The notes below the pieces were generated by a model. The model was not told where the DNA came from. It worked only from the letters and a program-made list of their open reading frames with translations, and made no database searches. The position numbers and the translations under genes were made by a program. Shown here in pieces: positions 1 through 64,000 of a stretch of 64,000 nucleotides of DNA; the first letter of the stretch is position 1, and each line of letters starts with the position of its first letter. Where the stretch lies: positions 1 through 64,000 of IMG/VR virus record IMGVR_UViG_3300026521_000003. The stretch is one strand, 5' to 3'.

Positions 1-237
1 TCAGTTAATACTCGACTTGAATCAACCTTTGCATCTAATTCAGTTTGTGTTTTATCTGATGAATATACTGTGGTTGTACTAGGTGTTGTATCATCTATTA
101 CTGTAATTGTATCAGTAAATACTGCCCCTGATGGAACATCAGTTAATACTCGACTTGAATCAACCTTTGCATCTAATTCAGTTTGTGTTTTATCTGATGA
201 ATATACTGTGGTTGTACTAGGTGTTGTATCATCTATT
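1..237. repeat. Direct repeat: 99-bp identical copies (1-99 and 139-237), period 138 bp = 46 aa
   Basis: Seen directly in the sequence; in frame within the fibre gene. Confidence 0.95.
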
Positions 238-1241
238 GAAACTGAAGATGTTGCAGCACTTATATTTGAACTAGTAATTATTGCTTCAAATGCGCCATTA
301 CTATTTTCAACAAAAAGTCCAGCAGGATAAGTTTTGGAATCGATTGTTGCCCCTTCGCCTAAATAACTTAAATCCCTCCATTCATTAGCTTTTGAATCCT
401 TAAATTTTATTAATCCACTATCAGTTTGAATAAATGTTTTTGCATAAATATAATCACTACAAAATATAGCCTTGTCTGTACCCAAATAGCCATGAAATTG
501 TGTGTTTGAAGGTATAGAAAGCCCATTTGATAATCTAGGGCCGGTCATTGTAATCATCTTATATTCTGAGGGGTGTGGACTAGGATTATTTTTCATATTA
601 AAAACTACAGACGGATTACCACTACTATCAGTATTTTCCATTGTAGTATTTTCAAAGTCAAAAGTTCCAGTAGAATCTACCTTTGGGATTATAGGGGTCA
701 ATATTTTCTTATCTATAATATTAAATTCTAGTTTACTTATGTCACCTTTATCGTATGTATCTTCAGAAAGTGAACCAAATTTAAAATATTTAAAATCTCC
801 TGTTGGTAAAGATACTTTAATATCGGATATAGTTTCAGTATTTTCTAATCTAGTAGTAGCAAAAATAATCCAATCAATATTATTTTCTGAACAATAAAAA
901 TTTATAACGGGTGTGTATTGCCAATTTTTAGACGTTAGTTTTATTCTGTCAAATTCTTGAGCTGATGCAAAAGTAAAATAAACAAAATTACCATCAGGGG
1001 TGTTATCTAAAGCATTAAGGGTTACAAAAGTCGTACCACCATCAATTAAATTTTCAATATTTCCAGATACTATATCAAAAGTACTCGTTATACTAATTAA
1101 TGTACGTCTATTCCCCGAATTATAAGCTGTGTTAGCAGGTACTATTTCATCTGAACTATATACAATACCATCAGATGTAATATCCAATGGCATCCCGTTA
1201 TACTCAAAACTTTTCGGTCTAAAATCACTTAAATATATCAT
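1..1241 (-). CDS. Tail fibre/virion protein, 3'-truncated at window edge (not in ORF track)
   Basis: ATG at 1241-1239 overlaps the stop of the upstream gene (ATGA). Frame stays open to position 1 (MIYLSDFRPK...). Contains repeated IDDTTPSTTTVYSSDKTQTELDAKVDSSRVLTD units typical of phage fibre shafts. Confidence 0.7.
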   Translation of the reverse strand, partial: MIYLSDFRPKSFEYNGMPLDITSDGIVYSSDEIVPANTAYNSGNRRTLISITSTFDIVSGNIENLIDGGTTFVTLNALDNTPDGNFVYFTFASAQEFDRIKLTSKNWQYTPVINFYCSENNIDWIIFATTRLENTETISDIKVSLPTGDFKYFKFGSLSEDTYDKGDISKLEFNIIDKKILTPIIPKVDSTGTFDFENTTMENTDSSGNPSVVFNMKNNPSPHPSEYKMITMTGPRLSNGLSIPSNTQFHGYLGTDKAIFCSDYIYAKTFIQTDSGLIKFKDSKANEWRDLSYLGEGATIDSKTYPAGLFVENSNGAFEAIITSSNISAATSSVSIDDTTPSTTTVYSSDKTQTELDAKVDSSRVLTDVPSGAVFTDTITVIDDTTPSTTTVYSSDKTQTELDAKVDSSRVLT

Positions 1242-3118
1242 AAAATTCTCCAATCATTATTTATAAATACTAGTTCAAACGTCTCATCATTTGTATTTAC
1301 TATTAGAGGAGACGATGATTTCATAAATGTATTATTCGATTCAATAGTTAAATTATTTACTGAAAAATCACCTGCTAAACAATGTATCAATATCCTATCA
1401 AAATTACTAACACTACTATCAGGCAAGATAAGTGTTATGGGATTATTTGTAACATCAACATAATACCTAGTACCAATAACAGCCGTAGCATCAGAAGTTA
1501 AAATAACATCAAATTTTAGTTGATGTATGTGGTTTAATTTTAATTCTAATTCTGACGTTAGTTGATTATCTACTGCAACTCTAGTACTAACTTCATTATT
1601 AAAATCAGATGTCAAAGTATCAATTCTATCAGTTAAATTATTATCTGCTGTTGTTCGATTTACTTGTTCCGTAATTATTTTATTATCTAAATCAGTCTTA
1701 TTATCTTTTATTATAGTTTCTATTTTTAATAATGTATCATAATCAGTACTTACACCATCTAAAATAGATATTTTTGAATTGTTAATATCATTCGTTATAT
1801 CAATATATGATTTTAGACCTGAACCATTAGGGTCTGTATAAATATATTTACTAGAATAAACACCACCTTCACTCTTAACTTGGTCTTTAATATCTGTATA
1901 ACTAAAAGTGGAAAGTGTATCCGCATTTACAGCTGCATCAACTTTTATAGCTTTAACGTTTAATTTAACATCATTATTACTGAAAAAACCATCAGCTTCA
2001 TTTGTAGTTAAATTTGATGATGCATTAGTTAATATTCTACTTCTGGTAGTAGAAATAATATTTTCAGCACTATTACCATTTAAAGTATCCGCCTCTTTAG
2101 CATTATTAACTTTTGTTGTTAAGATTTCAGCTCGAAATTCAGTTATAGTCTTATTATCGTCTGCATCACCAAAACGTACTGCTCTATTTGCAGTATTAGC
2201 ATTTAAAGCTGCGACTTTATTGCTGAAATCAACACTATTAATAACCCAGGTCTTATATTCTACCCCCGTATAAATTTCACTACTTGATACTACAAATCTA
2301 GTAGCTTTATAAATTTCTGAATTGCTATCCGTCTTTAATTCATCTTTTAATTCATCCCAAGATTTTGTATTTCCATTTGCCATTTTTAAACCATTAGCAG
2401 TAAACGCATTATAAACAAGTACTTCTTTTGCTTGTTCGGAGCTAAGAATATAATCTCGTAGTTCTATTAAATTGTAATCAACCGTACCATACTTTATATG
2501 GTTTGATGCATAAACAATTAGTTCAGTCTCCCCTACTAAATCACCATTACTTCTTTTTAATTTAAGGGCTTGATTTGCCTCTTTTACTACTAACTCAGAT
2601 TGTGATGTATTATCTAATAGATATGCATTATCAGCATTAACAGCAGTCCTTACATCCAAAGTATCTTCAGTCTTCCCAGCCAATAAAGCAGAATCTTTTA
2701 CACGTCTTAAATTCACATCACTCATTAAACTAGCAACAGTAAATGTAGGTGAGTCAGGTAATTCTCCTGCTTTTAAACGCCTAGAAATATCTACTTCTAA
2801 GTTAAAGGGTTCTAAACCTCTAACCATTTCTGTATTATAAACACTAAGAGTATTTTCTGTTTTATATACCGGTTCACCATTAATATTTACTGTTGGTTCA
2901 CCATTAATATCAACACTTCTTATTTTTTCGGCATTATCTGAAAATACTGAATGATTAACATTAAGAGAACTTTCCGTTTTCCCACCTAATTTAGATGAAT
3001 CTAAAACACTTAAATTACGTTCATATTTTCCACCTAATTTAGCGGCATCTCCTACTCTTTTTGTTCCAAAATATATTTTATTAAATTCAGTTATTATTCT
3101 ATCAAAAATTAATCTCAT
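1238..3118 (-). CDS. Putative tail fibre / virion structural protein
   Basis: Repeated (D/N)A..L.GK motifs, a coiled-coil E...R...D segment, and a C-terminal YYVDVTNNPITLILP...ELVFINNDWRI domain common in T4-like fibres. Confidence 0.6.
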   Translation of the reverse strand: MRLIFDRIITEFNKIYFGTKRVGDAAKLGGKYERNLSVLDSSKLGGKTESSLNVNHSVFSDNAEKIRSVDINGEPTVNINGEPVYKTENTLSVYNTEMVRGLEPFNLEVDISRRLKAGELPDSPTFTVASLMSDVNLRRVKDSALLAGKTEDTLDVRTAVNADNAYLLDNTSQSELVVKEANQALKLKRSNGDLVGETELIVYASNHIKYGTVDYNLIELRDYILSSEQAKEVLVYNAFTANGLKMANGNTKSWDELKDELKTDSNSEIYKATRFVVSSSEIYTGVEYKTWVINSVDFSNKVAALNANTANRAVRFGDADDNKTITEFRAEILTTKVNNAKEADTLNGNSAENIISTTRSRILTNASSNLTTNEADGFFSNNDVKLNVKAIKVDAAVNADTLSTFSYTDIKDQVKSEGGVYSSKYIYTDPNGSGLKSYIDITNDINNSKISILDGVSTDYDTLLKIETIIKDNKTDLDNKIITEQVNRTTADNNLTDRIDTLTSDFNNEVSTRVAVDNQLTSELELKLNHIHQLKFDVILTSDATAVIGTRYYVDVTNNPITLILPDSSVSNFDRILIHCLAGDFSVNNLTIESNNTFMKSSSPLIVNTNDETFELVFINNDWRIL

Positions 3119-3129
3119 TTATACTTTCC

Positions 3130-3780
3130 TTAAATATTTTGATTGATATTATCATCAGCAATATTCTCATTAAATCTATTAATTAATGATTGTTGGTAAC
3201 TATCAGATGAATCTGAAACAAAATAATCAATAGCATATTGTTCAGCTTCTATTTTAGAATCATTTATCAATTCAGTATAATCATCTTTTATATTCTGGAG
3301 TGACCAATCTTCTAATAACTTAGCATTAACATTATTAATATATTTTAATATCAAGTTATCAGTTTCTTGCTTTTTATAAAAGTCGGTAATAAGGCTACCA
3401 CCAAGAATATCCTTAGATATTTCAGCTAGGTTTTTTCCTTCTAAAGTTACAGCATTTACATTACTAAGATCAACTAGTGGATGCCACCAAAATGTACCGT
3501 CGGTTGGTATATTCCCTTTATTCTGATTTTGTTTTGATACATACATTGATCCATTGTATCCAACAATATCATCAACTAAATACTTGTATTCAGAATCCCA
3601 AACAGCAACTTTTACACCTGAAGTGGTATCTGTTGTACTCGTACTAGTGTCCGTTATATCAGTACCATCTGAACTTTGAATACTGGATATATACCATTGC
3701 CCATCATCCCAATCAAGTATAATTTTTGCTTCTTGTGCTACATCTGGTATTACAATATTGAGATTAGTTTCATCTGCCAT
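3130..3780 (-). CDS. Virion protein with small carbohydrate-binding-like (CBM5/12-type) motif
   Basis: WDSEYKYLVDDIVGYNGSMYVSK...P...FWW motif. MADE start at 3780 follows GAGG. Confidence 0.5.
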   Translation of the reverse strand: MADETNLNIVIPDVAQEAKIILDWDDGQWYISSIQSSDGTDITDTSTSTTDTTSGVKVAVWDSEYKYLVDDIVGYNGSMYVSKQNQNKGNIPTDGTFWWHPLVDLSNVNAVTLEGKNLAEISKDILGGSLITDFYKKQETDNLILKYINNVNAKLLEDWSLQNIKDDYTELINDSKIEAEQYAIDYFVSDSSDSYQQSLINRFNENIADDNINQNI

Positions 3781-3839
3781 ATTTTTGCACCTCATTAATT
3801 ATTTCTATTATTTATTACTAATATTAATATTTTTGTATA

Positions 3840-4409
3840 ATGATTAAGATATTAAACATGAAAGAAGGAGAGATAATGTCAAAGCGAAAAAGTATAAAAA
3901 AGAAATCATTAATTAAGCCAAGACAATTAGCTCAAACTTATGTTGAAGATACTTTTGATTTTGAAAATATAGAAATTAAAAATGAAATAATCATAGAAAA
4001 TAATGTTAATGTCATTAATAAAAAAATAGTATCGGAAAAGGATCTATTAAATAATAAACAATTCGATTACAAACTAAAAGTTATTATTTCAAAAATTGAA
4101 TTTGAAAAATCCTTTGAGTTTCTTTTTGATTATGTTAAAAGTAGTCAATTATATAGAATATACTATATTGATGAAAATAAAGACGAATATGATATAATAT
4201 TAGATAAAATTAGCCTCCATTATATTAAAAGACTAGCTAAAATAAATTTAAATTATAATGATTATAAAAATATTTTATTCTATTTTGATAATCTGAAAAG
4301 ATTATATGGGCTATTTAAAAGAGCTTCTTTTAATGAAAAAGAGGAACTTAATAAAATACTAAAGAAGATTAATACTATGCATGACTATGTTGCTACATTA
4401 ATATTTTAG
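3840..4409 (+). CDS. Hypothetical protein (start probably 3876)
   Basis: Open ORF; AGGAG RBS before MSKRK. Confidence 0.6.
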   Translation: MIKILNMKEGEIMSKRKSIKKKSLIKPRQLAQTYVEDTFDFENIEIKNEIIIENNVNVINKKIVSEKDLLNNKQFDYKLKVIISKIEFEKSFEFLFDYVKSSQLYRIYYIDENKDEYDIILDKISLHYIKRLAKINLNYNDYKNILFYFDNLKRLYGLFKRASFNEKEELNKILKKINTMHDYVATLIF

Positions 4410-4448
4410 AATTTATAATTGTATAATTAGTATAAAATTGGGGGTTAT

Positions 4449-5252
4449 ATGAGCAAATTAGAAGAATTGATTAATGAATTAACAGATGACGAACTTGAAT
4501 ATTTACAAGAAACCGTATTTACTGATGATGGCACAATTATATCAAAAAAAGAGTTTGAGAAGATATTGCATTATGAAACAACTATGGAATCACAACAGGA
4601 TGCAGTACAATTTGCTCTTAAAATCAATCTTAATAGTGTATATGGTGTTCAAATTATGCCACATTTTAAATTTGCTGATGAATGGCAAGCATTAGGCGCT
4701 TCAACTACTTTAACAGGAAGAATTTTATCAAAATATGGCCTTATTGAAACCATAGAGCAATTTTTTAATCCTGAAAGAGAAAGTAGATTTGAATTCCCAT
4801 TACTTGATAATATTATTGTTGCTGCAGATGATGATGAGTTCTTTGAAAATCCAGAATCACAAAAATTAAGAAGTGCAGTAATTTCCGATACTGATAGTGT
4901 AACAAAAGATGCAACTATCGAAACGGATTTATTCGGTGTTATTACATTTGGTGAATTAGAGTTAAAAGCATCACATGTTAAAACTGAAAATAATAAAGAG
5001 TATTTTTATTTTGATTCTCCTTTACAAGTAACGAATTACATAGATAATAAAGTAGTATTCGATGAAGTTCAATATCTATATGCACATAGAGTTGAGAAAG
5101 AAATTTTTGAAATAGAATTAGAGGATGGTAGTTCAATCAAGGTGACTGAAGACCACTCTATAATGATTTTGGATAAAAATGGAGAACCAACTATTAAAAA
5201 GAAACCATCAGAATTATCAGTAGATGATGTATGTATGGTTTATACTAAATAA
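4449..5252 (+). CDS. polB: Family B DNA polymerase (gp43-like) internal fragment fused to split-intein N-half
   Basis: Motif B KINLNSVYG and TLTGR, then motif C cut at SDTD, followed by intein-like SVTKDATIET...IKVTEDHSIM (block B TxxH). Confidence 0.92.
   Translation: MSKLEELINELTDDELEYLQETVFTDDGTIISKKEFEKILHYETTMESQQDAVQFALKINLNSVYGVQIMPHFKFADEWQALGASTTLTGRILSKYGLIETIEQFFNPERESRFEFPLLDNIIVAADDDEFFENPESQKLRSAVISDTDSVTKDATIETDLFGVITFGELELKASHVKTENNKEYFYFDSPLQVTNYIDNKVVFDEVQYLYAHRVEKEIFEIELEDGSSIKVTEDHSIMILDKNGEPTIKKKPSELSVDDVCMVYTK
4896..5249 (+). other. Split intein N-fragment (118 aa, Ser1)
   Basis: Begins with Ser right after DTD. Block B TEDH present. The ORF ends with no block F/G. Confidence 0.9.
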
Positions 5253-5260
5253 GGTAAATT

Positions 5261-5977
5261 ATGTTTAAATGTATGTGTGGTAAAACGTATAAAACTGAAA
5301 AGGGACACCTAAAACATATATCATCTTGTAAATATAATAATATAGATTTAAAAAAAATTTATAGATTAGGATTGATTATACATGAAAATAATAAATTTTT
5401 ATTTCATGTACACTTTGGAAAAATTAATAAATTAAAAAAAGAAGGTAATTACACTAAAAGTGAGGCCGAAGAAATATTACTAAAAGAAAATATTTTTAAA
5501 TATCGAAAGTCGCTATGGGATATATTAGAAATATGGCAAGATGAATTATTGCCTAGTGAATATCGATCATTCACAGAATGGGCATTTAAAACATATAAAG
5601 ATATTACATTATTATCTTTAAAAAATACTCTTGGTAATAGAAAAGTAATTTATCGTTTTAATTTAGAAAATACAAACAAGATGATTAAAAAACGTATAGA
5701 TGATAGTTTACTATACATTCATAACAATAAGACATTTTATAACGATTTTGATTTTGTAGATGTTTTAATTACTGGAAATATTTCTATGTATTATGTATTA
5801 TTCAATGATTGGCTTGCATCAGAATGGTTTGGACGTTTAGAAATCGATTTACAGCATGAATTAGAATATTATGTGTCTATAGCTTCTAAAATTATTATTG
5901 ACCGTTTATCTCACGATGAATTTGATGAATTACAACAATTAGCAAATTCAGACACTCCAATAATTTATGAGATGTAA
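5261..5977 (+). CDS. Hypothetical protein with N-terminal zinc finger
   Basis: CMCGKTYKTEKGHLKHISSC. Confidence 0.6.
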   Translation: MFKCMCGKTYKTEKGHLKHISSCKYNNIDLKKIYRLGLIIHENNKFLFHVHFGKINKLKKEGNYTKSEAEEILLKENIFKYRKSLWDILEIWQDELLPSEYRSFTEWAFKTYKDITLLSLKNTLGNRKVIYRFNLENTNKMIKKRIDDSLLYIHNNKTFYNDFDFVDVLITGNISMYYVLFNDWLASEWFGRLEIDLQHELEYYVSIASKIIIDRLSHDEFDELQQLANSDTPIIYEM

Positions 5978-6410
5978 TATGAAATATCTATCTGGTGAAC
6001 CTATATATACATGGTTTTTTAATATGTCAGGTGAACTTAAATATCATAGAGTAATTATAGAAAATTATGAATATATGGATGGTATGCAATGGGAAGTAAT
6101 CGACACTTACAAATGCTACTATTTAAAACCTGAAAAATTTTTATATATATTTACGAAATATAAAAAAAATTATATAAAAGTACAGGGACATATGGTACAC
6201 AAAGATAAACTAACAGCTAAAATTATTTTCTTACAATCAATTTTAAAAAAATTTAAAATAAACACGTCCACAAGCAAGGAATTGAAAGTTATAATTGATT
6301 ATGCGAGTAAAACTCTTAGTCAATATATCGATAAATACCCTGAAAAGATTTTAGAAGCCTTACAAATATCTAAAATAAGTACTTCATCAGATTTTTCTAT
6401 TTGGAGATAA
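5967..6410 (+). CDS. Hypothetical protein
   Basis: ORF tightly packed in an operon. Confidence 0.55.
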   Translation: MRCNMKYLSGEPIYTWFFNMSGELKYHRVIIENYEYMDGMQWEVIDTYKCYYLKPEKFLYIFTKYKKNYIKVQGHMVHKDKLTAKIIFLQSILKKFKINTSTSKELKVIIDYASKTLSQYIDKYPEKILEALQISKISTSSDFSIWR

Positions 6411-6916
6411 CTATGGGTATGTATGATACTTTTGAAGTTAATAAGACATTAACATGTCCTCATTGTTCTAAAAAATTTCAATTAACACAAGGATTACAAA
6501 GTAAGAATTTTGAAAAAGTTTTAGAATACTATGAAATTGGTGATTTTATTGAATATGATGATAAAACATTTATCACTAATGAATATGATTGGTGTCCTTA
6601 TTGTAATAATATGGTTGATCTATATATTGGCGCACACAAAGGTATTTATATTGGTGTAGAACAGAACAAAGATATTATGAATGAAAAAATAGTTAATATA
6701 GATATACTAAAATTTTATAAAAAAACATTTAAAAAATATAAAGAAACAGATATAAAGTATCGCAAAATATATAATAGTATATCAAATACTATTGAACTTT
6801 TTAGTAAGTCAAATAAAAATAAATTTATGATCAGTCTTTTATTAAGTAGAGATGATGTATTTGATTATAGCATTATCACCACGTTAAAAAATATTATTAA
6901 TAAATTCAAAGGTTAA
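6401..6916 (+). CDS. Hypothetical zinc-ribbon protein
   Basis: MGMYD...CPHC...QSK...CPYC. Confidence 0.6.
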   Translation: MEITMGMYDTFEVNKTLTCPHCSKKFQLTQGLQSKNFEKVLEYYEIGDFIEYDDKTFITNEYDWCPYCNNMVDLYIGAHKGIYIGVEQNKDIMNEKIVNIDILKFYKKTFKKYKETDIKYRKIYNSISNTIELFSKSNKNKFMISLLLSRDDVFDYSIITTLKNIINKFKG

Positions 6917-6968
6917 TTTAAGTAAAATCTCTTTATAATTTATAAATTAAAAAAGAAGGATTTAAATA

Positions 6969-7523
6969 ATGATTGGAGCATTAAAAACATTAGGGACCGT
7001 TTTAACAATCGCATCAACTGCATCATTTGGGAAAGACCTTTATGATAAACATAAAGATAAAAAAAGAGCCAGACAAATTAACGAAGTTCATAATTTTATT
7101 AGTTCATTAGATTTAGAAGCATTACAAGATGCAATTGAAAGTAAAAATGAAGAGGCTCTTATTGATGCTGTTGAGGATATAATTATAGCTGCAGAAGCTG
7201 TAAAAAGTAAGTCAGAGTTAGAAGAATTAGCAGAAGATGCACAAGAATTAGCTACAAATATTATAGATAAAGTTTCAGTTGTAACATCAACGGTCATTGA
7301 TAAAGTTCAGAATAAAATTAAAGAGCATGAATTTAATGAAGATATCGAAAGACCTACATATAAGGAGTTTAAAAAATTAAAAAAACCCCTTATATTGTAT
7401 TCCAATGATGGTACAAAGTTTATTATAACGGTAGATATGGAGAACGTATTTACCAATAATAAAACTAAATCTGTAACATATATTGTTAGTCCAAAAGAAA
7501 GCATTATAGAAAAATTAGACTAA
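6969..7523 (+). CDS. Hypothetical protein
   Basis: AAGGA RBS; helical ORF. Confidence 0.6.
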   Translation: MIGALKTLGTVLTIASTASFGKDLYDKHKDKKRARQINEVHNFISSLDLEALQDAIESKNEEALIDAVEDIIIAAEAVKSKSELEELAEDAQELATNIIDKVSVVTSTVIDKVQNKIKEHEFNEDIERPTYKEFKKLKKPLILYSNDGTKFIITVDMENVFTNNKTKSVTYIVSPKESIIEKLD

Positions 7524-8662
7524 CGTTTAATTTTTCTACGCTTACTGATACCAATATTAGCTAATTTAGATTTTAAGGTTAAATTGGTATCACCTTTTAC
7601 TACCCCATTCATAATCATATCATATGTTTCTAACCACCCAAATTTTTCAAAACTCTCACCCACATCTTTTGCAGGCGAAGTAAATTTCGGATACGATACA
7701 ACCCATTCTGGTACGTTTGCTTTTAACACAGCTTTACCTAATTCTAACCCCTTCAAGTCTGTATCCCACTTAAAGTTTATTTTATCTTTATCCAAAACAA
7801 ACATAAGTTTCTTTTTTTGGAAGTTAAAAGATTTCAAAATTTCCATTTGTTCATAAGTTATGTTTTTGGATAGTACCGCCATACCATCAAAAATCCATGC
7901 ATCGACTAATGACTCGGTTATAAAAATTTGTTTAATATCTTCTGATTTAAATAATTTATCAAGCCCATAAATTATTCTTCCACGATCATTATAATCCTCG
8001 TCCGAAGGAGGATATAAATATTTAGTTTTTGTGGGAAAAAGTGCTCTCGCAGCAAACGAAATAAGTTTTCCGTTAAAATAAATTGGGAAAATTAATCTAT
8101 TACTATAATCCCCTTCCAAACAAATAAATAACTCTTTAGAGGCTGATATATCATCCAAACCATGGTTTTTAAGGTATTCTTTAGCTTTTTTTCTGTTTTC
8201 AATAAATCTTTTTCTATATTGCATTGATATTTTATCTTTTTTCATATTTAAGTTGATTGATACATCTGGCAATTCAATTTCTTTATATGTAATAAGTTCT
8301 ATTTTATCATCATCAACTTCATCTTTTAATTCTTCTTGATCTTTTAATTCCGCTTTTGGAAATAATTTCTCTTTTTTAATTTCAAGAAGAATAGCACCTA
8401 CTTTTTTCCATGCTGATTTTGATATGAAGTTAGCCAAGGTATTAATGTTTGAACCAGTAAATCTGTGTTTTCTCCCACAATTAAAACATTGAAATCCTAT
8501 TTCATCATGTTGAAATAAAAAGTGGCTTCTTGGATTTTTACTGCGACCATCATGACAATATGGACAACCTGTTAAGTTTTGTCGCCACCCCTTAGATGAT
8601 GTATTACCCATTCTAAAATATTGAGTTATAAATCCTTCTTGTTTAATTCCGTAATTTATCAC
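7520..8662 (-). CDS. DNA primase (T4 gp61-like)
   Basis: Zinc finger CPYC...FQCFNCG, RLIFPI, KY, TOPRIM ITESLVDA and LDKD. Confidence 0.88.
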   Translation of the reverse strand: MINYGIKQEGFITQYFRMGNTSSKGWRQNLTGCPYCHDGRSKNPRSHFLFQHDEIGFQCFNCGRKHRFTGSNINTLANFISKSAWKKVGAILLEIKKEKLFPKAELKDQEELKDEVDDDKIELITYKEIELPDVSINLNMKKDKISMQYRKRFIENRKKAKEYLKNHGLDDISASKELFICLEGDYSNRLIFPIYFNGKLISFAARALFPTKTKYLYPPSDEDYNDRGRIIYGLDKLFKSEDIKQIFITESLVDAWIFDGMAVLSKNITYEQMEILKSFNFQKKKLMFVLDKDKINFKWDTDLKGLELGKAVLKANVPEWVVSYPKFTSPAKDVGESFEKFGWLETYDMIMNGVVKGDTNLTLKSKLANIGISKRRKIKR

Positions 8663-8990
8663 TTAATTCCTTTAATATATCTGCTAATTTATTTTTTAAA
8701 TATTTCTTATATTTTACAATTTTAGTCATTTTCTCAAACTCACCTGAGATAATTTTTTTATCATTTATAGAAAATTTAATCTTTGATAAAGAATCTGTAT
8801 TTTCAAATGTCACAATAGATTTAATAAAGGACCAGGATACAATTACATAATTATATCCCTCTATTTCAAATGTGCCAAACCGATATAAACTTTTAGTATT
8901 TTTATTAATTTTTTTATGATTAAATTTGATACCTGATAAAATTAAAGCATCTATTAAAGTGCCAAGATATTCTTTATCTTTCTCTGTCAT
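8643..8990 (-). CDS. Hypothetical protein
   Basis: Overlapping ORF in an operon. Confidence 0.55.
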   Translation of the reverse strand: MTEKDKEYLGTLIDALILSGIKFNHKKINKNTKSLYRFGTFEIEGYNYVIVSWSFIKSIVTFENTDSLSKIKFSINDKKIISGEFEKMTKIVKYKKYLKNKLADILKELSDKLRN

Positions 8991-9313
8991 ATACTACCTT
9001 CTTTTATTTTAAGTAAATGTGAATTATTTCCCGAACCCATTATCATAAAAGCTATTTCAGGATATTCTTTATCAAAATTTGAAATCAGTCTATTTTTTGC
9101 TATTAAACTCAAAGGCGTTAGATCTAAAATTAAATGTTCTTCTTTAGTATATAACATATCAAATATATCATATTTTTTTAATACTGTGTCGGTCAATACA
9201 ATTAAAATATTATCATTAAAACGTTCTAAAAATTTAGCATTATCAATCATTATGTTTTTTATCTCATTAGATAAGGCATTAAGGGTTCGCCATTTAATTT
9301 CGATTATTAACAT
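8987..9313 (-). CDS. Hypothetical protein
   Basis: Overlapping ORF in an operon. Confidence 0.55.
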   Translation of the reverse strand: MLIIEIKWRTLNALSNEIKNIMIDNAKFLERFNDNILIVLTDTVLKKYDIFDMLYTKEEHLILDLTPLSLIAKNRLISNFDKEYPEIAFMIMGSGNNSHLLKIKEGSI

Positions 9314-9314
9314 T

Positions 9315-9773
9315 TTAATACATTATATTATGTTGAATTTTATGAAGATCTATAATCCCTTTGACTTTCCAGTCAAAAGCCGATAATTCTTTTTCTTTTG
9401 TCTGCATAGCATGAATAGTTTGCTCCATTTTACGCAATAATGATTTAGTAGCTTTATATTCTGATAGTTTTCTAATTTCTCGTTCATAGTCTTTAGTAGT
9501 TTTTAAGAGTTCGGGAAATCCATCATAATCTTCTGCTATACTATGAAATTGTCGTGAATGCCATGATTCAAATTCTGTCTCTAAATCAGCATACATCAGT
9601 CTAATCTTAAACATTATCTTTGTAAGTTTTGATTGGTGGAATGATGCAAGAGCTATAGACTCTTGCAATTTTTCAAGATCAATTTTTGGATCTAATGAAA
9701 AATTCATTATTTCAGTTAGATCATCAAATTCATAATCAGTCAGGACTTCTTGAAGAAATTCTAATTGTGACAT
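9315..9773 (-). CDS. uvsY: UvsY-like recombination mediator
   Basis: About 150-aa long-helix protein ending ...ELSAFDWKVKGIIDLHK, resembling the UvsY C-terminus; T4-like context. Confidence 0.5.
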   Translation of the reverse strand: MSQLEFLQEVLTDYEFDDLTEIMNFSLDPKIDLEKLQESIALASFHQSKLTKIMFKIRLMYADLETEFESWHSRQFHSIAEDYDGFPELLKTTKDYEREIRKLSEYKATKSLLRKMEQTIHAMQTKEKELSAFDWKVKGIIDLHKIQHNIMY

Positions 9774-9820
9774 ATACTTTTCCTTATTTTAAATATAAGG
9801 TAATTTTACATTTTTATTAA

Positions 9821-10156
9821 TTATTCTTCACTAAAATAAGTTACGTTTAAATCATCTAATTCAAAACCATAATTTGCAGCCGCTTGTTCTAAGTCCAATA
9901 CTGTATAATTTTCACCAGATTTTACTTTTCTTATTGCTGTTAAAGCGTTCTTATATAGAAAAGTATCAAATGCCTCAAACATAAATTGTTTATCAACTCC
10001 TGCTTTTTCTGCATATGATTCTATGACACTTATTGTAATATCCCCAGGTTTTATAGTTTTATTAATTTCTTTTACGACCTCTTGGAATTTTTTAGCTTGT
10101 TTTTGTAATGAAGCTGTTGTTGATTTAGTTGTATCTTTTTTCCTAAACATAAACAT
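9821..10156 (-). CDS. Hypothetical protein
   Basis: GAGGA RBS; open ORF. Confidence 0.55.
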   Translation of the reverse strand: MFMFRKKDTTKSTTASLQKQAKKFQEVVKEINKTIKPGDITISVIESYAEKAGVDKQFMFEAFDTFLYKNALTAIRKVKSGENYTVLDLEQAAANYGFELDDLNVTYFSEE

Positions 10157-10238
10157 ATGATTAATCCTCTCTTTAATATATTTCTTTTATTTATTCATTT
10201 TTTTGTAAAATATCTCTAAATAAAAATAAGGCTTAAAA

Positions 10239-11600
10239 ATGAAAATAATAAACAAAGAATTATTTGAAAAACCTAGTTGTAAATTTAAATTTCTAGCAAA
10301 AGAAGGCTTTAATATACCTAATTTTTATGAAGTTGAATCAACTGATGAAATTCTTGCTATATACAAAGAATACACAGAAGGTAAACGTGAGAACCTATCT
10401 TATGATATAGATGGTTTAGTTGAAGAAGTTAATGATTATGAAATTCAAGAAAAATTAGGATATGAACCAAACGGTTTAAACCCGAAATTTGCTACAGCTA
10501 TAAAATTTGATAGTATATCTAAAAGTACGGAATTAGTAGATATAAGATGGACTGTTGGTATGACTGGAAAAATTATCCCAACTGCTATTTTAAAACCTGT
10601 AGACATTATGGGAGTAACCATTACCAAAGCATCAATGCATAACTTTGATTATTTAATGGATTATATAAACAAATATGATATTGGTATTGGAAGTAAAATG
10701 ATAGTTGCAAGGAAAGGCGATGTTATACCACAAATAATAGGTGTTGCTGACAATAAAAAAATATCGGATATACAAATACCTGATTTATGCCCAATATGTC
10801 ATGAAAAAGTACATAATTTTTCAGTTGATTTAGTTTGTGAAAATCCATTTTGTGAAGCTAAGACTAAGGGAATCTTTACTAATTTCTTCGGAACATTAGA
10901 TATAAAAGGATTAAGTGAAAAATTTATAGATAAAGCTATTGAACAATTCAATATTAAAACTATCGATGATCTTATGAAACTTACGATTGATGATATAGAA
11001 TCTCTTGAAGGCTTTGCTAGAAAATCAGCAGAAAAAGCATACAACGCCATTCATAGTGTTAAAGAAGTGAGTCCAGAACAATTTATGGCATTATTAAATA
11101 TACCAAACCAAGGTGTTCGAGTATTTGAGAATTTATTATCTGAAACACCAATAGAAAAATTACTAGATCCAGATTTTAAAGCTGAAGATTTATTAGATAC
11201 TAAAGGAATTGCAGAAAAAACAGCTCAAGCTATATATGACGGCATTCAAATGAATTTAGAAAGAATACGTGAAAATGCTGAACATTTTACCATAATAACA
11301 AAGAAAAATAAAATTCAGCATTCAAGTAAAATTACAGGAAAGTCTTTCTGTATAACAGGTACTTTGAATAAAGGGAAAAGGAAAGATTATGAAAATTTAA
11401 TTAAATCTATGGGTGGATTAGTTTCTAGTGTTAATAAATCATTAAATTATTTAGTTACAAATGACCCTGAAACGACTTCTAGTAAAATGACTAAGGTATT
11501 AAAACTTAATGCAGAATGGCATAATAATGGTGAAGATAGATCAATACAAATAATCAATGAAGATGATTTAATAAATTTAATAGGAGATAGTAATGAGTAA
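10239..11600 (+). CDS. ligA: NAD-dependent DNA ligase, C-terminal fragment (end of adenylation domain, OB, Zn finger, HhH, BRCT)
   Basis: YDIDGLV, AIKF, VGMTGKIIP, ASMHN, GDVIPQI, CPIC...C...C, HhH motifs, BRCT FCITG. No KxDG motif I. Confidence 0.85.
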   Translation: MKIINKELFEKPSCKFKFLAKEGFNIPNFYEVESTDEILAIYKEYTEGKRENLSYDIDGLVEEVNDYEIQEKLGYEPNGLNPKFATAIKFDSISKSTELVDIRWTVGMTGKIIPTAILKPVDIMGVTITKASMHNFDYLMDYINKYDIGIGSKMIVARKGDVIPQIIGVADNKKISDIQIPDLCPICHEKVHNFSVDLVCENPFCEAKTKGIFTNFFGTLDIKGLSEKFIDKAIEQFNIKTIDDLMKLTIDDIESLEGFARKSAEKAYNAIHSVKEVSPEQFMALLNIPNQGVRVFENLLSETPIEKLLDPDFKAEDLLDTKGIAEKTAQAIYDGIQMNLERIRENAEHFTIITKKNKIQHSSKITGKSFCITGTLNKGKRKDYENLIKSMGGLVSSVNKSLNYLVTNDPETTSSKMTKVLKLNAEWHNNGEDRSIQIINEDDLINLIGDSNE

Positions 11601-12057
11601 AATGGAAGAAATAGAAGTAAATGAAGCACCAGAAGAAGGATTAACGGATTTACAGGTATATGGTATATCTGGAACTGTTGTACAGCTTTTAGGATTAGTT
11701 AAGAAATATTCAATACTTGCACAAATGCAAAAAGAAATAATGAATAAATTGCCGCAAACTCAACCGATAATGAGGGAGATTTATCAATTTGAAGAAACTA
11801 AACTAATAATGGATATTCGCACACAATTTGATATGGTTTATGTTTATACATTAGATAAAACGATTGTAAATAATTTTCAGGTATTAAGAGATGGATTTGA
11901 ATCAGCAATTTTATTTTTAACTACAAATTTACAAGATGTTACAAATTTTACAGACAAAAATTATATTGAGATCCTTGATGAATTTACAGATAAACTAACC
12001 ACCCTAGCCGATGCTATAGCTACAAAATCTATTTACGAATCAAATTTTAAAATTTAA
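11593..12057 (+). CDS. Hypothetical protein
   Basis: GGAG RBS; overlaps the ligase stop. Confidence 0.6.
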   Translation: MSKMEEIEVNEAPEEGLTDLQVYGISGTVVQLLGLVKKYSILAQMQKEIMNKLPQTQPIMREIYQFEETKLIMDIRTQFDMVYVYTLDKTIVNNFQVLRDGFESAILFLTTNLQDVTNFTDKNYIEILDEFTDKLTTLADAIATKSIYESNFKI

Positions 12058-12105
12058 AAATTATTTGTAAAATATCATTAATACAATTTATAAAAAAGGA
12101 AAATA

Positions 12106-13074
12106 ATGAGTAATCTAAAAGACCAAATATGGGTTGCGAAATATGCACCATCAAACTTGAATGAAACTATCATGACTGATGAAATTAAGGAAAAAATGGA
12201 AGATTTTGTTAGAACAAAAAATATTCCTAATCTTCTTTTTGCTGGACCTGCCGGTACAGGTAAAACAACAACAGGTAAAGTATTATTGGATTCATTGGGA
12301 GTTGATGATGGAGATATTATGTTTTTAAATGCTTCTGATGTAAATAGTGTAGATGCTGTAAGAAATATGATTAAACCCTTTGCTATGAGCATGAGTATAA
12401 ATCAGGAACTACCAATTAGATTTATTTTTCTTGATGAAGCAGACCATTTATCACCACAGGCACAGGCTGCTCTAAGAAATCTTATTGAATCTAGTTATAA
12501 TTCCGCTAGATTTATTTTAACGGCAAATTATCCTAAAAAAATTATTCCTGCTTTACATAGTAGATTACAGGGATTTACTTTGGAGAAACCAGCTTTAGAG
12601 CCTATATTAGAAAGAGTTATCACAATATTAGAAAATGAAGAAGTCGAAATAGAAAATGAAGATGATTTAGTAAGTTTAATTAAAAATAATAGTACAGATA
12701 TTAGAAAATTAATTCAATTATTACAACAAAATACGATTGATACAGAAGAAGGTAAAATTTTACGCATAGTTATTAAAGAAAGTGGAGGATCAAAACTTTT
12801 TGACGATTATAGTAAATTATTCTGCAAAGGTGATGCTAAAGCATTACGAAATTTAGTTTTTTCTAAATTTACTGATAGTGATTGTGCTGAATTTTGGGAT
12901 TTAATGGTAGATGATATTATTAAATCACCTGAAAAATATGAGGAAGTTGGAGCTGGCCTTGATAATATTATTTATAATTTAAATGAAGGTCAAAAAACAC
13001 ATGAAATTGTAGCAAATAAACAGTTAAATGTTCTGGGATTTACTCTTTTAGCTTTAATTGATGAGGAAGAGTAA
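12106..13074 (+). CDS. Clamp loader AAA+ subunit (gp44/RFC-like)
   Basis: WVAKYAP, Walker A GPAGTGKTT, LNASD, Walker B LDEAD, SRL. Confidence 0.92.
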   Translation: MSNLKDQIWVAKYAPSNLNETIMTDEIKEKMEDFVRTKNIPNLLFAGPAGTGKTTTGKVLLDSLGVDDGDIMFLNASDVNSVDAVRNMIKPFAMSMSINQELPIRFIFLDEADHLSPQAQAALRNLIESSYNSARFILTANYPKKIIPALHSRLQGFTLEKPALEPILERVITILENEEVEIENEDDLVSLIKNNSTDIRKLIQLLQQNTIDTEEGKILRIVIKESGGSKLFDDYSKLFCKGDAKALRNLVFSKFTDSDCAEFWDLMVDDIIKSPEKYEEVGAGLDNIIYNLNEGQKTHEIVANKQLNVLGFTLLALIDEEE

Positions 13075-13076
13075 TA

Positions 13077-13694
13077 ATGGTGTATATAAGTATAGATTTA
13101 GAAACAACTGGTTTGAATCCTGAAACATGTCAAATTTTAGAATTTGGAGCTGTCTTGGAAGACACTAATAATATCAAACCTTTAGATGAATTACCAACAT
13201 ATCATGCATATATCAAACATCCTGGCGGAAATATTTCTGGAAATATATATGCTTTAGATCTTAACAAGGAAATTATCAGTAACCTTAAAAATGAGAAAGA
13301 CTTAAAAGATAAATATAATTTTATAAAAGTTGAGGATTTAGCTGATGATTTTCTTGCATGGTGTAAAATTCAAGGATTGGAAATCAAAGAAAGTACGCAT
13401 AAAGGTGGAACAAATTTTTCATGCACAATTAATGTTGCAGGGAAAAATTTCTCCGGATTTGATCGTAAGTTTTTAGAAAATGTACCAGATTTTACTAAGA
13501 AAATACGTATGCGACAAAGAGTAATTGATCCAGCCATTTTATTTATTGATTGGGAAAATGATACTTCAGCCCCACATTTAGAATTATGCAAACAAAGGGC
13601 AAATATATCTGGAGTTGTTACACATTTAGCAGTCGATGATGCAATGGATGTAATTAAATTATTACGAACTCAATATGCTAATAAACCAAAGTAA
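13077..13694 (+). CDS. DEDDh 3'-5' exonuclease (DnaQ-like)
   Basis: IDLETTG, GKNFSGFD, HLAVDDA. Confidence 0.85.
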   Translation: MVYISIDLETTGLNPETCQILEFGAVLEDTNNIKPLDELPTYHAYIKHPGGNISGNIYALDLNKEIISNLKNEKDLKDKYNFIKVEDLADDFLAWCKIQGLEIKESTHKGGTNFSCTINVAGKNFSGFDRKFLENVPDFTKKIRMRQRVIDPAILFIDWENDTSAPHLELCKQRANISGVVTHLAVDDAMDVIKLLRTQYANKPK

Positions 13695-13977
13695 ACTATT
13701 AAATAGTCTTAAAGAGATGTCACCGGATATTTATTTAAAACTAATATCTGTTTTACCAAATCATGAGAGTTTGGACAATTTTATAAAAGATAATAAGATA
13801 CAAAGTTATGATGAATTTAATATGGATCTATTTCAAGCATATTTAAATATTTTAAACCATATATCATTTAATACTAATAATAATTCACCAGTTAAAGGTG
13901 AATTATCTCTTAATAATACTTCGGGTGAATTGTTAATATTCGATGGTAGTAATTGGATAAATATTTCTACTAAATAG
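13675..13977 (+). CDS. Hypothetical protein
   Basis: Open ORF; C-terminus resembles the P..G.L..N......IFDG..W motif of the fibre genes. Confidence 0.45.
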   Translation: MLINQSKLLNSLKEMSPDIYLKLISVLPNHESLDNFIKDNKIQSYDEFNMDLFQAYLNILNHISFNTNNNSPVKGELSLNNTSGELLIFDGSNWINISTK

Positions 13978-14689
13978 ATAATGTCTCATATGACTTTATT
14001 ATATATCTAATAGCTTGAGACTCACTTAATTGGATCTTGATTCTATTTTCATCCAATAAAATAAGTGGCACTACATCTCTTTTCCAATATTTAGTACCTT
14101 GTACATCATCATAAGTATATAATATAATATCTAAATCAAATGTAGCCATATTATGTTGTATTATATATTCAGTTGATGGTTGATCTATACCTAATACAGC
14201 TTTAACAATCGATCTATTTTCAGAATCAATATATTGTGCAACAGTACGACCAATATACCTATAAACACTAACAGTAATATCTCCTACTGGAGGAGAATTT
14301 TCAAATGATAAAATACCGTTAGTATAATCAAACAAAGGTTGGGACGGATGTGAGGTTGGTATTTTTACACCATTTGCAAAAATATTAATAGAATAATCAA
14401 TACCATATGATGGTGGTATCAACCCATTAATAAGCTCAGAATCAATTATTAACTTCCAAGCTTTACGATCTTGTACAGTTGTATCCTCCGTCATAATAAT
14501 ATTATCTAAATATTCTATATTATTTAAAGCTGTATCTGGAGTAGATGGAATATAATCAATCCAAACTTCTTTTGCATGTGGATAAATTAAGAGGCCATCA
14601 TCCTCTTCGAACCATTGTTTATTATTTGATGTATGGCGTTTATTAACTATTTTTTTATGTGAATAATTTATTTTTGTAATGTCTGTCAT
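13970..14689 (-). CDS. Putative virion structural protein
   Basis: FDYTNGILSF...YRYIG motif; co-transcribed with the large beta-rich gene. Confidence 0.5.
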   Translation of the reverse strand: MTDITKINYSHKKIVNKRHTSNNKQWFEEDDGLLIYPHAKEVWIDYIPSTPDTALNNIEYLDNIIMTEDTTVQDRKAWKLIIDSELINGLIPPSYGIDYSINIFANGVKIPTSHPSQPLFDYTNGILSFENSPPVGDITVSVYRYIGRTVAQYIDSENRSIVKAVLGIDQPSTEYIIQHNMATFDLDIILYTYDDVQGTKYWKRDVVPLILLDENRIKIQLSESQAIRYIIKSYETLSI

Positions 14690-14691
14690 TT

Positions 14692-16668
14692 CTATCTCCA
14701 GTTATCTGAAATTTCTTCAATTTCACTTATTTCAATATCACTATATAGAACGATTTTTAAAAAATATCCGTAATTAGAATCTACCGTTGAATTTGCACCA
14801 ATCGTCCAACCAATTTCAAGTCGATCACCAATCTTATTAATATCAGTTGCGCAACCTGTACCATCTACTGTACTATTATTTGAAAAATCCTGAACATCAT
14901 ATAAAATATTTAAATCCAGCCAGCCTGTTAATGATGGAAATTTAATAAATATATCAAAATCTACACCTATATTACCCAATGTTAGTATTTTGATACGTCC
15001 ATTAGAATTAGATTTTAATGGTGCTTGAAATGACCTATAATAAAATTGGTTATCTGATGAAAATAAACTATAATCTACTGCAATACCGTAATTAGTATAA
15101 TCAGTATTCGCTTTTTTAAGTTTTCCTAAAAATTGTTGAGCATTATATTGTTCTAATAATACTTCGCTATCCCATATACTCTTCGAACCAATTAATGTTA
15201 TATCATCAAAATTTATTGAATCTGGCAATCGATAATCTTCGTCTTTAAATGTCTCTTTTAATAAATTTGAATTATTATTAATATTATTAGTATCAATTAA
15301 TAAATCTATTTTGAATGATGTAGTAGGACCCCATCCTGTTGTGACTTTTCCACCTTTTGCATATATTTCTACTTTATCAAGCATAACACCGGTTCCAGTA
15401 AAGTTAATTACATAGTCAGTTAGAATCAATCTATCATTCCAATTAGGTACTAATTCTCCAGCTAAATTACTAGATGAATCATTCCAAATAACATTACCTG
15501 CATCAGAATAAGCTAATGTTAAACTTAAAGGATGATCCCAATAAGTATTAGCAAAAATATTTTCAGCTGTTAAACTTAGATTAAATGCAATATTATCATA
15601 GAAAAACTCCACCCCAGAAATGCTTTTTGTAATCCCACTTTTTAAATAAAAATTATCAATTATAGTATTTACAATAGTTTTATCATAATCATAAAATATT
15701 TCCGATATATTAGTTGAGTAATCTCCACCCACTACATCAATATGCTTAACATAAAAGGAATGTTTCCCTGGAGAAATCGATGTTTGTCCAGATATAGTAC
15801 CTATATTTAATTCACCCGTTCCTCGTTGCCATTTTTTAAAATCATTATAACGTTCAACGGTATTTATTGTTAATATTTGTGTAGAACTACGATATAAATC
15901 TTTATTCGGATTTGCTATAATATTAGTACTTGTTCCATCATTAAGAGTTATCGTTTGATTGATATCTGGTAAAAACCCTTGAACTACACCATAATAATCT
16001 CTGCTTGTTTCATTAAAATTATTAAACAAATCAATACCATTATCAACTTCTATATTATCATATACCGCAACAATAGTACCTTGATCTGCTCTACCGAATT
16101 GTAGTTGTTGCTTATCTTTTACCATATATCCATTTATAGGCAATTCAGCAGAAAGTTTATTATCAGTTATAATATACGTTATATAATCACCATCGGATAA
16201 ATCATCTAGTCGTAATAATTCAGGGATTTGATCATTTTGTTTAGCTATTTTTCCTGATTTAAAGCCACCCACAACATTAATTACTAAATCCCCGAATAAG
16301 GGTGACGCTTCTGCTGGTGCTAAATCTTTCAATGCTTCATTAATTTCATCTACTGCTGTTGATATTTTTGTAGTAGTACTGAATTCAAACAAACCATCTG
16401 GATAATATTCGCCATCTCTTGTAAAACCAATTTCATCCGAACCCAATAAAACAACTTCTAATATATGAGGTTCATAGGGTAGTCCAGTCTGTGGATCTAA
16501 TTTCAGATTAACACTTTGAAATTTTCCAATAGAAGTATTATACCATATTCTGCCTAATCGCCACTCCGATTCAGGTGGTACAGCATTTAAAGTTTCTGGT
16601 ACTAAATTTTTAATTTTAGCATTCGGGCTCATATTTAGATGTTGTTTTAAATAAAAATCTGCTGACAT
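14692..16668 (-). CDS. Putative virion structural protein (658 aa)
   Basis: Beta-rich composition, GRIWYN adaptor-like motif, ATAAATA late-like motif upstream. Confidence 0.5.
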   Translation of the reverse strand: MSADFYLKQHLNMSPNAKIKNLVPETLNAVPPESEWRLGRIWYNTSIGKFQSVNLKLDPQTGLPYEPHILEVVLLGSDEIGFTRDGEYYPDGLFEFSTTTKISTAVDEINEALKDLAPAEASPLFGDLVINVVGGFKSGKIAKQNDQIPELLRLDDLSDGDYITYIITDNKLSAELPINGYMVKDKQQLQFGRADQGTIVAVYDNIEVDNGIDLFNNFNETSRDYYGVVQGFLPDINQTITLNDGTSTNIIANPNKDLYRSSTQILTINTVERYNDFKKWQRGTGELNIGTISGQTSISPGKHSFYVKHIDVVGGDYSTNISEIFYDYDKTIVNTIIDNFYLKSGITKSISGVEFFYDNIAFNLSLTAENIFANTYWDHPLSLTLAYSDAGNVIWNDSSSNLAGELVPNWNDRLILTDYVINFTGTGVMLDKVEIYAKGGKVTTGWGPTTSFKIDLLIDTNNINNNSNLLKETFKDEDYRLPDSINFDDITLIGSKSIWDSEVLLEQYNAQQFLGKLKKANTDYTNYGIAVDYSLFSSDNQFYYRSFQAPLKSNSNGRIKILTLGNIGVDFDIFIKFPSLTGWLDLNILYDVQDFSNNSTVDGTGCATDINKIGDRLEIGWTIGANSTVDSNYGYFLKIVLYSDIEISEIEEISDNWR

Positions 16669-16751
16669 ATATGCTCTCCGTTTTTATATCATTTTTATAT
16701 ATTTATTCGATTTTTTGTAAAATATTATTAATTCAATTAAAGAGGAACTAT

Positions 16752-17480
16752 ATGAAAAAAGAAACACTAGATGAATTAACTAAATTACAAGATGCGCTAA
16801 ATGAGTTAATAACACCAAATTGGAAAACTAATCGTAACGAATTAGATTTTATGGTTGCAAATCATCAGGAAATGGCAGAATTAATTGATACCGAATACGT
16901 CGATGCTAATGGACAAAAACATGCATTAGGTTGGAAATGGTGGAAAGGTGCTGAAGGTCAAAGGACTATGGATTCTGTTGATTGGGATTCAATGCATACG
17001 GGAGTAAAAAATAATATTAAAATCGAATTGACCGATCTACTATTTTTTACACTATCTCAAAAGGTACTTGGTGACCTGACTGGTGAAGATGAAACTGTAC
17101 AACTTAGTGAAAATGATTGGATTAACTTTGTAAGTATTTCAGCAAATAATTTACTACAACGTCCTGGTGCAGCTTTAATGCTAATCCTAGAATTGGCAAA
17201 TAAAATCGGTTTTAATATAAGTGCATATTATATCGCAAAACACACTTTAAATCATATCAGACAGCTATCAGGATATAAAGATGGAACATATGTAAAGGTT
17301 AATAAAGGTATTGAAGATAATGAATTACTACACTCTGTTATTGAAAATATTTCTATCGAAGATATAGATAATAACTTTACAAATACAGCTGATAAAATTA
17401 TTGATGATACATATGACATTTTTAATGTTGATAATAAAGATAGAATGACTGTTCTAAAATGGAAAAATATTCTAAAATAA
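16752..17480 (+). CDS. dut: Dimeric (all-alpha) dUTPase, Campylobacter type
   Basis: EMAELID, WKWWK, IKIELTDLLFF, YIAKHTLNHIRQ..GYKDGTY.K....EDNE. Confidence 0.88.
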   Translation: MKKETLDELTKLQDALNELITPNWKTNRNELDFMVANHQEMAELIDTEYVDANGQKHALGWKWWKGAEGQRTMDSVDWDSMHTGVKNNIKIELTDLLFFTLSQKVLGDLTGEDETVQLSENDWINFVSISANNLLQRPGAALMLILELANKIGFNISAYYIAKHTLNHIRQLSGYKDGTYVKVNKGIEDNELLHSVIENISIEDIDNNFTNTADKIIDDTYDIFNVDNKDRMTVLKWKNILK

Positions 17481-17490
17481 AGGTTGAGAT

Positions 17491-17916
17491 ATGGAAGATA
17501 AAAATCTTGAAGAATTATCGGAAAATGAAATAGTTGATGCATTAATCACACCCATACAACCTCCAGCTAATTCTTTAGAAGAAAGTGGAGATGAATTAAG
17601 AGCTATGGGGTTTAGAGATATTTCAGAGGCTGATGATAAACAAGTCATGGAAGAAGCTATGAAAAATATTCAGATTACTAAGCTTTTATCAGATTCATCT
17701 CGGGGGACAAAAGATAAAAAATCTATTAAAGATTATTTAGAACACCATATTAAATTTTTAGAAAGTGTGTCTCCAGGTAAATCATTAAAAGACATTGTTG
17801 AAAAAATAACCGTTGAACATGCAAAGGCAATTTTGAAAACAACAGCAAAACAAACTGATATTCCCGATTCAGTAATAAAAAAACATTTGAAAACATTGAA
17901 AAAAAAATATAGTTAA
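17491..17916 (+). CDS. Hypothetical protein
   Basis: Open ORF in an operon. Confidence 0.6.
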   Translation: MEDKNLEELSENEIVDALITPIQPPANSLEESGDELRAMGFRDISEADDKQVMEEAMKNIQITKLLSDSSRGTKDKKSIKDYLEHHIKFLESVSPGKSLKDIVEKITVEHAKAILKTTAKQTDIPDSVIKKHLKTLKKKYS

Positions 17917-17965
17917 TTGTATAATTATATATGAAAACAAATTAAAAACAAAAAGGATTTAAAAA

Positions 17966-18262
17966 ATGGCAATAGAATTTGATACAGAAGTTATGGAAAA
18001 TGCAATGAGAGCATCACTAATTATCGCTCAACAAGAAGAAATTTTAAATGAAGCTTTAGGTACTCTTGCAGCAGACTTTGGTGTAAGTAAAGGCATCGCT
18101 AAAAAAATAATTAAAGCTTTTGCAGCAGATAAAATTGAGAAAACTCAAGAAAAAATGGAAGATGAAAGAAGTGCATTAGCAAACGCAGATCTAATGTTAG
18201 AAGCTGTTGAAAATATGTCTTTTGAACCGGAAGATTTATTAGATGAAGAAACTGAAAACTAA
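17966..18262 (+). CDS. Small helical protein, possibly T4 DsbA/GapR-like dsDNA-binding
   Basis: Size and LAADFGVSKGIAKKII pattern; weak. Confidence 0.35.
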   Translation: MAIEFDTEVMENAMRASLIIAQQEEILNEALGTLAADFGVSKGIAKKIIKAFAADKIEKTQEKMEDERSALANADLMLEAVENMSFEPEDLLDEETEN

Positions 18263-18284
18263 AATTTAAATTAAGGTTTATTTT

Positions 18285-19112
18285 ATGAAAAATATCAAAC
18301 AGAATCAATCTCATAATGAATATGAGATTGAAATCCCTTTACCAATAACAAAGCCTAAAAATATATCTGTCTTTGACGATCAACAAAGAAATATAGCAGT
18401 TTTACGCATATATGGCGAAATCGATGAACCTTCAGAATATATTGAGGAGCTTTCAAAATTAAATAATTTATCACATCAATATGATGTTATTGAAATTACC
18501 CTTAATTCACCGGGTGGAAGTCTTAATACTGCTGTTGACTTAGCTTCAATAATCAATAACTTTCAACATGTTGTAACTATTGGTAAAGGTGAAGTAGCTT
18601 CTGCAGCATTTATGATTTGGACTATGGGAGATATTAAGGTTGTTACTGATTACTCCATGTATATGGCTCATAGAGAATCATATGGTATGTATGGAAAAAC
18701 TTCAGAACATAAAGCTGCTGCTAATGTTTTTGGTGAAGTATATGAAGAATTATTTGAAGATTGCTTTGGTAATATTTTAACTGAAGAAGAAAAACAAATT
18801 GCAGAAAGAAGCGAAGCATGGATTTCTTATAAAGATTTATTATCTCGCCCAGGTGTAATTTCGTATGATAGTTATATTGAACCAGCTAATCCATATTCTA
18901 TTATGGATACTTATATTTCAAATGATGGTAAAATGTTTATGTTTGATAATGAAATCGGAGCATTTAGGACTATCAAAATTAAATATGGTAATGAGATTAT
19001 TACAGATATGACCGATTACCTTTATGGAATTACGACAATTACAAAATTGCCAAAAATCAAAAATAAACCTTCTAAAAATGTAAAATTAAAGAAAAAGAAG
19101 GATAACAAATGA
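18285..19112 (+). CDS. ClpP-like serine protease (divergent)
   Basis: LNSPGGS, VASAA, YMAH. Confidence 0.75.
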   Translation: MKNIKQNQSHNEYEIEIPLPITKPKNISVFDDQQRNIAVLRIYGEIDEPSEYIEELSKLNNLSHQYDVIEITLNSPGGSLNTAVDLASIINNFQHVVTIGKGEVASAAFMIWTMGDIKVVTDYSMYMAHRESYGMYGKTSEHKAAANVFGEVYEELFEDCFGNILTEEEKQIAERSEAWISYKDLLSRPGVISYDSYIEPANPYSIMDTYISNDGKMFMFDNEIGAFRTIKIKYGNEIITDMTDYLYGITTITKLPKIKNKPSKNVKLKKKKDNK

Positions 19113-19999
19113 TACAAAATCAACCAGTAAAAGTAGATGTTGAAGAAGCACAAGATTTAGCAAATATTAAAACATCGAAAACAAAAATATGTTTAGACGA
19201 TATAGACAATTTTATTAAAGATGAAATCAGAGATAGTTTTTATATGAAATTTTCCAATGGGGATTTTGAAAAATCTTGGACAGAATATAAAACAATTCCT
19301 GTATTTTTAGCAAAAGGGAATATCTATGATTTAGTACCAGAAGGTATTTCTAAAGAGACGCATTATGTATTACGTTTAGTTGCAACATGGCATGTTGAAA
19401 AAGCATTAAACGCTTTAAAATTTGATACTGATAATGACGATAATCTCAAGATAGATAATTCCATGGGTAATATCGGCACTGCTGGACGTATAGCAAAAAT
19501 ATGGGCTGGAAATACTTTAGATTCTGAAAATATTAGAGAATATGGTGATGGAAGATTTACAAAAATGCCTAGACTTGCAGCATTTCCAGCATCTGAAAAA
19601 GATAGAAAACGTCCTGTTACGGTCAATATTGAAAATGCTGGGATTGGAAGTGTCTGTTCACATCATTTCTTACCATTTAGTATAACTAATGATAGTAATA
19701 GTAGAATTGTAATTTCATATATTCCTAAAGATAAACTATTAGGTTTGAGTAAAATTGGAAGATTCGTAGAATGGTGTTTAAATAGACCATCTTTACAAGA
19801 AGAGGTAACTGCACTAATTCACGAAAAAATTTCTAAAATTGCAGAAACTGAAGATGTATATGTTGGGCTTTTTAATATTGTTCATTCCTGTGAAACAACT
19901 CGTGGCGCAAAACAATATTCCACTACTACAACTGAAGATTATAGTGGTGTATTTGATGATCCAATTATGAGAAATACTATTTTAGATGGAATCAAATAA
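19109..19999 (+). CDS. folE: GTP cyclohydrolase I
   Basis: SVCSHHFLPF, LGLSKIGR, LQEEVT, HSCETTRG. Confidence 0.9.
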   Translation: MIQNQPVKVDVEEAQDLANIKTSKTKICLDDIDNFIKDEIRDSFYMKFSNGDFEKSWTEYKTIPVFLAKGNIYDLVPEGISKETHYVLRLVATWHVEKALNALKFDTDNDDNLKIDNSMGNIGTAGRIAKIWAGNTLDSENIREYGDGRFTKMPRLAAFPASEKDRKRPVTVNIENAGIGSVCSHHFLPFSITNDSNSRIVISYIPKDKLLGLSKIGRFVEWCLNRPSLQEEVTALIHEKISKIAETEDVYVGLFNIVHSCETTRGAKQYSTTTTEDYSGVFDDPIMRNTILDGIK

Positions 20000-20453
20000 A
20001 ATACAGATCGGAGGTTATGATACACATAACCTCAGCGATAATTCAGTTTTTTTTGCATCAAAACAAAAAAAATCAAAAATATCCTTCATTATTCACAACA
20101 TTGTAATTATAAATGATTCAGAAATATTTAAAATTTTATTAAAAAATAAGTTTATTATTCGTATAATGAAGTTTAAAGATGAAGAAACACAACAACCGTC
20201 ACTTGTTATAGACTTTGTTGATACAATATCAAATCAAATTAAGTTTAAACCTGATAAAATATTTTATAATGGTGTTGGTGTTGGTGGATTCTTATTTGAA
20301 TTAAATTATATTTCACAATGGGAAATACCTATTGTTGATAAATTACTGAGATCTTTTGTTATAGGTTCAAAAGAAGATTTTTTGGAAGTTATTAACACTT
20401 ATAATTTATTTTTAAATAGTGAGACACAGTTATTCATCGAAACCCATTTTTAA
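19986..20453 (+). CDS. Hypothetical protein
   Basis: Overlapping ORF in an operon. Confidence 0.55.
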   Translation: MESNKIQIGGYDTHNLSDNSVFFASKQKKSKISFIIHNIVIINDSEIFKILLKNKFIIRIMKFKDEETQQPSLVIDFVDTISNQIKFKPDKIFYNGVGVGGFLFELNYISQWEIPIVDKLLRSFVIGSKEDFLEVINTYNLFLNSETQLFIETHF

Positions 20454-21180
20454 AAGGTTTAAATTGAGATATTCACCATATTCATTTTCCAAAATTAACA
20501 CGTACAAGCATTGCCAAAAAAAATTTGAATGGACTTATGTAAATAAAAAAAACATTGATAAAAATTATAGCGATCCCGCATACTTTCAACGGGGTCGATT
20601 TATACACCAATATATCGCAAAACGATTATTAGGCCAAAATATAGAAATAAATGGTTATGCATCAATAGAAATAGATGATAAATTAAATTTGATAAACCAA
20701 GCAGATGAAGCGCTAGAAAACGACTATATAAATATAACATTCGACTTTGATATTACGGAAGTAGAGCAACCTATCAAATTAGATAAATCTTGTAAAATTT
20801 CTAAATCAAAAAAAGATAGTATGTTTACTGGTTTTATAGATTATTATGCAGTACATGATAATCTAGGTGTAATTGTTGACTGGAAAAGTGGAAAATTCAA
20901 AGACCGACCAAGTTTTGAACAATTGCAATTATACTCTATATGGTTAATAGAAAAATATCCACAAATAGATGAAATTGATTTACTTTTTTATTATATCGAA
21001 CATAATAAATTTAATATCATTACAATAGATAAACAGTCAATTATTAAATTTCGAGATAATCTATTATCCGATATTTCCACAATAGAAAAAACTGATACTT
21101 TTTCTATCAATCCATCTAAACAATGTGTATATTGTCCTTTTTTTGAATCTTGTTTAGATGAATTTAATATTTTAATTTAG
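20419..21180 (+). CDS. PD-(D/E)XK exonuclease, Cas4/RecB-like with 1+3 Cys cluster
   Basis: SFSKINTYKHC, G..IH, GFID, VDWKSG, QLQLY, CVYCPFFESC. Confidence 0.85.
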   Translation: MRHSYSSKPIFKRFKLRYSPYSFSKINTYKHCQKKFEWTYVNKKNIDKNYSDPAYFQRGRFIHQYIAKRLLGQNIEINGYASIEIDDKLNLINQADEALENDYINITFDFDITEVEQPIKLDKSCKISKSKKDSMFTGFIDYYAVHDNLGVIVDWKSGKFKDRPSFEQLQLYSIWLIEKYPQIDEIDLLFYYIEHNKFNIITIDKQSIIKFRDNLLSDISTIEKTDTFSINPSKQCVYCPFFESCLDEFNILI

Positions 21181-21519
21181 GACATCTTGTTCTTGAATTA
21201 GACTAGATAATGCATTTTTAAGTATATCTTCATATTTACTTTTTGATGCAGGGCCTGCTAAATTACCATAGACCTTACCTTTTTTCATAAATAATACCGC
21301 CGGTAATGTATTCATTTGGAAATATGAAGCTACTTTATGTTGTTCTAATATACGACATAGATAAATATCTACTTTCCCTTTTAAACGACCATCAAATTCT
21401 TTAAATATTTCTAAAATCTGATTCTTAGTAGGTATATCATCCGAATAAAATAGTATGTACTGTGCTTTATCTTCTAATAAAACCCTATCAATATTTTCAT
21501 CTGTTAAATTTTTTATCAA
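21172..21519 (-). CDS. Thioredoxin-fold protein lacking CxxC
   Basis: LTDEN...ILFYS-DDIPT...LPAVLFMKKGKV...G; cis-Pro motif kept, catalytic cysteines absent. Confidence 0.65.
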   Translation of the reverse strand: MIKNLTDENIDRVLLEDKAQYILFYSDDIPTKNQILEIFKEFDGRLKGKVDIYLCRILEQHKVASYFQMNTLPAVLFMKKGKVYGNLAGPASKSKYEDILKNALSSLIQEQDVLN

Positions 21520-21594
21520 TTCTATCTCCTTTGTTATATTAGATTAATTTTACATTTTTTTGTAAAATATTAAAAAAGAAAATAAGGAATATAT

Positions 21595-24123
21595 ATGAAT
21601 AACCTTTCTAAAAAGGCAATCGAATATTTAAAGCAATTAAATGACTTAGACATTGCATGGTTTGAAGATAAAGATAGAAAATTTGTTATGCTATTTGAAA
21701 AGCCCTCACAAGTAAAAGCTATAAAGCCCGTTATGGGATCTACAAAAGATACAAAACATATTAAAAATATTTCGCTTGCTGGTCATACTATGAGACTAAA
21801 AAATTTTGATGAATATAATCCTAAGCTAAAGGATAAATCATGGTATAAAATGGTTAAAGATAAAGATCTACCATTTATACCTGATAACTATGAGTTAGTT
21901 GTTAAAGAAAAATCAACAGGCAAATTTAAAACTGATTATCAGGAAATGGTTTTAAATGCTAAGCGAGCATTTGATGAAGCTGATTGGATTGTACTAGGTG
22001 TTGATCCTGATAATGAAGGTTGTGCATTAGGTATGGAAGTTATTATGGAATGTAATGCTGAAGATAAAGTAATCGGCATGGTTAATATGTCCAAACTTGA
22101 TTTTCATTCATTAAAAGAGGAAGTAAAAACTTTAGACAAAATACCTTTTTGGAATATGGCACAAAGTGGTTTTGCTAGAGGAGAATTTGACTGGGCTTTT
22201 GGCTTAAATAATACTATTTTAGCGTCTGTTTTATTGGGTGGTGGTCAAACATATCATGTTGGTGGTGTGAAATCACCTGTTATAAGAATGGTAGTAGATA
22301 GACTAAATCATATTAAGAATTTTAAACCTGTTAAATATTGGAGATTCGGGGGTTTAGCAAAACATAAAGAATCTGGTGTGGAATTTAATTATATTATAAA
22401 AATTAAACAAGATGATACAGATATTATCAAAACTCAAAAAAATATAGATAAACTTGAAAAGGAATTAGAGTCTATCGATAAAGATGATGAAGTTAATAAA
22501 GATAAAGTTTCATCATTATATAATGAATTAGGCAAATTAAGATGGAAATTAAATGAATTAGTTAAAGAATTTGAGAGTTCAGAAAGAGATATTTATTCAA
22601 GTAAAATGAGAAAAAAAGTAGAAAATGCCATAAAAATAGGTATGAATTTTAAAGTAAGTAATTTCACACAAAAAAATAATCTTACCCAAAATCCACCATT
22701 AGCATATTCACTAACTGACTTACAATCAGAGGCAGGTAATTTACATAATTTTACACCTGCAAAAACATTAGCTACGGCGCAAAAGTTGTATGAAGGACAA
22801 TGGCAATCTTATCCTAGAACAGATAATAGATATTATGCTAGTGGCGAAATGTCAAATATTAAAAAGATAATACCAAATTTATTAAATCTATCATCATTTA
22901 AAAATGTTAATATTCCTACTCCATTTAAAGTAAAAACTGGAGTATTTAATAGTGCAAAAGTATCAGCTCATACAGGTTTAGCACCTACAGCAAAAGAAAT
23001 GACTGACAAATCATTATCCGGAGAACAAAAAATTATTTTTGATATGGTTGCAACAAGATACCTTATTCAATTTATGGATAAATTTGAATACTATAAAGTT
23101 GAAATGGATGCCGATATTGATGATGAAATATATTTGACTACTTTTCAAAATATTCAAACTAAAAAAGGTTGGAGAGAGTTATATAATCCAGCTAATATGT
23201 ACGGTTTTACTTACGTAGAACAACAAACCTTACCAACAATGAAAAAAGGTGATAATATTGAAATCATTACGATAGAAAAAGAATCATTAGAAACTAAACC
23301 CAAACCTATGTTTAGTGAATTTAGCTTATTAAAAGGAATGGAAAATATTTCACGTATATATCCAGAATTAGAAGGATTAGAAAAAGGCATTGGTACTCCT
23401 GCTACAAGAGCAAGTATTTTAGATTCTTTATTTAAATCAAAATACTTAATCAAAAAAGGTAGAGTTATTGATGCTAGTGAAAAGGCAATAACACTTACAA
23501 ATTTATTACCTGATGAAATGACTAATCCTAAATTAAGAGCCGATATGGAAGCAAAACTTAATCAAATTGTTGATGGTAGTTTGACAAAAAAAGAATATGA
23601 ATTAGAATTTAAGAAAATGGTAGAAGAACAGGCTAAAAAATTATATGAGATAGGTGAAAAAAATAATATTGAAATAATTGATAAAGCTACTTTACCACCT
23701 AGTGAAGCACAATTAAAATTTGCAAAAACTATGGAGAAAGAATTAAATATAAAAATCCCTAAAGAAGCCTTAGAACTTAAAGATGAATTAACCAAATGGC
23801 TTAAAAAACATGAGAAAAAAATGCCTAATTTACTTTCTGATAAACAAGTAGCATTTTTAACTGAATATGGTCAAGACGATGAAGAAATCGTAGCGATTTT
23901 AGATGCAAATGCTAAAAGAGAAATGACAAAAGAACAAAAATTTAAAGCCTCTAAATGGTTAGGAACTTATATGCGAACTAGTGAATATCAGAAAAAGAGA
24001 GCTGCAAAAGCGGCAGCAACAAGAAAACGTAATAGAGAAGCTAAAATGAAAGCTATGGGTATTGAAACACCAACAGTTTCTATAAAACGTCCACGTAAAA
24101 AGAAAGAGAAAAAAGAAAAATAA
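21595..24123 (+). CDS. Type IA DNA topoisomerase (TopA/TopB-like)
   Basis: EKPS, GH, DPDNEG, SYPRTD (catalytic Tyr), AHTGLAPT, GIGTPATRA. Confidence 0.92.
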   Translation: MNNLSKKAIEYLKQLNDLDIAWFEDKDRKFVMLFEKPSQVKAIKPVMGSTKDTKHIKNISLAGHTMRLKNFDEYNPKLKDKSWYKMVKDKDLPFIPDNYELVVKEKSTGKFKTDYQEMVLNAKRAFDEADWIVLGVDPDNEGCALGMEVIMECNAEDKVIGMVNMSKLDFHSLKEEVKTLDKIPFWNMAQSGFARGEFDWAFGLNNTILASVLLGGGQTYHVGGVKSPVIRMVVDRLNHIKNFKPVKYWRFGGLAKHKESGVEFNYIIKIKQDDTDIIKTQKNIDKLEKELESIDKDDEVNKDKVSSLYNELGKLRWKLNELVKEFESSERDIYSSKMRKKVENAIKIGMNFKVSNFTQKNNLTQNPPLAYSLTDLQSEAGNLHNFTPAKTLATAQKLYEGQWQSYPRTDNRYYASGEMSNIKKIIPNLLNLSSFKNVNIPTPFKVKTGVFNSAKVSAHTGLAPTAKEMTDKSLSGEQKIIFDMVATRYLIQFMDKFEYYKVEMDADIDDEIYLTTFQNIQTKKGWRELYNPANMYGFTYVEQQTLPTMKKGDNIEIITIEKESLETKPKPMFSEFSLLKGMENISRIYPELEGLEKGIGTPATRASILDSLFKSKYLIKKGRVIDASEKAITLTNLLPDEMTNPKLRADMEAKLNQIVDGSLTKKEYELEFKKMVEEQAKKLYEIGEKNNIEIIDKATLPPSEAQLKFAKTMEKELNIKIPKEALELKDELTKWLKKHEKKMPNLLSDKQVAFLTEYGQDDEEIVAILDANAKREMTKEQKFKASKWLGTYMRTSEYQKKRAAKAAATRKRNREAKMKAMGIETPTVSIKRPRKKKEKKEK

Positions 24124-24134
24124 ATAATTTTTTC

Positions 24135-24142
24135 TATAAATA
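24135..24142 (+). promoter_or_regulatory. T4-type late promoter motif TATAAATA
   Basis: Exact match 21 bp upstream of the 24163 ORF. Confidence 0.55.
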
Positions 24143-24162
24143 AATCAAAAAGGATGATATGA

Positions 24163-24468
24163 ATGACATTACTTGAATTAAATGAATCACTTTCTCTAAA
24201 CTTTGAAAATGGAATTATTGTATATTTAGATAAATCGAATAAAACATTTAGATTTGTAGATTCAAGCGATAGTGCTCGCCGAGGATTAACAACAACTATA
24301 AAAAATAAAAATGATTATAAAAAATTAACACGACAATATAAGATTGATAGTAGTTTTGATGAATTTATACCTTTAAGTAATGATTTTAAGAAAAATAATA
24401 AGTCATCTGAAATGAGGAAAGTTTTAGCTGCTATGCAAAATGACATCCTCAATCTAAATAGAAGGTAG
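24163..24468 (+). CDS. Hypothetical protein
   Basis: AGGA RBS and late motif upstream. Confidence 0.55.
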   Translation: MTLLELNESLSLNFENGIIVYLDKSNKTFRFVDSSDSARRGLTTTIKNKNDYKKLTRQYKIDSSFDEFIPLSNDFKKNNKSSEMRKVLAAMQNDILNLNRR

Positions 24469-24474
24469 TTAATA

Positions 24475-25428
24475 ATGGGTTATGGGTATTATTCTCGACG
24501 TTATTCATACGAAAGTCCTTCTCCCATAGAAATGTCAGATAATGACATAAATACATTAATCAATACTCTCAAAGAACAAATAGAAAATAATAAATTAAAA
24601 GATATAAGATCAACATTATCCAAATTGAAATTATCCACAAATGAAAAATATAAAGATTATGTTGGATTTAATGCTGTAATTTTAGCATACGTATATGCAT
24701 TAAAAATAGGCAGTAGTAAAACAATAAGTAGTTTGGAAAAAACTATTTTTAAAAAAAATTTTACAGTTGACGGGTTAAATATTTTATCACTTTCTAAGAT
24801 TCTAAAAAATGATTTTAAACTATTTATGGATCATTATCTAATAGATAAAAATACAATATACACAATAGATGATAATGAAACTATTACCTTTTTATTCTCA
24901 AATTATCCTACTGAAGCAGAAGTAATTATTAAAAATGGTAAAATTAGTAAATTTATAAAGGGCGAGGATAGATTAAATGTAATACTATCAATAATTAAGT
25001 ATTCTGAATTATTTGAGACTATTATAATCGGTTTAACAACTTTATATGGTACCGATTATGTAGATAAATTTTCAATCAAATATGACACTTTAAAAAAAAT
25101 CCACGATGAAATAATCTTAAAATCAAAACCTCTATTAAAGTCTCTCTTAAATGATTTTTATTATATTATTTATAAAGAATTTATAACTGCAGATATTTTA
25201 ATTTATGATTTAGAACATAAGTTGTTATTAGAAAATACACAAAAAAAATATATTGAATCTATATTAGATATAAGCGAAAAAAAACTTTTTGAATTATTAT
25301 ATCTGATTAAAAATCATGAATTACGTACTAATTTTATAGCTAATTCTGAAAAAGTATTATCATTAATTGTTAAAAATGGAGATCCCACACTTATACCTAA
25401 TGAAATAAAGGACATATTTCTTTTTTAA
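24475..25428 (+). CDS. Hypothetical protein
   Basis: 317-aa open ORF. Confidence 0.6.
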   Translation: MGYGYYSRRYSYESPSPIEMSDNDINTLINTLKEQIENNKLKDIRSTLSKLKLSTNEKYKDYVGFNAVILAYVYALKIGSSKTISSLEKTIFKKNFTVDGLNILSLSKILKNDFKLFMDHYLIDKNTIYTIDDNETITFLFSNYPTEAEVIIKNGKISKFIKGEDRLNVILSIIKYSELFETIIIGLTTLYGTDYVDKFSIKYDTLKKIHDEIILKSKPLLKSLLNDFYYIIYKEFITADILIYDLEHKLLLENTQKKYIESILDISEKKLFELLYLIKNHELRTNFIANSEKVLSLIVKNGDPTLIPNEIKDIFLF

Positions 25429-25478
25429 AAAAATTGTAAAATATTATACAAATAACATAGTATAATAAGGTATTTACA

Positions 25479-25601
25479 ATGACACTATCTCACAAAAAAA
25501 TAAAATCTATTAAAAAAGTTAAATATTATGACAAAGTATATGATATAACTATGAAGTCCAACCCACATACATTTTTTGCTAATAATATTTTAGTACATAA
25601 C
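25479..25601 (+). other. Split intein C-fragment (41 aa, basic), Ser+1 at 25602
   Basis: Block F VYDI and block G LVHN followed by Ser. Confidence 0.92.
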
Positions 25602-26633
25602 AGTTGCTATTTTAGAATAATGGAGGCAGAAAATTTGGAGGAAGCTCAAAAAATTGGTGCCGATGTTGTAAAAGCATGTGATGAAGGTAGTATTCCAATG
25701 TTGGTTAAAGATATTTTTAATGGTGATGATGTCATGAGATCCGATTTTGAAGCTATTGCCCGTTCAACATTATCATATGGTAAAAAGAAACAATATGCAT
25801 TTCTAAAAGGTTGGGAAGATGGTGAAGTACTTCCAAAGCCAAAATTAGGTATTACCGGTCTATCTATTAAAAGATCTGATTCACCCAAACAACTATCTAT
25901 GGAAATGAAACCGTTCTTTACTGAAATTATGAAAGGTTTAAAACATGAGCAAATCAAAGAAGCTATGGATAAAATTGAGTCGGATTATGATGATCTAAGC
26001 TTATATGATTTATCTGCAAAACGTTCAGCGAATAATTTAGGTAAATATTTAAAAGCATTCAATTATGAAATTGAATATAAATCTAGACCTTATAATATAG
26101 AAAAAATTGATGAATTTTTAAAAGAAGAGTACCCTGATATAAAAATTAAAATAAATGATAAAATATATTTTGATTTTATGAGAGAAGGTAGAGGTCGTTA
26201 TTCATTAGAAGATGGTGAATTAATAAAAGATGTTAATGGCGAAATTTATATTGAAGCAAAGGTAAAAATGGTTGTACCATTTCATATAAAGGCGTCTATT
26301 TTATATAACTATCTATTAGATGAATATAATTTATCATCCGAGTTTAATCAAATATTAAACGGTGAAAAAATTAAACTTTTTTATATTAAACCTACAAAAA
26401 TAAATATAAAATATACAAATAGTGATGGTGAAGTATTTGATATGATACAAGAATTTGATTGTATTGCATTCCCTTCTAGTTCTAAACACATACCATCATT
26501 TATTAATGATTTTACCCCAGATAAAAAGAGAATGCTAGAAACTTATTTCTTTGGTAAAATGGAAACTATTTTTGATGTTATTGGATTTAGCAAAGAAAAA
26601 CTTGAAAATATAGCTATGGATTCACTATTCTAA
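25479..26633 (+). CDS. polB: Split-intein C-half fused to family B DNA polymerase C-terminal part (palm/thumb)
   Basis: VYDITM...TFFANNILVHN|SCYF, then KKKQYA, GLSIKRSDSP, PFHIKASILYN, GEKIK. Confidence 0.92.
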   Translation: MTLSHKKIKSIKKVKYYDKVYDITMKSNPHTFFANNILVHNSCYFRIMEAENLEEAQKIGADVVKACDEGSIPMLVKDIFNGDDVMRSDFEAIARSTLSYGKKKQYAFLKGWEDGEVLPKPKLGITGLSIKRSDSPKQLSMEMKPFFTEIMKGLKHEQIKEAMDKIESDYDDLSLYDLSAKRSANNLGKYLKAFNYEIEYKSRPYNIEKIDEFLKEEYPDIKIKINDKIYFDFMREGRGRYSLEDGELIKDVNGEIYIEAKVKMVVPFHIKASILYNYLLDEYNLSSEFNQILNGEKIKLFYIKPTKINIKYTNSDGEVFDMIQEFDCIAFPSSSKHIPSFINDFTPDKKRMLETYFFGKMETIFDVIGFSKEKLENIAMDSLF

Positions 26634-26641
26634 ACGTATAA

Positions 26642-27028
26642 TTAAAAACTATATACGTTTAGACTATCTATAAATTCATTCCATTCTTCGATACTATTAT
26701 TACTAAATTGTTCAGCATTTTCTTTATCAAATGTAAATCCGATATTAGGAACTTTCTCTAAAATACGCTTATAAAAATTTATATCTTCAAACGTATTTTT
26801 AATTGAAATTTTTATATTTGTTTTTTTTAATTTATTTAATGTTGTTATTATTGTAGACATACGTTCACCACGTTTAAAACCTGTTACTTTTTCCGATAAA
26901 TCACCTACTATAAAATATTTTATACCATGCTCATTAGCTGTTTCTAATTCTTGCATTAATTTTAAATTAATACTCTCAATTTCTTCATTAAATTTATATA
27001 AACCTAGTACAGTATTTAATTCATTCAT
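26642..27028 (-). CDS. Hypothetical protein
   Basis: GAGGA RBS. Confidence 0.55.
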   Translation of the reverse strand: MNELNTVLGLYKFNEEIESINLKLMQELETANEHGIKYFIVGDLSEKVTGFKRGERMSTIITTLNKLKKTNIKISIKNTFEDINFYKRILEKVPNIGFTFDKENAEQFSNNSIEEWNEFIDSLNVYSF

Positions 27029-27157
27029 AATAATCCTCTTGTTTAGTCCTAATTTGTATTATTATTTAGTTAAGTTTTTTACTTTATTATAAAGTTTATT
27101 TCTATATATTTTAAAGGAATTTTACAAAATGTTATTTTTAACCCCTTTAAAATATGA

Positions 27158-28117
27158 CTATTTATGGAGCCAAGATTTAATAATTTCTTTCTGTTTTTGA
27201 CTAAGATCAACATAAAAAATTTCTATTTCTACTATAAAATCCCCGATTTTATCTTTATTAATTGACTTAATACCTTTTTCTTTAAAAACTAATTTCTTTT
27301 TATTTTTTATATCATTGGTGTCAATAGTAATTTGTTCATCAACACCATCAATAATAATTTCATCTTCTATTAAAATATCTAACACATTAAGTTTTAAAGT
27401 CTTATATATATCTAAACCATCTCTCCTAAATTCACTATCATTATTAATATTAAGTTCAATATATAAATCACCTTTTATATTATTAATTTTATTAGCTTTA
27501 CCTCTCATAACTAAACGGGTATGATTGTCGACTCCTGATGGTACAACACATTTTAATTTTATAATCTCTTCTTTGAATCCTAGACCATCACAGCTACTAC
27601 ATGAATATATTTTTGTATATCCTATACCTTTACAGTTTGAACATAATATATTTGTAGTAACAAATCCACTCTTACTTTGAATAGTGCCATTACCGTCACA
27701 ATTTGGACAGGGCTTAAAGTTACCACCATACCCGTTACATTCATTACATTCACTCTTTTGCTTAAATTCAAATGGTATTTCGACACCAATGATTGATTCA
27801 TAGAAATTAATGTGCATTTGAATTACTTCATCTTTTTTAAAAGTTTTTTTTAATTTCTTTTTGATTTCTTTCTTTGGGTATCTAAAAATTGTACGTGTAT
27901 TTTTATTATAACTATAATAAAGTTTATCATAATCAGAACGTTTTTGTGAATTTGAAAGAATATCATAAGCCGCATTAATCTTTTTAAAGATAGTTTCAGC
28001 CTCTAAGTCTTTATTTAAATCTGGGTGATATTTTTTTGCTAATTTTCTATACTTATATTTTATATCCTCTAATAAAGCATTAGGAGATATTTCCAAAATC
28101 GCATAATAATCAATCAT
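27158..28117 (-). CDS. dnaJ: DnaJ co-chaperone
   Basis: DYYAIL, J-domain KYHPD, four CxxCxGxG repeats, C-terminal domain. Start MIDYY follows GGAG. Confidence 0.92.
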   Translation of the reverse strand: MIDYYAILEISPNALLEDIKYKYRKLAKKYHPDLNKDLEAETIFKKINAAYDILSNSQKRSDYDKLYYSYNKNTRTIFRYPKKEIKKKLKKTFKKDEVIQMHINFYESIIGVEIPFEFKQKSECNECNGYGGNFKPCPNCDGNGTIQSKSGFVTTNILCSNCKGIGYTKIYSCSSCDGLGFKEEIIKLKCVVPSGVDNHTRLVMRGKANKINNIKGDLYIELNINNDSEFRRDGLDIYKTLKLNVLDILIEDEIIIDGVDEQITIDTNDIKNKKKLVFKEKGIKSINKDKIGDFIVEIEIFYVDLSQKQKEIIKSWLHK

Positions 28118-28170
28118 AGTTACTCCATTTTTAAGATATTTATTTAAGGAAATTAACATAAGTATTAATT

Positions 28171-28187
28171 TTGCAATATTTTTGCCA
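28171..28187 (-). promoter_or_regulatory. Candidate sigma54 (-24/-12) promoter facing dnaJ
   Basis: Minus strand TGGCAAAAATATTGCAA = GG-N10-GC. Confidence 0.4.
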
Positions 28188-28194
28188 TTTTAGT

Positions 28195-28221
28195 TTAAGT
28201 TTTTTGCACTATAACCGATAT
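28195..28221 (+). promoter_or_regulatory. sigma28 (FliA)-type promoter for the flagellin gene
   Basis: TTAAGTTT-N11-ACCGATAT versus consensus TAAAGTTT-N11-GCCGATAA, 100 bp upstream of the flagellin ATG. Confidence 0.75.
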
Positions 28222-28282
28222 TCTAATTGTAAGAGAAATATATACTACATTATATCATATTTCTCTTTAAATTAAACTTAAA

Positions 28283-28319
28283 TGGAAAAGGAATTTCCAC
28301 TTTACACATTGGAGGTGTA
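28283..28319 (+). promoter_or_regulatory. Two CsrA-type GGA-loop hairpins in the flagellin leader; the second contains the Shine-Dalgarno
   Basis: TGGAAA-AGGAA-TTTCCA (28283-28299) and TACAC-ATTGGAG-GTGTA (28303-28319). Confidence 0.65.
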
Positions 28320-28321
28320 TC

Positions 28322-29125
28322 ATGTTTAATTTAGGACAAGCTCAATCAATTTTAGGGATTAATAATTCAAATGATCAAATTTATAGATTAAATGAGCAGT
28401 TACAAACAGGTAAAAGAATTAACAGAGCGGCAGATGATGCTTCTGGTATGGCTATCGCAAACCAACTTAAATCACAAGCTAATGGTTTGGGTCAAGCCAT
28501 TAGAAATTTAAATGAGGCAATTTCATTAACAAACATAGCTGATGGAGCTTTAGAAGAATATACTAAAGTCCTTATGGAAATTAGAGATAAAGCGTCTCAA
28601 GCAATTTCTGATTCAAATTCAACCGAATCTAGAACAGCTTTACAAAATGATATTAATGAAATGATTAAATCTGCGGAAGCTATAGCAACTGATACGTCTT
28701 ATAATGGTATTAAATTATTAGATGGTACTTTTACAAATAAAGTATTCCAAACTGGGGCATATAGTGGACAAACAACATCTATATCAATTTCTAGTGTTAA
28801 AACAGCTGATTTGGGTATTGATGCGTTGACAGTTGATACTTCTACAAACGCTGCAACAGCATTGGATAATATCGATGCTGCTCTTAAATCTCTTGACGGT
28901 ATTAGAAGTGGTATCGGTTCTGTTACACAAGGTCTTGAATCTAAAGTTAGAAATATGCAAGTAACACAACAAAACGTCTTATCTGCAGAATCTAATATTA
29001 GAGATGTAGATGAAGCACAAGCAAAAGCTGAATTAGATAACTGGACTGTTAGAAATCAAGCTGCAATGTTCGCATTTAATATGGCAGCTCAACAACAACA
29101 AAGTATTCTAAGATTATTCCAATAG
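28322..29125 (+). CDS. Minimal flagellin (D0/D1 only), phage-encoded
   Basis: TGKRINRAADDASGMAIA, YNGIKLLDG, FQTGA, AESNIRDVD, C-terminal QSILRLFQ; 267 aa. Confidence 0.95.
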   Translation: MFNLGQAQSILGINNSNDQIYRLNEQLQTGKRINRAADDASGMAIANQLKSQANGLGQAIRNLNEAISLTNIADGALEEYTKVLMEIRDKASQAISDSNSTESRTALQNDINEMIKSAEAIATDTSYNGIKLLDGTFTNKVFQTGAYSGQTTSISISSVKTADLGIDALTVDTSTNAATALDNIDAALKSLDGIRSGIGSVTQGLESKVRNMQVTQQNVLSAESNIRDVDEAQAKAELDNWTVRNQAAMFAFNMAAQQQQSILRLFQ

Positions 29126-29139
29126 AATATTAAGATTAT

Positions 29140-29164
29140 AGGAGGGTTATTAACCCTCCTTTTT
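29140..29164 (+). terminator. Rho-independent terminator after flagellin
   Basis: AGGAGGGTTA-T-TAACCCTCCT followed by TTTT. Confidence 0.8.
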
Positions 29165-29182
29165 AATTAAAAGGAGATTATT

Positions 29183-29467
29183 ATGGGTGGATATGCTAAT
29201 GACGTAAGTAGTTTTTTATCAATTTTTTATTTTCGCATGGAAGAGAAATTAAATGAATTAATAGAATTGAGTAAAGATAAATCATTTGATAGTACTAAGA
29301 AAAGTGTTGCAATTAAAGACAAATTAATCGAAGCATTAGATATGCTTACAATGAGTGCATCAGATGATAAAATAAAAGAATTTACTGATTATCTAAGTAC
29401 GAAAATTATTCTAGGTAAAGTAGAAGATTTAGAGGACGCAAAACGTGTATGTAAACTAATACGGTAA
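29183..29467 (+). CDS. Putative FliS-like flagellin chaperone (divergent)
   Basis: All-helical, 94 aa. FLSIFY..MEEKL, FTDYLSTKI and LEDAKRVCKLIR align by eye with FliS helices (L.MLY...I.FL; LYDY...L; LDEV...L..LR). Lies between flagellin and flaG. Confidence 0.45.
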   Translation: MGGYANDVSSFLSIFYFRMEEKLNELIELSKDKSFDSTKKSVAIKDKLIEALDMLTMSASDDKIKEFTDYLSTKIILGKVEDLEDAKRVCKLIR

Positions 29468-29478
29468 AGGAGATAACT

Positions 29479-29799
29479 ATGATTCAGGAATTAACAAAAT
29501 CATTATCTAATTCAATACCTTCTATAAACTATACTGAACCACAATTAAATAATATACAAGAAAAATCTTTTAATGAAATACTTGATATTGAGAAAAGTAT
29601 AAATGAAGTTAATGAGTTATTAAAAGAAAAGAATCTAAAAGTTGAGTTAAATAGAGATATTAATATGATACAGATAAAAGAATTTGATGAAACTGGTGAA
29701 ATAGTATTAAAATCTACTCCACCAGAAGAATATATAAAAAGAGTTAAATACTTTAAAGAAAATATTCTTCCTAGTTTATTATTGGATGAAAAGGTTTAA
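29479..29799 (+). CDS. flaG: FlaG family protein
   Basis: INEVNELL...D.TGEIVLKSTPPEEYIK...LLLDEKV, the characteristic FlaG C-terminus. Confidence 0.8.
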   Translation: MIQELTKSLSNSIPSINYTEPQLNNIQEKSFNEILDIEKSINEVNELLKEKNLKVELNRDINMIQIKEFDETGEIVLKSTPPEEYIKRVKYFKENILPSLLLDEKV

Positions 29800-30563
29800 C
29801 TTTTAGACTTTAATTTTTCAAAAGCTAGTTTTTCCGCTTCAACATCTATATTATTAGATAATCTCAATTCGGTTGGGAAAGTATTTTCAATATACGGTGT
29901 TAAAACTGGTGGAACAAACTCTTTCCATTCATCAGATTCATCCATAATAGCTTTTCGGATTTCTGTTCCGCTCATACAAATACTTTCTTTTAGTCTATCA
30001 ACAATATGTATTTGAATAGTATTTTCACCATATTCTTCATTTAGAGCATTAAACCAACTTGCATCATGCTTAGAACCAGCATAGTAATGATTTGGTTTTG
30101 GTAGGTTCATACCATCAATTTTACCAAATACAAAAGAAGCCCAGGCAATTTTAGAAACCGCACCAAGATCTTTAAGCTCTATAATTTTTAATTTAGATTT
30201 TTTACCTGTTACACCAAAAACTTTTTCAATCATCTCTCTACGTTGTTTCGGTGTAAATGGATTATTAATATTGCCACTTTCTTGAATTGAACCTAAACCA
30301 ATAATGACAATATCCATTTCTTTCATCATACGAGAAATCAATTCAAAGTGACCATTATGCATAGGTTGCATTCTCATTACAGCTAATCCAACGTTTGGAA
30401 GCATTTCAATGTTTGTAACCTCTAAATCATCATCTTGATAATCTTCTTTTAATATCTTGATAGCAGCTTGCTCGGAATTTGCTTTCACAGTTTCTATTTC
30501 ATCATATGTAGAATTAAATTCATCTTCATATTTAAAGCTAATAGTGTAGGTATTCATAATCAT
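29796..30563 (-). CDS. Nicotinamide-nucleotide adenylyltransferase (NadM/NMNAT-like)
   Basis: RMQPMHNGH, IGLGS, NPFT...R..MI, SGTEIRK, W..FVP. Confidence 0.85.
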   Translation of the reverse strand: MIMNTYTISFKYEDEFNSTYDEIETVKANSEQAAIKILKEDYQDDDLEVTNIEMLPNVGLAVMRMQPMHNGHFELISRMMKEMDIVIIGLGSIQESGNINNPFTPKQRREMIEKVFGVTGKKSKLKIIELKDLGAVSKIAWASFVFGKIDGMNLPKPNHYYAGSKHDASWFNALNEEYGENTIQIHIVDRLKESICMSGTEIRKAIMDESDEWKEFVPPVLTPYIENTFPTELRLSNNIDVEAEKLAFEKLKSKS

Positions 30564-30625
30564 TCTTTTTCTCCTTAGTTATACTTTTTAACTTTGGTTA
30601 AATACTATAACAGTTTTTTCTTTAT

Positions 30626-30974
30626 GCACCACGCTGAGAAAACCCAATGATCTTTAGCCATTGGGATGAATCAGCAATAATGTTGTTAATTATATCAAAT
30701 TCAATATTAATTTTGTATTAATTTTACATTAAAATAATGTAAAAAGTATATAGATATAAAGTTTAAGGAGATCGGATTGAAATTAAATCGCAACTACAAA
30801 TATAGATTACAACCAAATACCAAACAATCCGATTTCCTTAAACTTTATTTCTTTACTGCAGATCAATCAGAATCTTTGTATCGAGAATGTCAGTTAATTC
30901 TGAAATTCGATGATTGGAGTGCCTCTCGGCACTCCCTTAGAAGCCCAATCGTCTTTAGCGGTTGGGTAGTTCAC
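30626..30974 (+). mobile_element. Internally deleted IS200/IS605-family (IS1341/TnpB) element
   Basis: Preceded by TTTAT. Left hairpin CCCAATG-ATCTTTAGC-CATTGGG, related right hairpin CCCAATCG-TCTTTAG-CGGTTGGG, ends in TTCAC. Contains a tnpB 5' stub. Confidence 0.8.
30777..30974 (+). pseudogene. tnpB: tnpB remnant (N-terminal HTH stub joined to the right end)
   Basis: MKLNRNYKYRLQPNTKQ matches the TnpB N-terminus. No RuvC or zinc finger follows. Confidence 0.75.
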
Positions 30975-30996
30975 TATACTAAATTATACATTAAAA

Positions 30997-31365
30997 TTAT
31001 TTTAACTCACATCTAGAAAGGTGAAATGTAGAACTAGGTATATGTCCTTGTTTTTTATCATATATTTGCCAACCATTAACAGGATCATTAAAGATTTCAT
31101 AAGTTTTAGTATGATAAATACGTATTGCCCCTTGGGGTGATAAACATATTAAAGTGGGATAATCATTTCTAACAAGATTAAGGGCATTTTCTCTAAAATT
31201 TGTTTTTTTAAAGAAATCTAGTTTAATAAATATTACGGAAATAATTAAAATAGGAACAATTATTGCACTCCATATCTTCACTAATATAAAAAAATCTGAA
31301 ATATATATTTTTTTAAGTCTATTTTTAATTAAAGCATATTTATTTTTATTATCTTTGATTGTCAT
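30997..31365 (-). CDS. Hypothetical membrane protein
   Basis: One hydrophobic segment. Confidence 0.55.
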   Translation of the reverse strand: MTIKDNKNKYALIKNRLKKIYISDFFILVKIWSAIIVPILIISVIFIKLDFFKKTNFRENALNLVRNDYPTLICLSPQGAIRIYHTKTYEIFNDPVNGWQIYDKKQGHIPSSTFHLSRCELK

Positions 31366-32588
31366 TATTTTAAAACCTTTAATAATTGTTCTTTAGTATT
31401 TAATTCCGGTTTATCAACTACTATTTTCAGAAGCATATTCAAATGCATTCCAATTTCCGGTCCTTTAAAACCAAGGTTTATCATATCTACACCATTTACT
31501 TTTAGTTGAGTAACTTTATATGGTTCTTCATCAACCGTACCCACCTTATTTTTAAGGGTTTTTAGAGTGATTAAACCGGCTTTATGATTATTCTCCTTAT
31601 TAAGAGTTTTAAACGTGTTTAAAAGTCGTTCACATAACTCGAAATTACCATCTGCTAATCTAAGCAGTGCTTTGACCGTTGCTTGATCTGAAAAATCTCT
31701 CCCCTCAAATCCATCTTGAAATGTAATGAAAAGTGTGTATAACGCTTTATATTCAGAACTCAATTTAAGTGCTTGAATAGACCCTTTCATTTCAAGTAAA
31801 AGTGGTAAGTAATCAAATGTCTTAAATATATCTACGAGTACCATTTTATGAACTTCTTTATCTTTAATAAATCTATGGAATATCCTCATATCATGTAGAG
31901 TATCAATAACAAAGTTTAAAGAATAAGAATCCTTTTTAAGAATTTTGAACATTGAGTTTAGCTCCTGATAAAGCCGTTCTACTGAAACAATAGAGTTATC
32001 ATACGTATAAATAGCTGCATCTAATTGATCTCTTGTTGTAGTAAAACCAAGACTATCAAATCGTGAGAGAAATCTCACAAATCGAATTGAACGAAGATTA
32101 TCTTCTTTAATCCTTTCAGTTGCGTCCCCAACAAATCTGATAATTCTATCATCAGAGTCTTGAATGCCATTAGTAGGATCTTTAAGTTCATTTGTTATAG
32201 GATTATACCCAACTGCATTGATAGTGAAATCTCTACGTTTTGCGTCTTCTTCAAAATTATCAGTAAAAGCAATGGTAGCATTTCTACCATCACAAGATAC
32301 ATCATATCGATACCGTGTTACCTCATATAGTTCTTTACCGATTTTAATAGATACAGTTCCATGCATTTCGCCAGTTGGGATGACAGTTTTAAATAATTTA
32401 TTAGTTATTTCTATTGGACAATTTGTTGCAAAATCAATATCTTTTGGACTAATACCAAGATATAAATCTCTAACAGGTCCACCAACTATAAGACATTCAT
32501 AGCCTGCATCCATAAAAGTTTTAGTAATAAAAAGTGTATCTGATTTAAAAGGCTCTGGAAGTTGATCAAAATATCGTTTAAAATTCAT
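31365..32588 (-). CDS. cca: tRNA nucleotidyltransferase (CCA-adding/poly(A) polymerase family)
   Basis: VGGPVRD...DIDFAT, EDAKRRDFTINA, EDNLRSIRFVRF. Confidence 0.9.
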   Translation of the reverse strand: MNFKRYFDQLPEPFKSDTLFITKTFMDAGYECLIVGGPVRDLYLGISPKDIDFATNCPIEITNKLFKTVIPTGEMHGTVSIKIGKELYEVTRYRYDVSCDGRNATIAFTDNFEEDAKRRDFTINAVGYNPITNELKDPTNGIQDSDDRIIRFVGDATERIKEDNLRSIRFVRFLSRFDSLGFTTTRDQLDAAIYTYDNSIVSVERLYQELNSMFKILKKDSYSLNFVIDTLHDMRIFHRFIKDKEVHKMVLVDIFKTFDYLPLLLEMKGSIQALKLSSEYKALYTLFITFQDGFEGRDFSDQATVKALLRLADGNFELCERLLNTFKTLNKENNHKAGLITLKTLKNKVGTVDEEPYKVTQLKVNGVDMINLGFKGPEIGMHLNMLLKIVVDKPELNTKEQLLKVLK

Positions 32589-32703
32589 TATCTTCCTTTA
32601 ATATATCAATTAATATATTATATTGATTCTATACTTAAAACTACTTAAAAAATTGATATTGGGGCATAAATAATTATATAGTTTAAAAATATAGGATTTA
32701 CAA

Positions 32704-33593
32704 ATGAATTTTAAAAAATTTAGAACACAATTTTTTGATACTTTTAACTTTGAAATTGATGGAAGATTACATTATGTATATAGAATTACAGAAATCGATA
32801 CAAATATGTCATATATTGGATCTAGAACATGTAATAGGTCTATCCACGATGCATATACTACATGCACCAATGATTTAAAATCTTATGGTACATCATCATA
32901 TAGAAAAGAATTTATAAAAGCAAACTTAGATAAATTTAAATTCAAGATATTACGAATTTTTGATAATTCGGTTGACAAAATATTATTTGAATCATTTATA
33001 CATCAGAAATTTGACGTTAAACATAATAATAAATTTTGGAATAAATCAAATCACACACCTAATGGTTGTGATACTACTGGAAGACAATTTACTCATAGTG
33101 AAGACCATATTAAAAAGAGAACTGAATCGAGATCAAAAACGATGTTGGAAGTTGGTGAAGATGGATTAAATAGGTATCAGAGAGCAAGTATAAAAGCAAA
33201 TAAAACAAAATTAAAGAAAGATAAGAATGGGTTAAGTCAATATCAGAAATTAGCTAAGAAAGCTTGGACGACAAAAAAGAAAAAGGATTTAAATTTACTT
33301 CAAAAAATAATCCACGTTTAAATACAATAATAATTATGAATGATAATGATGAAATTATTGAGATTATTGAAAGCTCATTTACTACTTTCTGCAAAGAACA
33401 TAAATACCCTATGAATGCGTTTAGGAAATCATATATTGCTAAAGGCAAAAAAATATATATTGATTTAGATAATGGTAATTTAAAGAAAATGAAAGATACT
33501 TTTGAGTATAATACATTTAAAGGGTGGTACGCTATAAAATATATAGATCTTTCCGATGAATTAATTAAAAAAGTAAAGGAGTTTAAAAGGTGA
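32704..33593 (+). CDS. GIY-YIG (Seg-like) homing endonuclease in two overlapping frames (32704-33321, 33264-33593)
   Basis: YVYRIT...SYIGSR, Y.TSS, E..., FWNK. The frames join at A AAA AAG (33273-33279). Confidence 0.75.
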
Positions 33594-33964
33594 AATTTTT
33601 AGTAGTAGATGATTCATCAACAATGAGACGAATTATAAAGAATACAATTATAAGATTGGGGTATAAAAAAGAAAATTTATTTGAGGCAGAAGATGGCGAA
33701 GTAGCATTAAATTTATTTAGAGAAAAAGGGAATGATTTTTTTGGGATAATTTTAACAGATATAAACATGCCGAATAAAAATGGATATGATTTAATAAAAG
33801 AAGTAAGAAAATTGGATGAGAATATACCAATCGTAACTATCTCAACAGAGGGTGGAAAATCTGAAGTTTTGAAAGCTTTAAAACTTGGTTCGACAAATTA
33901 CATCGTTAAACCGTTTACACCACAAGTACTTAAAGAAAAATTAAAAGATATACTTGGAGAATAA
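33590..33964 (+). CDS. cheY: Chemotaxis response regulator CheY
   Basis: VVDDSSTMRRIIKNT, TDINMP (phospho-Asp), TEGGK, NYIVKPFTPQVLKEKL, closely matching Campylobacterota CheY as I recall it. Confidence 0.92.
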   Translation: MKFLVVDDSSTMRRIIKNTIIRLGYKKENLFEAEDGEVALNLFREKGNDFFGIILTDINMPNKNGYDLIKEVRKLDENIPIVTISTEGGKSEVLKALKLGSTNYIVKPFTPQVLKEKLKDILGE

Positions 33965-34525
33965 TTAAATTTCTCTCAAGTATTTTTTTTCTAGTAATTT
34001 TAATAATCCAAATTCAAAACCTTGAAAATCACCAAATTCAATAAATTCATTTTCTTTTCTAATTTCATTCATTAAATTAACTTCTATTTCTAACTCTTCA
34101 TCTACACCATCTTTAATAGGCATAATCATTGTAAAAGGATTAATAGTGTTATCACGAATAAATTTTGTACATCTACTAATTTTCCAAACTGGAAAATTGT
34201 CTGATTCTTCATCGATTTCAAAATACAGATAGCTATGTTCTAAACCATCATCTTCTTCATAAAATTCATTGAATGCAACTGTAAATGGAGTATCTTCTGG
34301 GAATCCCTCCATTCTTTTCAACATATCATCTAACTCTATATTTGAATCTAATTTCCAATCACGTTTAAAATAATCAAGGGGTATTTCTTGTTCGATATTT
34401 AAACCTGCTAAACAAATGATAAATTTATCTTCAATCTTGATAGGTGATATTACATAATTAAATAATCTCTTATGTCTAAATACTTTACCTATCGCATCTT
34501 CCATCTTAAATAAGTTCGGTTCCAC
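33965..34525 (-). CDS. Hypothetical protein
   Basis: 186-aa ORF. Confidence 0.55.
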   Translation of the reverse strand: MEPNLFKMEDAIGKVFRHKRLFNYVISPIKIEDKFIICLAGLNIEQEIPLDYFKRDWKLDSNIELDDMLKRMEGFPEDTPFTVAFNEFYEEDDGLEHSYLYFEIDEESDNFPVWKISRCTKFIRDNTINPFTMIMPIKDGVDEELEIEVNLMNEIRKENEFIEFGDFQGFEFGLLKLLEKKYLREI

Positions 34526-34526
34526 C

Positions 34527-35510
34527 TTAATTTTTCTCGCTATCTATTCGTTTTTGTTCTCTATTTGAATCTTTAAATGACCATTCATCATATAGATGAC
34601 TTTTCATACCACGAGACTTAATTCGATTAACTGGCATATCATAATATTTCTTAACTAAATGATCAATGAATTCATCGACTGCTGTCATATCATCCCCAAA
34701 CCCCTCACCTTTTTGAGCCATTTCTTCCATTACTTTTTGTTCAGTTGCTAAAAAAGATAGCATTTCATGTTGAACAAATGATGGATTAATACCTAACTGT
34801 TCGAGCCATTCTTGATTTGGTTCATTAATATGATGAATTTGTCTACAACTTCTTAAAGACTGATAAAAACATCTACGTAAATTGTAATCAATATCTGCCT
34901 TTTCCATATCAACTTCATCCCAGTTTTCTAATCCAAAGGTTTCAACAATATCATCATATGCATCTTGATACATACCTATTTCTTTAATAGCCTGTTCTAC
35001 ATGAACTCTACCATCCACCATTTTAGATTTTATTTCTTCAATATCAATATCTATACGTTCTAAATCTAATTGTCTGTAATCTTCTGTTGGATATTTTGTA
35101 CCCTCTCCTACTTCAGCGGCTAAAATTTCATCTCTGCGTAGTAGTTTACGTTTTAAATCATTCTGTTGCTTTAATAGTCTAAATTGAGATTCTGATAATG
35201 CACCCCTTTTAGATTCTATCTGTGCATGTATCTGACGTATATTTCTTTCTGGAGTTGCTTCAGATAGAGTAAGTCCCAATGAAACTAATTGAGTATTTGT
35301 TTTAGAAAACGCATTTAATCCTCTATTTATTTCAGTCATACGTTCCGCTATTTTATTCATTTTAGCATCATCAATAGTAACCATGGAAAAGTCTTCTGAC
35401 CCCGCGCGTGTTGTTATTGTATGAAATTCAGAACTTGTAAATTTTTCTAATAGATTATTTTCAGATGTTGTAAGATTTGAAGTAGTATCTTTTTTTATAA
35501 TATCACTCAT
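34527..35510 (-). CDS. Hypothetical coiled-coil protein
   Basis: 327-aa helical ORF with AAGGA RBS. Confidence 0.65.
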   Translation of the reverse strand: MSDIIKKDTTSNLTTSENNLLEKFTSSEFHTITTRAGSEDFSMVTIDDAKMNKIAERMTEINRGLNAFSKTNTQLVSLGLTLSEATPERNIRQIHAQIESKRGALSESQFRLLKQQNDLKRKLLRRDEILAAEVGEGTKYPTEDYRQLDLERIDIDIEEIKSKMVDGRVHVEQAIKEIGMYQDAYDDIVETFGLENWDEVDMEKADIDYNLRRCFYQSLRSCRQIHHINEPNQEWLEQLGINPSFVQHEMLSFLATEQKVMEEMAQKGEGFGDDMTAVDEFIDHLVKKYYDMPVNRIKSRGMKSHLYDEWSFKDSNREQKRIDSEKN

Positions 35511-35596
35511 TTATTCCTTTCCTTTTATTTAATTTTTATTATATTTTACAAAAAATAAAAGGAAAGTACCGGGAGAAAAGATGATTAATTAATAAA

Positions 35597-36316
35597 TTAA
35601 TTTCCTCTTTGGTTATCGTATTTATAAGTTTCTTTAACTATTTTATTAATTCTTTCTTCTCTTTCTATAATTTCATTGATTTTTTCAATTCCATTTGAAA
35701 GATCAGCTCTCATTTTAGTTTCATTAGATAAAAGTTTTGACGATAATTTATCCATTTTATCTTTATATGATTTTGTGAGTTTTTTTGATTCATCACGCAA
35801 ATTCCATTCATTTGCTAAATAATATAAAACAGTTTGAGCAACAACTTTACTATCTGCTAAATCATCCTCAATATCAATTACATTCCCACGAATATTATTT
35901 CTTAATATAGATTTCGCATTTATTTTTTTAATTGTTTTATAAGCTTCTTTGTATGGTTTTACATCTTCACTTGTAAAGTTTTTTTGTGAACGGTCATCTG
36001 CATCATCAGGTGATACTATTGGAGTACCGTCTTCATTTACTTGTCCAGGATTATTTTCAATACGCAATTTATCCCCAGTCCCACCAATTTCATAAGCAGG
36101 TGCATTATATGCTCCTTCTTCTCTTGGTCCATTTATAGCCTCTATAAAATTATCATCAACTGGTTGTATATCAAATTCCTGTACTGATGAAATCATATCA
36201 TCTGGAAGTTCTACAACATTCCATCCAGATATATCTCCACCAAGTGCAATATCATCACCTTGCGGAGTAGTTCCACCTATCGTTTCAATATCATTTGTTT
36301 TAAATATTCCTACCAT
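35597..36316 (-). CDS. RBP partner / putative tail-fibre assembly protein 1
   Basis: Shares the D.EDDL.D.K motif with the other partner genes. Confidence 0.55.
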   Translation of the reverse strand: MVGIFKTNDIETIGGTTPQGDDIALGGDISGWNVVELPDDMISSVQEFDIQPVDDNFIEAINGPREEGAYNAPAYEIGGTGDKLRIENNPGQVNEDGTPIVSPDDADDRSQKNFTSEDVKPYKEAYKTIKKINAKSILRNNIRGNVIDIEDDLADSKVVAQTVLYYLANEWNLRDESKKLTKSYKDKMDKLSSKLLSNETKMRADLSNGIEKINEIIEREERINKIVKETYKYDNQRGN

Positions 36317-36325
36317 TATTTCCTC

Positions 36326-37945
36326 CTAGTTACCTGAATTAGCATCAAAATGATGTAAATGATACGACATATTACCAAAATAAGATGCATTTTGAGGTGT
36401 AGATGTGTTATATTTTCTAATTTGTCTCCAACCACACCAACCATATCCCCATCCACCAGCAACAGTTATAGACGTTCCATTTCCTGATGAAGCCGAATGT
36501 GAAAAATAATTTCCTATATTCCCAAAATATGATGAATTACTAGGACTTGCAATAGTAATAACTTCAATTGACCCTTTTGGATTCCACCATCCACCAAAGA
36601 TAAAACCTTTGATACCATCAGTATTACCAACATTACACCATCTGTGCCATCTTAATCCACCAAAATAAGTTCCATTTGAAGGTGTCGATATAGTGATATA
36701 GTCCATATCTTTTGATACACCCCACCACCACCAATGTTGTCTACCACCGGCATTTACACCTTTAGTACCATCAGTAATATGTGTTTGTGACCATTTTCTA
36801 GCTCTATACGCCGTACCAAAATTCTTTGAATTTGAAGGAGTAGTAATTGTTACATATTCAATATCTGATCTAGCTGACCACCAACTATTCCATCCTCCCG
36901 AAAATACACCTCTTACACCATCAGAAACACCTTGTGCACCTACAGCTCTCCAAGTAGCATTTCCAAAATATTGTCCATTACCTGGGGTAGCAAATGTAAC
37001 ATATTCATAAGTAGAAGACCATTGATGACCCGGCCAACCACCAGTATGCCATAAACCTCTATTTCCACCAGTTACACCAATCGGCGAAAGAGTCATTTGT
37101 CTTGGAGCTCCAAAAAATTTAGCATTCATAGGAGTACTTATCTGCACATAAGTATATTCATTAGGACCTTGACCACATTTCCACCCTCTAGACATAACCA
37201 TTCTATCACCTTGGAAACCTTTAACAATACGTCCTAATTTTACAGCATTATTAACATCATATACTAATTGTCCAAATTTTGCATTTGAACTATCAAATTT
37301 ACCAATACTACGCTTAACAACAGCAGTTCCCGTAGATTTATTCAATATGATAACACCTGTTGGTATTTTTGAAACATCATCCTCATTAGAATTAACTGTA
37401 TAGATAAATGAATCTTTAGTAATATGATATTGCCCTCTATCACCAAGATAAATAGATCGATCTCTAATATAAAGGGTTTTAAATCTTAATGAAAACGAAC
37501 CAAGGTCAAACATTTCATTTCTTGATGGAGTGATATTACCAGAAGTTGAAAATTTTTCTTCAACTGTTAATGCGCCACTAATTGTACCACCAGATTTATC
37601 AAATTTATCATCTAAATTTACATATCCTAGTACCCAATCTTTGATTTCTTGAATACTTTTCCCACCTATTTTACTAACATTAAAACCCCAATCAGTACCA
37701 TTAAATAACTTTAAAGTATTTGTTGATGTATCAAACCACATTTGACCAGGTAATGGATTTTCAGGTTCATCTTCACTTGCTAAATTTTCAAGTATTTTAA
37801 TAAAATTCTGGTTTAAATCTTCAATATATGATTCCGCACCCCTACCTATTAATGCAGTTGATACGACATCTTTTAAGATTTCTTTTGAACTAATATCAGC
37901 TATTACTTCATTTTGAGTATTCTTAACTGTAATTACGGTTGTCAT
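36326..37945 (-). CDS. Receptor-binding/tail fibre protein 1 (repeat propeller-like C-terminus)
   Basis: Shared N-terminal LIG...NF.K.LEN.A...P.GQ.W adaptor; repeats of YVTI.TP.N...FG. Confidence 0.7.
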   Translation of the reverse strand: MTTVITVKNTQNEVIADISSKEILKDVVSTALIGRGAESYIEDLNQNFIKILENLASEDEPENPLPGQMWFDTSTNTLKLFNGTDWGFNVSKIGGKSIQEIKDWVLGYVNLDDKFDKSGGTISGALTVEEKFSTSGNITPSRNEMFDLGSFSLRFKTLYIRDRSIYLGDRGQYHITKDSFIYTVNSNEDDVSKIPTGVIILNKSTGTAVVKRSIGKFDSSNAKFGQLVYDVNNAVKLGRIVKGFQGDRMVMSRGWKCGQGPNEYTYVQISTPMNAKFFGAPRQMTLSPIGVTGGNRGLWHTGGWPGHQWSSTYEYVTFATPGNGQYFGNATWRAVGAQGVSDGVRGVFSGGWNSWWSARSDIEYVTITTPSNSKNFGTAYRARKWSQTHITDGTKGVNAGGRQHWWWWGVSKDMDYITISTPSNGTYFGGLRWHRWCNVGNTDGIKGFIFGGWWNPKGSIEVITIASPSNSSYFGNIGNYFSHSASSGNGTSITVAGGWGYGWCGWRQIRKYNTSTPQNASYFGNMSYHLHHFDANSGN

Positions 37946-37960
37946 CTTTTCTCCTCTCCC

Positions 37961-38566
37961 TTATAGTTTCTTAGTTAAATAATAGTTATCTACTATTTTA
38001 GCTATTTCTACTTCTAAGTCTACAATTTCTTCTATTTTTTCTAAATCATTTTCAATAGTTGATAACGAATTTATACTACCTGAAATAGCTTCTTGAATTG
38101 AAGGAAAAATATCTTTGAATTTACTTTTAGATTTTTCATTCTCATCTTTATCATTCCAATCATCAACCACAAAAACCATTAAAGATTGAACTAATTTTTT
38201 AAGATCCACTAAATCATCTTCAACATCCTTCATTTCTCGTACTTTTGCACGAGTTACAAGTTTCAATTTAATATTATTTATAAAGGTTTTGGCAACTTCC
38301 ATATCACTTTTATCTTTTTCAGATAAATTAAAATTTGTAGATTCTGGCGCACCATCATCTTCTTCTACTTGCGTTGATAATAATTTTAAACCATTTGCTA
38401 CAATAGTATCAACTACAATAAAATCAAATTCTTTATAATTATGAATTTTCTCCATTGGACAATCTGCTAAATTCCAGCCTTCATAATATGCTAACCCTAT
38501 TTCAATTCCCCGAGGGTGAACTCCACCAACTCCAGGAATAATATTTTCTTTATAAATTACATACAT
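37961..38566 (-). CDS. RBP partner / putative tail-fibre assembly protein 2
   Basis: IYKEN.IP.VGGV.P.GIEIG and KDVEDDLVDLK. Confidence 0.55.
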   Translation of the reverse strand: MYVIYKENIIPGVGGVHPRGIEIGLAYYEGWNLADCPMEKIHNYKEFDFIVVDTIVANGLKLLSTQVEEDDGAPESTNFNLSEKDKSDMEVAKTFINNIKLKLVTRAKVREMKDVEDDLVDLKKLVQSLMVFVVDDWNDKDENEKSKSKFKDIFPSIQEAISGSINSLSTIENDLEKIEEIVDLEVEIAKIVDNYYLTKKL

Positions 38567-38577
38567 CTTATATCTCC

Positions 38578-40650
38578 TTAATTACCTGAAAATGCTGCTG
38601 GGTATCTTACCCCGATTGTAGCATTACCAAATTTTGTAGCAGTACCACCATTAGCATATGAAATACTATCTAATGTTCTAGAATAACTACTACCACCTGC
38701 TGCCACCATTATAGAATCATTTGAAATTGGCGTTGTTGAATGTCTAGAATATGTTAAGTTACCAAATTGACTAGAATTACTAGGTGTTGCTAATGTTAAT
38801 TTTTCTATACTATTCAAGTTACTGCCATTATAATGTCCACCTGCCCATAGACCATGAATACCATTAGAAGATGCTCCAGTCCATCCTCTACTTTGTTGCA
38901 TTTTACCAAAAATAATTGCATTTGATGGAGTTGATAAACTTACATATCTAAATTCTTGATTCGACCAACCATTAACTCCTCTATCAAAAATTGCTTTTGT
39001 ACCATCAGATACAGCCGCATTCCAATATGATGATGTTCCTAAATTTCCGTATTGTACAGCATTCATTGGTGTTGCAAATAGTACATAATTAGAAATCGTT
39101 TGATTATATCGACCACCAAATATAACAGCTCTATTACCATCTGATGCAGCTTCAGCTCTCCAACCACCATAAAATCTTCCAAAATTCACAGCATTCATTG
39201 GTGTAGCTATTGTAACATATTGAATACCCGTATAATTATGTTGATGGAATGATAATCCTCTAGTTGAATCTGATGCTCCTGCTGAATGACCACCAGTTCT
39301 ACAAGTACCAAAATTTACAGCATTAGCTGGTGTAGGAATATTTATTTTTTGAATAACTCCATGGTTCCATGAACCCATAAAAATACCTATATCACCTTTA
39401 AAACTATAATTATTACCACCTATTACCGAACCATATTTTGAATCTTGTGCTAAAGTTCTAAATGTACCATTTGATGTACTAGCTTTAAAATTTGATTTTT
39501 TAACTATAGCTTCCCCTGTAGCTCTATTAAGAATTAATGATCCCGCTGGAACATTAGTAACAGAATCTGTTTCTTTTTCAACAGTATAAACAAATGAATT
39601 TTTATTAAATTCTTTTCCTACACCCATGTAAATCGAAGCATTTTCTGATAAGTGTAAAGATCTATATCTTTTTGATGGTGAACCTAAATCCTGAATTTCA
39701 TTACCCGTTGGTATAATATCTTTAGCAGGGTGTAATGTATTAGATAATACTATTGATCCGTTAATTGTTCCACCCGTTTTATCGTATTTAACAGATAAAT
39801 CTACACCTGATAATATATAACTTCTAAGTGATGATAAATCTTTTCCATCTAATGTTTCTGCCGATAAACTCCATGTATCTCCATCCCAAACTAATAAATT
39901 TGAATTTGGCATAGGATTACCATTTGAGTCCGTTAAAGATGTCAATGCCGTATGAGGACCCATACCTTCAGATGGAACTAATGATTCAAATGCTACTTGT
40001 GCATATGCGTGTTTCTTTTCATCATAACCTTTTAAATCTTCTGATATAATACCAAATTTACCAGTACCAATCGCAGCATATGGATAACGCCAGCTTCTTT
40101 TTACTTTATGCCATGCTTTAGATTTTAATAAATCCATTCGTTTATTCAAATCATTATTAGTACCAATTGCATCATATGACACCATTATAAACATATCATT
40201 TTTAGCAATAGTTCCTAATTTTCTAGCTAACTGTGTTCTAGCCGCATTTGAACCATATGTATCATAATAACCAATAGATTTAACTTTTGTTCTAAAATTA
40301 GAATCAAAAATAACTAATGCTATACCTCTTCGGTTTTTAATTCTAATACCGGTATTACCTGCAAATTGTATATATCTACTAGCATTATAATTTAACCCCG
40401 TACCTCGTACATTAATGATATTAGAACCTTTTTTAGAATACCATAATTGACCAACAACAGGATTAGCAGGGGCTTTTTTTGAGGCAAAATTTTCTAATAA
40501 AGCATAGAAGTTTTCATTGACTTCTTTTAAATATGTTTCTGTACCCTTCCCAAAAAGATTTATAGGTGTTGTTGAACTATCAATCGTTCCATCAGTTATA
40601 GATGTAACAACCTCATTCGATGTATTTCGTATTTCAATATTTCCAGCCAT
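38578..40650 (-). CDS. Receptor-binding/tail fibre protein 2 with ILEI/GG-lectin-like insert
   Basis: Same adaptor and repeats; insert RGIALVIFD...YDTYG...MVSYDA...WRYPYAAIG. Confidence 0.7.
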   Translation of the reverse strand: MAGNIEIRNTSNEVVTSITDGTIDSSTTPINLFGKGTETYLKEVNENFYALLENFASKKAPANPVVGQLWYSKKGSNIINVRGTGLNYNASRYIQFAGNTGIRIKNRRGIALVIFDSNFRTKVKSIGYYDTYGSNAARTQLARKLGTIAKNDMFIMVSYDAIGTNNDLNKRMDLLKSKAWHKVKRSWRYPYAAIGTGKFGIISEDLKGYDEKKHAYAQVAFESLVPSEGMGPHTALTSLTDSNGNPMPNSNLLVWDGDTWSLSAETLDGKDLSSLRSYILSGVDLSVKYDKTGGTINGSIVLSNTLHPAKDIIPTGNEIQDLGSPSKRYRSLHLSENASIYMGVGKEFNKNSFVYTVEKETDSVTNVPAGSLILNRATGEAIVKKSNFKASTSNGTFRTLAQDSKYGSVIGGNNYSFKGDIGIFMGSWNHGVIQKINIPTPANAVNFGTCRTGGHSAGASDSTRGLSFHQHNYTGIQYVTIATPMNAVNFGRFYGGWRAEAASDGNRAVIFGGRYNQTISNYVLFATPMNAVQYGNLGTSSYWNAAVSDGTKAIFDRGVNGWSNQEFRYVSLSTPSNAIIFGKMQQSRGWTGASSNGIHGLWAGGHYNGSNLNSIEKLTLATPSNSSQFGNLTYSRHSTTPISNDSIMVAAGGSSYSRTLDSISYANGGTATKFGNATIGVRYPAAFSGN

Positions 40651-40663
40651 TTTTTACTCCTTC

Positions 40664-41311
40664 CTAACCTATCTTTTTCAACATTTCAGTATAATTAGAT
40701 TTAACAATCCTTGAAATAAATGTTTCATCTTTTATAATTTTTGGTATTTTATTTAAAAATTTACTATCATTAATTCTAATATCTTTTTCATTTATTGTTG
40801 ATGTTAAACCATTCATTAGATCTTTCATAGGGAAATTAGCTTTTTCAGATTCTGATTTCATTTCATAATCTTCTAAAATATATCTTAATAAAAATTCTAT
40901 TAACAGTTTAGTATCAGATAAATCATCTTCAAAATCTTTAAATTGTCTTATCTTAGATCGTGTTATAAATTTTAATTCTAATTTATCTATATATTCTTTA
41001 GATAAAGAGATCAATTTTAATTCTTCTTCACTTGAACCAAATTGTTCATTTTCTAAAGCTATTTCGCTTGGCATAACATCCATATCTTCCTGTATAGATT
41101 GATATGTTTCATTATCTAACATCATACCTACCGCTATCGATTTAGGAATAGGATACAGTTTAAATTCTGAATATTTATCGAATTCTTCTTCAACCATAGC
41201 ACACAATTTCCACCCATTATATTCAGCCATACCTATTTCTATACCATCGGGATTAACTCCACCAACTAAAGGTATAACATTTTCTTTATATATTGCATAT
41301 ATTATATTCAT
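40664..41311 (-). CDS. RBP partner / putative tail-fibre assembly protein 3
   Basis: Paralogue of 37961-38566 (KDFEDDLSDTK). Confidence 0.55.
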   Translation of the reverse strand: MNIIYAIYKENVIPLVGGVNPDGIEIGMAEYNGWKLCAMVEEEFDKYSEFKLYPIPKSIAVGMMLDNETYQSIQEDMDVMPSEIALENEQFGSSEEELKLISLSKEYIDKLELKFITRSKIRQFKDFEDDLSDTKLLIEFLLRYILEDYEMKSESEKANFPMKDLMNGLTSTINEKDIRINDSKFLNKIPKIIKDETFISRIVKSNYTEMLKKIG

Positions 41312-41324
41312 AATTTTTATCTCC

Positions 41325-42965
41325 TTAATTCCCTGAAGCTCCAGAAGGTCTAGACCCTCTTCGCATCGTCATATTTCCAAAATTAATAGAATTCATAGGT
41401 GTTTGGATAGTTACTGATTCCATAGTATTATCCCACCATGTTGCTGCAGACACACCAGTTATACCGTTTGATAAACCTATTCCCGCACTATTTCTACTTC
41501 TTCTAGTTCTTCCAAAATCAATACCGTTACTAGGAGTAGCTATGGTAATATATTCAATATAATTATTAGTCCAATTACCATCCCAGCCACCAAAGTATAA
41601 TCCTTTGATAGTATCCGTTAGTGCTGATCCAGCTGGTCCTCTATGTCTTCTTGTACTTCCAAAATAAATTGAATTCTTTAGAGTTTGAATAGTAATGTAT
41701 TCTAATCTACTAGACCATCCTCTTCTTGAATAACCACCGAATACACCTCTTGTTCCAGAAGATACAGCTGATCCCCAATATCCTTGTTTGATAGTTCCAA
41801 ATTTAGATGAATTACCAGGTGTTTCTATCGTAATATAAGTTGCAATATAATGGTGTCCTCTAGGACCTGGAGTTCGAGCATTATAACCTGGACCAATAAT
41901 ACCTTTTGTTCCATCTGATACTGATGATGAACCATAATTTTCATATCCGATAGTTCCAAAATATGTAGCGTTACTAGGAGAAGCAAAAGTAACATAATCC
42001 ATTTTTCCATTATGTGAACCATGTGAACCATTCCAACCACCTTGGAAAACTCCTCTGGTTCCACTAGACATACCCGCACCCATATGACTTCTACCATACG
42101 ATAGATTTCCGAATGTTTGACCATTACCAGGTGTTGAAATTGTTATTTTTTCAATTGACGCATTTCTATGACCACCAACAGAACCCCAGCCTCCGGCTAT
42201 TAAACCAATATCGCCTAAGAATTTAAATTTATTCCCACCTATAACAGCTGAATTTTGTTTATCATCAGCTAGTTTTCTAAATGTTTTATTATTAGCACCA
42301 AAAATACCAGTTGATTTCTTAATAATGGCTTCACCTGTTTCCTGATGTAAGATAATTGCACCTACTGGGAATTTCGATACATCAGAATTATCATTTTCAA
42401 CAACATATACAAAGTTATTAGATTTAAATTTTAATCCCTTAGATTCATCACCTAATGTAATACCATCTTCTTTTAAATAAATATTTCTAAATCTATTATT
42501 TTTTCCACCGAGATTTGATTGTTCCGTTACAACAGGCAAAATTGATTTTCGGATTTGTACTGCTCCAGAAATATCTACTTCACCAGTAATAGTACCACCA
42601 GTTTTAGATAATTTTCCAGTTGTATCCAAACCAGATAAAACATACTCACGGACACCATCCAATGTCTTACCACCAATTTTATCAGCATTTGAAAGCCACT
42701 CAGAATTAGTTCTATAATTAATTCTATTATTAGCTTTATCATACCATATTTGTCCCTCAACAACCCCATCATTAGTAGATGCTTGTGGTGGTGTACTCTC
42801 ACCTGCAAAATTTTCTAATAATTTAACAAAGTTGTCATTTATATCACCAATAAAATTCTCAACATTTTCACCAATTAATGCGGTCTCAAATGTTGAATTT
42901 ATAGTATCTTCGGCAATAGTGGCAATTTCTTGATTTTCAGTATTATATACTTTAATTTCAGCCAT
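41325..42965 (-). CDS. Receptor-binding/tail fibre protein 3
   Basis: Same adaptor, same repeats and same C-terminal SGN. Confidence 0.7.
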   Translation of the reverse strand: MAEIKVYNTENQEIATIAEDTINSTFETALIGENVENFIGDINDNFVKLLENFAGESTPPQASTNDGVVEGQIWYDKANNRINYRTNSEWLSNADKIGGKTLDGVREYVLSGLDTTGKLSKTGGTITGEVDISGAVQIRKSILPVVTEQSNLGGKNNRFRNIYLKEDGITLGDESKGLKFKSNNFVYVVENDNSDVSKFPVGAIILHQETGEAIIKKSTGIFGANNKTFRKLADDKQNSAVIGGNKFKFLGDIGLIAGGWGSVGGHRNASIEKITISTPGNGQTFGNLSYGRSHMGAGMSSGTRGVFQGGWNGSHGSHNGKMDYVTFASPSNATYFGTIGYENYGSSSVSDGTKGIIGPGYNARTPGPRGHHYIATYITIETPGNSSKFGTIKQGYWGSAVSSGTRGVFGGYSRRGWSSRLEYITIQTLKNSIYFGSTRRHRGPAGSALTDTIKGLYFGGWDGNWTNNYIEYITIATPSNGIDFGRTRRSRNSAGIGLSNGITGVSAATWWDNTMESVTIQTPMNSINFGNMTMRRGSRPSGASGN

Positions 42966-43007
42966 TATACTTTCTCCTTAAACTTATAAGTTACTCCAAT
43001 TTTTAAT

Positions 43008-43015
43008 TATTTATA
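43008..43015 (-). promoter_or_regulatory. T4-type late promoter TATAAATA for the RBP operon
   Basis: Exact match 43 bp upstream of 42965. Confidence 0.65.
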
Positions 43016-43065
43016 CTCTTTAAAACCTTTTTTGTAAAATAAAAATAATTCAATTTAAATAAGAG

Positions 43066-44211
43066 GTGAAAATGAAAAATTTAATATTAGATTTTGCAAA
43101 TCTAACCGCTATAACTCGTTTTGGCGCTATGTCAAAAGACTCTTCAACATTAATGATGAGTGACGAAGAATGGATAAATTATTTCTTAGATACTATGTTA
43201 GTTAGTATTGCAAACTATGTAAATGTCTTAAAAGCGGACAGAGTTATATTAACATTAGAAAGTCGTTCATGGAGAAAAACATACTATCCACTTTACAAGG
43301 CAAATAGAGATGCTGGAAAAGAGGCCGATGATAAACTAGACCTATTTTATGAGGCTGTAAATAAAGCTGCAGATTTTATGAGGGATTTTACAAATGCTAT
43401 TGTTTTACGAGCCGATGAAGCAGAAGGTGATGACATAATAGCAGTTTTAACTCAAAAATTTTCTGCTGAAGGCGATACTACAATAATAGTTTCCACCGAT
43501 GGAGATTTTAAACAATTATTAAGATATAAAGGAGTTAAAATTTTTAACCCTATTAAAAAAATATATGTATCGGGCGGATATTCACATTTAGATTATATTA
43601 CTAAATTAGTTAAAGGTGATGCAGGAGATAATGTCCCATCATCATACCCTCGTATTAAAAAAGATATTTTAGAATCTATTGCTACGGATAAATCTCGTTT
43701 AGAAGTCGAATTTGATAAAGTGGATAAAATGATTGAAAGGCAAAAATACTATATAAGTAAATTTTTGGAAATTGATGATATTCCAGATGATTTAACTGAA
43801 GAAGAATGGACTGAAGTACTATCAATAGCTAGAGAAAAGAAAGATAAAATAAAGGATGATGTTAAATTAGCAAAAAAAGAAAATAATTTTAAAGACAATG
43901 AAAAATTACAAATAAAAGATAAGCACCTAAAAGACATTATTAAATTGGCTAAAAAAGAGGATATAACCGAAAGTAAATTATTCAATGTTATAAATTCATT
44001 TAGGGACGGATTTAAAAGAAATGAAAAATTAATTTGTTTAAAAATAGATAATATTCCTGAACATGTAACCGATGCAATTCTTAATGAATTAAATAAAGAT
44101 CATTCACAAACAAAACAGTCAGAATTTTTAAAATTTGTAAGGAAACATAAACTACGAGAATTTGCATTTGGTTTTGAATGGAATACATTAAAAAATATAA
44201 AATCAGTTTGA
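43066..44211 (+). CDS. rnh: T4 RNase H-like 5'-3' exonuclease / flap endonuclease
   Basis: WRK.YYPLYKANR, EGDDIIA, STDGDFKQL, GDAGDNVP. Confidence 0.88.
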   Translation: MKMKNLILDFANLTAITRFGAMSKDSSTLMMSDEEWINYFLDTMLVSIANYVNVLKADRVILTLESRSWRKTYYPLYKANRDAGKEADDKLDLFYEAVNKAADFMRDFTNAIVLRADEAEGDDIIAVLTQKFSAEGDTTIIVSTDGDFKQLLRYKGVKIFNPIKKIYVSGGYSHLDYITKLVKGDAGDNVPSSYPRIKKDILESIATDKSRLEVEFDKVDKMIERQKYYISKFLEIDDIPDDLTEEEWTEVLSIAREKKDKIKDDVKLAKKENNFKDNEKLQIKDKHLKDIIKLAKKEDITESKLFNVINSFRDGFKRNEKLICLKIDNIPEHVTDAILNELNKDHSQTKQSEFLKFVRKHKLREFAFGFEWNTLKNIKSV

Positions 44212-44240
44212 TTTAAGTTAAAACTTTTTATAATTATTAT

Positions 44241-45179
44241 ATGAATAATCCTTTTAAAAATAAATTTGTAGTTAATCTTCACCATGCTGATTTTGATGGC
44301 GCTGTATCTGGAGCATGTGTTAAAAGTTGTTTGGGTGAAAATGTAATTTCCAAAAGCATAGCTATAGCAAAAGCAGAATCAGAAATAAGAAAAATTATAA
44401 ATGATATTGATATAATTTTATTAACGGATTTAGGCTTATATCCAGATGATAAAAATAACGACTTAATAGATAAAATTAAAGATAATAAAATAATCATTTA
44501 TGATCACCATATTAATCCAGCGTCAGAAGATATGTTTGCAAATTTACCAAAAGCAAACATAAGTGTATTGGAAAATGATATTTGTGGTGCAACATTAACA
44601 TGGATAAAGATGTTAGAATATTTTCCTTCTAATTCTTTTTTATACGAATTGGAGGATATCGTTTATTTAAGTGATGTCTATGATATGTGGCGTATAGATA
44701 ATAAAGATTTTGAATATGCTGTTAAGATTAATGATTTATTAGACTATCAGATTGGATATAACCCAGATCAATTTAGAGATCGATGGTTAAAAAATCCGAA
44801 TCCATTCAAATTAACGAAAAAAGAACATAAAATAATTGATACGAAGCAAATAAGAGGTGAGAGAAATTTAAAAGAATTAGAAGAAAATGCTATTATTTTT
44901 GAATACAAAAATATTATAGTTGTTTTAACGGAGGCATCATCACCAACTGACTTTATAAAAATGAAGTTTATGAATTATGTTTTAGAAGAAGAAAATGTTG
45001 ATATGTTTATATTTAAGTATCCAAATACAACACAATGTTCTGTGAGAATACCACAATCATCATCAATATTAGACTTAAATGATTGGTATGATGACTTTGG
45101 ATGTAAAGGACATTCACATGCTGGCGGAATACCAGTAAATGAATACCCAAAATTAGAAAAAATACTAAAAATTATTTAG
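44241..45179 (+). CDS. DHH-family phosphoesterase
   Basis: HADFDG, TDL, YDHH, CGA, GHSHAGG. Confidence 0.85.
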   Translation: MNNPFKNKFVVNLHHADFDGAVSGACVKSCLGENVISKSIAIAKAESEIRKIINDIDIILLTDLGLYPDDKNNDLIDKIKDNKIIIYDHHINPASEDMFANLPKANISVLENDICGATLTWIKMLEYFPSNSFLYELEDIVYLSDVYDMWRIDNKDFEYAVKINDLLDYQIGYNPDQFRDRWLKNPNPFKLTKKEHKIIDTKQIRGERNLKELEENAIIFEYKNIIVVLTEASSPTDFIKMKFMNYVLEEENVDMFIFKYPNTTQCSVRIPQSSSILDLNDWYDDFGCKGHSHAGGIPVNEYPKLEKILKII

Positions 45180-45405
45180 TAGCTTTTTCTTTCATTAAAA
45201 CTACAGCAGCTTCAATTGCTAAGTTCAACATATGTGATGCAAAATCAGTTCCAAGTTCTTTAGCCTCTGCTATAACTTTCTCTCTCTTTTGCGCACCAGA
45301 TAATTCATTATTCAATGCAACATTATTTACAAGATCTTTTATTTTTCCAAAAACATCTTTACCAATAATATAATTCATTACTTTATCTAATAACCATTTC
45401 CACAT
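45172..45405 (-). CDS. Small protein, possibly holin-like
   Basis: SGAQKREKV...LNLAIEAAV resembles LL-H-type holin tails; late motif upstream. Confidence 0.4.
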   Translation of the reverse strand: MWKWLLDKVMNYIIGKDVFGKIKDLVNNVALNNELSGAQKREKVIAEAKELGTDFASHMLNLAIEAAVVLMKEKATK

Positions 45406-45426
45406 TTTTAATCTCCTTATTAAAAG

Positions 45427-45454
45427 TTTAGGGTATAATTATTTATACCCTAAA
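45427..45454 (-). terminator. Hairpin after the 2376-aa gene, embedding a TATAAATA late motif (45440-45447)
   Basis: TTTAGGGTATAA-TTAT-TTATACCCTAAA. Confidence 0.6.
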
Positions 45455-45460
45455 TCATAT

Positions 45461-48400
45461 TTATCTAGTTCTTGCTGATTGAGCACCTAATATTTTTTTA
45501 GTTTCAGTAGCTAATAATGTATTTGCTTCTGTTTTTGAATATGTTTGAGTTGCATCAGTAACCGATAAATCATTACCATTAGCATCCGTAAATACATAAT
45601 TAACATCCGTAATACCTTCACCAATATTACTTATATGATTATCTAACCACGCACTAATCTCATATGATGTTGCGCTATCCATACCAGCTAAATAATTTGA
45701 TCCGTCTTTAATTAAAGTATTGATTTGTGTTTTTGTATAATATCTAACGCCATCTGGCATATCTATTGAAATATTTAATCTATCAAACCATTTTTGTATA
45801 TCATCACTATTGATACTATCAATACCATTTGCTAATTGTAATGATTTTCTTATAATTTCGATAATTTCAACTTTATTATAATTTCCTGTTAAATCTGGAA
45901 TAGGTCTAAATTCATCTGCTCTTGGATAAGTATTACCAAATTCATCAGTACCATCTTGAACTTCATATCCTAAAGCACTAAATGTACCTGGATCTGATGG
46001 ATTAATATTATCAATCCAAGCTTCTAAACCAATATTAGTACTATCACCTGTATGGAATAATCGCAGCATATCATCGGTAACATTAGTACCATTTTCTAAA
46101 ATATTATGCGTTATTCTCTGTAAACCTTCTATTAAAATCAATTTAATTTCTAATTTAGTAAAATATCCAGATGCATCACCCTTAATAGTTGATATTAAAG
46201 ACTTCATTTTAGATGCCCAATTATCTAATCTTAGTTTAGTTACTCTTACAGCTTCATCCATATTTGTAGTTGTAACATATTTTATATTATCCGTATAATC
46301 TTTAGGGTTCCATCCTAATTGTACCGCATGCCCACCATATCTTTCAGAATACATAGCATCAATTCTATACCAACCAGCTACAGCAAAATCGTAAGAATAC
46401 GCTGTATCTCTACAGCAATATTTATTTGATGCAATTTTCTCTTCATTTATATAAATCGCGTGTGGATCATCACCATTCATTTTAACATAATCTAATTTAA
46501 AAGGTTTCTCAACAAATATCCAAGTAGTGTATATAGCATGGTAATTATGAACATTACCCCAAACAGTTGGTCCTGCAATATATCCTTTATTCCAAACTTT
46601 TCCTAATCTATCAGTATATGTTTTTGTAAAATCTACTACTTTTACTTCTTTTTCTGCTAACGGAGTTCTACCATTTTCTATAAAATCTTTTTTAAGATCT
46701 AAATGTCTTGTTCCCAACCAACCATCAAATCTAGTACCTTTAAAAGCCCAATTCTCAAGTTTATCAGAACCAACTGGTGGAAGAATTCTAGCAGATGAAG
46801 CTAAAACTAACCCTTCATAAATCAATTCTAATGATTCTGCTCTAGAATATATTTCTGTATCTGCATCTAAAGATAAATCTTTTACAGATAGTCGTCTAAT
46901 CCATCTATCAAGCGTTTCATCATCTAACATTGTTTCACTCACAATAGATTTTAAAACAGTTACTAAAAATTTCATAAATTCTGCTTTTGTATAAGGACCT
47001 TCCATATTTTCAACAAACGAATTTACCATTCCAGTTATTTCATCTCTTGTTGGTCTTGTTCCAGATGTAAATGCATCAGTAGTATTATAATCTGTCAATC
47101 CAAGAATAGTATCTATTAAAAGACTTGTTGAAATATCTTTAGTAAATACATTAGCACTTAAATCGGCTAAATTAATATTAGTTGTTTCAAGACTTTGAGT
47201 TAATTCTTCATCTTTAGCTTCCATATCCTTTCGTACTGAAGCTTCAACTTTTGCTATATTATCATAGATTAAATTTGCTGTTGTATTGATATAACTTGTT
47301 GTTTGATCAAATCTTAAATCAGTAGCAACCGAAAACTCATCTAAATCGTTAAACCCTTTTTTAACATCAGCTTCTAAATCTTCAATTCTTTTTCTTTGAT
47401 CGTTAGCATCAATTCTTAAATCAAAAATGTCTCTAGTATTAATTTCATCATACAATAAACCGTCTGGTCTATAAGTGGTTCTAGATACCATAGAACCCCC
47501 AGCTTTATAATCCGCTGAAAATAACCATTTTAACATCACTTTAAATTTAGCTTTTCTATCTCTACCAACAGAAGAAGTTTCTAAAGTTGCAGCATTTTCA
47601 TCAACAAGTGTAAAACCTGAAATATCATCTGCAAAGTCCTCTATATCTTCAGATACATGAATACCATTAATAAAGAATGATGTTCCATTATCATTGAATT
47701 CTGGATGATAGACACCTTGGTTTCTTCTATTTACAATAGCAACTGGAATTGCATATACATAATTATTATGAGATAAGTCTGTTGGTTCTTCTACGGTAAA
47801 TAGAGCATCATCAAATAATTTTCCTTCTTTATATAATAATGAATTTGGATTACTCGCTTGAATTAATGTTCCACCAGCAAATATTTGTAGTGTTTCAGTA
47901 ATTGGTTGCCCAGTTGCATCTTCTCCAACTTCTTGAGTAACAATTCTACTAGTGACTGGGGATTTCCCTTGGAATCTTAATCCTTCAGACATATATGGTG
48001 ATGTACCTCTAAAAAAGTTATTAAATAAATTCAATCCAACAATTCTAGTTCTATATCTTATTTGTACTAATTTATCACCATCAAAATAAAGGTTGTGGTC
48101 CGCATTATGAAAAATAGTTTTTCTGTCTTCATCACTTAATTCAGATAATTTCCATCCTCTACCAATAGTATTATCTTCAACAAATGTTTCATCAATAAGT
48201 TTCTTTTCTTCATCTGTAACAGAATCAAATTCTGTACCATCATAATAGTTATATACTATATTACTTTTTTGGAATGCTTGACAATATTGTTTTGCTCCAT
48301 CTGGAATTGCTGCTGTTTCACCATTAACAGTATCATAAAATGTATGATCAAAAATAACAGTATCAATATTATCAGATGTAGATCCTTGATATTGTACATT

Positions 48401-51400
48401 TCCAAATGGGAATATAAAATCTGTTTCATCAACAGCTTCATGCCAAACTTCAATAAATACTAAATCTTTTCTTTCTAGTACAACAATATCAATAAGATCA
48501 AATTCATCATTACGTCTAATAGTAACTTCTTGTCCAATTTCCTCAAGCATAGTTAAAGTTAAGTCTTGACCTTCTTGAATATAATCTAATCCTTCAACCC
48601 AATTAATTTCTTCATATATAACTTCAAACGGAATTTCAGTTCCATCATCTTCTTCAATATTAAAATCAATTGCGAATGTAATTTCTCCACCTTCAGAAAC
48701 AACACGTTTAGATGTAAACTCTTCAGCACCAGTAGATAATAGTCTTACAACAACTTGATCTCGATCCTTAGTATCTAGTATAGTAAATGTTTTACCAAAT
48801 CTATAATAACCAACTTTTGGTACGGTTATATTTTCCCATGTATTTTGTAATTCAGTTTCAACGCCATTGATATTACGTACTATAAAGAATCCGTCATCAT
48901 TTTCTTCAACCATAAAAGTTCTAGTATATTTGTAATAATATACAATATTTCCATCTTCATCTAATAATGGGTTTCCATCTCCACCATACTTTATAAGTTT
49001 TAATACAAATTGGTCTAGATCTGTTGATAATATTTCTATGACTTTTTGTTTTTCTGATGGTGTTAAAATATCTGTATCCGTCATATTATTAATCGACTCT
49101 TCATTTAAGTCATTAACCATCTCATTAACCATAGTTTCTTTAGCTTTTTGTAAGTAAGAAACAACTTTAGCATCATCTAAATTTAAAACATTATTACCAT
49201 TACTATCAACAACAAAATATTCTAATGATAAATTATCTTCTGATGATAATTGCTCTGCATTCTTAGCCCATTCAATATCAAAATTACTAAACCAGTTACC
49301 TGTTAAATCTGACTCTATTTCCAAATATTGTCTCAATAACTCTTTTTGTAAATCATCTGATTCTCGTAATAAACTTCTTTTTAATATTGGATTTCCTAAT
49401 GAGTCAACTTTAGTTTGACCAATAAATTTATAAAATTTTAAATTTTCTTTGTCAAAAACTACATCGCCATTTTTAAGTGCTTTACCTTCAGGTAAAGTTT
49501 CACCCATAATCCATGTATATTCGTGCCCTTCAATAACTTGCGGCACAACAATATCAAATTTATTTTTAATAATATCAAATGGTACTGTTACCTTTGGTTG
49601 TGGCTCTTCAGTAATAAAATCTATTTTAAGTTCCGCTTGTGGAGCTTGTATTCTTTTTAATACCATAACATCTGTCATTGAACCAGATAAAAGAGTAAGA
49701 ATATTTTTAGATAAGAAATACCCTTCACCATAAATCATTGCTGGGTCTTCATTTACTGCTACTGTTTGTAAACCAGTTAAACGTAAAGTAAAATCATTTG
49801 CTCTATTCCCGGTATATTCACCAAAATAAGTAATTTTTTCTAATGTAAGAATATATGATTCTAATGATGCATTATCATCTATAAAGAAATTTTGATCATC
49901 TAAAATAAATAAATTTTCGCCATCTTGAGCTGCAATTTTTTCAATAGTATAAGGATCTTTTTCAACAACTGTTAATTCGCCGGAAATACTATCTTGTTCC
50001 CAAACACGTCTAATAATAGTAAATCTAATGATGTCATTCTTATCAGCATTAAAAATTTTATAATTTTGACCTTTTCTTTCATACTCTAATTCTTGAACTG
50101 TTACATCTTCCCAAAACACTCCACCTTCTACAACCGTTACAGTTTTATCATCAACTGGCATATCCTCGTATGAAAGTGCAGAACCTAAATACTGAAAATA
50201 CTTATTATCTTTTTTAACAATATCATTATAATCTAGTTGTTCACTAGGTAATAATTCTTGTCCATCCGTCCAATTAAAACTATTTCCTGTTAAAGGTTCT
50301 GGCATAACAATTATACCATTATCATTAGCCCAATGACCATCAATATCATTTGTTGGTGTTCCTGTTTTTTCTAAACGTAAAATAATATCTTTTTTTCCAA
50401 CACGTTTAATATATAATGTATCACCTTTATTAATTTCTTCATTAAATTCTAAAGGTTTATCTAGACTTAATAAACCATCAATTTCATAATCACTATAAAT
50501 TGAAAGTAATTGACCATTTCTAGTTAATTTGATATTACCTTGTATAATATTGAAATCGACCGGAATAACTAAATTTAATACATCTTCTAATACTTCTTCA
50601 GTTTCAAATACAGGCATTATTTCATTATAAGAAATTGTTATAGGTGTTTCAGTACCATCTTCAGAAATTGTTACCATTTTAAGATTATCTTCAGAATCTA
50701 CATAAACATAAACTTTCGTACTGTCAGTTTTTTTCTCAAAAACTCTATACCCATTAACATCGGTTAATTGTATTTCTTGTTTTGATTCATCTAAAATATA
50801 TGTTCTTAATGATTCACTATCAATATAAAATGTAAGGTTATTAGCAACATAAATCATAATATCTGAGTGTTCATATGTATCAGAATTATCTAATGTACCT
50901 TCAAAAATTTCTTGAACATCATTCGATGGAGTATATAAGTCGCCTTTACTATCAATAAAGTAAATATCACCATTTGATTTTTTATAATATTTTGTACCAA
51001 CTTCATGATAATAATAAAAAACTTTACCTGCACTATGTGTATATATTTCACTATTAAGTGTAGTTATTAAAATATTTTCGGTAGTGATTTTAACAGCTCT
51101 ATTAGCATTAACATCAGTACTGGTATAATTACCATCAGTATCTAAGGTACTAACAATATTACCACCATCACCAACCATTAAAGCATCCACTCTGTAATAA
51201 TTAATTTCAGTCGTATCAATAGTATGTATATCTTTAACGTCGTAATCATCTAAATTATCTTGTACTGTTATAGTTGTAGCAATATTACCATTAGTATCAG
51301 TTATATCTGCTACATCAATATATTTCACATAAGATGTATCAACTACTATTTTAGGTGCTCCGGCTGTTGCAGGAATATAATTTCCATCTGCATCTGTTCG

Positions 51401-52591
51401 TAATGTACCATCTTCATACAACCAAACAAAATCTCCTGATGCATATGTTTCATCATTAAGTTGTTTTGAATAAGGATAATAAAAATATTTTTTTCCTGTA
51501 TTTAAATACATTCTTATATTTTTATCTTCTATATATTCATTTCCATTATTGTCTGTTTGAACTTTAAATCCTTGTTCGGATACAATTACTTTATTAAGAA
51601 TTTCAGTATCAAGCCCATTTATTGTTTGTGTAGTAATATTATATGTTACTAACATAGGTTGTGTTATTTCAGATTCAACCAATACACCATTTTCCTCAAC
51701 AAATCTGGTAACTGTCATTGTATCTAAAAATACATCAGAATCATTATGTTGCAATCTTACCTCTGTAGCATCATTAGAAACCGATGGTACTATATCAAAA
51801 ATTCTTGAGGTATCAGAATCGATATATTGTGCTACAGCTTCAGAATTATAAATTCGTTCAAATTGAAAAGTATTACCAAAATCTATTGAATATCGAGTAT
51901 ATGGTTCCACTAAAGGATCTGCATCTGGATCAGTTTCAATATATGATGTTCCATCTGCTCTTAAATAGAAAACATTACTATCTTCATCCATATAATAATA
52001 TTTTACAACATCACCGTCAATCATTTGATCTATATCAATCTTATATTCATCAGTTATTCTATTAGTTACTGTAATAGTTATTGCAGAATCGGTTATTACT
52101 TTTTCATTAATAACAGTTTTTTTAGGTTGGAAATTTAATATCATATCGTTATCTTCTGGAAAGAAAACTGGAAGATTTGGTGCAATAGGAAGTTGCATCA
52201 TTTTTGATATATCTTGACCAATATCACCTTTAGTATAATTAATATTATATCCTGCTACATTAATACCTCTTTTTTGTCCATCAATAGTTTGTGGTTCAAA
52301 TGGTGATTCATTCTCATCTAAATTTGAAATCCATACACCGGTATCTGCCTGTTCGCCATTTCTAAATGGTACGAAATTTCTATTGATTTCAATAAATCCA
52401 GATTTCTCTAAATTGCGTTTATTAACTTCAATATCTCTTTCAATATGTGTTGTTTCCGGTAATCCAAATACAACATCTATCTCAGCAATTTTTGCTTCTA
52501 AATAATCTGAAAATGCTGCTGAAGCATTATTGAGATCGTTATTAATTTTCTCAAATACTTCACTATGAAGTTGATCTAATCTAATACCCAT
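45461..52591 (-). CDS. Giant tail/fibre protein (2376 aa) with PA14-like domain
   Basis: Shares blocks with 54129-57413 (VF.EVW, FP.GNVQY, DGDKLVQIRYR, RRN.G, DGL.YDE). GDD..AIYIN...GWYRID..YSE..GG resembles PA14. Confidence 0.7.
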   Translation of the reverse strand: MGIRLDQLHSEVFEKINNDLNNASAAFSDYLEAKIAEIDVVFGLPETTHIERDIEVNKRNLEKSGFIEINRNFVPFRNGEQADTGVWISNLDENESPFEPQTIDGQKRGINVAGYNINYTKGDIGQDISKMMQLPIAPNLPVFFPEDNDMILNFQPKKTVINEKVITDSAITITVTNRITDEYKIDIDQMIDGDVVKYYYMDEDSNVFYLRADGTSYIETDPDADPLVEPYTRYSIDFGNTFQFERIYNSEAVAQYIDSDTSRIFDIVPSVSNDATEVRLQHNDSDVFLDTMTVTRFVEENGVLVESEITQPMLVTYNITTQTINGLDTEILNKVIVSEQGFKVQTDNNGNEYIEDKNIRMYLNTGKKYFYYPYSKQLNDETYASGDFVWLYEDGTLRTDADGNYIPATAGAPKIVVDTSYVKYIDVADITDTNGNIATTITVQDNLDDYDVKDIHTIDTTEINYYRVDALMVGDGGNIVSTLDTDGNYTSTDVNANRAVKITTENILITTLNSEIYTHSAGKVFYYYHEVGTKYYKKSNGDIYFIDSKGDLYTPSNDVQEIFEGTLDNSDTYEHSDIMIYVANNLTFYIDSESLRTYILDESKQEIQLTDVNGYRVFEKKTDSTKVYVYVDSEDNLKMVTISEDGTETPITISYNEIMPVFETEEVLEDVLNLVIPVDFNIIQGNIKLTRNGQLLSIYSDYEIDGLLSLDKPLEFNEEINKGDTLYIKRVGKKDIILRLEKTGTPTNDIDGHWANDNGIIVMPEPLTGNSFNWTDGQELLPSEQLDYNDIVKKDNKYFQYLGSALSYEDMPVDDKTVTVVEGGVFWEDVTVQELEYERKGQNYKIFNADKNDIIRFTIIRRVWEQDSISGELTVVEKDPYTIEKIAAQDGENLFILDDQNFFIDDNASLESYILTLEKITYFGEYTGNRANDFTLRLTGLQTVAVNEDPAMIYGEGYFLSKNILTLLSGSMTDVMVLKRIQAPQAELKIDFITEEPQPKVTVPFDIIKNKFDIVVPQVIEGHEYTWIMGETLPEGKALKNGDVVFDKENLKFYKFIGQTKVDSLGNPILKRSLLRESDDLQKELLRQYLEIESDLTGNWFSNFDIEWAKNAEQLSSEDNLSLEYFVVDSNGNNVLNLDDAKVVSYLQKAKETMVNEMVNDLNEESINNMTDTDILTPSEKQKVIEILSTDLDQFVLKLIKYGGDGNPLLDEDGNIVYYYKYTRTFMVEENDDGFFIVRNINGVETELQNTWENITVPKVGYYRFGKTFTILDTKDRDQVVVRLLSTGAEEFTSKRVVSEGGEITFAIDFNIEEDDGTEIPFEVIYEEINWVEGLDYIQEGQDLTLTMLEEIGQEVTIRRNDEFDLIDIVVLERKDLVFIEVWHEAVDETDFIFPFGNVQYQGSTSDNIDTVIFDHTFYDTVNGETAAIPDGAKQYCQAFQKSNIVYNYYDGTEFDSVTDEEKKLIDETFVEDNTIGRGWKLSELSDEDRKTIFHNADHNLYFDGDKLVQIRYRTRIVGLNLFNNFFRGTSPYMSEGLRFQGKSPVTSRIVTQEVGEDATGQPITETLQIFAGGTLIQASNPNSLLYKEGKLFDDALFTVEEPTDLSHNNYVYAIPVAIVNRRNQGVYHPEFNDNGTSFFINGIHVSEDIEDFADDISGFTLVDENAATLETSSVGRDRKAKFKVMLKWLFSADYKAGGSMVSRTTYRPDGLLYDEINTRDIFDLRIDANDQRKRIEDLEADVKKGFNDLDEFSVATDLRFDQTTSYINTTANLIYDNIAKVEASVRKDMEAKDEELTQSLETTNINLADLSANVFTKDISTSLLIDTILGLTDYNTTDAFTSGTRPTRDEITGMVNSFVENMEGPYTKAEFMKFLVTVLKSIVSETMLDDETLDRWIRRLSVKDLSLDADTEIYSRAESLELIYEGLVLASSARILPPVGSDKLENWAFKGTRFDGWLGTRHLDLKKDFIENGRTPLAEKEVKVVDFTKTYTDRLGKVWNKGYIAGPTVWGNVHNYHAIYTTWIFVEKPFKLDYVKMNGDDPHAIYINEEKIASNKYCCRDTAYSYDFAVAGWYRIDAMYSERYGGHAVQLGWNPKDYTDNIKYVTTTNMDEAVRVTKLRLDNWASKMKSLISTIKGDASGYFTKLEIKLILIEGLQRITHNILENGTNVTDDMLRLFHTGDSTNIGLEAWIDNINPSDPGTFSALGYEVQDGTDEFGNTYPRADEFRPIPDLTGNYNKVEIIEIIRKSLQLANGIDSINSDDIQKWFDRLNISIDMPDGVRYYTKTQINTLIKDGSNYLAGMDSATSYEISAWLDNHISNIGEGITDVNYVFTDANGNDLSVTDATQTYSKTEANTLLATETKKILGAQSARTR

Positions 52592-52764
52592 TATATTTCT
52601 CCTGTTTATAAAATTTTAAGCTTAAAATTCGTTGATGAAAAGTATGAAAGGGCATGAGTGTATTATGAAGAACTGTAAAAGTATATTATAAAAACACTAA
52701 TGCCGACACACCAGTCATTATTTAATCAATTCGAGTCGGTTTCACAGAATTGATTTACTGTTTT

Positions 52765-52772
52765 TATTTATA
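52765..52772 (-). promoter_or_regulatory. T4-type late promoter TATAAATA
   Basis: Exact match 174 bp upstream of 52591. Confidence 0.55.
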
Positions 52773-52786
52773 CTTAAATTTACTTT

Positions 52787-53245
52787 TTAATTAGATATTA
52801 TAATTATATCGCTGCGTTTTGAATTGGGAATAATAATACTATTATCTTCTTGACGATATTCTAAAGTAGATAATTTTAACCCATTTCTTGTAACTTCAAA
52901 TGAATTATTTACAATATCGAATGAGGGTGTAAGTTTTTGTTCTTTTTTTCGCAATTTAAATTCATCTCTACGTTTTACAGGTGTCAATTCAACCCATCCA
53001 TCACCATGAAATAATTTTACTGTTTGTTCATTAGTATCATACCATAATTGTCCGGGCATAGGGTTTTCTGGAGGATTATTACCCGCAAAATTTTGTAAAA
53101 TTTTTAATAAATTTTCATTATTTGTTTTAACTATATCGCCTGCACCCTTTCCGACTAATTTTATACCTGCAAGTTCTTTAATCGTTTTATTAGGCACTTC
53201 AACAATAGATGCATGATTATCAGTTTGTGTTAATACAATTCCCAT
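52787..53245 (-). CDS. Short virion protein carrying the same N-terminal adaptor as the RBPs
   Basis: LVGKG...NENLLKILQNFAG..PPENPMPGQLWYD. Confidence 0.65.
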   Translation of the reverse strand: MGIVLTQTDNHASIVEVPNKTIKELAGIKLVGKGAGDIVKTNNENLLKILQNFAGNNPPENPMPGQLWYDTNEQTVKLFHGDGWVELTPVKRRDEFKLRKKEQKLTPSFDIVNNSFEVTRNGLKLSTLEYRQEDNSIIIPNSKRSDIIIISN

Positions 53246-53312
53246 AAGGTATCCTTATTTTTATTTTGTATTATTTATGTATTTTTACAGGATATTTTAA
53301 AGAAAGTTATGA

Positions 53313-53337
53313 TTCTATGGGTTTAAAACCCATAGAA
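53313..53337 (-). terminator. Hairpin terminator candidate
   Basis: TTCTATGGGTTT-A-AAACCCATAGAA just after the 53343 stop. Confidence 0.55.
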
Positions 53338-53342
53338 AAGAA

Positions 53343-54089
53343 TTAGTTATAATCTGCTGATAAAATATCAGAAATGATATTTTGTCTTTCAACGTATTTG
53401 TTTATTGCGTTTGAATCATCAGGTGTTAAGTTCTCACCATTGATTTGTTTAATTAATGCAGTTAATGCATTGGACATATCAGCAATTAAATCTTTATCAT
53501 CACCAACTTGTACATTAATTTCTTGTCTAACAAGAATCTTTTTAATTGCTTGTTCTTTGTCATCACTTAATGATGGTATAGGTCTAGCAGGCGCTGAAGT
53601 AATACCTCTGAACCCAGCTAAATAACCGTTGTTAGATTCTAAATCATTTCTTAATTCTAGTGCAATAGTATAAGGAGTTTGGTGCACCTCTTTAACTTTA
53701 TGTGTTTCTCTAGTATAGTGATCATAAAACTCTTTCTCAACTGTTATTGTTCCTTCAGTACATTCCGCAATTCTAGCCTTAATATTTGCTTGAACATCTG
53801 GTGTTAAAGGATTACCATTTCTATCACCATTTTTTAGTTTTAACTCTAAAGTCTCTCGTTCAGCATCCATTTTTTGTAAATCTGTTTGAGCCTTAAACCA
53901 AGCATCTTCGATACCTATTAATTCTCGTTCTGCTTCACCTTTTAAAGTTGTATTAGCAATAGAATTAATAACTTTCTGGTTGTCAATTCCAGATAATCTT
54001 TCGATTAAATTTTCTGCCGCTGTAAATGAATACTCTGCAACTCTTGTAACTTTTCCATTATTAAATGAATATTTGTATTTTGTAACCAT
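53343..54089 (-). CDS. Fibre partner protein 4 (putative assembly chaperone)
   Basis: R..I...VGDDKDLIADMS resembles the partner motif; follows the 1094-aa fibre gene. Confidence 0.5.
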   Translation of the reverse strand: MVTKYKYSFNNGKVTRVAEYSFTAAENLIERLSGIDNQKVINSIANTTLKGEAERELIGIEDAWFKAQTDLQKMDAERETLELKLKNGDRNGNPLTPDVQANIKARIAECTEGTITVEKEFYDHYTRETHKVKEVHQTPYTIALELRNDLESNNGYLAGFRGITSAPARPIPSLSDDKEQAIKKILVRQEINVQVGDDKDLIADMSNALTALIKQINGENLTPDDSNAINKYVERQNIISDILSADYN

Positions 54090-54128
54090 TATAAATCTCC
54101 TTTATTAGAGTTTAAGGGATAAACCCCC

Positions 54129-57100
54129 TTAAACTGCATCTCCAAAATAATATGGAAGTTTAATTTTTCTATGACCAACCTTAACCATATTTCCTGTACC
54201 GCCATTATCATCTGTTGTTTCTCCATCAACTACAACAAATTGATTATTGTCTAGTTTATATGCAACACCATTAATATCAATATCCATATCTAACTCTTTA
54301 TATAAAAGTTTTAAGAACATCTCACCTCTAACAGAAGTAATATACGGTAAAATTTTAATAGCTGGTCCATTACCTGCTAAGTCAACTTCAGCATGTGTTA
54401 AAATTGACCATTCATCATTTAAAACCGCTCCATCTTCACCCTTATTAACTAGATAAGTTGAAAGTGGAATTCTTTTTGCTGCACCTTTTGAACCAAGTGG
54501 AGCATCATGAATTGAAACTTTATCCATTAGATTAGATATAGCCTTACACCCTAAATCTTGTTTAAGAGCATTACCTAACCATATATCACCTAGCATATCT
54601 ACTTTTGTTGATACAGTAATAGATGTTGGATTAGATGAAACTTCATAATAAATCTCAACTATAGCATCATCTGTGAAAGTTTCCCAGTTAATAGCGATTG
54701 TATTATTATTAGTTAAGTAAACTGAATTTTCAAAACCAAATGTAGCAGGAGTTTCATCTACTTGATCAATAATTGATTTACCATTATTTGATGCTGTGAT
54801 TTGTGTTAAAAAGGCTTTTTTTCCGGCTTTTTTATCAGTTGTTACAATAACTTTTTTGATTGACTCTACTGGTTTAGATAATTTAAAAAATTTAGTATTT
54901 GTATAAACTTGTTTATTTTGATTGCTATCCCATATACCACTAATAACATCTCTTGGCAACATAGAATCACCTTCTTCATTAACAACCATAGCAGTACCTA
55001 AATTCCCATACATTTTCCAACCTTCAGAATAACCACCTTTATCGGTAATATCAATCCAAGTATTTGTATCAGTTTCATCTATTGAAAAATAACCTGCGTT
55101 ATCAGTTTGCGTACCTTGAATATCATTTAGATTTTTTGTAGCTCCTCTATAAACATAATAATTTTGACCTGTAAAAGCAATATTACCATTTTCTAAAATA
55201 GTATCAGCATCTAAATCATTACCAGTATGCATAGATGTACTAAATTTAAACGAATTTCCTTTTGGATCCCCAATTATATCTGCAAATAATTGTGATTTTC
55301 TAGCAGCTCTATCTTTTGGTGAAACTAAAATAAATTCTGTAGCTTCATCAATATAAATTGCACCATCCGAAATTACTATTTTTTGGATTAAATTTCCATC
55401 AATATCAGTTTGTTCTTCACCATTTGTATCTAGAACAGGCATTAATTTTACTTGTACTCTTCTAGTAAACGTATTAGAATAAAAAGGTCTTGGATTAGTA
55501 TCTGTTGGTTCAACACCAGGTCTTACAAATAAAGATGATGTATAACCACTAGTAATATTTGTAGCAATTTTAGCATCCATACCAGTAATTTCGCTTCCAT
55601 CTGCAAGTTTATAGTAAATTGGCAATTCAGTTACATAACCATACCCTTTTACATGCTCACCATTATCCATTAAATATGAACCATCAGCTTGTTGTACTAA
55701 TGCATCTTGAGCAATGTTACCTTCCCATTGATATAGATGATTTTCTTGTTGCCAACCTCTTTGATCACCAAGGATAAATTTATTAAATTCTTGTTCTAAA
55801 ATATATGCTAAATCTAATTGTTTATTAATATCAATTCTTAAATCCTTAATATCAACTTCATTTACTTCATCATAATAAAGACCGTCATATCTTCCAGAAA
55901 TACCAGAATTCATATCACCACCAATAACAAATCCGGCAGCATTATCATATGAAGCTAAGATAGTTGTTCTATCAAATAACCAGTTCATCATAATTTCATA
56001 TTTATCTTCCCAAGTTGCACCAGTTGTAGATGATGCTAGAGTAGCATTAGCAATATCCATTAATGCAAAACCTATAATATCATCAGATTCATCATAATCA
56101 GCAACTAATCTTAATCCATCTCTAAATCTTGCAGATCCATTAGGATTAAATATTGTATCAAAAACACCTGTATTTCTTCTTGAAACTGCAGCTAGAGGCA
56201 ATGCAAATACATATCCATCTTGTGACAAATCAGTTGTATATTCTGTTGAATATGTACCATTAAGTGAATGAGGATTATCTTCATTAAAAGGAGCTAATAT
56301 TTTGTAATTATCATCAGAATTATTAATAGTACCTAGTTTACCTTGTGCTTTAATTACTGATGTTGCATCATTGTCTTTTGTATAACCTAATACAGTAGTA
56401 TCTGTTAAAGGTGTAGCAGGGTTCTTAGCAAAAGAAACAACTCTTACTCTATATCTAATCTGTACAAGTTTATCACCATCTACAAATATATTATGTTTAT
56501 AATTTGCTGCAATTATATTTTTATAAGCTGCTTTTAAATTAGTCCATTGCCAACCTCTACCTTTTGGTTTTTCAGTTGTTGTTTCATTACCATTTTGATC
56601 AATTTCTGTTAGAGTAATTGAATCACCATCAAATGATTCACAGTAACCTACTTCACCTGTAAAATATTCAGTAGCTATACCATCTGCATTTTCACCAGTA
56701 TATTGTACATTACCATATGGGAAAACAAATCCAGTTTCAGTAATGTCCTCTCTCCATACTTCCAAAAATACTAGTTCATCTCTTACTAATTCATCAACTG
56801 TATTTGGAGCATCTGGTAGATTTATCGCCATTAATTTACTATCTGTAATTACTTCACTATTAGGAAGTGTACCTTGTATTGTTAAATTAATACCATCCAC
56901 TAATACTTCAGTTAATTCACCAGTACTTGGATCTAATGTATCTTCAGTATATCCATTAGCATTTAATAAGAAGAAGTTTTCAAACCAAAATTTCTTAATA
57001 GCATCCTCACCTTCTCCAACAATACCTGCAATTCTTGGAATTCCATCATTAGCTAACATTGATTTATTAATAGTTTTAGGACTATTAATTTTACCACCAA

Positions 57101-57413
57101 ATTCTAAGAAACCTGAACCAGTTGTAATTTGTTTTCTTGCTGTTGAAGCAGAATCAATAGCATTTCTTCCTGGTAAATATATAGCATTTGCATTTGTTAA
57201 TTCCCAATCTGCTCCTTCTCCAGTACCATTCCAAATTTTCATTAAACTTGTTGTTGTATCGAACCATCTATACCCTACTGTTGGTGCTGCTGGTGCATCT
57301 GGACCAACAGTATATTGTAAAGACGTTTCAATTTGTTGCTTGATTGCAACGTCTTTCTCATCAACTTTACTCATAATTTCATTGTGTAGTTGATTTAATC
57401 GTATCAAAGACAT
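54129..57413 (-). CDS. Tail fibre protein (1094 aa), paralogue of the 2376-aa protein
   Basis: Shared N-terminus (IRL.QLH.E) and internal blocks. Confidence 0.7.
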   Translation of the reverse strand: MSLIRLNQLHNEIMSKVDEKDVAIKQQIETSLQYTVGPDAPAAPTVGYRWFDTTTSLMKIWNGTGEGADWELTNANAIYLPGRNAIDSASTARKQITTGSGFLEFGGKINSPKTINKSMLANDGIPRIAGIVGEGEDAIKKFWFENFFLLNANGYTEDTLDPSTGELTEVLVDGINLTIQGTLPNSEVITDSKLMAINLPDAPNTVDELVRDELVFLEVWREDITETGFVFPYGNVQYTGENADGIATEYFTGEVGYCESFDGDSITLTEIDQNGNETTTEKPKGRGWQWTNLKAAYKNIIAANYKHNIFVDGDKLVQIRYRVRVVSFAKNPATPLTDTTVLGYTKDNDATSVIKAQGKLGTINNSDDNYKILAPFNEDNPHSLNGTYSTEYTTDLSQDGYVFALPLAAVSRRNTGVFDTIFNPNGSARFRDGLRLVADYDESDDIIGFALMDIANATLASSTTGATWEDKYEIMMNWLFDRTTILASYDNAAGFVIGGDMNSGISGRYDGLYYDEVNEVDIKDLRIDINKQLDLAYILEQEFNKFILGDQRGWQQENHLYQWEGNIAQDALVQQADGSYLMDNGEHVKGYGYVTELPIYYKLADGSEITGMDAKIATNITSGYTSSLFVRPGVEPTDTNPRPFYSNTFTRRVQVKLMPVLDTNGEEQTDIDGNLIQKIVISDGAIYIDEATEFILVSPKDRAARKSQLFADIIGDPKGNSFKFSTSMHTGNDLDADTILENGNIAFTGQNYYVYRGATKNLNDIQGTQTDNAGYFSIDETDTNTWIDITDKGGYSEGWKMYGNLGTAMVVNEEGDSMLPRDVISGIWDSNQNKQVYTNTKFFKLSKPVESIKKVIVTTDKKAGKKAFLTQITASNNGKSIIDQVDETPATFGFENSVYLTNNNTIAINWETFTDDAIVEIYYEVSSNPTSITVSTKVDMLGDIWLGNALKQDLGCKAISNLMDKVSIHDAPLGSKGAAKRIPLSTYLVNKGEDGAVLNDEWSILTHAEVDLAGNGPAIKILPYITSVRGEMFLKLLYKELDMDIDINGVAYKLDNNQFVVVDGETTDDNGGTGNMVKVGHRKIKLPYYFGDAV

Positions 57414-57445
57414 ATTATTCTCCTTTTCTTGTATAATTTCACTTT

Positions 57446-57453
57446 TATTTATA
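57446..57453 (-). promoter_or_regulatory. T4-type late promoter TATAAATA
   Basis: Exact match 33 bp upstream of 57413. Confidence 0.65.
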
Positions 57454-57515
57454 TCTAATATTCTAAAATTGACTTTTAATAAATACAGATTATAAAATTA
57501 TTATTTTACATTTTT

Positions 57516-59237
57516 TTAATATTTTTTTAAAATACGTCTTCCACTATCCGTATAAATTAAAAACCCATTCATTATCATATTTTCTTTAATTGTTAAATTT
57601 TCATCATACAAATCTATATATCCCATTATATTAGTATGATCTAAAGTATTATGGGAAATAAATATTTTTTCTTTATTATAATATAATGATTCTGATATTG
57701 ATCCTTCAAAACTAAAGTCAATCTTAAAAAATAAATCCAAATATAAATTAAATCTTCGGTCAATTGATATTATTATAGGCTTATCGGTCGATATTAAAAT
57801 ATCTATAAATGGATTAGTGTTAAAATTTATTTCTGGACATATTATAAAATGTTTAATTTCTATATTATTTTTATGATTAGAAATACCCATTACAGCTAAG
57901 AGTTCACCATTAAAAAATGCACCATACATTTTTATAAATGATAGGTTGATATTATACATATGTTTATTTAAAAAATCAAAACCTATGGAAGTATCAATTA
58001 TTTTGACTTCAAGCTCATTAATATCTAGGGTTTTTATTTTATATTTTAATTTATGGAGTATAATCTGTTTACAATAATCTTCATGATATTCCCATTCATA
58101 TTCATAAAATTGTATCAATGTTATATCTAAATTATCAGCGATTAGACTACTATCAATATAAGATGTATCCCTCGAAGTTGATGGTGACAAAATCTCTATA
58201 AATATATTTGATTTTAAGATTTCTATTTTATCCATATCTACTATCTTAAAGATATACCCTATTGAACTTAAAAAATCTTGGATTTTATTTAAAATATGTT
58301 TTCTATTATTTAATCTAGGATTACATTGAAAACAAACGGGTAAATTATTACTATCAATTAGACTTGTAATTATATTATTACATCTCTTACATTTAAATTT
58401 ATATTTATATTTGTTATCATATACCTGCAAATCATCAATACAAGTAACAAAAATATTATCTTTAAATTTTTCAAAAATTTTATTATTAAGGGTACTATCA
58501 ATTTTTGATAAGGATATAGGATTTTTTTGAGCAGAATAACTATCATATTTTGAAATAATTGTATTTTTACGTTTTTCTAAAATAGATTTATTCTTTATAG
58601 GAAATATAGTTCCGAATTTTTTTAAGTTTGTATTATATGCTTTTTTTCTAATATAATCTAATGATAAAGGGTGTTTAACACCATATTTAATCAAATTGGT
58701 AGTTATCGTTTTATTTCTAATTTCTTGAGATTGTTGTGCATATTCCACCCCATATTTCTCAATCATTGTCTTTTTTATTTTTTCTTTTGTACTATCTAAT
58801 TTTGCAATAGAATCAACACCATATTTTTCTTTAACCGTCTTTTTTATTTTTTCTTTTGTACTATCTAATTTTGCAATAGAATCAACACCATATTTTTCTT
58901 TAACCGTCTTTTTTAATTTCTTTTTTTGTTTTTCATTTTGTAAAGGGTGTTCTGTTCCATAATTTTTAAGAAATGTTATTTTTTGATTATGTTCTTTTGA
59001 ACATCCTAAATTAAATATATTAGTACGTTCATTAAATGAAGCATAATTTGAACAATTTTTAAATTGACATTTTGGAGGAGTATCTAGATCCCTTATCAAT
59101 AAATACCATTGGGCTTTTATAGATAAAGTTGGGTATCTCTCATTAAGATACCCAATAAGTTCTTTTGAAAAGTTTTTAAAATAAATATTTTTTTTAGTTT
59201 TATAATATTCAATTTCTTCTTTTAATTTAGTTTCCAT
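57516..59237 (-). CDS. Hef-like putative homing endonuclease with KYG repeats
   Basis: KKT..EKYGV repeats, CKRC...CFQC, C-terminal FL.K...YGAF...LLAVM...IDRRF...G.F...Y..G, typical of the Hef-like family in Campylobacter phages. Confidence 0.6.
   Translation of the reverse strand: METKLKEEIEYYKTKKNIYFKNFSKELIGYLNERYPTLSIKAQWYLLIRDLDTPPKCQFKNCSNYASFNERTNIFNLGCSKEHNQKITFLKNYGTEHPLQNEKQKKKLKKTVKEKYGVDSIAKLDSTKEKIKKTVKEKYGVDSIAKLDSTKEKIKKTMIEKYGVEYAQQSQEIRNKTITTNLIKYGVKHPLSLDYIRKKAYNTNLKKFGTIFPIKNKSILEKRKNTIISKYDSYSAQKNPISLSKIDSTLNNKIFEKFKDNIFVTCIDDLQVYDNKYKYKFKCKRCNNIITSLIDSNNLPVCFQCNPRLNNRKHILNKIQDFLSSIGYIFKIVDMDKIEILKSNIFIEILSPSTSRDTSYIDSSLIADNLDITLIQFYEYEWEYHEDYCKQIILHKLKYKIKTLDINELEVKIIDTSIGFDFLNKHMYNINLSFIKMYGAFFNGELLAVMGISNHKNNIEIKHFIICPEINFNTNPFIDILISTDKPIIISIDRRFNLYLDLFFKIDFSFEGSISESLYYNKEKIFISHNTLDHTNIMGYIDLYDENLTIKENMIMNGFLIYTDSGRRILKKY
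58768..58915. repeat. Perfect 69-bp tandem repeat (about 2.1 copies; 23 aa)
   Basis: KKTVKEKYGVDSIAKLDSTKEKI twice, identical at DNA level. Confidence 0.9.
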
Positions 59238-59243
59238 AACATA

Positions 59244-60476
59244 TTATTTTGTAGCTAGCCATTCTTTTCTAATTGATGCATTATCATCAAAAAATATTTG
59301 CATTAATTCATCTAAATGTCCTTGATCAGTAATATTAAAGGCATATTCATCCAAATTTGAAAATACATATTCCCAATCCGGCTTTTGCATAGATCCTAAT
59401 CCTTTAAAGTAATCAATTTTCCACGAATCATCAACCGCACCAGATTCTTTAGCTTCATCAAATTCATGTCTATTTGAATAATATAATACTTTTTTACCTT
59501 TTTTTGCAGCAATCATAGGAAATACAATTCTATTAATAAATGGGTTTTCATGATCCCAAAATAGTTCTGGGAAATATTCATGGAATAAATTAACAACAAG
59601 ATTATTAATAGCACTTCCATCTGGATCAGCATCAGTTGCTATATAAATTTTTGAATATTTCAATTTCGTATCAAAAGCAGGACGTAACCATTTATGAAAT
59701 CTAACTAATTTAGCAGTAGAATCAGCTTTTTTAATCTCTATACTTTGTGTTGTTTTTGGCATTTTTTTAAGTAACATAGACACTTTATGCCATTTTTTAT
59801 CAATATATACTTCATCGATGTCATTGCAAATTAATGTCGTTCTACCTATTTTAACTTCGTATTTAACACCATTTTTTCTAAATCCTCTAAATTCCCATTT
59901 TCTTCTAAAATGAAAATAATCTGGGGCTGAAAGATCAGAAATTGTAGCGTCACTTGTTTCTATTTTTTGAATATATCCACGATATAGTGTTTCATTATTT
60001 ACCAACTCACCAATACTAACCCATTTTTTATTTAAGTGGAATTTATCTTCTGAGCTAACAATTACTGTTTTGATTATAGGTTCACCTTCTTTATCAACTT
60101 CAAAAATACTTTCAAAAGTTACCTCATATATATTCACATTATCACTAATCACCCAATCACCCATTTGTTCATTAAACTCAAGATTTATTGCTGTAATTAT
60201 ATCAGCTACTTCATCATTATTCATTGCATCTATTGGTGCTTTACCATAAACATTTAAAACTTTACCTTTTAATGGCATCCCTGCTTGTGTCTCTGGATCC
60301 CTAATCTCAGTAAATGAAGCTATTGCAGAATTATGTGTTAATAATCCATTTTCAAGAATAAATGTTTCATTATCTTCTACTTGTATATCATTCATATTAA
60401 TGACTTTATTAGTACTATAAACACTATTAATTTCTACCATATCAAATTCATCAATATTTATTTCATTCAATTGCAT
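59244..60476 (-). CDS. Split-intein C-half fused to type II topoisomerase TOPRIM fragment (gp39/gp60, GyrB C-terminal-like)
   Basis: NDIQVEDNETFILENGLLTHN|SAIA (the SA of EGDSA), PLKGKVLNV, IATDADPDG, YFKGLGS. Confidence 0.9.
   Translation of the reverse strand: MQLNEINIDEFDMVEINSVYSTNKVINMNDIQVEDNETFILENGLLTHNSAIASFTEIRDPETQAGMPLKGKVLNVYGKAPIDAMNNDEVADIITAINLEFNEQMGDWVISDNVNIYEVTFESIFEVDKEGEPIIKTVIVSSEDKFHLNKKWVSIGELVNNETLYRGYIQKIETSDATISDLSAPDYFHFRRKWEFRGFRKNGVKYEVKIGRTTLICNDIDEVYIDKKWHKVSMLLKKMPKTTQSIEIKKADSTAKLVRFHKWLRPAFDTKLKYSKIYIATDADPDGSAINNLVVNLFHEYFPELFWDHENPFINRIVFPMIAAKKGKKVLYYSNRHEFDEAKESGAVDDSWKIDYFKGLGSMQKPDWEYVFSNLDEYAFNITDQGHLDELMQIFFDDNASIRKEWLATK
60330..60476 (-). other. 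Split intein C-fragment (49 aa, acidic), Ser+1 at 60329-60327
   Basis: Block F DIQV...TF and block G LTHN followed by Ser. Confidence 0.88.
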
Positions 60477-60545
60477 TTAATCTCCTTATATTATACTTTA
60501 TTTTACAATTTTTTATTTTATTATATTATAAAGAAATCAATTTAT

Positions 60546-61094
60546 CTAATTAATTTCTCTAGTAGAATGTATTTTTATTAATTCATCAGGATATTCTTCT
60601 TTGAAGATATTATAAAGTGATTCGAATTTTTTATAATTTGAATCATATATCAATGTAAATTCTTTAGAATTATAATTTATAGATTTATGAGTAGTAAATA
60701 CCAATCTAATAAAATCTAATAATACTTTGTTAATATCATTATTTACAATTTTATTAGTATCAGATAAAATGATGATTTCTTTATTTCGATCTTCATAAAC
60801 AATTAATTCAATATCATATCCTATTTCTAAAGTCAAATTCAATATATATTTTCTAATAATATTAGTGATACCTAAATTGTTAGTTAATACTTTATCAGAA
60901 TTCATTATACTGTCTGGCATTAGTGTATAATGTGTAATTGTAGTTTTTATAGGTTCTATGATAGTTTCAATTTTATATTGGTTCTCAAACCAATCAAATG
61001 ACGGTATAAGAGAAGCGTAGTAAACGTCTTGACCTATACCAAAATAATGTTTTAAGACACCAATAGATTTAAGGTTCTTATTACTGTACATCAC
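60546..61094 (-). CDS. Hypothetical protein
   Basis: Open ORF. Confidence 0.55.
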   Translation of the reverse strand: MMYSNKNLKSIGVLKHYFGIGQDVYYASLIPSFDWFENQYKIETIIEPIKTTITHYTLMPDSIMNSDKVLTNNLGITNIIRKYILNLTLEIGYDIELIVYEDRNKEIIILSDTNKIVNNDINKVLLDFIRLVFTTHKSINYNSKEFTLIYDSNYKKFESLYNIFKEEYPDELIKIHSTREIN

Positions 61095-61716
61095 TTAAAC
61101 TAGTAATTACCTTATCAATAAAGCCTTCTTCCGCTGCTTCTTCTGGAGATAACCACCAATCTCTATCAGTTTTCTTTTTCATCTCTTCAAAAGAAGTTTT
61201 GCCACCTGTAAATTCTGATAAATATCTATTTAATTTTTCATAAAGTTTTCTCGTTTCTTCAACACTTCTTTCCATATCAACGTACTGCGTACCACCTTGA
61301 ATACCACTCATTACCTGATGATACATTAATCTACTATTTGGAAGTGAATAACGTTTACCTTGTGCTCCTCCAGATACTAAAAATGACCCCATAGATGCAG
61401 CACTACCAATACAAATAGTAACAACATCATTAGGTATTAAATTCATAGTATCCAAAACAGCCAAACCATCAGAAACACTTCCACCCGGAGAATTAATATA
61501 AAAGTAAATATCTGCTTCTGGATCTTCAGAAGATAATACTAACAATTGCATAATAATCGACATAGCTGACTGATTATTTACATCACTATTCAACATAACA
61601 ATTCGGTCTTTTAAAAGTCTTGATGGTAAATCAAAACTACGTTCTCTATCTCCATCATTCTCAATTACAATGGGAGCGTATGCTGCTTTTGGTTTTAAAT
61701 TTTGTTCTAAATTCAT
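61081..61716 (-). CDS. clpP: ATP-dependent Clp protease proteolytic subunit (bacterial type)
   Basis: ERSFDLPSRLLKDRI, YINSPGGS, AASMGS, MYHQ, DRDWWL; triad intact. Confidence 0.93.
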   Translation of the reverse strand: MNLEQNLKPKAAYAPIVIENDGDRERSFDLPSRLLKDRIVMLNSDVNNQSAMSIIMQLLVLSSEDPEADIYFYINSPGGSVSDGLAVLDTMNLIPNDVVTICIGSAASMGSFLVSGGAQGKRYSLPNSRLMYHQVMSGIQGGTQYVDMERSVEETRKLYEKLNRYLSEFTGGKTSFEEMKKKTDRDWWLSPEEAAEEGFIDKVITSLSDVQ

Positions 61717-61773
61717 TATGTTCCTTCTAAAATTAATTTAGTATATTATATATTATTCTACATTAATTTTATA

Positions 61774-62190
61774 TTAAATTATTGATATATAATTTATTAA
61801 ATCGTCTGTGATACTTATTTCGGGCTCTAAATATTGTATATCTTGAAAATAATCTTTAAATTTTTCTCTACTAATGTCTATATCTATTATATTTTTTTCA
61901 ATATTAAAACTACCTGGAAAAGATAATTTTTTATATTTTAGTTCATACATATGAAATAATAAATTTCTAGGAGTATTCCTATCACTTATATAAATATACG
62001 TTAATGTATTAAAGCTATTTTTAATTAAATATAATTTTCGATAAAATGGCAGATCCCATAATATATGATGGAATTCATAAATATCCTGATCACTACCTAA
62101 TAATTTTAAAAATAATTCAGGTTTACTCGTTTTTAAAACTTGCATTATTATTTCAAATTGACTTATAGCGGGAATTTCTTGAAGTTTCAT
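61774..62190 (-). CDS. Hypothetical protein
   Basis: ORF in an operon. Confidence 0.5.
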   Translation of the reverse strand: MKLQEIPAISQFEIIMQVLKTSKPELFLKLLGSDQDIYEFHHILWDLPFYRKLYLIKNSFNTLTYIYISDRNTPRNLLFHMYELKYKKLSFPGSFNIEKNIIDIDISREKFKDYFQDIQYLEPEISITDDLINYISII

Positions 62191-62522
62191 GAAAAAATCA
62201 CTTTACCAGTTATACTTTTATTACTGATATTATTAATATTTCTCCATCGTTTGAGTTTTTCAAATTCATTAGGTATAACATTAACAATAGTTTCCATAAC
62301 CCTTGTCGATGTACCAAACATAGCTTTCTCCTTTTTTGGATTCGCTCTAGGTATTTTTGACATATTGAGATCATTTAATCCTATTTTTTGTCGCATTAAA
62401 TCATATGATCTAACAGATTCAAAATAATTAAGGATTGACTGCGCATATAATAATTCTTTCTTTAAATATTTAATCCTTTGCTGATACCATATCCATTGTT
62501 TTATTCTTTTAATATCAACCAT
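62187..62522 (-). CDS. Hypothetical protein
   Basis: ORF in an operon. Confidence 0.5.
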   Translation of the reverse strand: MVDIKRIKQWIWYQQRIKYLKKELLYAQSILNYFESVRSYDLMRQKIGLNDLNMSKIPRANPKKEKAMFGTSTRVMETIVNVIPNEFEKLKRWRNINNISNKSITGKVIFS

Positions 62523-62794
62523 TTTTTAAACCCACCCCTTTTTTTAAGCTTATTAATCCTTGCAGACTCTATTTCATCTCTATAAATACCTTGAAATTCA
62601 GCCATAGCATATATAATCTCAATAACATCAGCATACTCTTCAATATCATTAAAAGCTGTTTCGGAAAGCTCTTCTAATTCTTCATATATTTTATCTTTCA
62701 AAAAAATAAATTTTTCTGAAATATCTTCAGCAATATATAGTCGATTAGTATCGATAATAGATTCGTATTTATCTCTAATTAATTTACTCATCAT
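62501..62794 (-). CDS. MazG-like nucleoside triphosphate pyrophosphohydrolase
   Basis: KLIRDK...KIYEELEE...EEYADVIEII...R..K..KRGGF. Confidence 0.8.
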   Translation of the reverse strand: MMSKLIRDKYESIIDTNRLYIAEDISEKFIFLKDKIYEELEELSETAFNDIEEYADVIEIIYAMAEFQGIYRDEIESARINKLKKRGGFKKWLILKE

Positions 62795-62984
62795 TCACCC
62801 TTATAAATTTTTGTTGAAATTCTTCAATAGTCCTAATATATGGATTATGAGTTTTCACAAACATTTCAATATAACCACCTGCTGGAACCCATATATTATC
62901 AACTTAAATCGAACAAAAAAATTGAGGCTTATACTTTTTTTTATTTTTATAATGCATATAAGGTATGTTTAGTTCTATATTCAA
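62784..62984 (-). pseudogene. Small DUF1653-like gene interrupted by an in-frame TAA
   Basis: TTG start coupled to the upstream TGA; YMHYKNKKKY...CSI*VDNIW...Y...YIRTIEEFQQKF; stop at 62906-62904. Confidence 0.55.
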
Positions 62985-63238
62985 AGTTGCTCCCCTGTCA
63001 TATCAGCAACATATATAAGTAGATTTAACGTAGATTTACCACTTATAGGATTTACATCAGTAGAAATTTTTAATGTATCAACAATATCAATTGCTAACCA
63101 TTTATTTTTCTTATCTTTCTCAGATAATGTATTTCGTACTTCCGAACTAATAACTTGTTCTAAATCATCTAACATATCTATATCTATTGATACGTTTATA
63201 GCTTTCCATTTTCTATTTTTCCTATACATAGTCACCAT
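62981..63238 (-). CDS. Hypothetical protein
   Basis: ORF in an operon. Confidence 0.5.
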   Translation of the reverse strand: MVTMYRKNRKWKAINVSIDIDMLDDLEQVISSEVRNTLSEKDKKNKWLAIDIVDTLKISTDVNPISGKSTLNLLIYVADMTGEQL

Positions 63239-63247
63239 ACTATAACC

Positions 63248-63478
63248 CTATTCTTGAATTAATAGATGATCAATTTGTATTTTTAAATCTTCCATCTTTT
63301 TCATAGTTAATTCTTTAGTTTTAGAATCCCATACACCCCATAAATGCGACGGTGATGATTTGACTATCCGATCTGATGTTTTAAATACATACTTATAAAC
63401 TCTTTCTTCTGGTTTAAATTCAATATCTAATATTGGTAGGGTCTTAAAGATTCTACCATCATCTAATTTAGTAATCAT
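63248..63478 (-). CDS. Free-standing HINT/intein-like fragment
   Basis: VYKYVFKTSDRIVKSSPSHLWGV...KKMEDLKI..D resembles intein block B and the following strands; no block A or G. Confidence 0.5.
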   Translation of the reverse strand: MITKLDDGRIFKTLPILDIEFKPEERVYKYVFKTSDRIVKSSPSHLWGVWDSKTKELTMKKMEDLKIQIDHLLIQE

Positions 63479-63903
63479 AATACACTTTCAATGAATGAAG
63501 GACAATCAATACTTATTTTTTTATATAAATCATCGTGTATATTTAAAATATCATTCATTTTCTTAATAATGTCATCCGACACATATAAAAAATATTTTTC
63601 AGCATCATCACGAGTTTTAAAAAATTTAATACCTTTTGAATTTGCTTCCCATCTAGATAATTTAGTTCCATCTTTCATTATAAGTGTTAAACGTGTTATA
63701 GAATCATCACCATGCCAATATCTTCGATCGCCTATTTCGATAGAAACTTCTTGAGGTTCAATATAATCAACATCCACATGTTGTTTTTCATCACCTGCAT
63801 ATTTCTCGATTCTTATCCCAGAAACCCAAAACCGCTTATTCTCTTTTTTCATAGCTGAACGCAAAACAGTTTTTGGAGAAACTTGTGTGATTACTCTTGA
63901 CAT
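63475..63903 (-). CDS. Hypothetical protein
   Basis: ORF in an operon. Confidence 0.55.
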   Translation of the reverse strand: MSRVITQVSPKTVLRSAMKKENKRFWVSGIRIEKYAGDEKQHVDVDYIEPQEVSIEIGDRRYWHGDDSITRLTLIMKDGTKLSRWEANSKGIKFFKTRDDAEKYFLYVSDDIIKKMNDILNIHDDLYKKISIDCPSFIESVL

Positions 63904-64000
63904 TATTAATTACCGTTATTATAATCATATAATTTTTTTGCACCATAAGCTAAAGCCACAGAAATACCACCATCAAATATCCCTGCTATTAGCATAGCTG

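Follow-up and report, generated by a model that had tools for sequence, protein, structure and literature searches.

A flagellin gene with altered terminal segments, next to a predicted FliS-like protein, in a 290-kb phage of probable vent Campylobacterota hosts

Why should a large phage carry a flagellin gene, and can a flagellin whose ends deviate from the consensus still serve as a filament subunit? The question was raised by an open reading frame at 28322..29125 (+) of a 64,000-nucleotide window (positions 1 to 64,000 of the virus record IMGVR_UViG_3300026521_000003, whose full length is 289,880 bp). An earlier note, made from the sequence alone, had described the product as a minimal flagellin with almost no D2/D3 region, a short N-terminus lacking the INTN motif, a divergent C-terminal D0 and well-kept D1 motifs, and had proposed that it might be a cytoplasmic FliW/FliS sponge, a filament terminator or a virion component rather than a normal filament subunit. 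The analysis described below confirmed what the note had observed in the sequence. The interpretation offered there was only partly supported, because the gene context points to a flagellin that most likely enters the flagellum of the host.

The flagellin and its altered D0 segments

The ORF encodes 267 amino acids. It begins at the first possible start after an in-frame stop, thus no longer N-terminus can be read. Both terminal regions matched the Pfam profiles above the curated cut-offs: Flagellin_N (PF00669) with 1.4e-35 and 122.8 bits (cut-off 26.6; residues 11-138 correspond to profile positions 12-139), and Flagellin_C (PF00700) with 3.3e-15 and 56.6 bits (cut-off 23; residues 181-266). 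The N-terminus reads MFNLGQAQSILGINNS and the C-terminal stretch reads DEAQAKAELDNWTVRNQAAMFAFNMA, as given in the earlier note. When aligned with 31 canonical relatives, the protein showed a 5-column gap immediately after Met1, and the s-f-r-I-N part of the INTN motif was absent. HMMER alignments to solved flagellins displayed the same offset (query residue 10 corresponds to chain residue 15, and 13 to 17/18). The possibility that the sequence GINNS represents a displaced INTN motif was considered but rejected, because it aligns with the G-V-Q-N-N stretch at positions 17-21 of the best solved match, chain 9yh1. The C-terminal D0 has the same length as canonical D0, but departs from the consensus D-[YFM]-A ... 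Q-[AS]-N ... L-L-[RQ] at the usually conserved places: D-[YF]-A is replaced by D-E-A, a new Trp appears, Q-A-N is replaced by M-A-A, and the last element is L-F-Q. D1 is well kept, with 45-56% identity to canonical flagellins.

The AF2 model (pLDDT 88.5) predicted a D0-D1 fold consisting of ND0 (residues 4-29), ND1 (40-95 and 101-124), a beta-hairpin (140-154), CD1 (174-227) and CD0 (231-266). Nothing but the beta-hairpin lies between the D1 helices. In one respect the earlier note has to be corrected: the small size is not unusual and is not evidence of abnormality. Solved filaments of Kurthia, Roseburia, Shewanella, Leptospira and Caulobacter are built from flagellins of 265-281 aa, and in a Foldseek comparison the model overlaid solved filaments, among them those of 270-276-aa flagellins, at TM 0.85-0.90.

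To determine how widespread the altered termini are, relatives were collected. A tblastn search of 50,697 records of isolated phages yielded only distant flagellins (28-36% identity), mostly in fragments, and a DNA search yielded nothing relevant. Scans of IMG/VR with a single protein and with an alignment found only one relative (locus L002), whereas a metagenome scan brought the collection to 20 loci. In the tree the altered forms occupied one branch of 62 flagellin clusters (SH-aLRT 98.5), all of which lack the INTN motif and have the 5-residue gap. The clade is diverse (55-100% identity) and also includes 450-aa forms carrying a 180-aa surface domain (Flagellin_IN). Members with readable context lie on phage-like contigs of 150-500 kb. 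The earlier note had stated that close bacterial flagellins sharing these termini would speak against its reading. No such case was found: a scan of 185,579 bacterial species genomes returned only distant canonical flagellins of Desulfobacterota and Desulfurellales, although, the scan being pattern-based, absence is not proof. Similarly, 37 genomes of the phylum reached through a related locus (L010) gave matches of only 37-50%, and no host genome was identified.

Both altered segments are under purifying selection. The dN/dS values were 0.04-0.40 in ND0 and 0.09-0.34 in CD0, no higher than in D1. The mutual information between ND0 and CD0 columns was dominated by the split between the 267-aa and 450-aa subclades and was not used. 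A paired sequence change was seen, from TG-[L]-RIN / D-[YF]-A in canonical flagellins (44 of 53) to TG-[K/N/R]-RIN / D-E-A in the clade (46 of 66).

Upstream signals and neighbouring genes

A sigma-28 (FliA)-type promoter was recognized at 28195..28221 (+), consisting of TTAAGTTT, 11 nt and ACCGATAT, in agreement with the TAAAGTTT-N11-GCCGATAA-like elements of class III promoters, which have fixed spacing. The -10 element of C. jejuni sigma-28 promoters is CGATTT (PMC3656092). The strict pattern occurs only once in the 289,880-bp genome, at this site (0.6 expected by chance). Of the upstream regions of 21 relatives, 17 matched TAAAGTT-N12/13-CCGATA with at most 2 mismatches of 13, in a position-independent fashion, whereas shuffled sequences gave a mean of 0.24 and a maximum of 2. 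Among 283 ORF upstream regions of the phage 7 passed the same criterion, and this was the only one with at most 1 mismatch.

The predicted 5' leader (28228..28321 (+), about 94 nt, the transcription start being inferred) contains a 5' stem-loop at 28231-28267 and two hairpins, SL1 at 28283-28299 with GGA at 28290-28292 in the loop, and SL2 at 28303-28319 with the Shine-Dalgarno GGA at 28311-28313 in the loop. The two GGA motifs are 21 nt apart. The predicted folding energy was -22.2 kcal/mol (z -3.1). Of 21 related leaders, 17 had at least one GGA-in-loop hairpin (27 in all), compared with 3.8 +/- 1.7 loci (maximum 10) in 300 shuffles. Both hairpins were present in 11 of 21, and about a quarter of the relatives lacked a clear upstream GGA hairpin. 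At least 7 different stem sequences keep the pairing through compensatory changes. The layout corresponds to that of the C. jejuni flaA leader, which has two ANGGA stem-loops with 21-nt spacing, the second over the ribosome-binding site (PMC4894983). In CsrA/FliW-controlled flagellin leaders of the flaA / hag type the two GGA motifs lie about 18-21 nt apart. An Rfam search of 27900-31400 found nothing. The gene is followed, 15 nt after the stop codon, by an intrinsic-terminator-like hairpin at 29140..29165 (+) (9 pairs, 5 G-C) and a T run. Two terminator-like sites were found in the region against 0.4 +/- 0.6 in shuffles, and relatives have hairpins at the same place.

Exact-match contigs over the flagellin gene were present in two metatranscriptome libraries at a depth like that of the tail sheath gene. 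However, contigs from RNA libraries do not prove transcription and carry no strand or 5'-end information.

The next ORF, at 29183..29467 (+), encodes a 94-aa protein predicted to form an antiparallel four-helix bundle with an N-terminal cap segment (AF2 pLDDT 89.4). An ORF of 85-109 aa follows the flagellin gene in nearly every related locus long enough to show it. Only Tyr4, which lies before helix 1, and Leu12 are invariant. Foldseek ranked FliS structures first (probability 0.9-0.99, TM 0.6-0.76, E 0.2-2), and in VIA-align 8 of the top 10 matches were FliS (rmsd 1.3-1.9 Å), with Z up to 12.6 and rmsd 1.3-1.5 Å to H. pylori FliS. Four-helix bundles, however, give high structural scores easily, designed bundles reaching Z 12.3. 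Sequence comparisons did not connect the protein to FliS: the Pfam profile (PF02561) gave no hit at E <= 0.1 in the genome and none at E <= 1 for any of 14 family members, a PDB profile search was negative, and hhalign against a true FliS gave a probability of 0.2%. Two distant family members gave FliS hits of E 0.003 and 0.026, below the cut-off. The FliS assignment rests on fold, position and one residue. Co-folding with the flagellin scored ipSAE 0.57 against a best control of 0.00, which was graded as weak support only and came without a reported interface.

This gene is followed by a FlaG homologue of 106 aa at 29479..29799 (+) (PF03646, 2.2e-5, 25.0 bits against a cut-off of 23.8), present after the chaperone-like gene in a subset of relatives. 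A CheY-type single-domain response regulator of 124 aa (PF00072, 2.5e-24) lies 4 kb further on at 33590..33964 (+) and is the only receiver domain in the genome. Its best solved match was entry 3gwg/3h1e, titled 'Chemotaxis protein cheY homolog' (E 2.6e-36), which is H. pylori CheY1, and its nearest named relatives, 58-62% identical, were CheY proteins of Hydrogenimonas, Lebetimonas, Arcobacteraceae and Campylobacterales. CheY homologues lie near the flagellin gene also in the related loci L003 and L004/L005.

That the genome belongs to a phage is supported, besides the virus record itself, by a tail sheath gene (3.6e-9), a terminase at cut-off, virion and tail-fibre PHROG hits and homing endonucleases. 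The host was inferred, not linked: CheY and the flagellin are nearest to Campylobacterota proteins, the DNA comes from vent, epibiont and biofilm metagenomes, and the GC content is 27%. Searches of the phage genome for csrA, fliW, Pfam-type fliS, sigma-70 region 4, fliD and maf were all negative, and no flgL gene was found, suggesting dependence on host parts.

Possible roles of the phage flagellin

The reading we favour, with a probability of roughly 0.55, is that the locus is a flagellar cassette of a jumbo myovirus infecting hydrothermal-vent Campylobacterota and that the flagellin is an exported subunit that remodels the host flagellum. In this view the gene would be transcribed by host RNA polymerase with host FliA, and its leader would copy the architecture through which CsrA and FliW gate translation of the host's major flagellin. 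The protein would be bound at its altered C-terminal D0 by the phage FliS-like protein, which would dock on the host export gate FlhA through its N-terminal tyrosine, by analogy with FliS, in which an N-terminal Tyr (Tyr10 in Salmonella) is absolutely conserved and essential for FlhA docking (PMC5932034). The flagellin would then be exported through the host flagellar type III system and polymerise at the filament tip, and filaments grown during infection would consist partly or wholly of phage flagellin. In C. jejuni, FlaG competes with FliS-flagellin for FlhA (PMC11536152); phage FlaG would hold back host FliS-flagellin in the same way, and phage CheY would bias motor switching. The likely benefit is control of the motility or the filament surface of the infected cell, for example keeping the cell in a favourable chemical zone or hiding a flagellar receptor from other phages. 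The analysis established the gene, its clade and the selection acting on it, the promoter and leader motifs and their conservation, the neighbouring genes and the fold matches, whereas dependence on FliA and CsrA, translational repression by CsrA, binding of the chaperone-like protein to flagellin and to FlhA, export, polymerisation and the benefit are inferences. A precedent exists in a temperate Enterobacter phage that replaces host flagellin with its own isoform in the filament (PMC13418256). On the other hand, loss of the first five residues, of the INTN motif and of the D-[YF]-A aromatic could make the subunit incompatible with host flagellin, FlgL or FliD, none of which is supplied by the phage.

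For the same reasons it cannot be excluded by computation that the protein passes the export gate but then caps or poisons the growing filament, as the terminator or dominant-negative option of the earlier note would have it, or that it is simply secreted like the non-structural C. jejuni FlaC (PMC5466977), which shows that minimal flagellins can be secreted without being built in. Together with FlaG, which antagonises flagellin delivery, such a subunit would shut down host filament growth during infection. We consider this unlikely, though it is the strongest of the alternatives, because the whole D1 polymerisation surface and the heptad pattern of D0 are kept under purifying selection across at least 62 clusters, because the Flagellin_IN surface domain carried by sister forms has no obvious use on a cap or poison, and because stopping flagellin synthesis would not need a chaperone, a class III promoter and a CsrA-type leader. 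A regulatory decoy is less probable still. An abundant leader RNA could titrate host CsrA, as the flaA leader, a documented CsrA antagonist (PMC4894983), does, and/or the nearly canonical N-terminal D1 could bind host FliW; either would rewire the CsrA regulon, with filament building secondary or absent. The statement in the earlier note that the FliW contact lies in D1 is roughly right: in B. subtilis it is the N-terminal part of D1N plus part of D1C, with N72 sufficient (PMC6070490), and in C. jejuni the N-terminal subdomain (PMC5466977). The absence of csrA and fliW from the phage speaks for this role, but an RNA sponge would need neither 267 codons held at a dN/dS of about 0.06-0.3, including both D0 segments, which matter for export, chaperone binding and polymerisation, nor a FliS-like protein and FlaG. 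A FliS sponge in particular is unlikely, since the cassette brings its own chaperone-like gene. Decoy activity could, however, also exist alongside filament remodelling.

A virion component, in the form of flagellin-like fibres or decoration on the phage particle, appears very unlikely. Genes with weak virion and tail-fibre PHROG hits lie 5-12 kb downstream on the other strand, and the RNA-library depth resembles that of the sheath gene. However, the flagellin gene sits among DnaJ, DNA polymerase, NMNAT-like, CCA-enzyme and CheY genes rather than in a structural block, its promoter match, leader, FliS-like neighbour and FlaG all belong to flagellar export, and in other phages the flagellin plus chaperone-like pair sits in different surroundings. 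Equally improbable is a recently captured host gene without a role for the phage. Flagellins are highly expressed host genes that a large phage could pick up, and D1 resembles bacterial flagellins, but the clade is old and occurs in several different phage genome contexts, always with intact frames, low dN/dS and kept regulatory signals, and no bacterial genome with this form was found in the scan described above.

A more far-reaching proposal, which remains tentative, is that vent jumbo phages carry an orthogonal flagellin-chaperone pair, in which an altered D0 is matched to a divergent FliS-like protein. Together with FlaG, CheY and mimicry of the sigma-28/CsrA checkpoint signals, this would let the virus take over the host export gate, rebuild the filament from viral subunits and steer the infected cell. 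That would be virus-controlled motility in a non-temperate phage.

Comparison with known systems

Only one phage-encoded flagellin system has been worked out, the TldR prophage of Enterobacter described in 2025-2026, and the present locus points to a second, independent route: a whole motility cassette on large phages of chemolithotrophic vent bacteria, plugged into the late-flagellar checkpoint of the host by promoter and leader signals that appear to be copied. If the flagellin is built in, viruses would be shaping motility and filament surfaces in vent biofilms; if it blocks assembly, it would be a natural inhibitor of filament growth. In either case the clade is a natural experiment on how much of D0 can change while the protein stays under selection. 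It may also provide a naturally orthogonal chaperone-substrate pair for studying how FlhA selects its substrates.

The 94-aa protein shares with FliS (PF02561; 1ORY, 6LEA, 6CH3) the predicted four-helix bundle, a similar size and the location next to a flagellin gene, and its N-terminal Tyr is likened to that of FliS by analogy only. It has no detectable sequence similarity to FliS, is 25-40 residues shorter, and its family has only 54 clusters among 1.84 billion representatives. C. jejuni FlaC is, like the phage protein, a small D0-D1 flagellin of Campylobacterota, and uses the flagellar export system, but it is secreted rather than built into the filament and is not bound by FliW (PMC5466977). 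No specific sequence relationship to FlaC was seen in searches that were not aimed at it, the best matches being structural FlaA/FlaB types. The minimal filament-forming flagellins of Kurthia (6t17), Roseburia (9hpz), Shewanella (FlaA/FlaB, 9oxj/9oxk) and Caulobacter (FljK, 6xl0) have the same D0-D1-only architecture and are overlaid by the model at TM 0.82-0.90 over the full length, with only 25-35% identity. These keep the canonical N-terminal motif and C-terminal D0 consensus.

C. jejuni flaA (PMC4894983, PMC3656092) shares with the phage gene a sigma-28-type -10 element, CGAT(A/T)T, and the two-hairpin leader. D1 is closely related, and the filament flagellins of C. jejuni and H. pylori are among the best solved matches. 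FlaA, however, is 576 aa in the solved entry, has a glycosylated outer domain, a canonical MGFRINTN N-terminus and a DFA...LLQ C-terminus, and uses the host's own FliS. FliC-P of the Enterobacter Flagellin Remodeling prophage (FR-phi) with TldR (PMC13418256) is likewise a phage-encoded flagellin isoform, which replaces host flagellin in the filament and is linked to FliA-type promoters and, in related loci, to CsrA control of a flagellin 5' UTR. That system belongs to a temperate siphovirus of a gut enterobacterium and silences host fliC with an RNA-guided, nuclease-dead TnpB derivative encoded beside the flagellin. In the 290-kb myovirus no tldR or other full-length TnpB-like gene lies beside the flagellin gene: the only OrfB_IS605 match is a 402-aa frame, a full-length TnpB 237 kb away (266115-266456 in genome coordinates) that still has zinc-ribbon Cys pairs, while a miniature, internally deleted copy of 411 nt lies 1 kb downstream at 30600-31010. 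The vent cassette instead carries its own FliS-like gene, FlaG and CheY, and the D0 of its flagellin is altered.

The flagellin gene and its phage clade

The ORF at window 28322..29125 (+) is intact and comprises 267 codons. It starts at the first possible start codon after an in-frame stop, 8 nt behind a GGAGG sequence. The encoded protein matched the Pfam profiles Flagellin_N (1.4e-35) and Flagellin_C (3.3e-15), and its AlphaFold model (pLDDT 88.5) showed the D0-D1 flagellin fold with only a beta-hairpin where larger flagellins carry D2/D3. The window is the first 64 kb of a 289,880-bp virus record with 27% GC, estimated to be 87% complete. The record encodes a tail sheath, a terminase, virion and tail-fibre-like proteins, homing endonucleases and an intein-split DNA polymerase. 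It is a jumbo myovirus. The flagellin is the only one in this genome. Replication genes (window 25479-26633, 57516-59237, 59244-60476 and 32704-33321) are broken up by selfish elements: a DNA polymerase piece beginning with an intein splicing motif, a homing endonuclease beside a topoisomerase II fragment, and a SegE-like GIY-YIG gene.

The earlier note had described a minimal flagellin with a short N-terminus lacking the INTN motif, a divergent C-terminal D0 and well kept D1 motifs, and every element of this observation was confirmed. The N-terminus is MFNLGQAQSILGINNS. In an alignment with canonical relatives there was a five-column gap directly after Met1 and the INTN motif was absent, and alignments to solved flagellins showed the same 4-5 residue offset. 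The C-terminal D0 is as long as usual but departs at the normally conserved positions (D-E-A for D-[YF]-A, a new Trp, and M-A-A for Q-A-N), whereas the last residues (ILRLFQ) stay close to the usual LLRLLQ. D1 is well conserved. However, the small size is not unusual: the model overlaid solved filaments made of 265-281-aa flagellins from Kurthia, Roseburia, Shewanella, Leptospira and Caulobacter at TM 0.82-0.90. Residues 31 and 231 (window about 28412-28414 and 29012-29014) may have changed together. Canonical flagellins pair TG-L-RIN with D-[YF]-A (44 of 53), the phage clade has TG-[K/N/R]-RIN with D-E-A (46 of 66), and several members have L/F with L. This could reflect a putative hydrophobic contact at the D0/D1 junction swapped for a salt bridge, a possibility inferred from the sequences alone.

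A search of 5.8 billion proteins returned about 60 clusters of 267-269 aa at 55-100% identity, all with the same short N-terminus (MF-x-x-SQANAI-x-GINNS) and the same C-terminal D0. Nine forms of 450 aa carry the same termini plus a Flagellin_IN insert. On a tree of 112 sequences the 62 remodelled forms were located on one side of a branch (SH-aLRT 98.5), with the long forms as a subclade. Many members lie on contigs of 150-496 kb, and where the context was read it was phage-like. Of these related loci, L002 is an IMG/VR record, L003 (496 kb), L014 and L019 are syntenic with this genome across DnaJ, flagellin and the neighbouring genes (15 shared ORFs in L003), and L004/L005 share CheY, ThyX and ClpP. 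Other members have different neighbours, so the cassette appears to move between phage genomes. The note had named close bacterial flagellins with the same termini as the finding that would refute its reading. None was found in a pattern-based scan of 185,579 bacterial and archaeal species genomes, which returned only distant canonical flagellins at 35-51% identity.

To estimate selection, codons were compared in eight pairs. The dN/dS values were 0.04-0.40 for ND0 and 0.09-0.34 for CD0, similar to or lower than in D1 and lower than in the short middle segment. D0 is disordered in the monomer and matters for export, FliS binding and polymerisation. The strong constraint on it argues that at least one of these functions is in use.

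A second kind of cassette was found at positions 2908-4194 of L032 and L033, 48-kb and 106-kb contigs of the same vent metagenome series (GC 26%). L033 carries a 276-aa flagellin with fully canonical termini followed directly by a bona fide FliS (PF02561, 2.7e-23), among genes with no family matches and no homologues in this phage. L032 carries the same kind of canonical 276-aa flagellin. These contigs may belong to another large phage or element.

Predicted regulatory signals around the gene

Upstream of the gene lies TTAAGTTT-N11-ACCGATAT (28195-28221), a predicted promoter close to the sigma-28 consensus of enteric bacteria. Its core matches the C. jejuni sigma-28 -10 element CGATTT (PMC3656092). 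This and the other regulatory signals had not been recorded in the note. The strict pattern occurs once in the 290-kb genome, at this site. Of the upstream regions of 21 relatives, 17 matched TAAAGTT-N12/13-CCGATA with at most 2 of 13 mismatches, whereas shuffled sequences gave a mean of 0.24. Among 283 ORF upstream regions of this phage 7 passed, and the flagellin upstream region was the only one with at most 1 mismatch. The motif is kept while its distance to the start codon and the surrounding sequence vary.

The predicted 94-nt leader folds (z -3.1) into a 5' stem-loop and two small hairpins that present GGA in their loops. The second hairpin covers the Shine-Dalgarno sequence, and the two GGA motifs are 21 nt apart. 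Of 21 related leaders, 17 had at least one such hairpin, 27 in all, against 3.8 +/- 1.7 loci in shuffles, although many of these loci are related to one another and the counts are not independent. At least seven different stem sequences keep the pairing, for example TGGAAA/TTTCCA, TGGAC/GTCCA, TTTCAC/GTGAAA and GAGC/GCTC. This is the architecture of the C. jejuni flaA leader, which has two ANGGA stem-loops with 21-nt spacing, the second over the ribosome-binding site, and through which CsrA represses translation and is itself titrated (PMC4894983). The stop codon is followed by a terminator-like 9-bp hairpin with a T run. Searches of the phage genome detected no csrA, fliW, Pfam-type fliS, sigma-70 region 4, fliD or maf gene. 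These signals would therefore have to be read by host proteins.

Neighbouring genes, host and expression

The next gene (29183..29467) encodes 94 aa and has a counterpart of 85-109 aa directly behind the flagellin in nearly every related locus long enough to show it. The family is only about 40% conserved per column, with Tyr4 and Leu12 invariant, and is small (54 clusters among 1.84 billion representatives). No sequence match to any Pfam family or solved structure was found. The model of the protein (pLDDT 89) is a four-helix bundle whose best structural matches are FliS. FliS structures took Foldseek ranks 1-5 and more with probability up to 0.99, and VIA-align gave Z 12.6 and rmsd 1.3-1.5 A to H. 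pylori FliS, with FliS making up 8 of the top 10 entries. However, helical bundles score easily and designed bundles reached Z 12.3, therefore fold alone is not decisive. Co-folding with the flagellin scored 0.57 against 0.00 for the best control, which was graded as weak support. Two distant family members gave sub-threshold FliS hits, and hhalign against a true FliS was negative. In FliS, an N-terminal Tyr is absolutely conserved and essential for docking on FlhA (PMC5932034). FliS binds the C-terminal D0 of flagellin, and in C. jejuni it needs the last 10 residues (PMC5466977). The gene was therefore read, by inference, as encoding a divergent, dedicated FliS-like chaperone whose partner would be the remodelled C-terminal D0.

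The following gene encodes a FlaG homologue. In C. jejuni, FlaG competes with FliS-flagellin for FlhA (PMC11536152). Four kb further on lies a gene for a 124-aa CheY (33590..33964), the only receiver domain in the genome. It is about 60% identical to CheY of Hydrogenimonas, Lebetimonas and Arcobacteraceae, and its best solved match is entry 3gwg/3h1e, H. pylori CheY1. CheY homologues accompany the flagellin in L003 and L004/L005. On the other side, a full-length DnaJ gene (window 27158-28159 (-); J domain, zinc-finger domain and C-terminal domain) is transcribed divergently from the flagellin and is kept next to it in the syntenic relatives L003, L014 and L019. An NMN adenylyltransferase-like gene (29796-30563 (-)) and a CCA-adding / poly(A) polymerase-family gene (31365-32588 (-)) flank the cassette, and both are conserved in L003 and L014 at 54-64% identity.

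The similarities of flagellin and CheY point to a host among the Campylobacterota. The best-matching solved filaments were H. pylori FlaB and FlaA and C. jejuni FlaA, and the best NCBIfam models were flagellin A, flagellin B and flagellin families. The DNA is found in hydrothermal-vent, epibiont and biofilm metagenomes. Two metatranscriptome libraries contained exact-match contigs over the flagellin gene, and one of them contained no exact-match contig over any other gene in the 3.9-kb stretch. Both also contained the tail sheath gene at similar depth. This suggested transcription in situ but does not prove it, because the contigs carry no strand information and DNA carry-over is possible.

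Interpretation and comparison with known systems

The cassette looks built to be treated by the cell as a late flagellar substrate. It has a FliA-type promoter, a CsrA/FliW-type leader, a chaperone-like partner with an N-terminal tyrosine that by analogy would serve in docking, and a regulator of access to the gate. The most economical reading, to which a probability of about 0.55 was assigned, is that the flagellin is exported and built into the filament. The remodelled D0 would then be one half of a co-evolved pair with the FliS-like protein and the partner ND0. The gene, its clade, the constraint on its termini, the conserved sequence signals, the neighbouring genes and the fold matches rest on the analysis itself, whereas the reading of the signals by host FliA and CsrA, the binding of the chaperone-like protein to flagellin and FlhA, export and incorporation into the filament are inferred.

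The note had proposed that the protein may be a cytoplasmic FliW/FliS sponge, a filament terminator or a virion component rather than a normal filament subunit, and this interpretation was supported only in part. The main rival of the reading preferred here, less likely but excluded by nothing computed in this work, is that the altered D0 makes the subunit a cap, a poison or a merely secreted protein, with FlaG helping to stop host filament growth. A regulatory-decoy role for the leader (towards CsrA) or the protein (towards FliW) is plausible as an added function, but as the whole explanation it is doubtful since it accounts neither for the constraint on D0 nor for the chaperone-like gene. 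A FliS sponge is unlikely, since the cassette brings its own chaperone-like protein, and a virion role, which fits neither the neighbours nor the signals of the gene, is very unlikely.

By profile and fold the protein is a member of the flagellin family, but it lacks two features of canonical filament flagellins, the N-terminal INTN motif and the C-terminal D0 consensus. The 94-aa protein resembles FliS by position and predicted fold but is not a member of PF02561 by sequence. The locus is not a TldR system, as the only TnpB-like gene is 237 kb away and looks full-length. A 411-nt internally deleted copy of an IS605-family element was found at window 30600-31010. Its left part (77% identity) and its right 133 nt (95% identity) match the ends of a full element with a 402-aa TnpB-like frame at about 265,700-267,111 of the phage record. 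The 79-aa ORF 30777..31016 is the remnant of the tnpB start (56% identity over 50 aa). The deleted copy has 26-nt hairpin repeats at 30640-30665 and 30941-30966 and a 31-nt inverted repeat at 30749-30779 / 30825-30855, and one DNA run showed a variant joint at 30678 to 30777. The retained right end is where such elements encode their guide RNA scaffold.

Full-text searches of 8.1 million PMC papers and 0.36 million preprints found only the TldR work on phage-encoded flagellins. Incorporation into the filament has been shown for the only studied phage flagellin, FliC-P of the Enterobacter prophage FR-phi (PMC13418256). What differs here, on the reading preferred above, is that the system has its own putative chaperone in place of RNA-guided silencing of the host gene.

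Follow-up and report, generated by a model that had tools for sequence, protein, structure and literature searches.

The cheY locus of a T4-like jumbo phage

The DNA analysed here (the window) is a stretch of 64,000 nucleotides, positions 1 to 64,000 of the 289,880-bp IMG/VR virus record IMGVR_UViG_3300026521_000003. The record corresponds to a T4-like jumbo phage of hydrothermal-vent Campylobacterota, with a T4-type gp23 scoring 266 bits, and its host is assigned only to phylum, although co-occurring host cheY fragments give a weak lead to Sulfurimonas. Within the window, a gene for a stand-alone receiver domain closely related to the chemotaxis regulator CheY is found downstream of a flagellin module, between a CCA-adding/poly(A) polymerase-family gene and a tail-fibre-like block (Table 1).

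Table 1. Features of the cheY neighbourhood (positions in the window)
Coordinates	Strand	Feature	Remarks
28196..28221	+	Sigma-28 (FliA)-type promoter-like element upstream of flagellin	TAAG, 15 nt, CCGATAT; function inferred
28322..29125	+	Compact phage flagellin	267 aa; Flagellin_N and Flagellin_C only; 4.5 kb upstream of cheY
29183..29467	+	Conserved ORF without family match	94 aa; between flagellin and FlaG
29479..29799	+	FlaG-like protein	106 aa
31365..32588	-	CCA-adding/poly(A) polymerase-family gene	Conserved left flank of the cheY slot
32600..32671	+	Conserved cheY leader/promoter region, now upstream of the endonuclease	ATATATTATATTG at 32613-32625; CTTAAAA at 32634-32640; followed by CATAAATA at 32664-32671, which resembles a T4 late promoter; promoter function inferred
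32650..33920	+	Imported recombinant patch	Endonuclease plus the first ~330 nt of cheY; boundaries approximate
32704..33321	+	N-terminal fragment of a GIY-YIG/SegE-like homing endonuclease	205 aa
33264..33593	+	C-terminal fragment of the same endonuclease, in another frame	109 aa; frames switch in an A-run near 33270-33290; TGA stop overlaps the cheY GTG
33576..33581	+	AAGGAG ribosome-binding site	8 nt upstream of the GTG start
33590..33964	+	Phage cheY, allele group A	124 aa; GTG start, TAA stop
33965..34525	-	Conserved gene convergent with cheY, first of a tail-fibre-like block	186 aa; its stop abuts the cheY stop, with no terminator between them

An earlier note, made from the sequence alone, had described this gene as a phage-encoded CheY with its phosphorylation-site residues intact, a start codon overlapping the stop of a GIY-YIG ORF (GTGA), no CheA or CheW in the window and a flagellin module 4 kb away, and our analysis confirms that observation. 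The only nuance concerns the upstream ORF, which is not a whole GIY-YIG gene but the C-terminal fragment of a frameshifted one. The absence of CheA and CheW holds not only for the window but also for the whole record, where there is no CheW, Hpt, histidine kinase, FlgM or FliS, and where the single HATPase_c hit is a gyrase-B-like subunit.

The flagellin module is real, with Flagellin_N scores of 123-126 bits and Flagellin_C scores of 57-60 bits for the flagellin, and a Pfam FlaG score of 25.0 bits (cut-off 23.8) for the FlaG-like ORF. More than 50 related clusters of 267-269-aa flagellins were found, many of them on 150-500-kb contigs. In the related contigs L091 to L094, FlaG is also called at the same position, and an ORF of 88-97 aa sits in the place of the 94-aa ORF, for which an Atlas search was uninformative. 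The polymerase-family gene (Pfam PolyA_pol, 106 bits) keeps its position in the relatives L004-L007, L091, L093 and L094. The promoter-like element upstream of flagellin, TAA(A/G)G...C(C/A)GATAT, is conserved in five divergent phages while its flanks diverge, and the case for it rests on this conservation, since a strict TAAA-N14-17-CGATAT scan of the window was at chance level and missed the element, whose -35 reads TAAG in this phage. A generic sigma-70 promoter and terminator scan was also at or below chance, and no terminator was found. As for cheY itself, the conserved leader was recognised by alignment with the regions upstream of cheY in five relatives, and TATAAATA is enriched upstream of genes, including the gp23 capsid gene.

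A receiver domain of the CheY type

The protein scores 86 bits (E 2.5e-24) with Pfam Response_reg, which covers residues 4-118, and it has no output domain. HMMER alignments to the E. coli and H. pylori CheY proteins place the key residues (E. coli numbering in brackets) as D7/D8 (D12/D13), D57 (D57), S85-T86 (T87-A88), Y104 (Y106) and K107-P108-F109 (K109-P110-F111), whereas N59 and E87 match N59 and E89 of E. coli. All five active-site residues, the Tyr switch and the Lys-Pro-Phe motif are in place, and they are conserved across 19 phage sequences. The AF2 model, with a pLDDT of 96.9, predicts a (beta-alpha)5 fold of five strand-helix units, for which Foldseek gave a TM-score of 0.93 to H. 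pylori CheY1 and of 0.85-0.89 to E. coli CheY. The best solved relatives are all CheY, led by H. pylori CheY1 (127.6 bits; PDB 3GWG/3H1E).

Among NCBIfam models the best match is also CheY (NF007901), with a score of 95 bits against an equivalog cut-off of 189 bits, a cut-off tuned to enteric proteins that named Campylobacterota CheYs do not reach either (129-131 bits), although the phage allele still scores about 35 bits below its hosts. Identity to Campylobacterota CheY, including proteins named CheY in Hydrogenimonas and Lebetimonas, is 56-63%. In a Helicobacter genome the best match is CheY at 63% identity, followed by the CheA receiver and CheV at 33-34%, and no other receiver exceeded 41% in the three Campylobacterota genomes compared. 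Grouping with non-chemotaxis receivers, which the earlier note had given as a result that would refute its reading, is excluded, since in a maximum-likelihood tree the protein nests inside Campylobacterota CheY.

A phage-borne lineage with two groups of alleles

In the same tree, 13 group-A sequences form a clade (support 100/96), and a second set of phage sequences forms another (group B, 97/91). Both groups, together with one uncharacterised metagenomic sequence (P0035) and a long-branch Sulfurospirillum paralog (L046), make up a group (97/91) nested in Campylobacterota CheY. The Sulfurospirillum paralog sits in an ordinary housekeeping context and adds nothing to this picture. The lineage occurs in at least four phage contexts, among them relatives syntenic with the window and a contig with T4 portal and gp23 genes. 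Values of dN/dS of 0.13-0.20 for the closest pairs indicate purifying selection, and the composition of the gene is fully ameliorated, with 28.0% GC in cheY against 27.4% in the genome.

Three independent relatives keep the order flagellin, FlaG, CCA/poly(A) polymerase, cheY, which supports the link with the flagellin module proposed in the earlier note. This link is not universal, since cheY is missing from some flagellin-bearing phages, including a complete 155-kb one without any receiver domain. Some relatives add FlgM or a hybrid histidine kinase, the latter in one relative. On the other hand, no conserved neighbour travels with cheY across the different phage contexts, and the 186-aa downstream gene has no homolog next to cheY in the other contexts.

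Outside this family, a nucleotide search of the 8-kb neighbourhood against GenBank phages found no match, and a protein search of the same collection gave only distant receivers of at most 43.5% identity, many in records that look like host DNA. Peptide-pattern and degenerate-DNA scans of IMG/VR for this CheY found nothing apart from the window's own record.

Group A departs from cellular CheY at the residue next to the phospho-Asp. The family signature T-D-W-N-M-P is broken by an Ile at position 58 in the window and in all 13 group-A sequences, whereas Trp is present in 107/107 other hits and in 80/80 genome loci from many phyla, although this residue is a signature and not a catalytic requirement. 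Group A also changes the host-invariant L66 at the active-site rim and four host-invariant positions of the alpha4/beta5 docking face (T95K, A99L, V101S/A and N102T/S; L66 becomes Tyr). Moreover, it has Ser-Thr instead of Thr-Thr at the end of beta4 and a two-residue insertion after beta2 that is also seen in Arcobacteraceae CheY. In contrast, alpha1 (STMRRIIKNT) and alpha5 (KPFTPQVLKEKL) are identical to the host CheY consensus and as conserved in the phages as in the hosts, and group-B alleles in the same genomic slot are host-like across the whole docking face.

A metatranscriptome holds contigs identical to the window over flagellin, FlaG and the 3' end of cheY. This RNA evidence is weak, since the contigs are unstranded, the one over cheY spans only 33797-34036 (the last 168 nt of the gene together with the convergent gene) and DNA carry-over is not excluded. 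In the window, the GTG start behind a frameshifted upstream ORF may also lower expression.

An imported patch with a split endonuclease

The two ORFs preceding cheY together cover one intact 247-aa homolog present in L094, with the N-terminal fragment aligning to its residues 5-103 and the C-terminal fragment to residues 193-246. Contigs from three DNA runs show no insertion or deletion at the frameshift. The N-terminal fragment scores 22.3 bits with Pfam SegE_GIY-YIG, below the cut-off of 25, and matches phrog_314 'homing endonuclease' with an E of 1.5e-12. The endonuclease is absent at this site in the relatives L091, L093, L094 and L007. Identity to the close relative L091, measured per 60 nt, is 0.77-0.97 from 31530 to 32609 and 0.93-1.0 from about 33920 through 34187, but falls to 0.4-0.8 inside cheY, whereas identity to L007 shows the reverse pattern. 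The endonuclease and most of cheY thus form an imported patch in an otherwise 83-99% identical backbone, and the GIY-YIG gene marks a recombinational allele swap rather than a functional operon partner. Endonuclease genes sit directly beside or near cheY in three other contexts as well: HNH_3 in the contig L008, HNH in L010 and a TnsA-like gene in L096.

Comparison with related systems

The closest known protein is the Campylobacterota CheY itself, also a stand-alone receiver of ~120-125 aa, with the same active-site quintet, Tyr switch and KPF motif, identical alpha1 and alpha5 helices and Asn/Glu at the D+2/T+2 positions, but here it is encoded by a virus without CheA or CheW. Among phages, the 'CheY-like' auxiliary genes of Alteromonas phages V22, A5 and P24 (PMC7289586, PMC10579305) are also single receiver-domain genes, without a tested function, carried by tailed phages next to tail-fibre/host-recognition modules and shared between unrelated phages by recombination. 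They are annotated only at the superfamily level (IPR001789), are about 147-149 aa long and have no reported link to flagellin, whereas the protein described here is a clear CheY ortholog of its host phylum. Enterobacter prophage FR-phi brings its own flagellin and changes the flagellar apparatus and motility of the host (PMC13418256), but this temperate siphovirus represses host fliC with an RNA-guided factor (TldR) and has no CheY. At the level of annotation, FlaA, FlaG, FliI, CheR, CheY and MCP genes have been listed in Nitrosospira phage genomes (bioRxiv 10.64898/2026.05.02.722434), which indicates that phages can carry flagellin, FlaG and CheY together, in that case for a different host phylum and without phylogeny, residue, synteny or selection analyses. 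With regard to the endonuclease, free-standing GIY-YIG (Seg-type) genes of T4-like phages are similarly inserted between conserved genes, present in one phage and absent in its close relatives, with a tract of flanking sequence replaced. The present copy is split by a frameshift, and its co-converted flank is a host-derived signalling gene.

Possible roles of the phage CheY

The earlier note had inferred that the phage may bias motor switching or act as a CheA phosphate sink, steering or immobilising the infected cell, an interpretation that our data support only in part. These effects remain plausible and are still the leading ideas, but sequence cannot decide between an agonist and a sink. 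The note missed that the gene is an old, selected, phage-resident lineage, that its allele departs from all cellular CheYs beside the phospho-Asp, and that the GIY-YIG gene records an allele swap.

In our view, and with somewhat more confidence than not, the gene is a functional phage-borne CheY that an ancestor of these T4-like jumbo phages acquired from a Campylobacterota host, and that has since been maintained and exchanged among phages. The protein would be made inside the infected cell from its own leader, in the window phage co-transcribed behind the inserted endonuclease gene and with its own ribosome-binding site. As the phage has no kinase, Asp57 would take its phosphoryl group from the host CheA, or from acetyl phosphate. 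Through its unchanged alpha1 and alpha5 surfaces, the protein would engage the partners of the host CheY, CheA and the FliM/FliY switch, most likely competing in the CheA-CheY-FliM pathway and putting flagellar switching under phage influence alongside a putatively sigma-28-driven flagellin and FlaG. What our analysis establishes is the orthology, the intact active site, the predicted fold, purifying selection, the conserved synteny with flagellin and FlaG and the absence of a phage kinase, whereas phosphotransfer from CheA, binding to the switch, expression during infection and any effect on swimming are inferred, in the absence of any biochemical or phenotypic evidence. The effect could be more reversals, sustained taxis during a long infection, or loss of taxis. 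The group-A changes suggest altered kinetics or partner preference compared with the host protein, and binding to CheA, FliM or the phosphatase may be changed or lost.

A less likely alternative is that of a phosphate sink, in which the phage CheY would take phosphoryl groups from the host CheA without acting productively on the motor, draining host CheY-P so that the infected cell swims smoothly and becomes blind to gradients, as sink CheYs of alpha-proteobacteria and the receiver domain of Campylobacterota CheA do. The intact phospho-acceptor site, the unchanged alpha1 (the main kinase-pairing helix) and the lack of a phage kinase fit this view, and the changes on the docking face and the rim could weaken FliM binding or speed turnover. 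However, Tyr104 and the solvent-exposed alpha5 residues Q112, K115, E116 and K117 are as strictly conserved as in motor-binding host CheYs, which a pure sink would not obviously need, and the host-like docking face of group B also argues against it. It seems more doubtful still that the receiver has been re-used for a target other than the motor, such as flagellin/FlaG assembly, a tail-fibre-related step or host signalling. The lost Trp and other lineage-specific changes, the position at the edge of a tail-fibre-like block, as in Alteromonas phages V22/A5 (PMC10579305), and the hybrid histidine kinase of one relative would be in agreement with it, but the lack of a conserved neighbour, the host-like alpha1 and alpha5 helices and the grouping with CheY orthologs rather than other single-domain receivers are not. 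A defence or anti-defence role was also considered, but no PADLOC model matches the protein. Finally, a passenger without function, host DNA spreading only because it lies next to homing endonucleases, is very unlikely. Part of the spread of cheY may indeed be hitch-hiking, given its four endonuclease-associated contexts and the arrival of the window allele together with the endonuclease, but the reading frames are intact, dN/dS is low, all catalytic residues are conserved in 19 phage sequences spanning down to about 55-60% identity, and the gene is kept in its slot in relatives that lack any endonuclease there.

A more speculative possibility, which we consider unlikely but not excluded, is that group-A CheY is a re-tuned 'rogue' regulator that still accepts phosphate from the host CheA, but whose altered rim (Trp to Ile, L66Y) and alpha4/beta5 face let it escape the host phosphatase or hold the switch differently, so that the phage locks the flagellar behaviour of the infected cell. 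Together with FlaG and a phage flagellin wired to host sigma-28, this could keep the virocell at a favourable redox interface, or block superinfection by flagellum-dependent phages. On this reading, homing endonucleases trade alternative cheY alleles between co-infecting phages as host-adaptation cassettes.

Phage auxiliary genes are mostly known for metabolism, and control of host behaviour by a virus-encoded chemotaxis regulator has not been shown experimentally. In the papers we searched, phage 'CheY-like' genes appear only as annotations. The locus offers a concrete and tractable case, with a true CheY ortholog that selection has kept in a family of vent jumbo phages, a genomic link to flagellin and FlaG, and two natural allele classes, one host-like and one lacking the universal Trp, which act as a built-in structure-function experiment. 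With its well-conserved CheY beside its own flagellin genes, this phage family probably interferes with how infected cells steer. If the protein works on the motor, viral infection would change how key sulfur-oxidising Campylobacterota position themselves in chemical gradients, and it would also show homing endonucleases shuffling behavioural genes between phages.

Identity and predicted structure of the phage CheY

The open frame of 124 codons that encodes the phage receiver starts with a GTG, which is preceded by an AAGGAG sequence 8 nt upstream and overlaps the TGA of the upstream ORF, giving a GTGA overlap. A Pfam search detects a receiver domain over residues 4-118 (86 bits, E 2.5e-24), whereas the best NCBIfam model is the CheY equivalog at 95 bits. 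This last score is below the curated cut-off of 189 bits, but named Campylobacterota CheYs also reach only 129-131 bits, so the cut-off does not discriminate in this case. HMMER alignments to solved structures allowed us to place the key residues (E. coli numbering in brackets) at D7/D8 (D12/D13), D57 (D57), N59 (N59), S85-T86 (T87-A88), E87 (E89), Y104 (Y106) and K107-P108-F109 (K109-P110-F111). Of the 58 PDB sequences matched at E <= 1e-15, 56 are CheY chains, led by H. pylori CheY1 at 127.6 bits, whereas the other two are a de novo design and a CheY fusion. Moreover, an AlphaFold2 model built on 42 aligned sequences has a mean pLDDT of 96.9 and five strand-helix units, for which Foldseek returns H. 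pylori CheY1 at a TM of 0.93 and an rmsd of 1.0-1.2 A. The observation of the earlier note, which had described a stand-alone receiver closely resembling Campylobacterota CheY with its phosphorylation-site residues intact, is thus confirmed in every detail.

Coordinates of the features considered in this part (window positions unless another contig or record is named)
Feature	Location	Strand	Remarks
Phage cheY	33590-33964	+	124 codons
Sigma-28 (FliA)-type element (inferred)	28196-28221		TAAG-N15-CCGATAT, upstream of flagellin
Compact flagellin	28322-29125		267 aa; only the N- and C-terminal helical regions, no middle domain
Conserved ORF	29183-29467		94 aa
FlaG-like ORF	29479-29799
GIY-YIG / Seg-like homing endonuclease, one frame	32704-33321
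Same endonuclease, other frame	33264-33593		Its TGA overlaps the cheY GTG
Overlap of the two endonuclease frames	33264-33321		Frames switch in an A-run near 33270-33290
CATAAATA	32664-32671		Before the endonuclease
Tail-fibre-like block	35597-42965	-	Three tandem pairs of a tail-fibre-like protein (539, 690 and 546 aa, with a shared N-terminal motif and Gly/Asn-rich repeats) and a 201-239-aa protein; the small proteins are paralogs at 26-29% identity
Large ORF	45461-52591	-	2376 aa; matches only phrog_14489, of no known function
ORF	54129-57413		1094 aa; matches only phrog_14489; preceded by the late-promoter octamer
ORF with weak match to an intein splicing domain	25479-26633	+	384 aa
Homing-endonuclease-like ORF (573 aa) directly beside a topoisomerase II large-subunit fragment	57516-60476	-
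gp23 gene (crude call)	96345-97568 of the whole record	-	266 bits; preceded by the late-promoter octamer
FlgM anti-sigma-28 factor	L092:4323-4535	-	33 bits; near the flagellin of this relative
Hybrid histidine kinase	L093:2557-5055	+	832 aa; PAS-HisKA-HATPase_c-receiver
Acb1 anti-CBASS gene	L010:5180-5698	+	87.5 bits; two genes downstream of cheY
Split poly(A)-polymerase-family gene	L004:2-2080 and L005:1090-3531		Two ORFs (311 and 198 aa in L005)

Genomic context and the flagellin module

The 289,880-bp IMG/VR virus record, of which the window is the first 64 kb, about 87% complete by CheckV and with 27.4% G+C, encodes a T4-type major capsid protein (gp23). The T4 late-promoter octamer TATAAATA lies 8-60 nt upstream of 38 of 295 crude gene calls, against 3.4 expected from its genome-wide density, and these include the gp23 gene and several large, putatively structural genes in the window (such as 41325-42965 and 54129-57413). 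The receiver is the only one in the record, where we found no CheW, Hpt, FlgM or FliS, and the single HATPase_c match is a gyrase-B-like subunit. The phage therefore brings a CheY without any kinase. The intein-like and homing-endonuclease-like ORFs listed in the table suggest further mobile elements within replication genes.

The flagellin module is real, and comprises the flagellin, a conserved ORF and a FlaG-like ORF. The element preceding the flagellin is conserved as TAA(A/G)G...C(C/A)GATAT in five divergent phages, including the relatives L091-L094, while the surrounding non-coding DNA diverges. It matches the sigma-28 (FliA) promoter type of flagellar class-3 genes, an identification that is inferred, and which suggests that the phage flagellin is wired into the host flagellar regulon. 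Compact flagellins of 267-269 aa (clusters P0122-P0177) form a large family with more than 50 clusters at 55-91% identity, many of them on contigs of 150-500 kb, including a 496-kb contig in an NCBI assembly and a complete 155-kb phage with terminal repeats.

Relatives, phylogeny and selection

A large protein search returned the window's own cluster, twelve closer clusters at 59-85% identity, and then hundreds of Campylobacterota CheYs at about 56-62%, some of them named CheY in Hydrogenimonas and Lebetimonas and others, from Arcobacteraceae and Campylobacterales, labelled only 'response regulator'. The closer clusters lie on phage-like contigs. Four of these (L004-L007) share the gene order of the window, with a CCA/poly(A) polymerase on the minus strand, cheY on the plus strand and then 184/326/242/539-aa genes on the minus strand, whereas L008 and L010 are other phage contexts with DUF5906, endonuclease VII, HNH, Acb1 and an actin-like protein. 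Relatives of the flagellin led us to three more syntenic jumbo-phage contigs (L091, L093 and L094), each with the order DnaJ, flagellin, a ~95-aa ORF, FlaG, cytidylyltransferase, poly(A) polymerase and cheY. A further CheY cluster (P0054) sits beside T4 portal, prohead protease and gp23 genes.

In a maximum-likelihood tree of 94 rows, the 13 sequences of the window's type (group A) form a clade with support 100/96, and five host-like phage sequences (group B: L091, L094, P0054, P0028 and P0065) form a clade with support 97/91. Groups A and B, together with one uncharacterised metagenomic row (P0035) and one long-branch Sulfurospirillum paralog (L046), form a group with support 97/91 nested inside Campylobacterota CheY, although the L093 allele falls elsewhere in the Campylobacterota polytomy and, with only 126 columns, the deeper order is unresolved. 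In three Campylobacterota genomes the phage protein matches CheY at 56-63% identity and every other receiver, including the CheA receiver and CheV, at 41% or less. It is therefore a CheY ortholog and not a generic receiver.

Nei-Gojobori estimates obtained with our own script for the closest pairs gave dN/dS values of 0.136 (window-L007), 0.127 (L007-L004) and 0.156 (L091-L094), whereas synonymous sites approach saturation in deeper pairs. The G+C content of the gene (28.0%; GC3 17.7%) equals that of the phage, against a mean of 35.0% for 27 bacterial Campylobacterota cheY genes. The gene is an old, selected resident of phage genomes, and not a recent capture or an assembly chimera; contigs from independent DNA runs also span it without differences.

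With regard to the co-occurrence with flagellin, all three syntenic relatives that could be checked (L091, L093 and L094) carry flagellin, FlaG and cheY. However, a differently arranged relative (L092) has FlgM, flagellin and FlaG but no receiver within 10 kb, the complete 155-kb flagellin-bearing phage has no receiver domain at all, and the portions retrieved of L008, L010 and the cheY-bearing contig L096 carry cheY without flagellin. The two traits are therefore linked in the window's subfamily but separable. Relatives of this phage family carry further motility or signalling genes, such as the FlgM of L092 and the hybrid histidine kinase of L093.

Sequence changes in the two allele groups

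A column-by-column comparison of 13 group-A, 5 group-B and 61 bacterial Campylobacterota sequences showed that alpha1 (S-T-M-R-R-I-I-K-N-T) and the whole beta5-alpha5 stretch (N-Y-I-V-K-P-F-T-P-Q-V-L-K-E-K-L) are unchanged in the phages, save for the group-B changes in alpha1 described below. In E. coli CheY, these are the helix that pairs with the kinase and the face that binds FliM, the CheZ C-terminus and CheA-P2. In contrast, the Trp after the phospho-Asp becomes Ile in 13 of 13 group-A sequences, whereas Trp is present in 107 of 107 other hits and in 80 of 80 genome loci from many phyla. Five positions that are invariant in the hosts are also altered in group A (L66Y, T95K, A99L, V101S/A and N102T/S), a two-residue insertion follows beta2, as in Arcobacteraceae CheY, and part of the group has Ser-Thr instead of Thr-Thr at the end of beta4. 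Group B keeps the Trp and the host-like docking face, but changes alpha1 (R13L, S10K) and the host-invariant Trp40 of alpha2. The D+2 and T+2 positions (Asn, Glu) are those of E. coli and host CheY, and substitutions at these positions have been studied structurally for their effect on CheY, although any prediction for kinetics here would be an inference.

The homing endonuclease and the allele swap

The two ORFs preceding cheY are two frames of one GIY-YIG / Seg-like homing endonuclease, since a single 247-aa homolog in L094 aligns to both, over residues 5-103 and 193-246. Contigs from three DNA runs agree with the window, without any insertion or deletion at the A-rich run where the frames switch, and it is therefore either a decaying gene or one read through by slippage. 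The endonuclease is absent from this site in L091, L093, L094 and L007. The conserved cheY leader (ATATATTATATTG ... CTTAAAA) lies upstream of the endonuclease in the window, so the element inserted between the leader and the start codon, which is ATG in all relatives and GTG here.

L091 is the close relative of the window, with neighbouring proteins that are mostly 83-99% identical, but its CheY is only 61% identical. L007, on the other hand, is a distant relative with flanks at 55-84%, yet its CheY is 85% identical. Along the DNA, identity to L091 rises from 0.4-0.8 to 0.93-1.0 at about 33920, inside the invariant K-P-F-T-P-Q-V-L-K-E-K-L coding stretch, and identity to L007 does the opposite, whereas on the left side similarity to L091 ends at about 32650. 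So a patch comprising the endonuclease and the first ~330 nt of cheY was imported into an L091-like backbone, which is the pattern expected from endonuclease-driven co-conversion, although this mechanism is an inference. Endonuclease genes also lie beside or near cheY in L008 (HNH_3, overlapping the start), L010 (HNH) and L096 (TnsA-like), a proximity that may partly reflect chance in endonuclease-rich genomes. Moreover, the two ORFs of the split poly(A)-polymerase-family gene in L004/L005 are separated by a 243-aa ORF on the other strand that is 37% identical to the GIY-YIG fragment of the window, which looks like another endonuclease insertion in the same neighbourhood.

Expression

A biofilm metatranscriptome (run X5) holds contigs with no differences from the window over flagellin (28339-28908), FlaG and the next gene (29456-30136), parts of the poly(A)-polymerase gene, and positions 33797-34036, the last of which covers the final 168 nt of cheY and runs into the convergent gene. 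As these contigs have no strand, nothing covers the endonuclease or the 5' part of cheY, and DNA carry-over is possible, we regard them as a hint only. In L091 an exact TATAAATA lies about 27 nt before the cheY start, whereas other relatives have C/GATAAATA and the window has CATAAATA before the endonuclease, so late expression is possible but unproven. A scan found no terminator between cheY and the convergent 186-aa gene. In addition, contigs from runs X1, X3 and X5 match only the conserved 3' stretch of cheY (33899-33940) and continue into host-type sequence encoding ...ITALKAGVNN and ...LGAVMGVAE, which resembles the C-termini of Sulfurimonas CheYs (L033, L037) and offers a weak lead to the host or to an abundant co-resident.

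Comparison with other phage-encoded motility genes

In the literature searched, phage 'CheY-like' genes are reported only as annotations, either in the Alteromonas phages V22/A5/P24, where they sit in recombining host-recognition modules (PMC7289586, PMC10579305), or in Nitrosospira phages, where they are listed with FlaA and FlaG (bioRxiv 10.64898/2026.05.02.722434). Phage-encoded flagellin that remodels host flagella has been shown for the temperate Enterobacter phage FR-phi (PMC13418256). We found no report of a CheY ortholog lineage in Campylobacterota jumbo phages, or of its biochemistry, although, the collection searched being incomplete, this is absence of evidence.

A predicted role in flagellar switching

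The family assignment as CheY is sound and the phage context is solid, whereas the functional interpretation of the earlier note, that the phage may bias motor switching or drain phosphate from CheA, is only partly supported: it is reasonable, but rests on inference from sequence. Our analysis itself establishes the orthology, an intact site and predicted fold, the selection, the absence of a phage kinase and the synteny with the flagellar genes; phosphotransfer, FliM binding and any phenotype are what we infer from them.

Among the alternatives, a phosphate sink is possible but rather unlikely, and a receiver re-used for another target seems less likely still. A functionless passenger of homing endonucleases appears very improbable, since selection and the retention of the gene in endonuclease-free relatives argue strongly against it. 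The explanation that we favour, although only somewhat more likely than not, is a functional CheY that would be phosphorylated on Asp57 by the host CheA. The sign of its effect, on which sequence alone does not decide, could be more reversals, maintenance of taxis through a long jumbo-phage infection after host shut-off, or loss of taxis. In this view, the protein would engage the partners of the host CheY, so that switching of the flagellar motor would come under phage influence together with phage flagellin and FlaG.

What the first reader, a model, noticed from the sequence alone, without database searches (positions are those of the whole stretch)
59244..60476. Second split intein, in type II topoisomerase at the EGD|SA motif, with reversed charge
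Seen: the ORF starts with a 49-aa IntC (THN|S) followed by SAIA...PLKGKVLNV. The ATPase domain and EGD-IntN part are not in the window. This IntC has 10 Asp/Glu and 1 Lys, whereas the PolB IntC has 8 Lys and 2 Asp. Established: split-intein halves associate electrostatically, usually acidic IntN with basic IntC. Inference: charge inversion keeps two co-expressed split inteins orthogonal and prevents polymerase-topoisomerase chimeras.
Basis: partly seen in the sequence, partly recalled or inferred. Interest (0 to 1): 0.75.

Follow-up and report, generated by a model that had tools for sequence, protein, structure and literature searches.

The report
Split intein in phage topoisomerase II
A large phage from a hydrothermal-vent metagenome encodes its topoisomerase II large subunit as two genes 116 kb apart that almost certainly rejoin by a naturally split intein; this host gene and site appear undescribed for a split intein, but the "reversed charge" is an inherited, already known trait and the partner half is not basic.

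Summary
ORF 59244-60476(-) starts with a 49-aa C-intein (…THN|S, net charge -9), followed by the Toprim and C-terminal part of a phage topoisomerase II large subunit.

I found the missing partner on the same 289,880-bp viral contig at 176,790-178,421(+). It is a GHKL ATPase plus transducer ending …EGD|C, followed by a 95-aa N-intein. Against an unsplit phage enzyme the two exteins abut exactly at EGD|SA.

Cys1, the block-B His, the terminal His-Asn and Ser+1 are invariant or nearly so across about 57-59 related clusters. A complex model supports binding of the two halves (0.83, best control 0.01). Independent metagenomes reproduce the gene start.

- The N-intein is not basic. Its net charge is -4, the proteome average (family mean -1.6). 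Only a short conserved tail, HKLL[KR]KK, is basic.
- An acidic C-intein is inherited across this whole intein family.
- N(+)/C(-) polarity has been known for gp41-1 since 2009.
- The genome carries at least five split-intein pieces, and three of the four C-inteins are acidic. A two-state charge code cannot separate them.

Verdict: a new member of a known kind, of moderate interest.

The parts
60330..60476 (-). C-intein (IntC), 49 aa, ending …L-T-H-N. Net charge -9.
   Evidence: TIGR01443 hit at 27.1 bits, above cut-off. D30, H48 and N49 are invariant in alignments A1-A3. In the complex model, residues 1, 3, 5-8 and 10-50 of this chain contact the N-intein piece. Charge.
60327..60329 (-). Ser+1 codon, the first residue of the C-extein. 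It is the Ser of the Toprim EGD-S-A motif.
   Evidence: Alignment to the unsplit Atu_ph07 topo II large subunit: N-extein ends …EGD and C-extein starts SAIA, with no residue missing or duplicated. S50 is invariant or nearly so.
60183..60326 (-). First part of the C-extein Toprim domain (AIASF…PLKGKVLNV…AINLE).
   Evidence: 37% identity to Atu_ph07 residues 411-460. Invariant P68, L69, G71, K72, N75.
59658..60182 (-). Clade-specific insertion of about 175 aa in the Toprim domain, all-beta with an internal repeat. It may be a degenerate HINT-like domain.
   Evidence: Absent from unsplit phage topo II and from the ~240-aa split C-halves. Conserved in 48 sequences. AF2 pLDDT 90.5. VIA-align: second half matches T4 topo II 8yo3_C at Z 7.1; first half matches about 20 inteins at Z 2.3-4.8. 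Nearest atlas shapes are HINT clusters, TM 0.35-0.43. No significant Foldseek match.
59247..59657 (-). Rest of Toprim (D-x-D-x-D-G metal site) and the TOPRIM_C tail; the stop codon is at 59244-59246.
   Evidence: Pfam Toprim 269-302 and TOPRIM_C 318-408. phrog_543, topo II large subunit. Foldseek top hits are T4 topoisomerase II 8yo3/8yo4, E 1e-13.
60482..60507 (-). Own translation and transcription signals of the C-half: AAGGAG 5 nt before the ATG, and the motif TGTAAAATA…GTATAAT.
   Evidence: Sequence read directly. The motif occurs only twice in the 290-kb genome, upstream of the two topo II halves.
57516..59237 (-). Free-standing homing-endonuclease-like gene (DUF7487, 573 aa) directly downstream of the C-half.
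   Evidence: Pfam DUF7487, 3e-29. PHROG homing endonuclease. Full-length homolog of the ORF lying between the TerL halves. Syntenic in relatives. The nuclease motif present in the ortholog appears lost here.
4896..5249 (+). PolB N-intein (118 aa, starts with Ser after …DTD, net -11).
   Evidence: TIGR01445 at 42.7 bits. Pfam DNA_pol_B and Intein_splicing. Charge.
25479..25601 (+). PolB C-intein (41 aa, …VHN|S, net +6).
   Evidence: TIGR01443 at 26 bits. PHROG DNA polymerase for the extein. Charge.

Best explanation
The gene is the C-terminal half of a phage type IIA topoisomerase large subunit (T4 gp39/GyrB-like) that is broken by a naturally split class-1 intein. The break lies inside the catalytic Toprim motif, between EGD and SA.

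The N-half lies 116 kb away on the other strand. It consists of the GHKL ATPase, the transducer, …EGD and a 95-aa N-intein. The C-half consists of a 49-aa C-intein, Ser+1, and the rest of Toprim and the tail. Each half has its own ribosome-binding site, and both share a promoter-like motif.

Inferred mechanism: after translation the two intein pieces bind and fold into one HINT domain. Cys1, the block-B His, the terminal His-Asn and Ser+1 then carry out trans-splicing. This joins EGD to SAIA and yields an 809-aa subunit with an intact Glu/DxD active site.

Association probably starts between the conserved basic tail of the N-intein (HKLL[KR]KK) and the acidic head of the C-intein. That is the gp41-1-type local polarity. 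Otherwise both pieces are acidic.

Shown here: the anatomy, the exact junction, conservation, the partner, the predicted binding and independent assemblies. Inferred: splicing activity, co-expression and the role of the charges.
For: - Partner: found at G000 176,790-178,421(+), with HATPase_c and DNA_gyraseB domains and ending EGD|C….
- One protein: the two halves map to consecutive parts of one PHROG profile, positions 20-445 and 504-638 of 661.
- Junction: they abut exactly on unsplit Atu_ph07 topo II.
- Intein signature: the C-terminal model scores above its cut-off.
- Conservation: Cys1, Ser59 and His62 are 59/59 in N-halves. D30, H48 and N49 are invariant in C-halves.
- Spread: 57 C-half and ~59 N-half clusters at 90% identity share the same architecture.
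- Contiguous allele: a mini-intein at the same EG[DN]|SA site in an unsplit 797-aa enzyme matches the N-intein (38%) and the C-intein plus extein (50%).
- Nearest solved relative: the gp41-1 intein 6QAZ.
- Complex model: ipSAE 0.83, best of 3 controls 0.01. That mark was reached by 51 of 78 solved complexes and 2 of 108 mismatched pairs.
- Conserved arrangement: in an NCBI 496-kb contig the halves are also ~116 kb apart on opposite strands, with the same neighbours.
- Expression signals: SD sequence and shared upstream motif.
- Independent data: DNA contigs are identical across the gene start, and RNA-library contigs cover 60127-60398.
Against: - No splicing assay exists.
- The high complex score may come from the model's memory of solved inteins (caveat stated).
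- Intein N-terminal models (TIGR01445, PF14890) did not detect this N-intein.
- The GyrA/gp52-like partner subunit was not found in this 87%-complete record, so a complete enzyme is not demonstrated.
- Both fragments are net acidic, which departs from the usual charge segregation and could mean weak association.
- RNA-library contigs do not prove transcription, because DNA carry-over is possible.
Confidence: 0.85

Rival explanations
1. The charge polarity of the topo II split intein is inverted (basic N-intein, acidic C-intein) relative to the PolB split intein. This inversion is what keeps the two co-expressed pairs orthogonal and prevents polymerase-topoisomerase chimeras.
For: - The C-inteins do have opposite charges: -9 for topo II and +6 for PolB.
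- The PolB N-intein is strongly acidic (-11), so pairing of the PolB N-intein with the topo II C-intein should be disfavoured.
- The topo II N-intein has a conserved basic tail (+3.0 on average) facing an acidic C-intein head.
- Charge engineering made NpuDnaB halves orthogonal (bioRxiv 10.1101/546465).
Against: - The topo II N-intein is net -4, the proteome average, and the family mean is -1.6.
- The reciprocal cross-pair, topo II N-intein (-4) with PolB C-intein (+6), is not electrostatically excluded.
- An acidic C-intein is ancestral to the whole intein family, whatever the genome.
- Three of the four C-inteins in this genome are acidic.
- The polarity has been known since 2009.
- A local swap of three charged residues per half left NpuDnaE cross-reactive, although the same paper cites a whole-fragment swap that did suppress cross-reactivity.
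- 15 of 16 unrelated split inteins are orthogonal anyway.
- The two inteins share only ~20-30% identity where they can be aligned.
Confidence: 0.12
2. The intein pieces act only as non-covalent docking domains. The two topo II fragments assemble without peptide ligation, as in the T4 gp39/gp60 split or the fragmented Aeh1 ribonucleotide reductase.
For: - Precedent exists for assembly of a phage enzyme fragmented by a mobile element through interaction domains (PMC3045599, listed).
- From memory: T4 topo II works as separate gp39, gp60 and gp52 chains.
- No splicing data exist here.
Against: - Every catalytic residue of a class-1 intein is invariant across dozens of diverged sequences. That is not expected if only docking were selected.
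- The break lies inside the catalytic EGD-SA strand, where about 144 extra residues would disrupt the active site.
Confidence: 0.08
3. The split is an artefact or a decaying pseudogene: a mis-assembly, or a dead remnant of a once contiguous intein-containing gene.
For: - The record is a metagenomic, linear, 87%-complete contig.
- No GyrA-like subunit was found.
- The neighbouring homing-endonuclease-like gene looks degenerate.
Against: - Independent runs from other studies give the same sequence.
- Relatives at 48-82% identity keep the same architecture with full-length open frames.
- The 116-kb arrangement is conserved in another assembly.
- The gene has a strong SD sequence.
Confidence: 0.03

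Closest known systems
gp41-1 naturally split intein (metagenomic cyanophage-like helicase; PDB 6QAZ; Dassa et al. 2009, PMC2677866; Beyer et al. 2019, bioRxiv 10.1101/546465)
   Same: - Phage origin, canonical split site, Cys1 and Ser+1, and a …ILTHN end.
- C-intein dominated by negative charge.
- It is the nearest solved structure to the topo II N-intein (E 0.006).
- This genome also carries a gp41-1-like C-intein in a primase/helicase gene, matching the topo II C-intein at 18 of 36 aligned positions.
   Different: - The host protein is topoisomerase II, not a helicase.
- The N-intein here is net acidic with only a short basic tail. Where gp41-1 has the Lys-rich stretch KSKKKSYK, this N-intein reads VEKEEYII.
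- The halves lie 116 kb apart on opposite strands, not flanking a homing endonuclease gene.
Classical bacterial GyrB intein (Ssp GyrB type)
   Same: Same enzyme family and the same Toprim loop. The intein ends in …FVHN|SA.
   Different: It is contiguous and sits at …EGDSAGG|SAKQGR, four residues downstream of EGD|SA. Its sequence family differs (CFSGDT… start).
Contiguous mini-intein at EG[DN]|SA in an unsplit metagenomic topo II/GyrB (P0257, 797 aa)
   Same: Identical insertion site and homologous intein ends: 38% to the N-intein, 50% to the C-intein plus extein.
   Different: It is a single polypeptide and so cis-splicing. It is unnamed and, as far as the searched literature shows, undescribed.
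Fractured genes (Dassa et al. 2009): split-intein halves separated by a free-standing homing endonuclease gene
   Same: A DUF7487-type homing-endonuclease-like gene sits next to the C-half. It is homologous to the one lying between the TerL halves of this genome.
   Different: Here that gene lies downstream of the C-half, not between the halves, and the halves are 116 kb apart and inverted. Topoisomerase is not among the hosts in that paper (0 occurrences).
Aes123 PolB1 cysteine-less split intein (PMC11923092)
   Same: It is the comparison element. The window's PolB split intein uses Ser1 and Ser+1, with an N-piece of ~118 aa and a C-piece of 41 aa, and has acidic-N/basic-C polarity.
   Different: It belongs to a different intein family from the topo II intein, with 13/40 and 17/81 identities.
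T4 gene 39 / gene 60 split of topoisomerase II (from memory, not tested here)
   Same: A phage topo II large subunit encoded in separate genes. The T4 break lies in the same Toprim loop that carries the 175-aa insertion here.
   Different: T4 has no intein and its pieces stay separate chains. Here the break is at EGD|SA and intein-mediated ligation is expected.

Membership tests
Class-1 intein (HINT domain) | N-terminal nucleophile (Cys/Ser) as the first intein residue, directly after the N-extein | tested here: met
   …EGD|C in the N-half. Cys1 is present in 59/59 family members.
Class-1 intein (HINT domain) | Block B motif (T/S-x-x-H) | tested here: met
   S59-K-N-H62. Ser59 and His62 are each 59/59.
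Class-1 intein (HINT domain) | Blocks F/G with a penultimate His and terminal Asn, followed by a Ser/Cys/Thr +1 residue | tested here: met
   …DIQVEDNETF…LTHN|S. TIGR01443 scores 27.1 bits against a 15.6-bit cut-off. D30, H48 and N49 are invariant and S50 is at least 90% conserved.
Class-1 intein (HINT domain) | In-frame insertion: exteins are colinear with uninterrupted homologs, with no residue lost or gained | tested here: met
   Atu_ph07 topo II: N-extein aligns up to EGD (residue 410) and C-extein from S411.
Naturally split intein | N- and C-intein pieces encoded by separate genes with their own start signals | tested here: met
   The genes lie at 176,790-178,421(+) and 59,244-60,476(-). 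Each has an SD sequence and a stop codon. The gene start is confirmed in independent assemblies, and the 116-kb arrangement recurs in a relative's assembly.
Naturally split intein | The two pieces associate into one HINT fold | tested here: inconclusive
   Prediction only: ipSAE 0.83, best control 0.01 (mark reached by 51/78 solved complexes and 2/108 mismatched pairs). The score may reflect the model's memory of solved inteins.
Naturally split intein | Protein trans-splicing activity (a ligated extein product) | not testable with these tools
   Needs co-expression and detection of the 809-aa product or the EGD-SAIA junction peptide.
gp41-1-type charge polarity (N-intein positive, C-intein negative) | C-intein carries net negative charge | tested here: met
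   Net -9 here. The family mean is -7.3, and the wider family averages about -9.
gp41-1-type charge polarity (N-intein positive, C-intein negative) | N-intein, or its interface strand, carries net positive charge | tested here: inconclusive
   The whole N-intein is net -4 and the family mean is -1.6, so the feature is not met globally. The conserved C-terminal tail is +3 while the body is -5 to -7. No atomic contacts are available to say which strand faces the C-intein.
Fractured-gene arrangement (Dassa 2009) | A homing endonuclease gene lies between the two adjacent halves | tested here: not met
   The endonuclease-like ORF 57516-59237 lies downstream of the C-half, and the N-half is 116 kb away on the other strand. 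The TerL locus of the same genome does meet this feature.
Classical bacterial GyrB intein allele | Insertion at SAGG|SAKQGR | tested here: not met
   The site here is EGD|SA, four residues upstream. Metagenomic cis GyrB inteins show …EGDSAGG|CFSGDT…FVHN|SAKQGR.

The most novel reading that the evidence does not exclude
This is a distinct assembly mode for split inteins. Both fragments are acidic, and recognition rests on a short conserved basic tail (HKLL[KR]KK) docking onto the acidic head of the C-intein. In a phage that runs at least four or five split inteins at once (PolB, topo II, primase/helicase, two in TerL), such short local codes, rather than global charge, would provide natural mutual orthogonality. 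In addition, the same gene may carry a domesticated, non-splicing HINT-like insertion in the Toprim loop.
Probability: 0.2. Interest if true: 0.6.

Novelty: new member of a known kind. Interest (0 to 1): 0.45.

Why it matters
Naturally split inteins are rare, and they are the workhorses of protein ligation. I found no description of one in a type II topoisomerase in the searched literature.

This family is large. It spans dozens of 50%-identity clusters, with both split and contiguous alleles at one site, and it uses the useful Cys1/Ser+1 chemistry.

One phage genome with at least five split-intein pieces in four essential genes is a ready-made natural test set for how co-resident split inteins avoid cross-reaction.

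The result also corrects a tempting rule. Whole-fragment charge does not predict the partner here, because the N-intein is acidic like its C-intein.

Tried and rejected
- **N-half in related IMG/VR records.** I searched three records that carry the C-half (50-85% complete) with the protein and with PF00204. Nothing was found. These are fragments, so the result is uninformative. The NCBI 496-kb contig settled the arrangement instead.
- **Wider N-intein family.** A word-based search with the N-intein region alone gave only 3 hits, so N-intein charges outside the clade remain unknown, apart from L010 (net -6).
- **Other enzyme parts in the own genome.** No match for DnaB_C, DNA_topoisoIV or the PolB exonuclease domain. 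tblastn with two gp52-like proteins gave only a spurious hit in a tail-fibre-like repeat protein. The GyrA-like subunit, the helicase N-half and the PolB N-terminus are therefore not in this 87%-complete record.
- **Fold of the Toprim insertion.** Foldseek against PDB and AFDB found nothing significant. Only weak but recurrent HINT matches came from VIA-align and the atlas.
- **False intein hits.** PF14890 hits at 252,260 and 254,830 are false positives in a paralog family.
Full report
**Source and setting.** The window is the first 64 kb of a 289,880-bp linear viral record, 87% complete by CheckV. The DNA is held by hydrothermal-vent, epibiont and biofilm metagenomes from several studies.

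**Observation.**
- ORF 59244-60476(-) encodes 410 aa. Residues 1-49 end in L-T-H-N and are followed by S-A-I-A…PLKGKVLNV.
- The intein C-terminal model TIGR01443 matches 60327-60389(-) at 27.1 bits, above its 15.6-bit cut-off.
- Pfam finds only Toprim (269-302) and TOPRIM_C (318-408). PHROGs names the protein DNA topoisomerase II large subunit.
The topo II C-intein has 4 D, 6 E and 1 K, net -9. The PolB C-intein has 8 K and 2 D, net +6.
- An AAGGAG Shine-Dalgarno sequence lies 5 nt before the ATG.
- Contigs from two other studies are identical over 59895-60800 and 60014-60800, bridging the gene start. Contigs from two RNA libraries cover parts of the gene, including 60127-60398. The feature is real.

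**The partner.**
- PF00204 finds one place in the genome, inside a 543-aa ORF at 176,790-178,421(+). It has HATPase_c and DNA_gyraseB domains and ends …AFSEGD, followed by a 95-aa tail that starts with Cys.
- The N-half matches PHROG 543 at profile positions 20-445, and the C-half at 504-638.
- Against the unsplit 604-aa topo II large subunit of Agrobacterium phage Atu_ph07, the N-half aligns up to …EGD and the C-extein from SAIA…. Nothing is missing or duplicated.
- The gene is therefore broken exactly at EGD|SA, inside the catalytic Toprim motif. The pieces lie 116 kb apart on opposite strands. The spliced product would be 448 + 361 = 809 aa.

**Is it a working intein?**
- A clade of 57 C-half clusters (48-77% identity) and about 59 N-half clusters (58-82%) keeps the same architecture.
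- Cys1, Ser59 and His62 (block B) are 59/59. D30, H48 and N49 are invariant and Ser+1 nearly so.
- The nearest solved structure to the N-intein is the gp41-1 split intein, 6QAZ, E 0.006.
- An unsplit 797-aa metagenomic enzyme carries a contiguous ~155-aa mini-intein at the same EG[DN]|SA site. Its two ends match the N-intein (38%) and the C-intein plus extein (50%).
- A complex model of the two pieces gave ipSAE 0.83, with the best of 3 controls at 0.01. That mark was reached by 51 of 78 solved complexes and 2 of 108 mismatched pairs. Nearly all C-intein residues are in the interface, as expected for an intertwined HINT fold. The score may partly be the model's memory of solved inteins.
- Alone, the C-intein is modelled as disordered, with pLDDT about 50-60.
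- Splicing itself is inferred, not shown.

**Arrangement and history.**
- In an NCBI 496-kb contig the orthologous halves are again about 116 kb apart on opposite strands. The neighbours are the same: ClpP, a 179-aa ORF, the C-half, DUF7487, then a long tail-fibre-like gene.
- In a more distant phage the N-half (with a 164-aa N-intein), a 240-aa C-half and the gp52-like subunit are adjacent genes. Adjacency is therefore probably ancestral and the long-range separation derived.
- Directly downstream of the C-half lies a 573-aa homing-endonuclease-like gene (DUF7487, PHROG 3339). It is syntenic in relatives at only 35% identity. Here it appears to lack the nuclease core motif present in the ortholog.
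- That gene is a full-length homolog of the ORF lying between the two TerL halves of this genome.
- Both topo II halves are preceded by TGTAAAATA-N(0-3)-GTATA..AT. This pattern occurs only twice in the genome, at these two genes, which suggests co-regulation. That is an inference.

**Spread of the family.** A profile of the C-intein plus 50 extein residues, searched against 1.8 billion representatives, found 625 proteins. Among the best 150:
- About 70 begin with a homologous C-intein at their N-terminus. Many are ~240 aa, that is, C-halves without the insertion.
- Contiguous inteins occur at three neighbouring sites in the Toprim motif: |CEGD, EGD|SA, and the classical bacterial GyrB site SAGG|SAKQ.

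EGD|SA is thus a recurrent intein site with both cis and split alleles.

**Charges.**

| Piece | Net charge | Source |
|---|---|---|
| Topo II C-intein, this phage | -9 | |
| Topo II C-intein, clade | mean -7.3, range -2 to -11 | |
| Topo II/GyrB C-intein, wider family | about -9 | |
| Topo II N-intein, this phage | -4 (11 K, 1 R, 4 D, 12 E) | |
| Topo II N-intein, family | mean -1.6, range -9 to +8 | |
| N-intein tail, from the conserved His of HKLL[KR]KK | +3.0 on average, range +1 to +5 | |
| N-intein body | -5 on average | |
| C-intein head | -3.1 on average | |

- The N-intein's -4 equals the average of all 95-aa windows of this acidic proteome, -4.1.
- Beyer et al. place the gp41-1 charge network between β6, at the start of the C-intein, and β3, in the C-end region of the N-intein. 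The basic-tail/acidic-head pairing fits that local polarity.
- Where gp41-1 has KSKKKSYK, this N-intein reads VEKEEYII.

**Orthogonality.**
- A local swap of three charged residues per half left NpuDnaE cross-reactive with the wild-type C-piece, although a similar change sufficed in an engineered NpuDnaB mini-intein. The same paper cites an earlier whole-fragment charge swap of NpuDnaE that did suppress cross-reactivity.
- 15 of 16 unrelated split inteins were mutually orthogonal.
- This genome has more than two split inteins:
  - PolB: N-piece -11, C-piece +6.
  - Topo II: -4, -9.
  - A gp41-1-like C-intein (-6) on a primase/helicase fragment.
  - TerL-1: an atypical split with a 33-aa N-piece (-2) and a 112-aa C-piece (-12).
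  - A second short N-piece (41 aa, -5) at the end of the TerL middle fragment.
- Three of the four C-inteins are acidic, so a two-state charge code cannot separate them.
- The topo II and PolB inteins are only ~20-30% identical where alignable, which by itself predicts orthogonality.
- Charge repulsion may help against one cross-pair (PolB N-piece with topo II C-piece). It does not exclude the reciprocal pair.

**Insertion in Toprim.**
- Residues ~99-273 have no counterpart in unsplit phage topo II or in the 240-aa C-halves. They are conserved across the clade, with invariant PDYFHFRR…RGFR.
- They are modelled confidently as an all-beta domain, pLDDT 90.5.
- Foldseek finds nothing significant.
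- VIA-align matches the second half to T4 topo II (8yo3_C, Z 7.1, 25% identity). The first half matches about 20 inteins among the top 50, at Z 2.3-4.8.
- The nearest shapes in the ESM Atlas are mostly HINT-domain clusters, TM 0.35-0.43.
- This hints at a degenerate, non-splicing HINT-like insertion. The scores are below the usual thresholds.

**Literature.** Full-text searches for a split intein in a topoisomerase or gyrase found none. GyrB cis-inteins are known.

**Caveats.**
- No GyrA/gp52-like subunit, helicase N-half, PolB N-terminus or TerL C-piece was found in this incomplete record.
- Cross-pair modelling could not be run.

**Verdict.** This is a genuine, conserved, naturally split class-1 intein in a new host gene and site, so a new member of a known kind. 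The charge-inversion story is at best a local, inherited feature. It is not a demonstrated orthogonality device.

Noticed in passing
G000 (own genome) 225495-226100(+), outside the window: A third split-intein piece. A 37-aa acidic C-intein (…ILTHN|S, net -6), very like gp41-1, heads a 201-aa primase/helicase fragment (phrog_239). Its N-half was not found in the record.
   Followed up: partly
G000 275194-280170(+), outside the window: The terminase large subunit is in at least three pieces with two atypically split inteins. The N-piece ends in a 33-aa N-intein. A 711-aa DUF7487 homing-endonuclease-like ORF and a 435-aa ORF follow. The middle piece then starts with a 112-aa C-intein (…SHN|CDEMAF) and ends in another 41-aa N-intein whose partner is not in the record. 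This resembles the AceL-TerL type.
   Followed up: partly
window 4449-5252(+) and 25479-26633(+): [quoted passage not shown] Its halves are 20 kb apart. The PolB N-terminal (exonuclease) part was not found anywhere in the record.
   Followed up: partly
window 59658-60182(-): A clade-specific, all-beta insertion of ~175 aa in the Toprim domain, with an internal repeat and an invariant PDYFHFRR…RGFR motif. Weak but recurrent structural similarity to HINT/intein folds; the second half resembles a region of T4 topo II (Z 7.1).
   Followed up: partly
window 63248-63478(-): A 76-aa ORF that matches the topo II N-intein family HMM (E 1.4e-4) but lacks Cys1. It may be an orphan, degenerate N-intein-like fragment, 2.8 kb upstream of the C-half on the same strand.
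   Followed up: no
window 24475-25428(+); G000 236768-283565: 37 ORFs of at least 100 aa end in a near-identical C-terminal motif, …(F)LPxE[VI]K[DS][IL]F[IVL][FY]. Most are in tandem between 237 and 274 kb; one lies just upstream of the PolB C-half. This is a large paralog family with a conserved tail of unknown role.
   Followed up: no
window 60488-60507(-) and G000 176752-176769(+): The motif TGTAAAATA-N(0-3)-GTATA..AT occurs only twice in 290 kb, immediately upstream of the two topo II halves. It may be a shared promoter or operator.
   Followed up: partly
window 57516-59237(-): The homing-endonuclease-like gene next to the C-half is syntenic in relatives. It appears to have lost the nuclease core motif (NG.FWHSE-like) that its ortholog in L007 keeps.
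   Followed up: partly
L009:3476-5683(+): A 67-kb phage carries a contiguous mini-intein at the terminase P-loop (GK|C…SHN|S). Its C-terminal block (…MIDIQVEDNENFFANGIVSHN) closely resembles the topo II C-intein, which suggests this intein family moves between phage genes.
   Followed up: no
proteins P0250-P0369: Metagenomic GyrB/topo II proteins show three adjacent intein insertion sites within the Toprim motif: |CEGD, EGD|SA and SAGG|SAKQ. Some inteins at EGD| start with Ala.
   Followed up: partly

Follow-up and report, generated by a model that had tools for sequence, protein, structure and literature searches.

The window analysed here comprises 64 kb from the start of a virus record of 289,880 bp in IMG/VR (hereafter, G000), which has a GC content of 27% and an estimated completeness of about 87% (CheckV). 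The replication genes of G000 are distant kin of those of PA5oct-like and Atu_ph07-like jumbo phages, and DNA nearly identical to it is present in metagenomes from hydrothermal vents, epibionts and biofilms. Towards the end of the window, on the minus strand, lies a gene for a protein of 76 amino acids, which begins with M-I-T-K and ends with L-L-I-Q-E directly before the stop codon. It is followed on the same strand by four small ORFs, a ClpP protease gene, a 182 amino acid ORF, the gene for the C-terminal part of the topoisomerase II large subunit (TopoII-C) and a DUF7487-type gene (Table 1). The start of TopoII-C with its C-intein is 2.8 kb downstream of the 76-aa gene, where the initial annotation of this DNA had placed it. 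One of the small ORFs, of 97 amino acids, gives weak matches to MazG-like, dUTPase_2 and PRA-PH families (E 0.02–0.05), which suggests a small all-alpha NTP pyrophosphohydrolase.

Table 1. Coordinates of the features discussed. Positions up to 64,000 lie in the window; those beyond refer to G000.
Feature	Positions	Strand	Remarks
76-aa fragment gene (M-intein-like, free-standing HINT middle piece)	63248-63478	-	ATG start
Block B (TxxH-type) codons, S42-P43-S44-H45 of the fragment	63344-63355	-	aligned to S-x-N-H of the topoisomerase N-intein
142-aa gene	63475-63903	-	upstream of the fragment gene; stop overlaps fragment start (ATGA)
97-aa ORF	62501-62794	-	between the fragment gene and ClpP
ClpP protease gene, phage	61081-61716	-	always downstream of the fragment gene
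TopoII-C gene	59244-60476	-	
Topoisomerase II C-intein, 49 aa	60330-60476	-	start of TopoII-C; blocks F/G, ending T-H-N/S
C-extein, topoisomerase II large-subunit C-terminal part (TOPRIM / TOPRIM_C)	59244-60329	-	
Homing endonuclease gene, DUF7487-type	57516-59237	-	directly downstream of TopoII-C
TopoII-N gene	176790-178421		ends with the N-intein
Topoisomerase II N-intein, 95 aa	178134-178418		block A C-I-D-S-N-T; block B S-K-N-H
Catalytic TOPRIM motif E-G-D/S-A, interrupted by the topoisomerase intein	60327-60340; 178125-178136		
PolB halves	4449-5252; 25479-26633	+	split at D-T-D/S
PolB N-intein, 118 aa	4896-5249	+	block B T-E-D-H
PolB C-intein, 41 aa	25479-25601	+	
First TerL piece	275194-275802	+	ends with the TerL-a N-intein (33 aa, block A only)
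Homing-endonuclease-like gene, 711 aa	275838-277973	+	after the first TerL piece
Second TerL piece	279385-280170	+	starts with the TerL-a C-intein (112 aa, block B S-E-T-H); ends with the TerL-b N-intein (41 aa, block A only)
Third TerL piece (TerL-C)	196327-197640	-	starts with the TerL-b C-intein (114 aa, block B S-K-N-H)
DnaB-like helicase C-fragment	225495-226100	+	37-aa C-intein
L-P-[ED]-[ED]-V family ORFs (examples)	251481-252266, 252278-253078, 253113-254072, 254719-255171, 255183-256667, 271115-272446		

Of the sequence blocks that define an intein, the 76-aa protein keeps block B, of the TxxH type, as S42-x-x-H45. Block A is missing, and with it a Cys1 or any other nucleophile (Cys, Ser or Thr) at position 1 behind an N-extein. 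Also missing are blocks F and G with the terminal Asn (the HN end) and a C-extein nucleophile, as a complete mini-intein would have. The open frame amounts to just 79 codons, only three of them upstream of the start, so that a block A cannot hide in frame upstream of the fragment. The initial annotation had singled out this ORF for a block-B-like pattern and for the absence of a first Cys or Ser, an HN end and an extein. The absences are plain from the sequence, and the pattern falls in the region picked out by Pfam and NCBIfam matches, by a family HMM, by hhalign and by AF2-based matches.

The gene is real, conserved and under strong purifying selection. An exhaustive phmmer search with the 76-aa protein returned seven small homologues and one spurious hit, P0007 (1414 aa), which was rejected as a WD40 repeat protein matching an H-x-W-x-V-W-D stretch. 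A profile-seeded word search enlarged the family to at least 58 members, which come from AT-rich jumbo phages, on contigs of up to 347 kb. All 58 are 76–87 amino acids long, begin at the same Met in the family alignment and are fused to no other domain. Residues Y28, H45 and W47 are invariant in the 58 sequences and about 20 more positions are kept in at least 90%, a level of conservation also seen for Ser42. For unsaturated pairs the dN/dS ratio is 0.06, at dS 0.37 as well as at dS 0.75. A tblastn search of cultured phages with the 76-aa protein found nothing. Contigs from a metatranscriptome library span positions 63240–63449 at 100% identity, with the highest depth within a 3.6-kb stretch; as a sign of transcription this is weak, since carry-over of DNA is not excluded.

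The 76-aa sequence itself, used as a query, gave no matches in Pfam or PHROG. Two diverged family members match Pfam Intein_splicing (PF14890) over positions 38–91 of 155 (E = 0.0025), and one member matches TIGR01445 (E = 0.013). The best family member scores 18 bits against a curated PF14890 cut-off of 35.8 bits; the genuine topoisomerase N-intein of G000 also falls below the cut-offs, and its match to Pfam Hint (E = 0.028) is no better than those of the family. An AF2 model from the single sequence was poor (pLDDT 53), and one calculated with the alignment of 58 sequences has a pLDDT of 96.9 and eight beta strands. The latter was compared with 48,161 chains using VIA-align, and the top match was the Npu intein (Z 5.6, rmsd 2.5 for 59 residues). 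HINT domains make up about 14 of the 50 top matches, with modest Z-scores of 4–5.6, and small beta folds other than inteins (AXH and S4e) score similarly. Residues 1–76 of the model align to residues 36–98 of the Npu DnaE N-intein, 28–88 of gp41-1 and 44–108 of NrdJ-1.

In the ESM Atlas, the nearest clusters by features are small viral proteins carrying PF14890, and the best structural neighbour is a 580-aa viral GyrB/TopoII-N cluster with a C-terminal N-intein (TM 0.77 for the Atlas model; 0.72 for the AF2 model, over 66 residues at 2.2 Å). The next structural neighbours are an 89-aa 'intein splicing domain' cluster, Pol III alpha fragments and PT-HINT. Foldseek searches of the PDB and BFVD gave no significant match (E-values at or above 0.5), and no intein came up when PDB sequences were searched with profiles. 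Whatever the TM or Z, the whole HINT horseshoe cannot show in a part of 76 residues. With modest VIA Z-scores and Foldseek matches that are not significant, structure alone is insufficient, and it is the sequence profiles that settle the HINT identity. Of the HINT profile and structure searches proposed in the initial annotation, profiles, VIA-align and the ESM Atlas point to inteins; the profile matches stay below cut-off and Foldseek is not significant. The observation of an intein-like middle fragment is confirmed, and its reading as a free-standing HINT piece with block B is supported.

The closest relative of the fragment in G000 is the N-intein of the phage topoisomerase. When the family HMM was run against the 816 ORFs of G000, the sole match other than the fragment itself was TopoII-N (E = 1.5e-4). 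Fragment positions 29–74 align with N-intein positions 46–91 at an identity of about 18–20%, and both sequences combine an aromatic residue ahead of block B with the S-x-x-H motif and a terminal H-x-L-L strand. By hhalign, the family matches four topoisomerase N-inteins (from G000 and P0061–P0063) over residues 30–74 against 47–91, with P = 4.2e-6 and a probability of 87%; a reversed control gave P = 0.35. For a single topoisomerase N-intein sequence the P value is 2e-5, and for ten further intein pieces, taken from G000 and from the related phage G002 (PolB, RNR, TerL and others), it is at least 0.018. By these alignments, the 76-aa protein is specifically a paralogue, in truncated form, of the N-intein on the phage's topoisomerase II. 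The two share block B and the strands that follow it up to H-x-L-L, and they occur in the same genomes. By comparison with the N-intein, the fragment lacks the first approximately 20 residues (Cys1, block A and N2) and the TopoII-N extein, and it has invariant residues of its own.

The boundaries of the fragment are those expected of a middle piece (M-intein). In the fragment, the His of block B stands at position 45; it stands at 49 in both long TerL C-inteins and at 62 in the 95-aa topoisomerase N-intein. It is followed by 31 residues in the fragment versus 33 in the topoisomerase N-intein. From these distances, the fragment starts at the N-terminal split site, the one used by natural 'atypical' split inteins, and stops at the canonical one.

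The order of small gene, ClpP and TopoII-C is kept in relatives down to 29–47% identity, and a C-intein is present at the start of TopoII-C in all eight relatives examined. The gene is linked to ClpP as tightly as to TopoII-C, and in the most diverged relatives ClpP adjoins it directly. All genomes in this comparison belong to one phage clade, so the co-occurrence of fragment and C-intein is not independent evidence; relatives sought by way of ClpP were of the same clade, apart from one unrelated GC-rich phage without the fragment gene. The upstream gene (142–150 aa) is the usual neighbour and is absent in two relatives. We considered whether the 142-aa ORF might be an N-extein with a very short N-intein (C-P-S-F...), and rejected this because its C-terminal Cys is not conserved.

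G000 holds four inteins that can be assembled from their parts, in PolB, in topoisomerase II and twice in TerL (Table 1). The topoisomerase intein interrupts the catalytic TOPRIM motif, and TopoII-N is encoded 117 kb from TopoII-C and its C-intein. About 1,400 tblastn matches of the C-intein region in cultured phages were dismissed as spurious, as blocks F and G mimic the E-G-D-S-A of TOPRIM; the topoisomerases behind them are T4-like and intein-free. The two halves of the family B DNA polymerase are 20 kb apart, and its split intein is cysteine-less, with Ser1, block B T-E-D-H and the end V-H-N/S. Its blocks match those of the split intein of Pseudomonas phage MIJ3 (PMC6892783). Two atypical split inteins join the three pieces of TerL; a homing-endonuclease-like gene follows the first piece, and the third is encoded about 80 kb off on the opposite strand.

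A further C-intein, of 37 residues, belongs to a DnaB-like helicase, and its insertion point immediately follows the place that the S-Q-L-N-R motif occupies in PA5oct DnaB. The N-terminal fragment of this helicase was found in neither G000 nor G002 (IMGVR_UViG_3300035665_000001, a related 306-kb phage) by searches with DnaB_C, phrog_239, Walker A motifs and HMMs of block A and N-inteins or by tblastn with PA5oct DnaB, and it presumably lies in unassembled sequence of the record. The ORF at G000 172173–172520 was considered as a second fragment (small N-intein HMM, E = 0.016) and dropped for want of Pfam support.

This inventory bears on the proposal that the fragment supplies block B in trans to a short N-intein and the topoisomerase C-intein. 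The proposal is not supported for the topoisomerase, whose 95-aa N-intein contains both block A and block B. As for a partner gene ending in a lone block-A tail, a block-A HMM run over G000 found the two TerL tails and no orphan beyond them, and both are paired with C-inteins that bear block B. Block B is thus present in each of the PolB, TopoII, TerL-a and TerL-b pairs, the circumstance that the initial annotation had itself named as telling against a third piece, and among these pairs there is no partnerless block-A-only N-extein beside a C-intein lacking block B. As all the inteins of G000 that assemble have a block B, the fragment is likelier to be a splicing modulator or a reused domain than a third part.

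The lone place left for a natural three-piece intein is the helicase. There the fragment would be the first natural M-intein, giving block B in trans, and the N-fragment would be encoded in the unassembled part of the genome. We regard this as improbable. In its favour, the fragment is the exact segment between two natural split sites, both used in G000 (the 33- and 41-aa TerL N-inteins mark the first), the family has the catalytic His of block B without exception and conserves the Ser, and the 37-aa helicase C-intein has no N-partner in G000 or G002; engineered N/M/C inteins do work. Set against it are the block B in four of four assemblable pairs, the absence of an orphan block-A-only tail from G000, and the specific resemblance of the fragment to the topoisomerase N-intein, itself complete. 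Moreover, the record is about 87% complete, and it is simpler to suppose that the helicase N-fragment is missing from it and ends in a long N-intein of the ordinary kind. A chance resemblance, without HINT kinship, in a small beta protein is very improbable: the failure of every match to reach Pfam or NCBIfam cut-offs, the PDB-sequence profile search without an intein, the Foldseek E-values of 0.5 or more and the VIA Z-scores below 6 would all agree with it, and yet independent lines of evidence all lead to one region of one fold, the reversed-sequence control fails, and true inteins of G000 score equally poorly in Pfam. Least credible of all is a decaying, functionless relic, left by an intein or a gene rearrangement; what suggests it is that a truncated N-intein paralogue lies not far from the C-half of the fractured topoisomerase gene. 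That reading, which the initial annotation had entertained, is contradicted by the dN/dS of 0.06 and by 58 intact, conserved homologues of constant length with many near-invariant positions. Synteny is kept down to about 30% identity, and dS values up to saturation argue against the homologues being one recent clone.

A role outside splicing deserves more weight, although it too appears rather unlikely. The AF2 model folds confidently on its own, and the 76-aa protein may therefore be a self-contained domain that serves another purpose, for example a domesticated HINT-derived beta-domain acting as a partner or adaptor of ClpP or of the 142-aa protein. The immediate vicinity of ClpP, which follows the gene directly in the relatives that have diverged most, is in keeping with this, as are the translational coupling to the upstream gene in most genomes, the compact and confidently predicted monomer, and the family-specific invariant residues Y28, W47, W50 and D36-R37, which are not classical intein residues. 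Against it, the block-B S..H and the C-terminal H-x-L-L strand are still as in the topoisomerase N-intein, the upstream gene is missing from two relatives, and Pfam, PHROG and NCBIfam-type searches gave no similarity to known Clp adaptors.

The reading that we favour, tentatively, is that of a splicing modulator, one of the alternatives in the initial annotation, in which the fragment is a non-splicing partner of the topoisomerase C-intein and a trans-acting regulator of TopoII trans-splicing. By fragment complementation, the 76-aa protein would dock on the 49-aa C-intein encoded in the same cluster, as the real N-intein would, and once docked it would be unable to start splicing. Until displaced by the complete TopoII-N with its N-intein, encoded far away, the docked fragment could keep the C-intein in place or shield it, set the timing of trans-splicing or restrict it, or promote C-terminal cleavage. 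A complex prediction for the fragment and residues 1–60 of TopoII-C gave a score of 0.29 (mark, 0.34) and speaks neither way. What fits the modulator model least is the invariant block-B His. This His and the conserved Ser are what one would expect of a catalytic role, and a pure decoy would have no obvious need of them, which keeps a catalytic reading alive.

From nature, inteins are known in one or two pieces, and three-piece inteins are known only as engineered tools. Such three-piece split inteins, with an M-intein from Ssp or Rma DnaB, Npu DnaE or gp41-1, are described in a 2023 preprint, according to which natural ones are unproven (bioRxiv 10.1101/2023.01.30.526203). Like an engineered M-intein, the fragment is a separate polypeptide that runs from behind block A to the canonical split site and contains block B without an extein or nucleophile. 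It differs in being natural, conserved and under selection, in that no pair of short N- and short C-inteins without block B was found for it, and in that its closest relative is complete. Natural atypical split inteins of the AceL-TerL type combine a very short N-intein with a long C-intein. The fragment starts where the long C-inteins of the two such TerL inteins in G000 start (block-B His at +45 versus +49), but whereas those run on through blocks F and G into the C-extein, it stops at the canonical split site. The setting is that of the split inteins in fractured genes, with broken phage replication and packaging genes and homing endonucleases beside them (Dassa et al. 2009; PMC2677866); those are systems of two pieces, of which a third, extein-less HINT fragment is not known to be part. 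A search of the literature found nothing on natural free-standing middle fragments of inteins.

In this phage lineage, strong selection maintains precisely the M segment of the phage's topoisomerase intein as a gene in its own right. Binding to the C-intein would make the fragment the first natural case of splicing controlled or chaperoned by a free intein fragment, and a ready-made orthogonal part for conditional splicing tools. Should it have another role, it would show that exaptation can turn half a HINT domain into a fold of its own. The phenomenon may exceed this one family, as further small viral clusters in the ESM Atlas (72, 83, 89 and 111 aa) with intein or HINT features resemble the model of the fragment. 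Free-standing intein fragments may accordingly be recurrent in phages, although the clusters listed could also be gene-calling fragments.

The related phage G002 has at least nine C-intein ends (for example in 106996–110468, 63460–66627 and 241522–244614) and an RNR in three pieces. Its other inteins include two contiguous ones in a 1055-aa ORF whose orthologue in G000 (100792–102273) has none, one that splits a P-loop protein inside the Walker A motif, and an additional one in TerL, located at the Walker A site. Compared with the content of G000, this indicates that intein load varies strongly within the clade. In addition, the regions of G000 at about 251–272 kb and 281–283 kb contain a family of paralogous ORFs with a near-identical C-terminal motif, L-P-[ED]-[ED]-V-[KR]-x-I-F-[IVL]-F (examples in Table 1), and the same family is also seen in G002.
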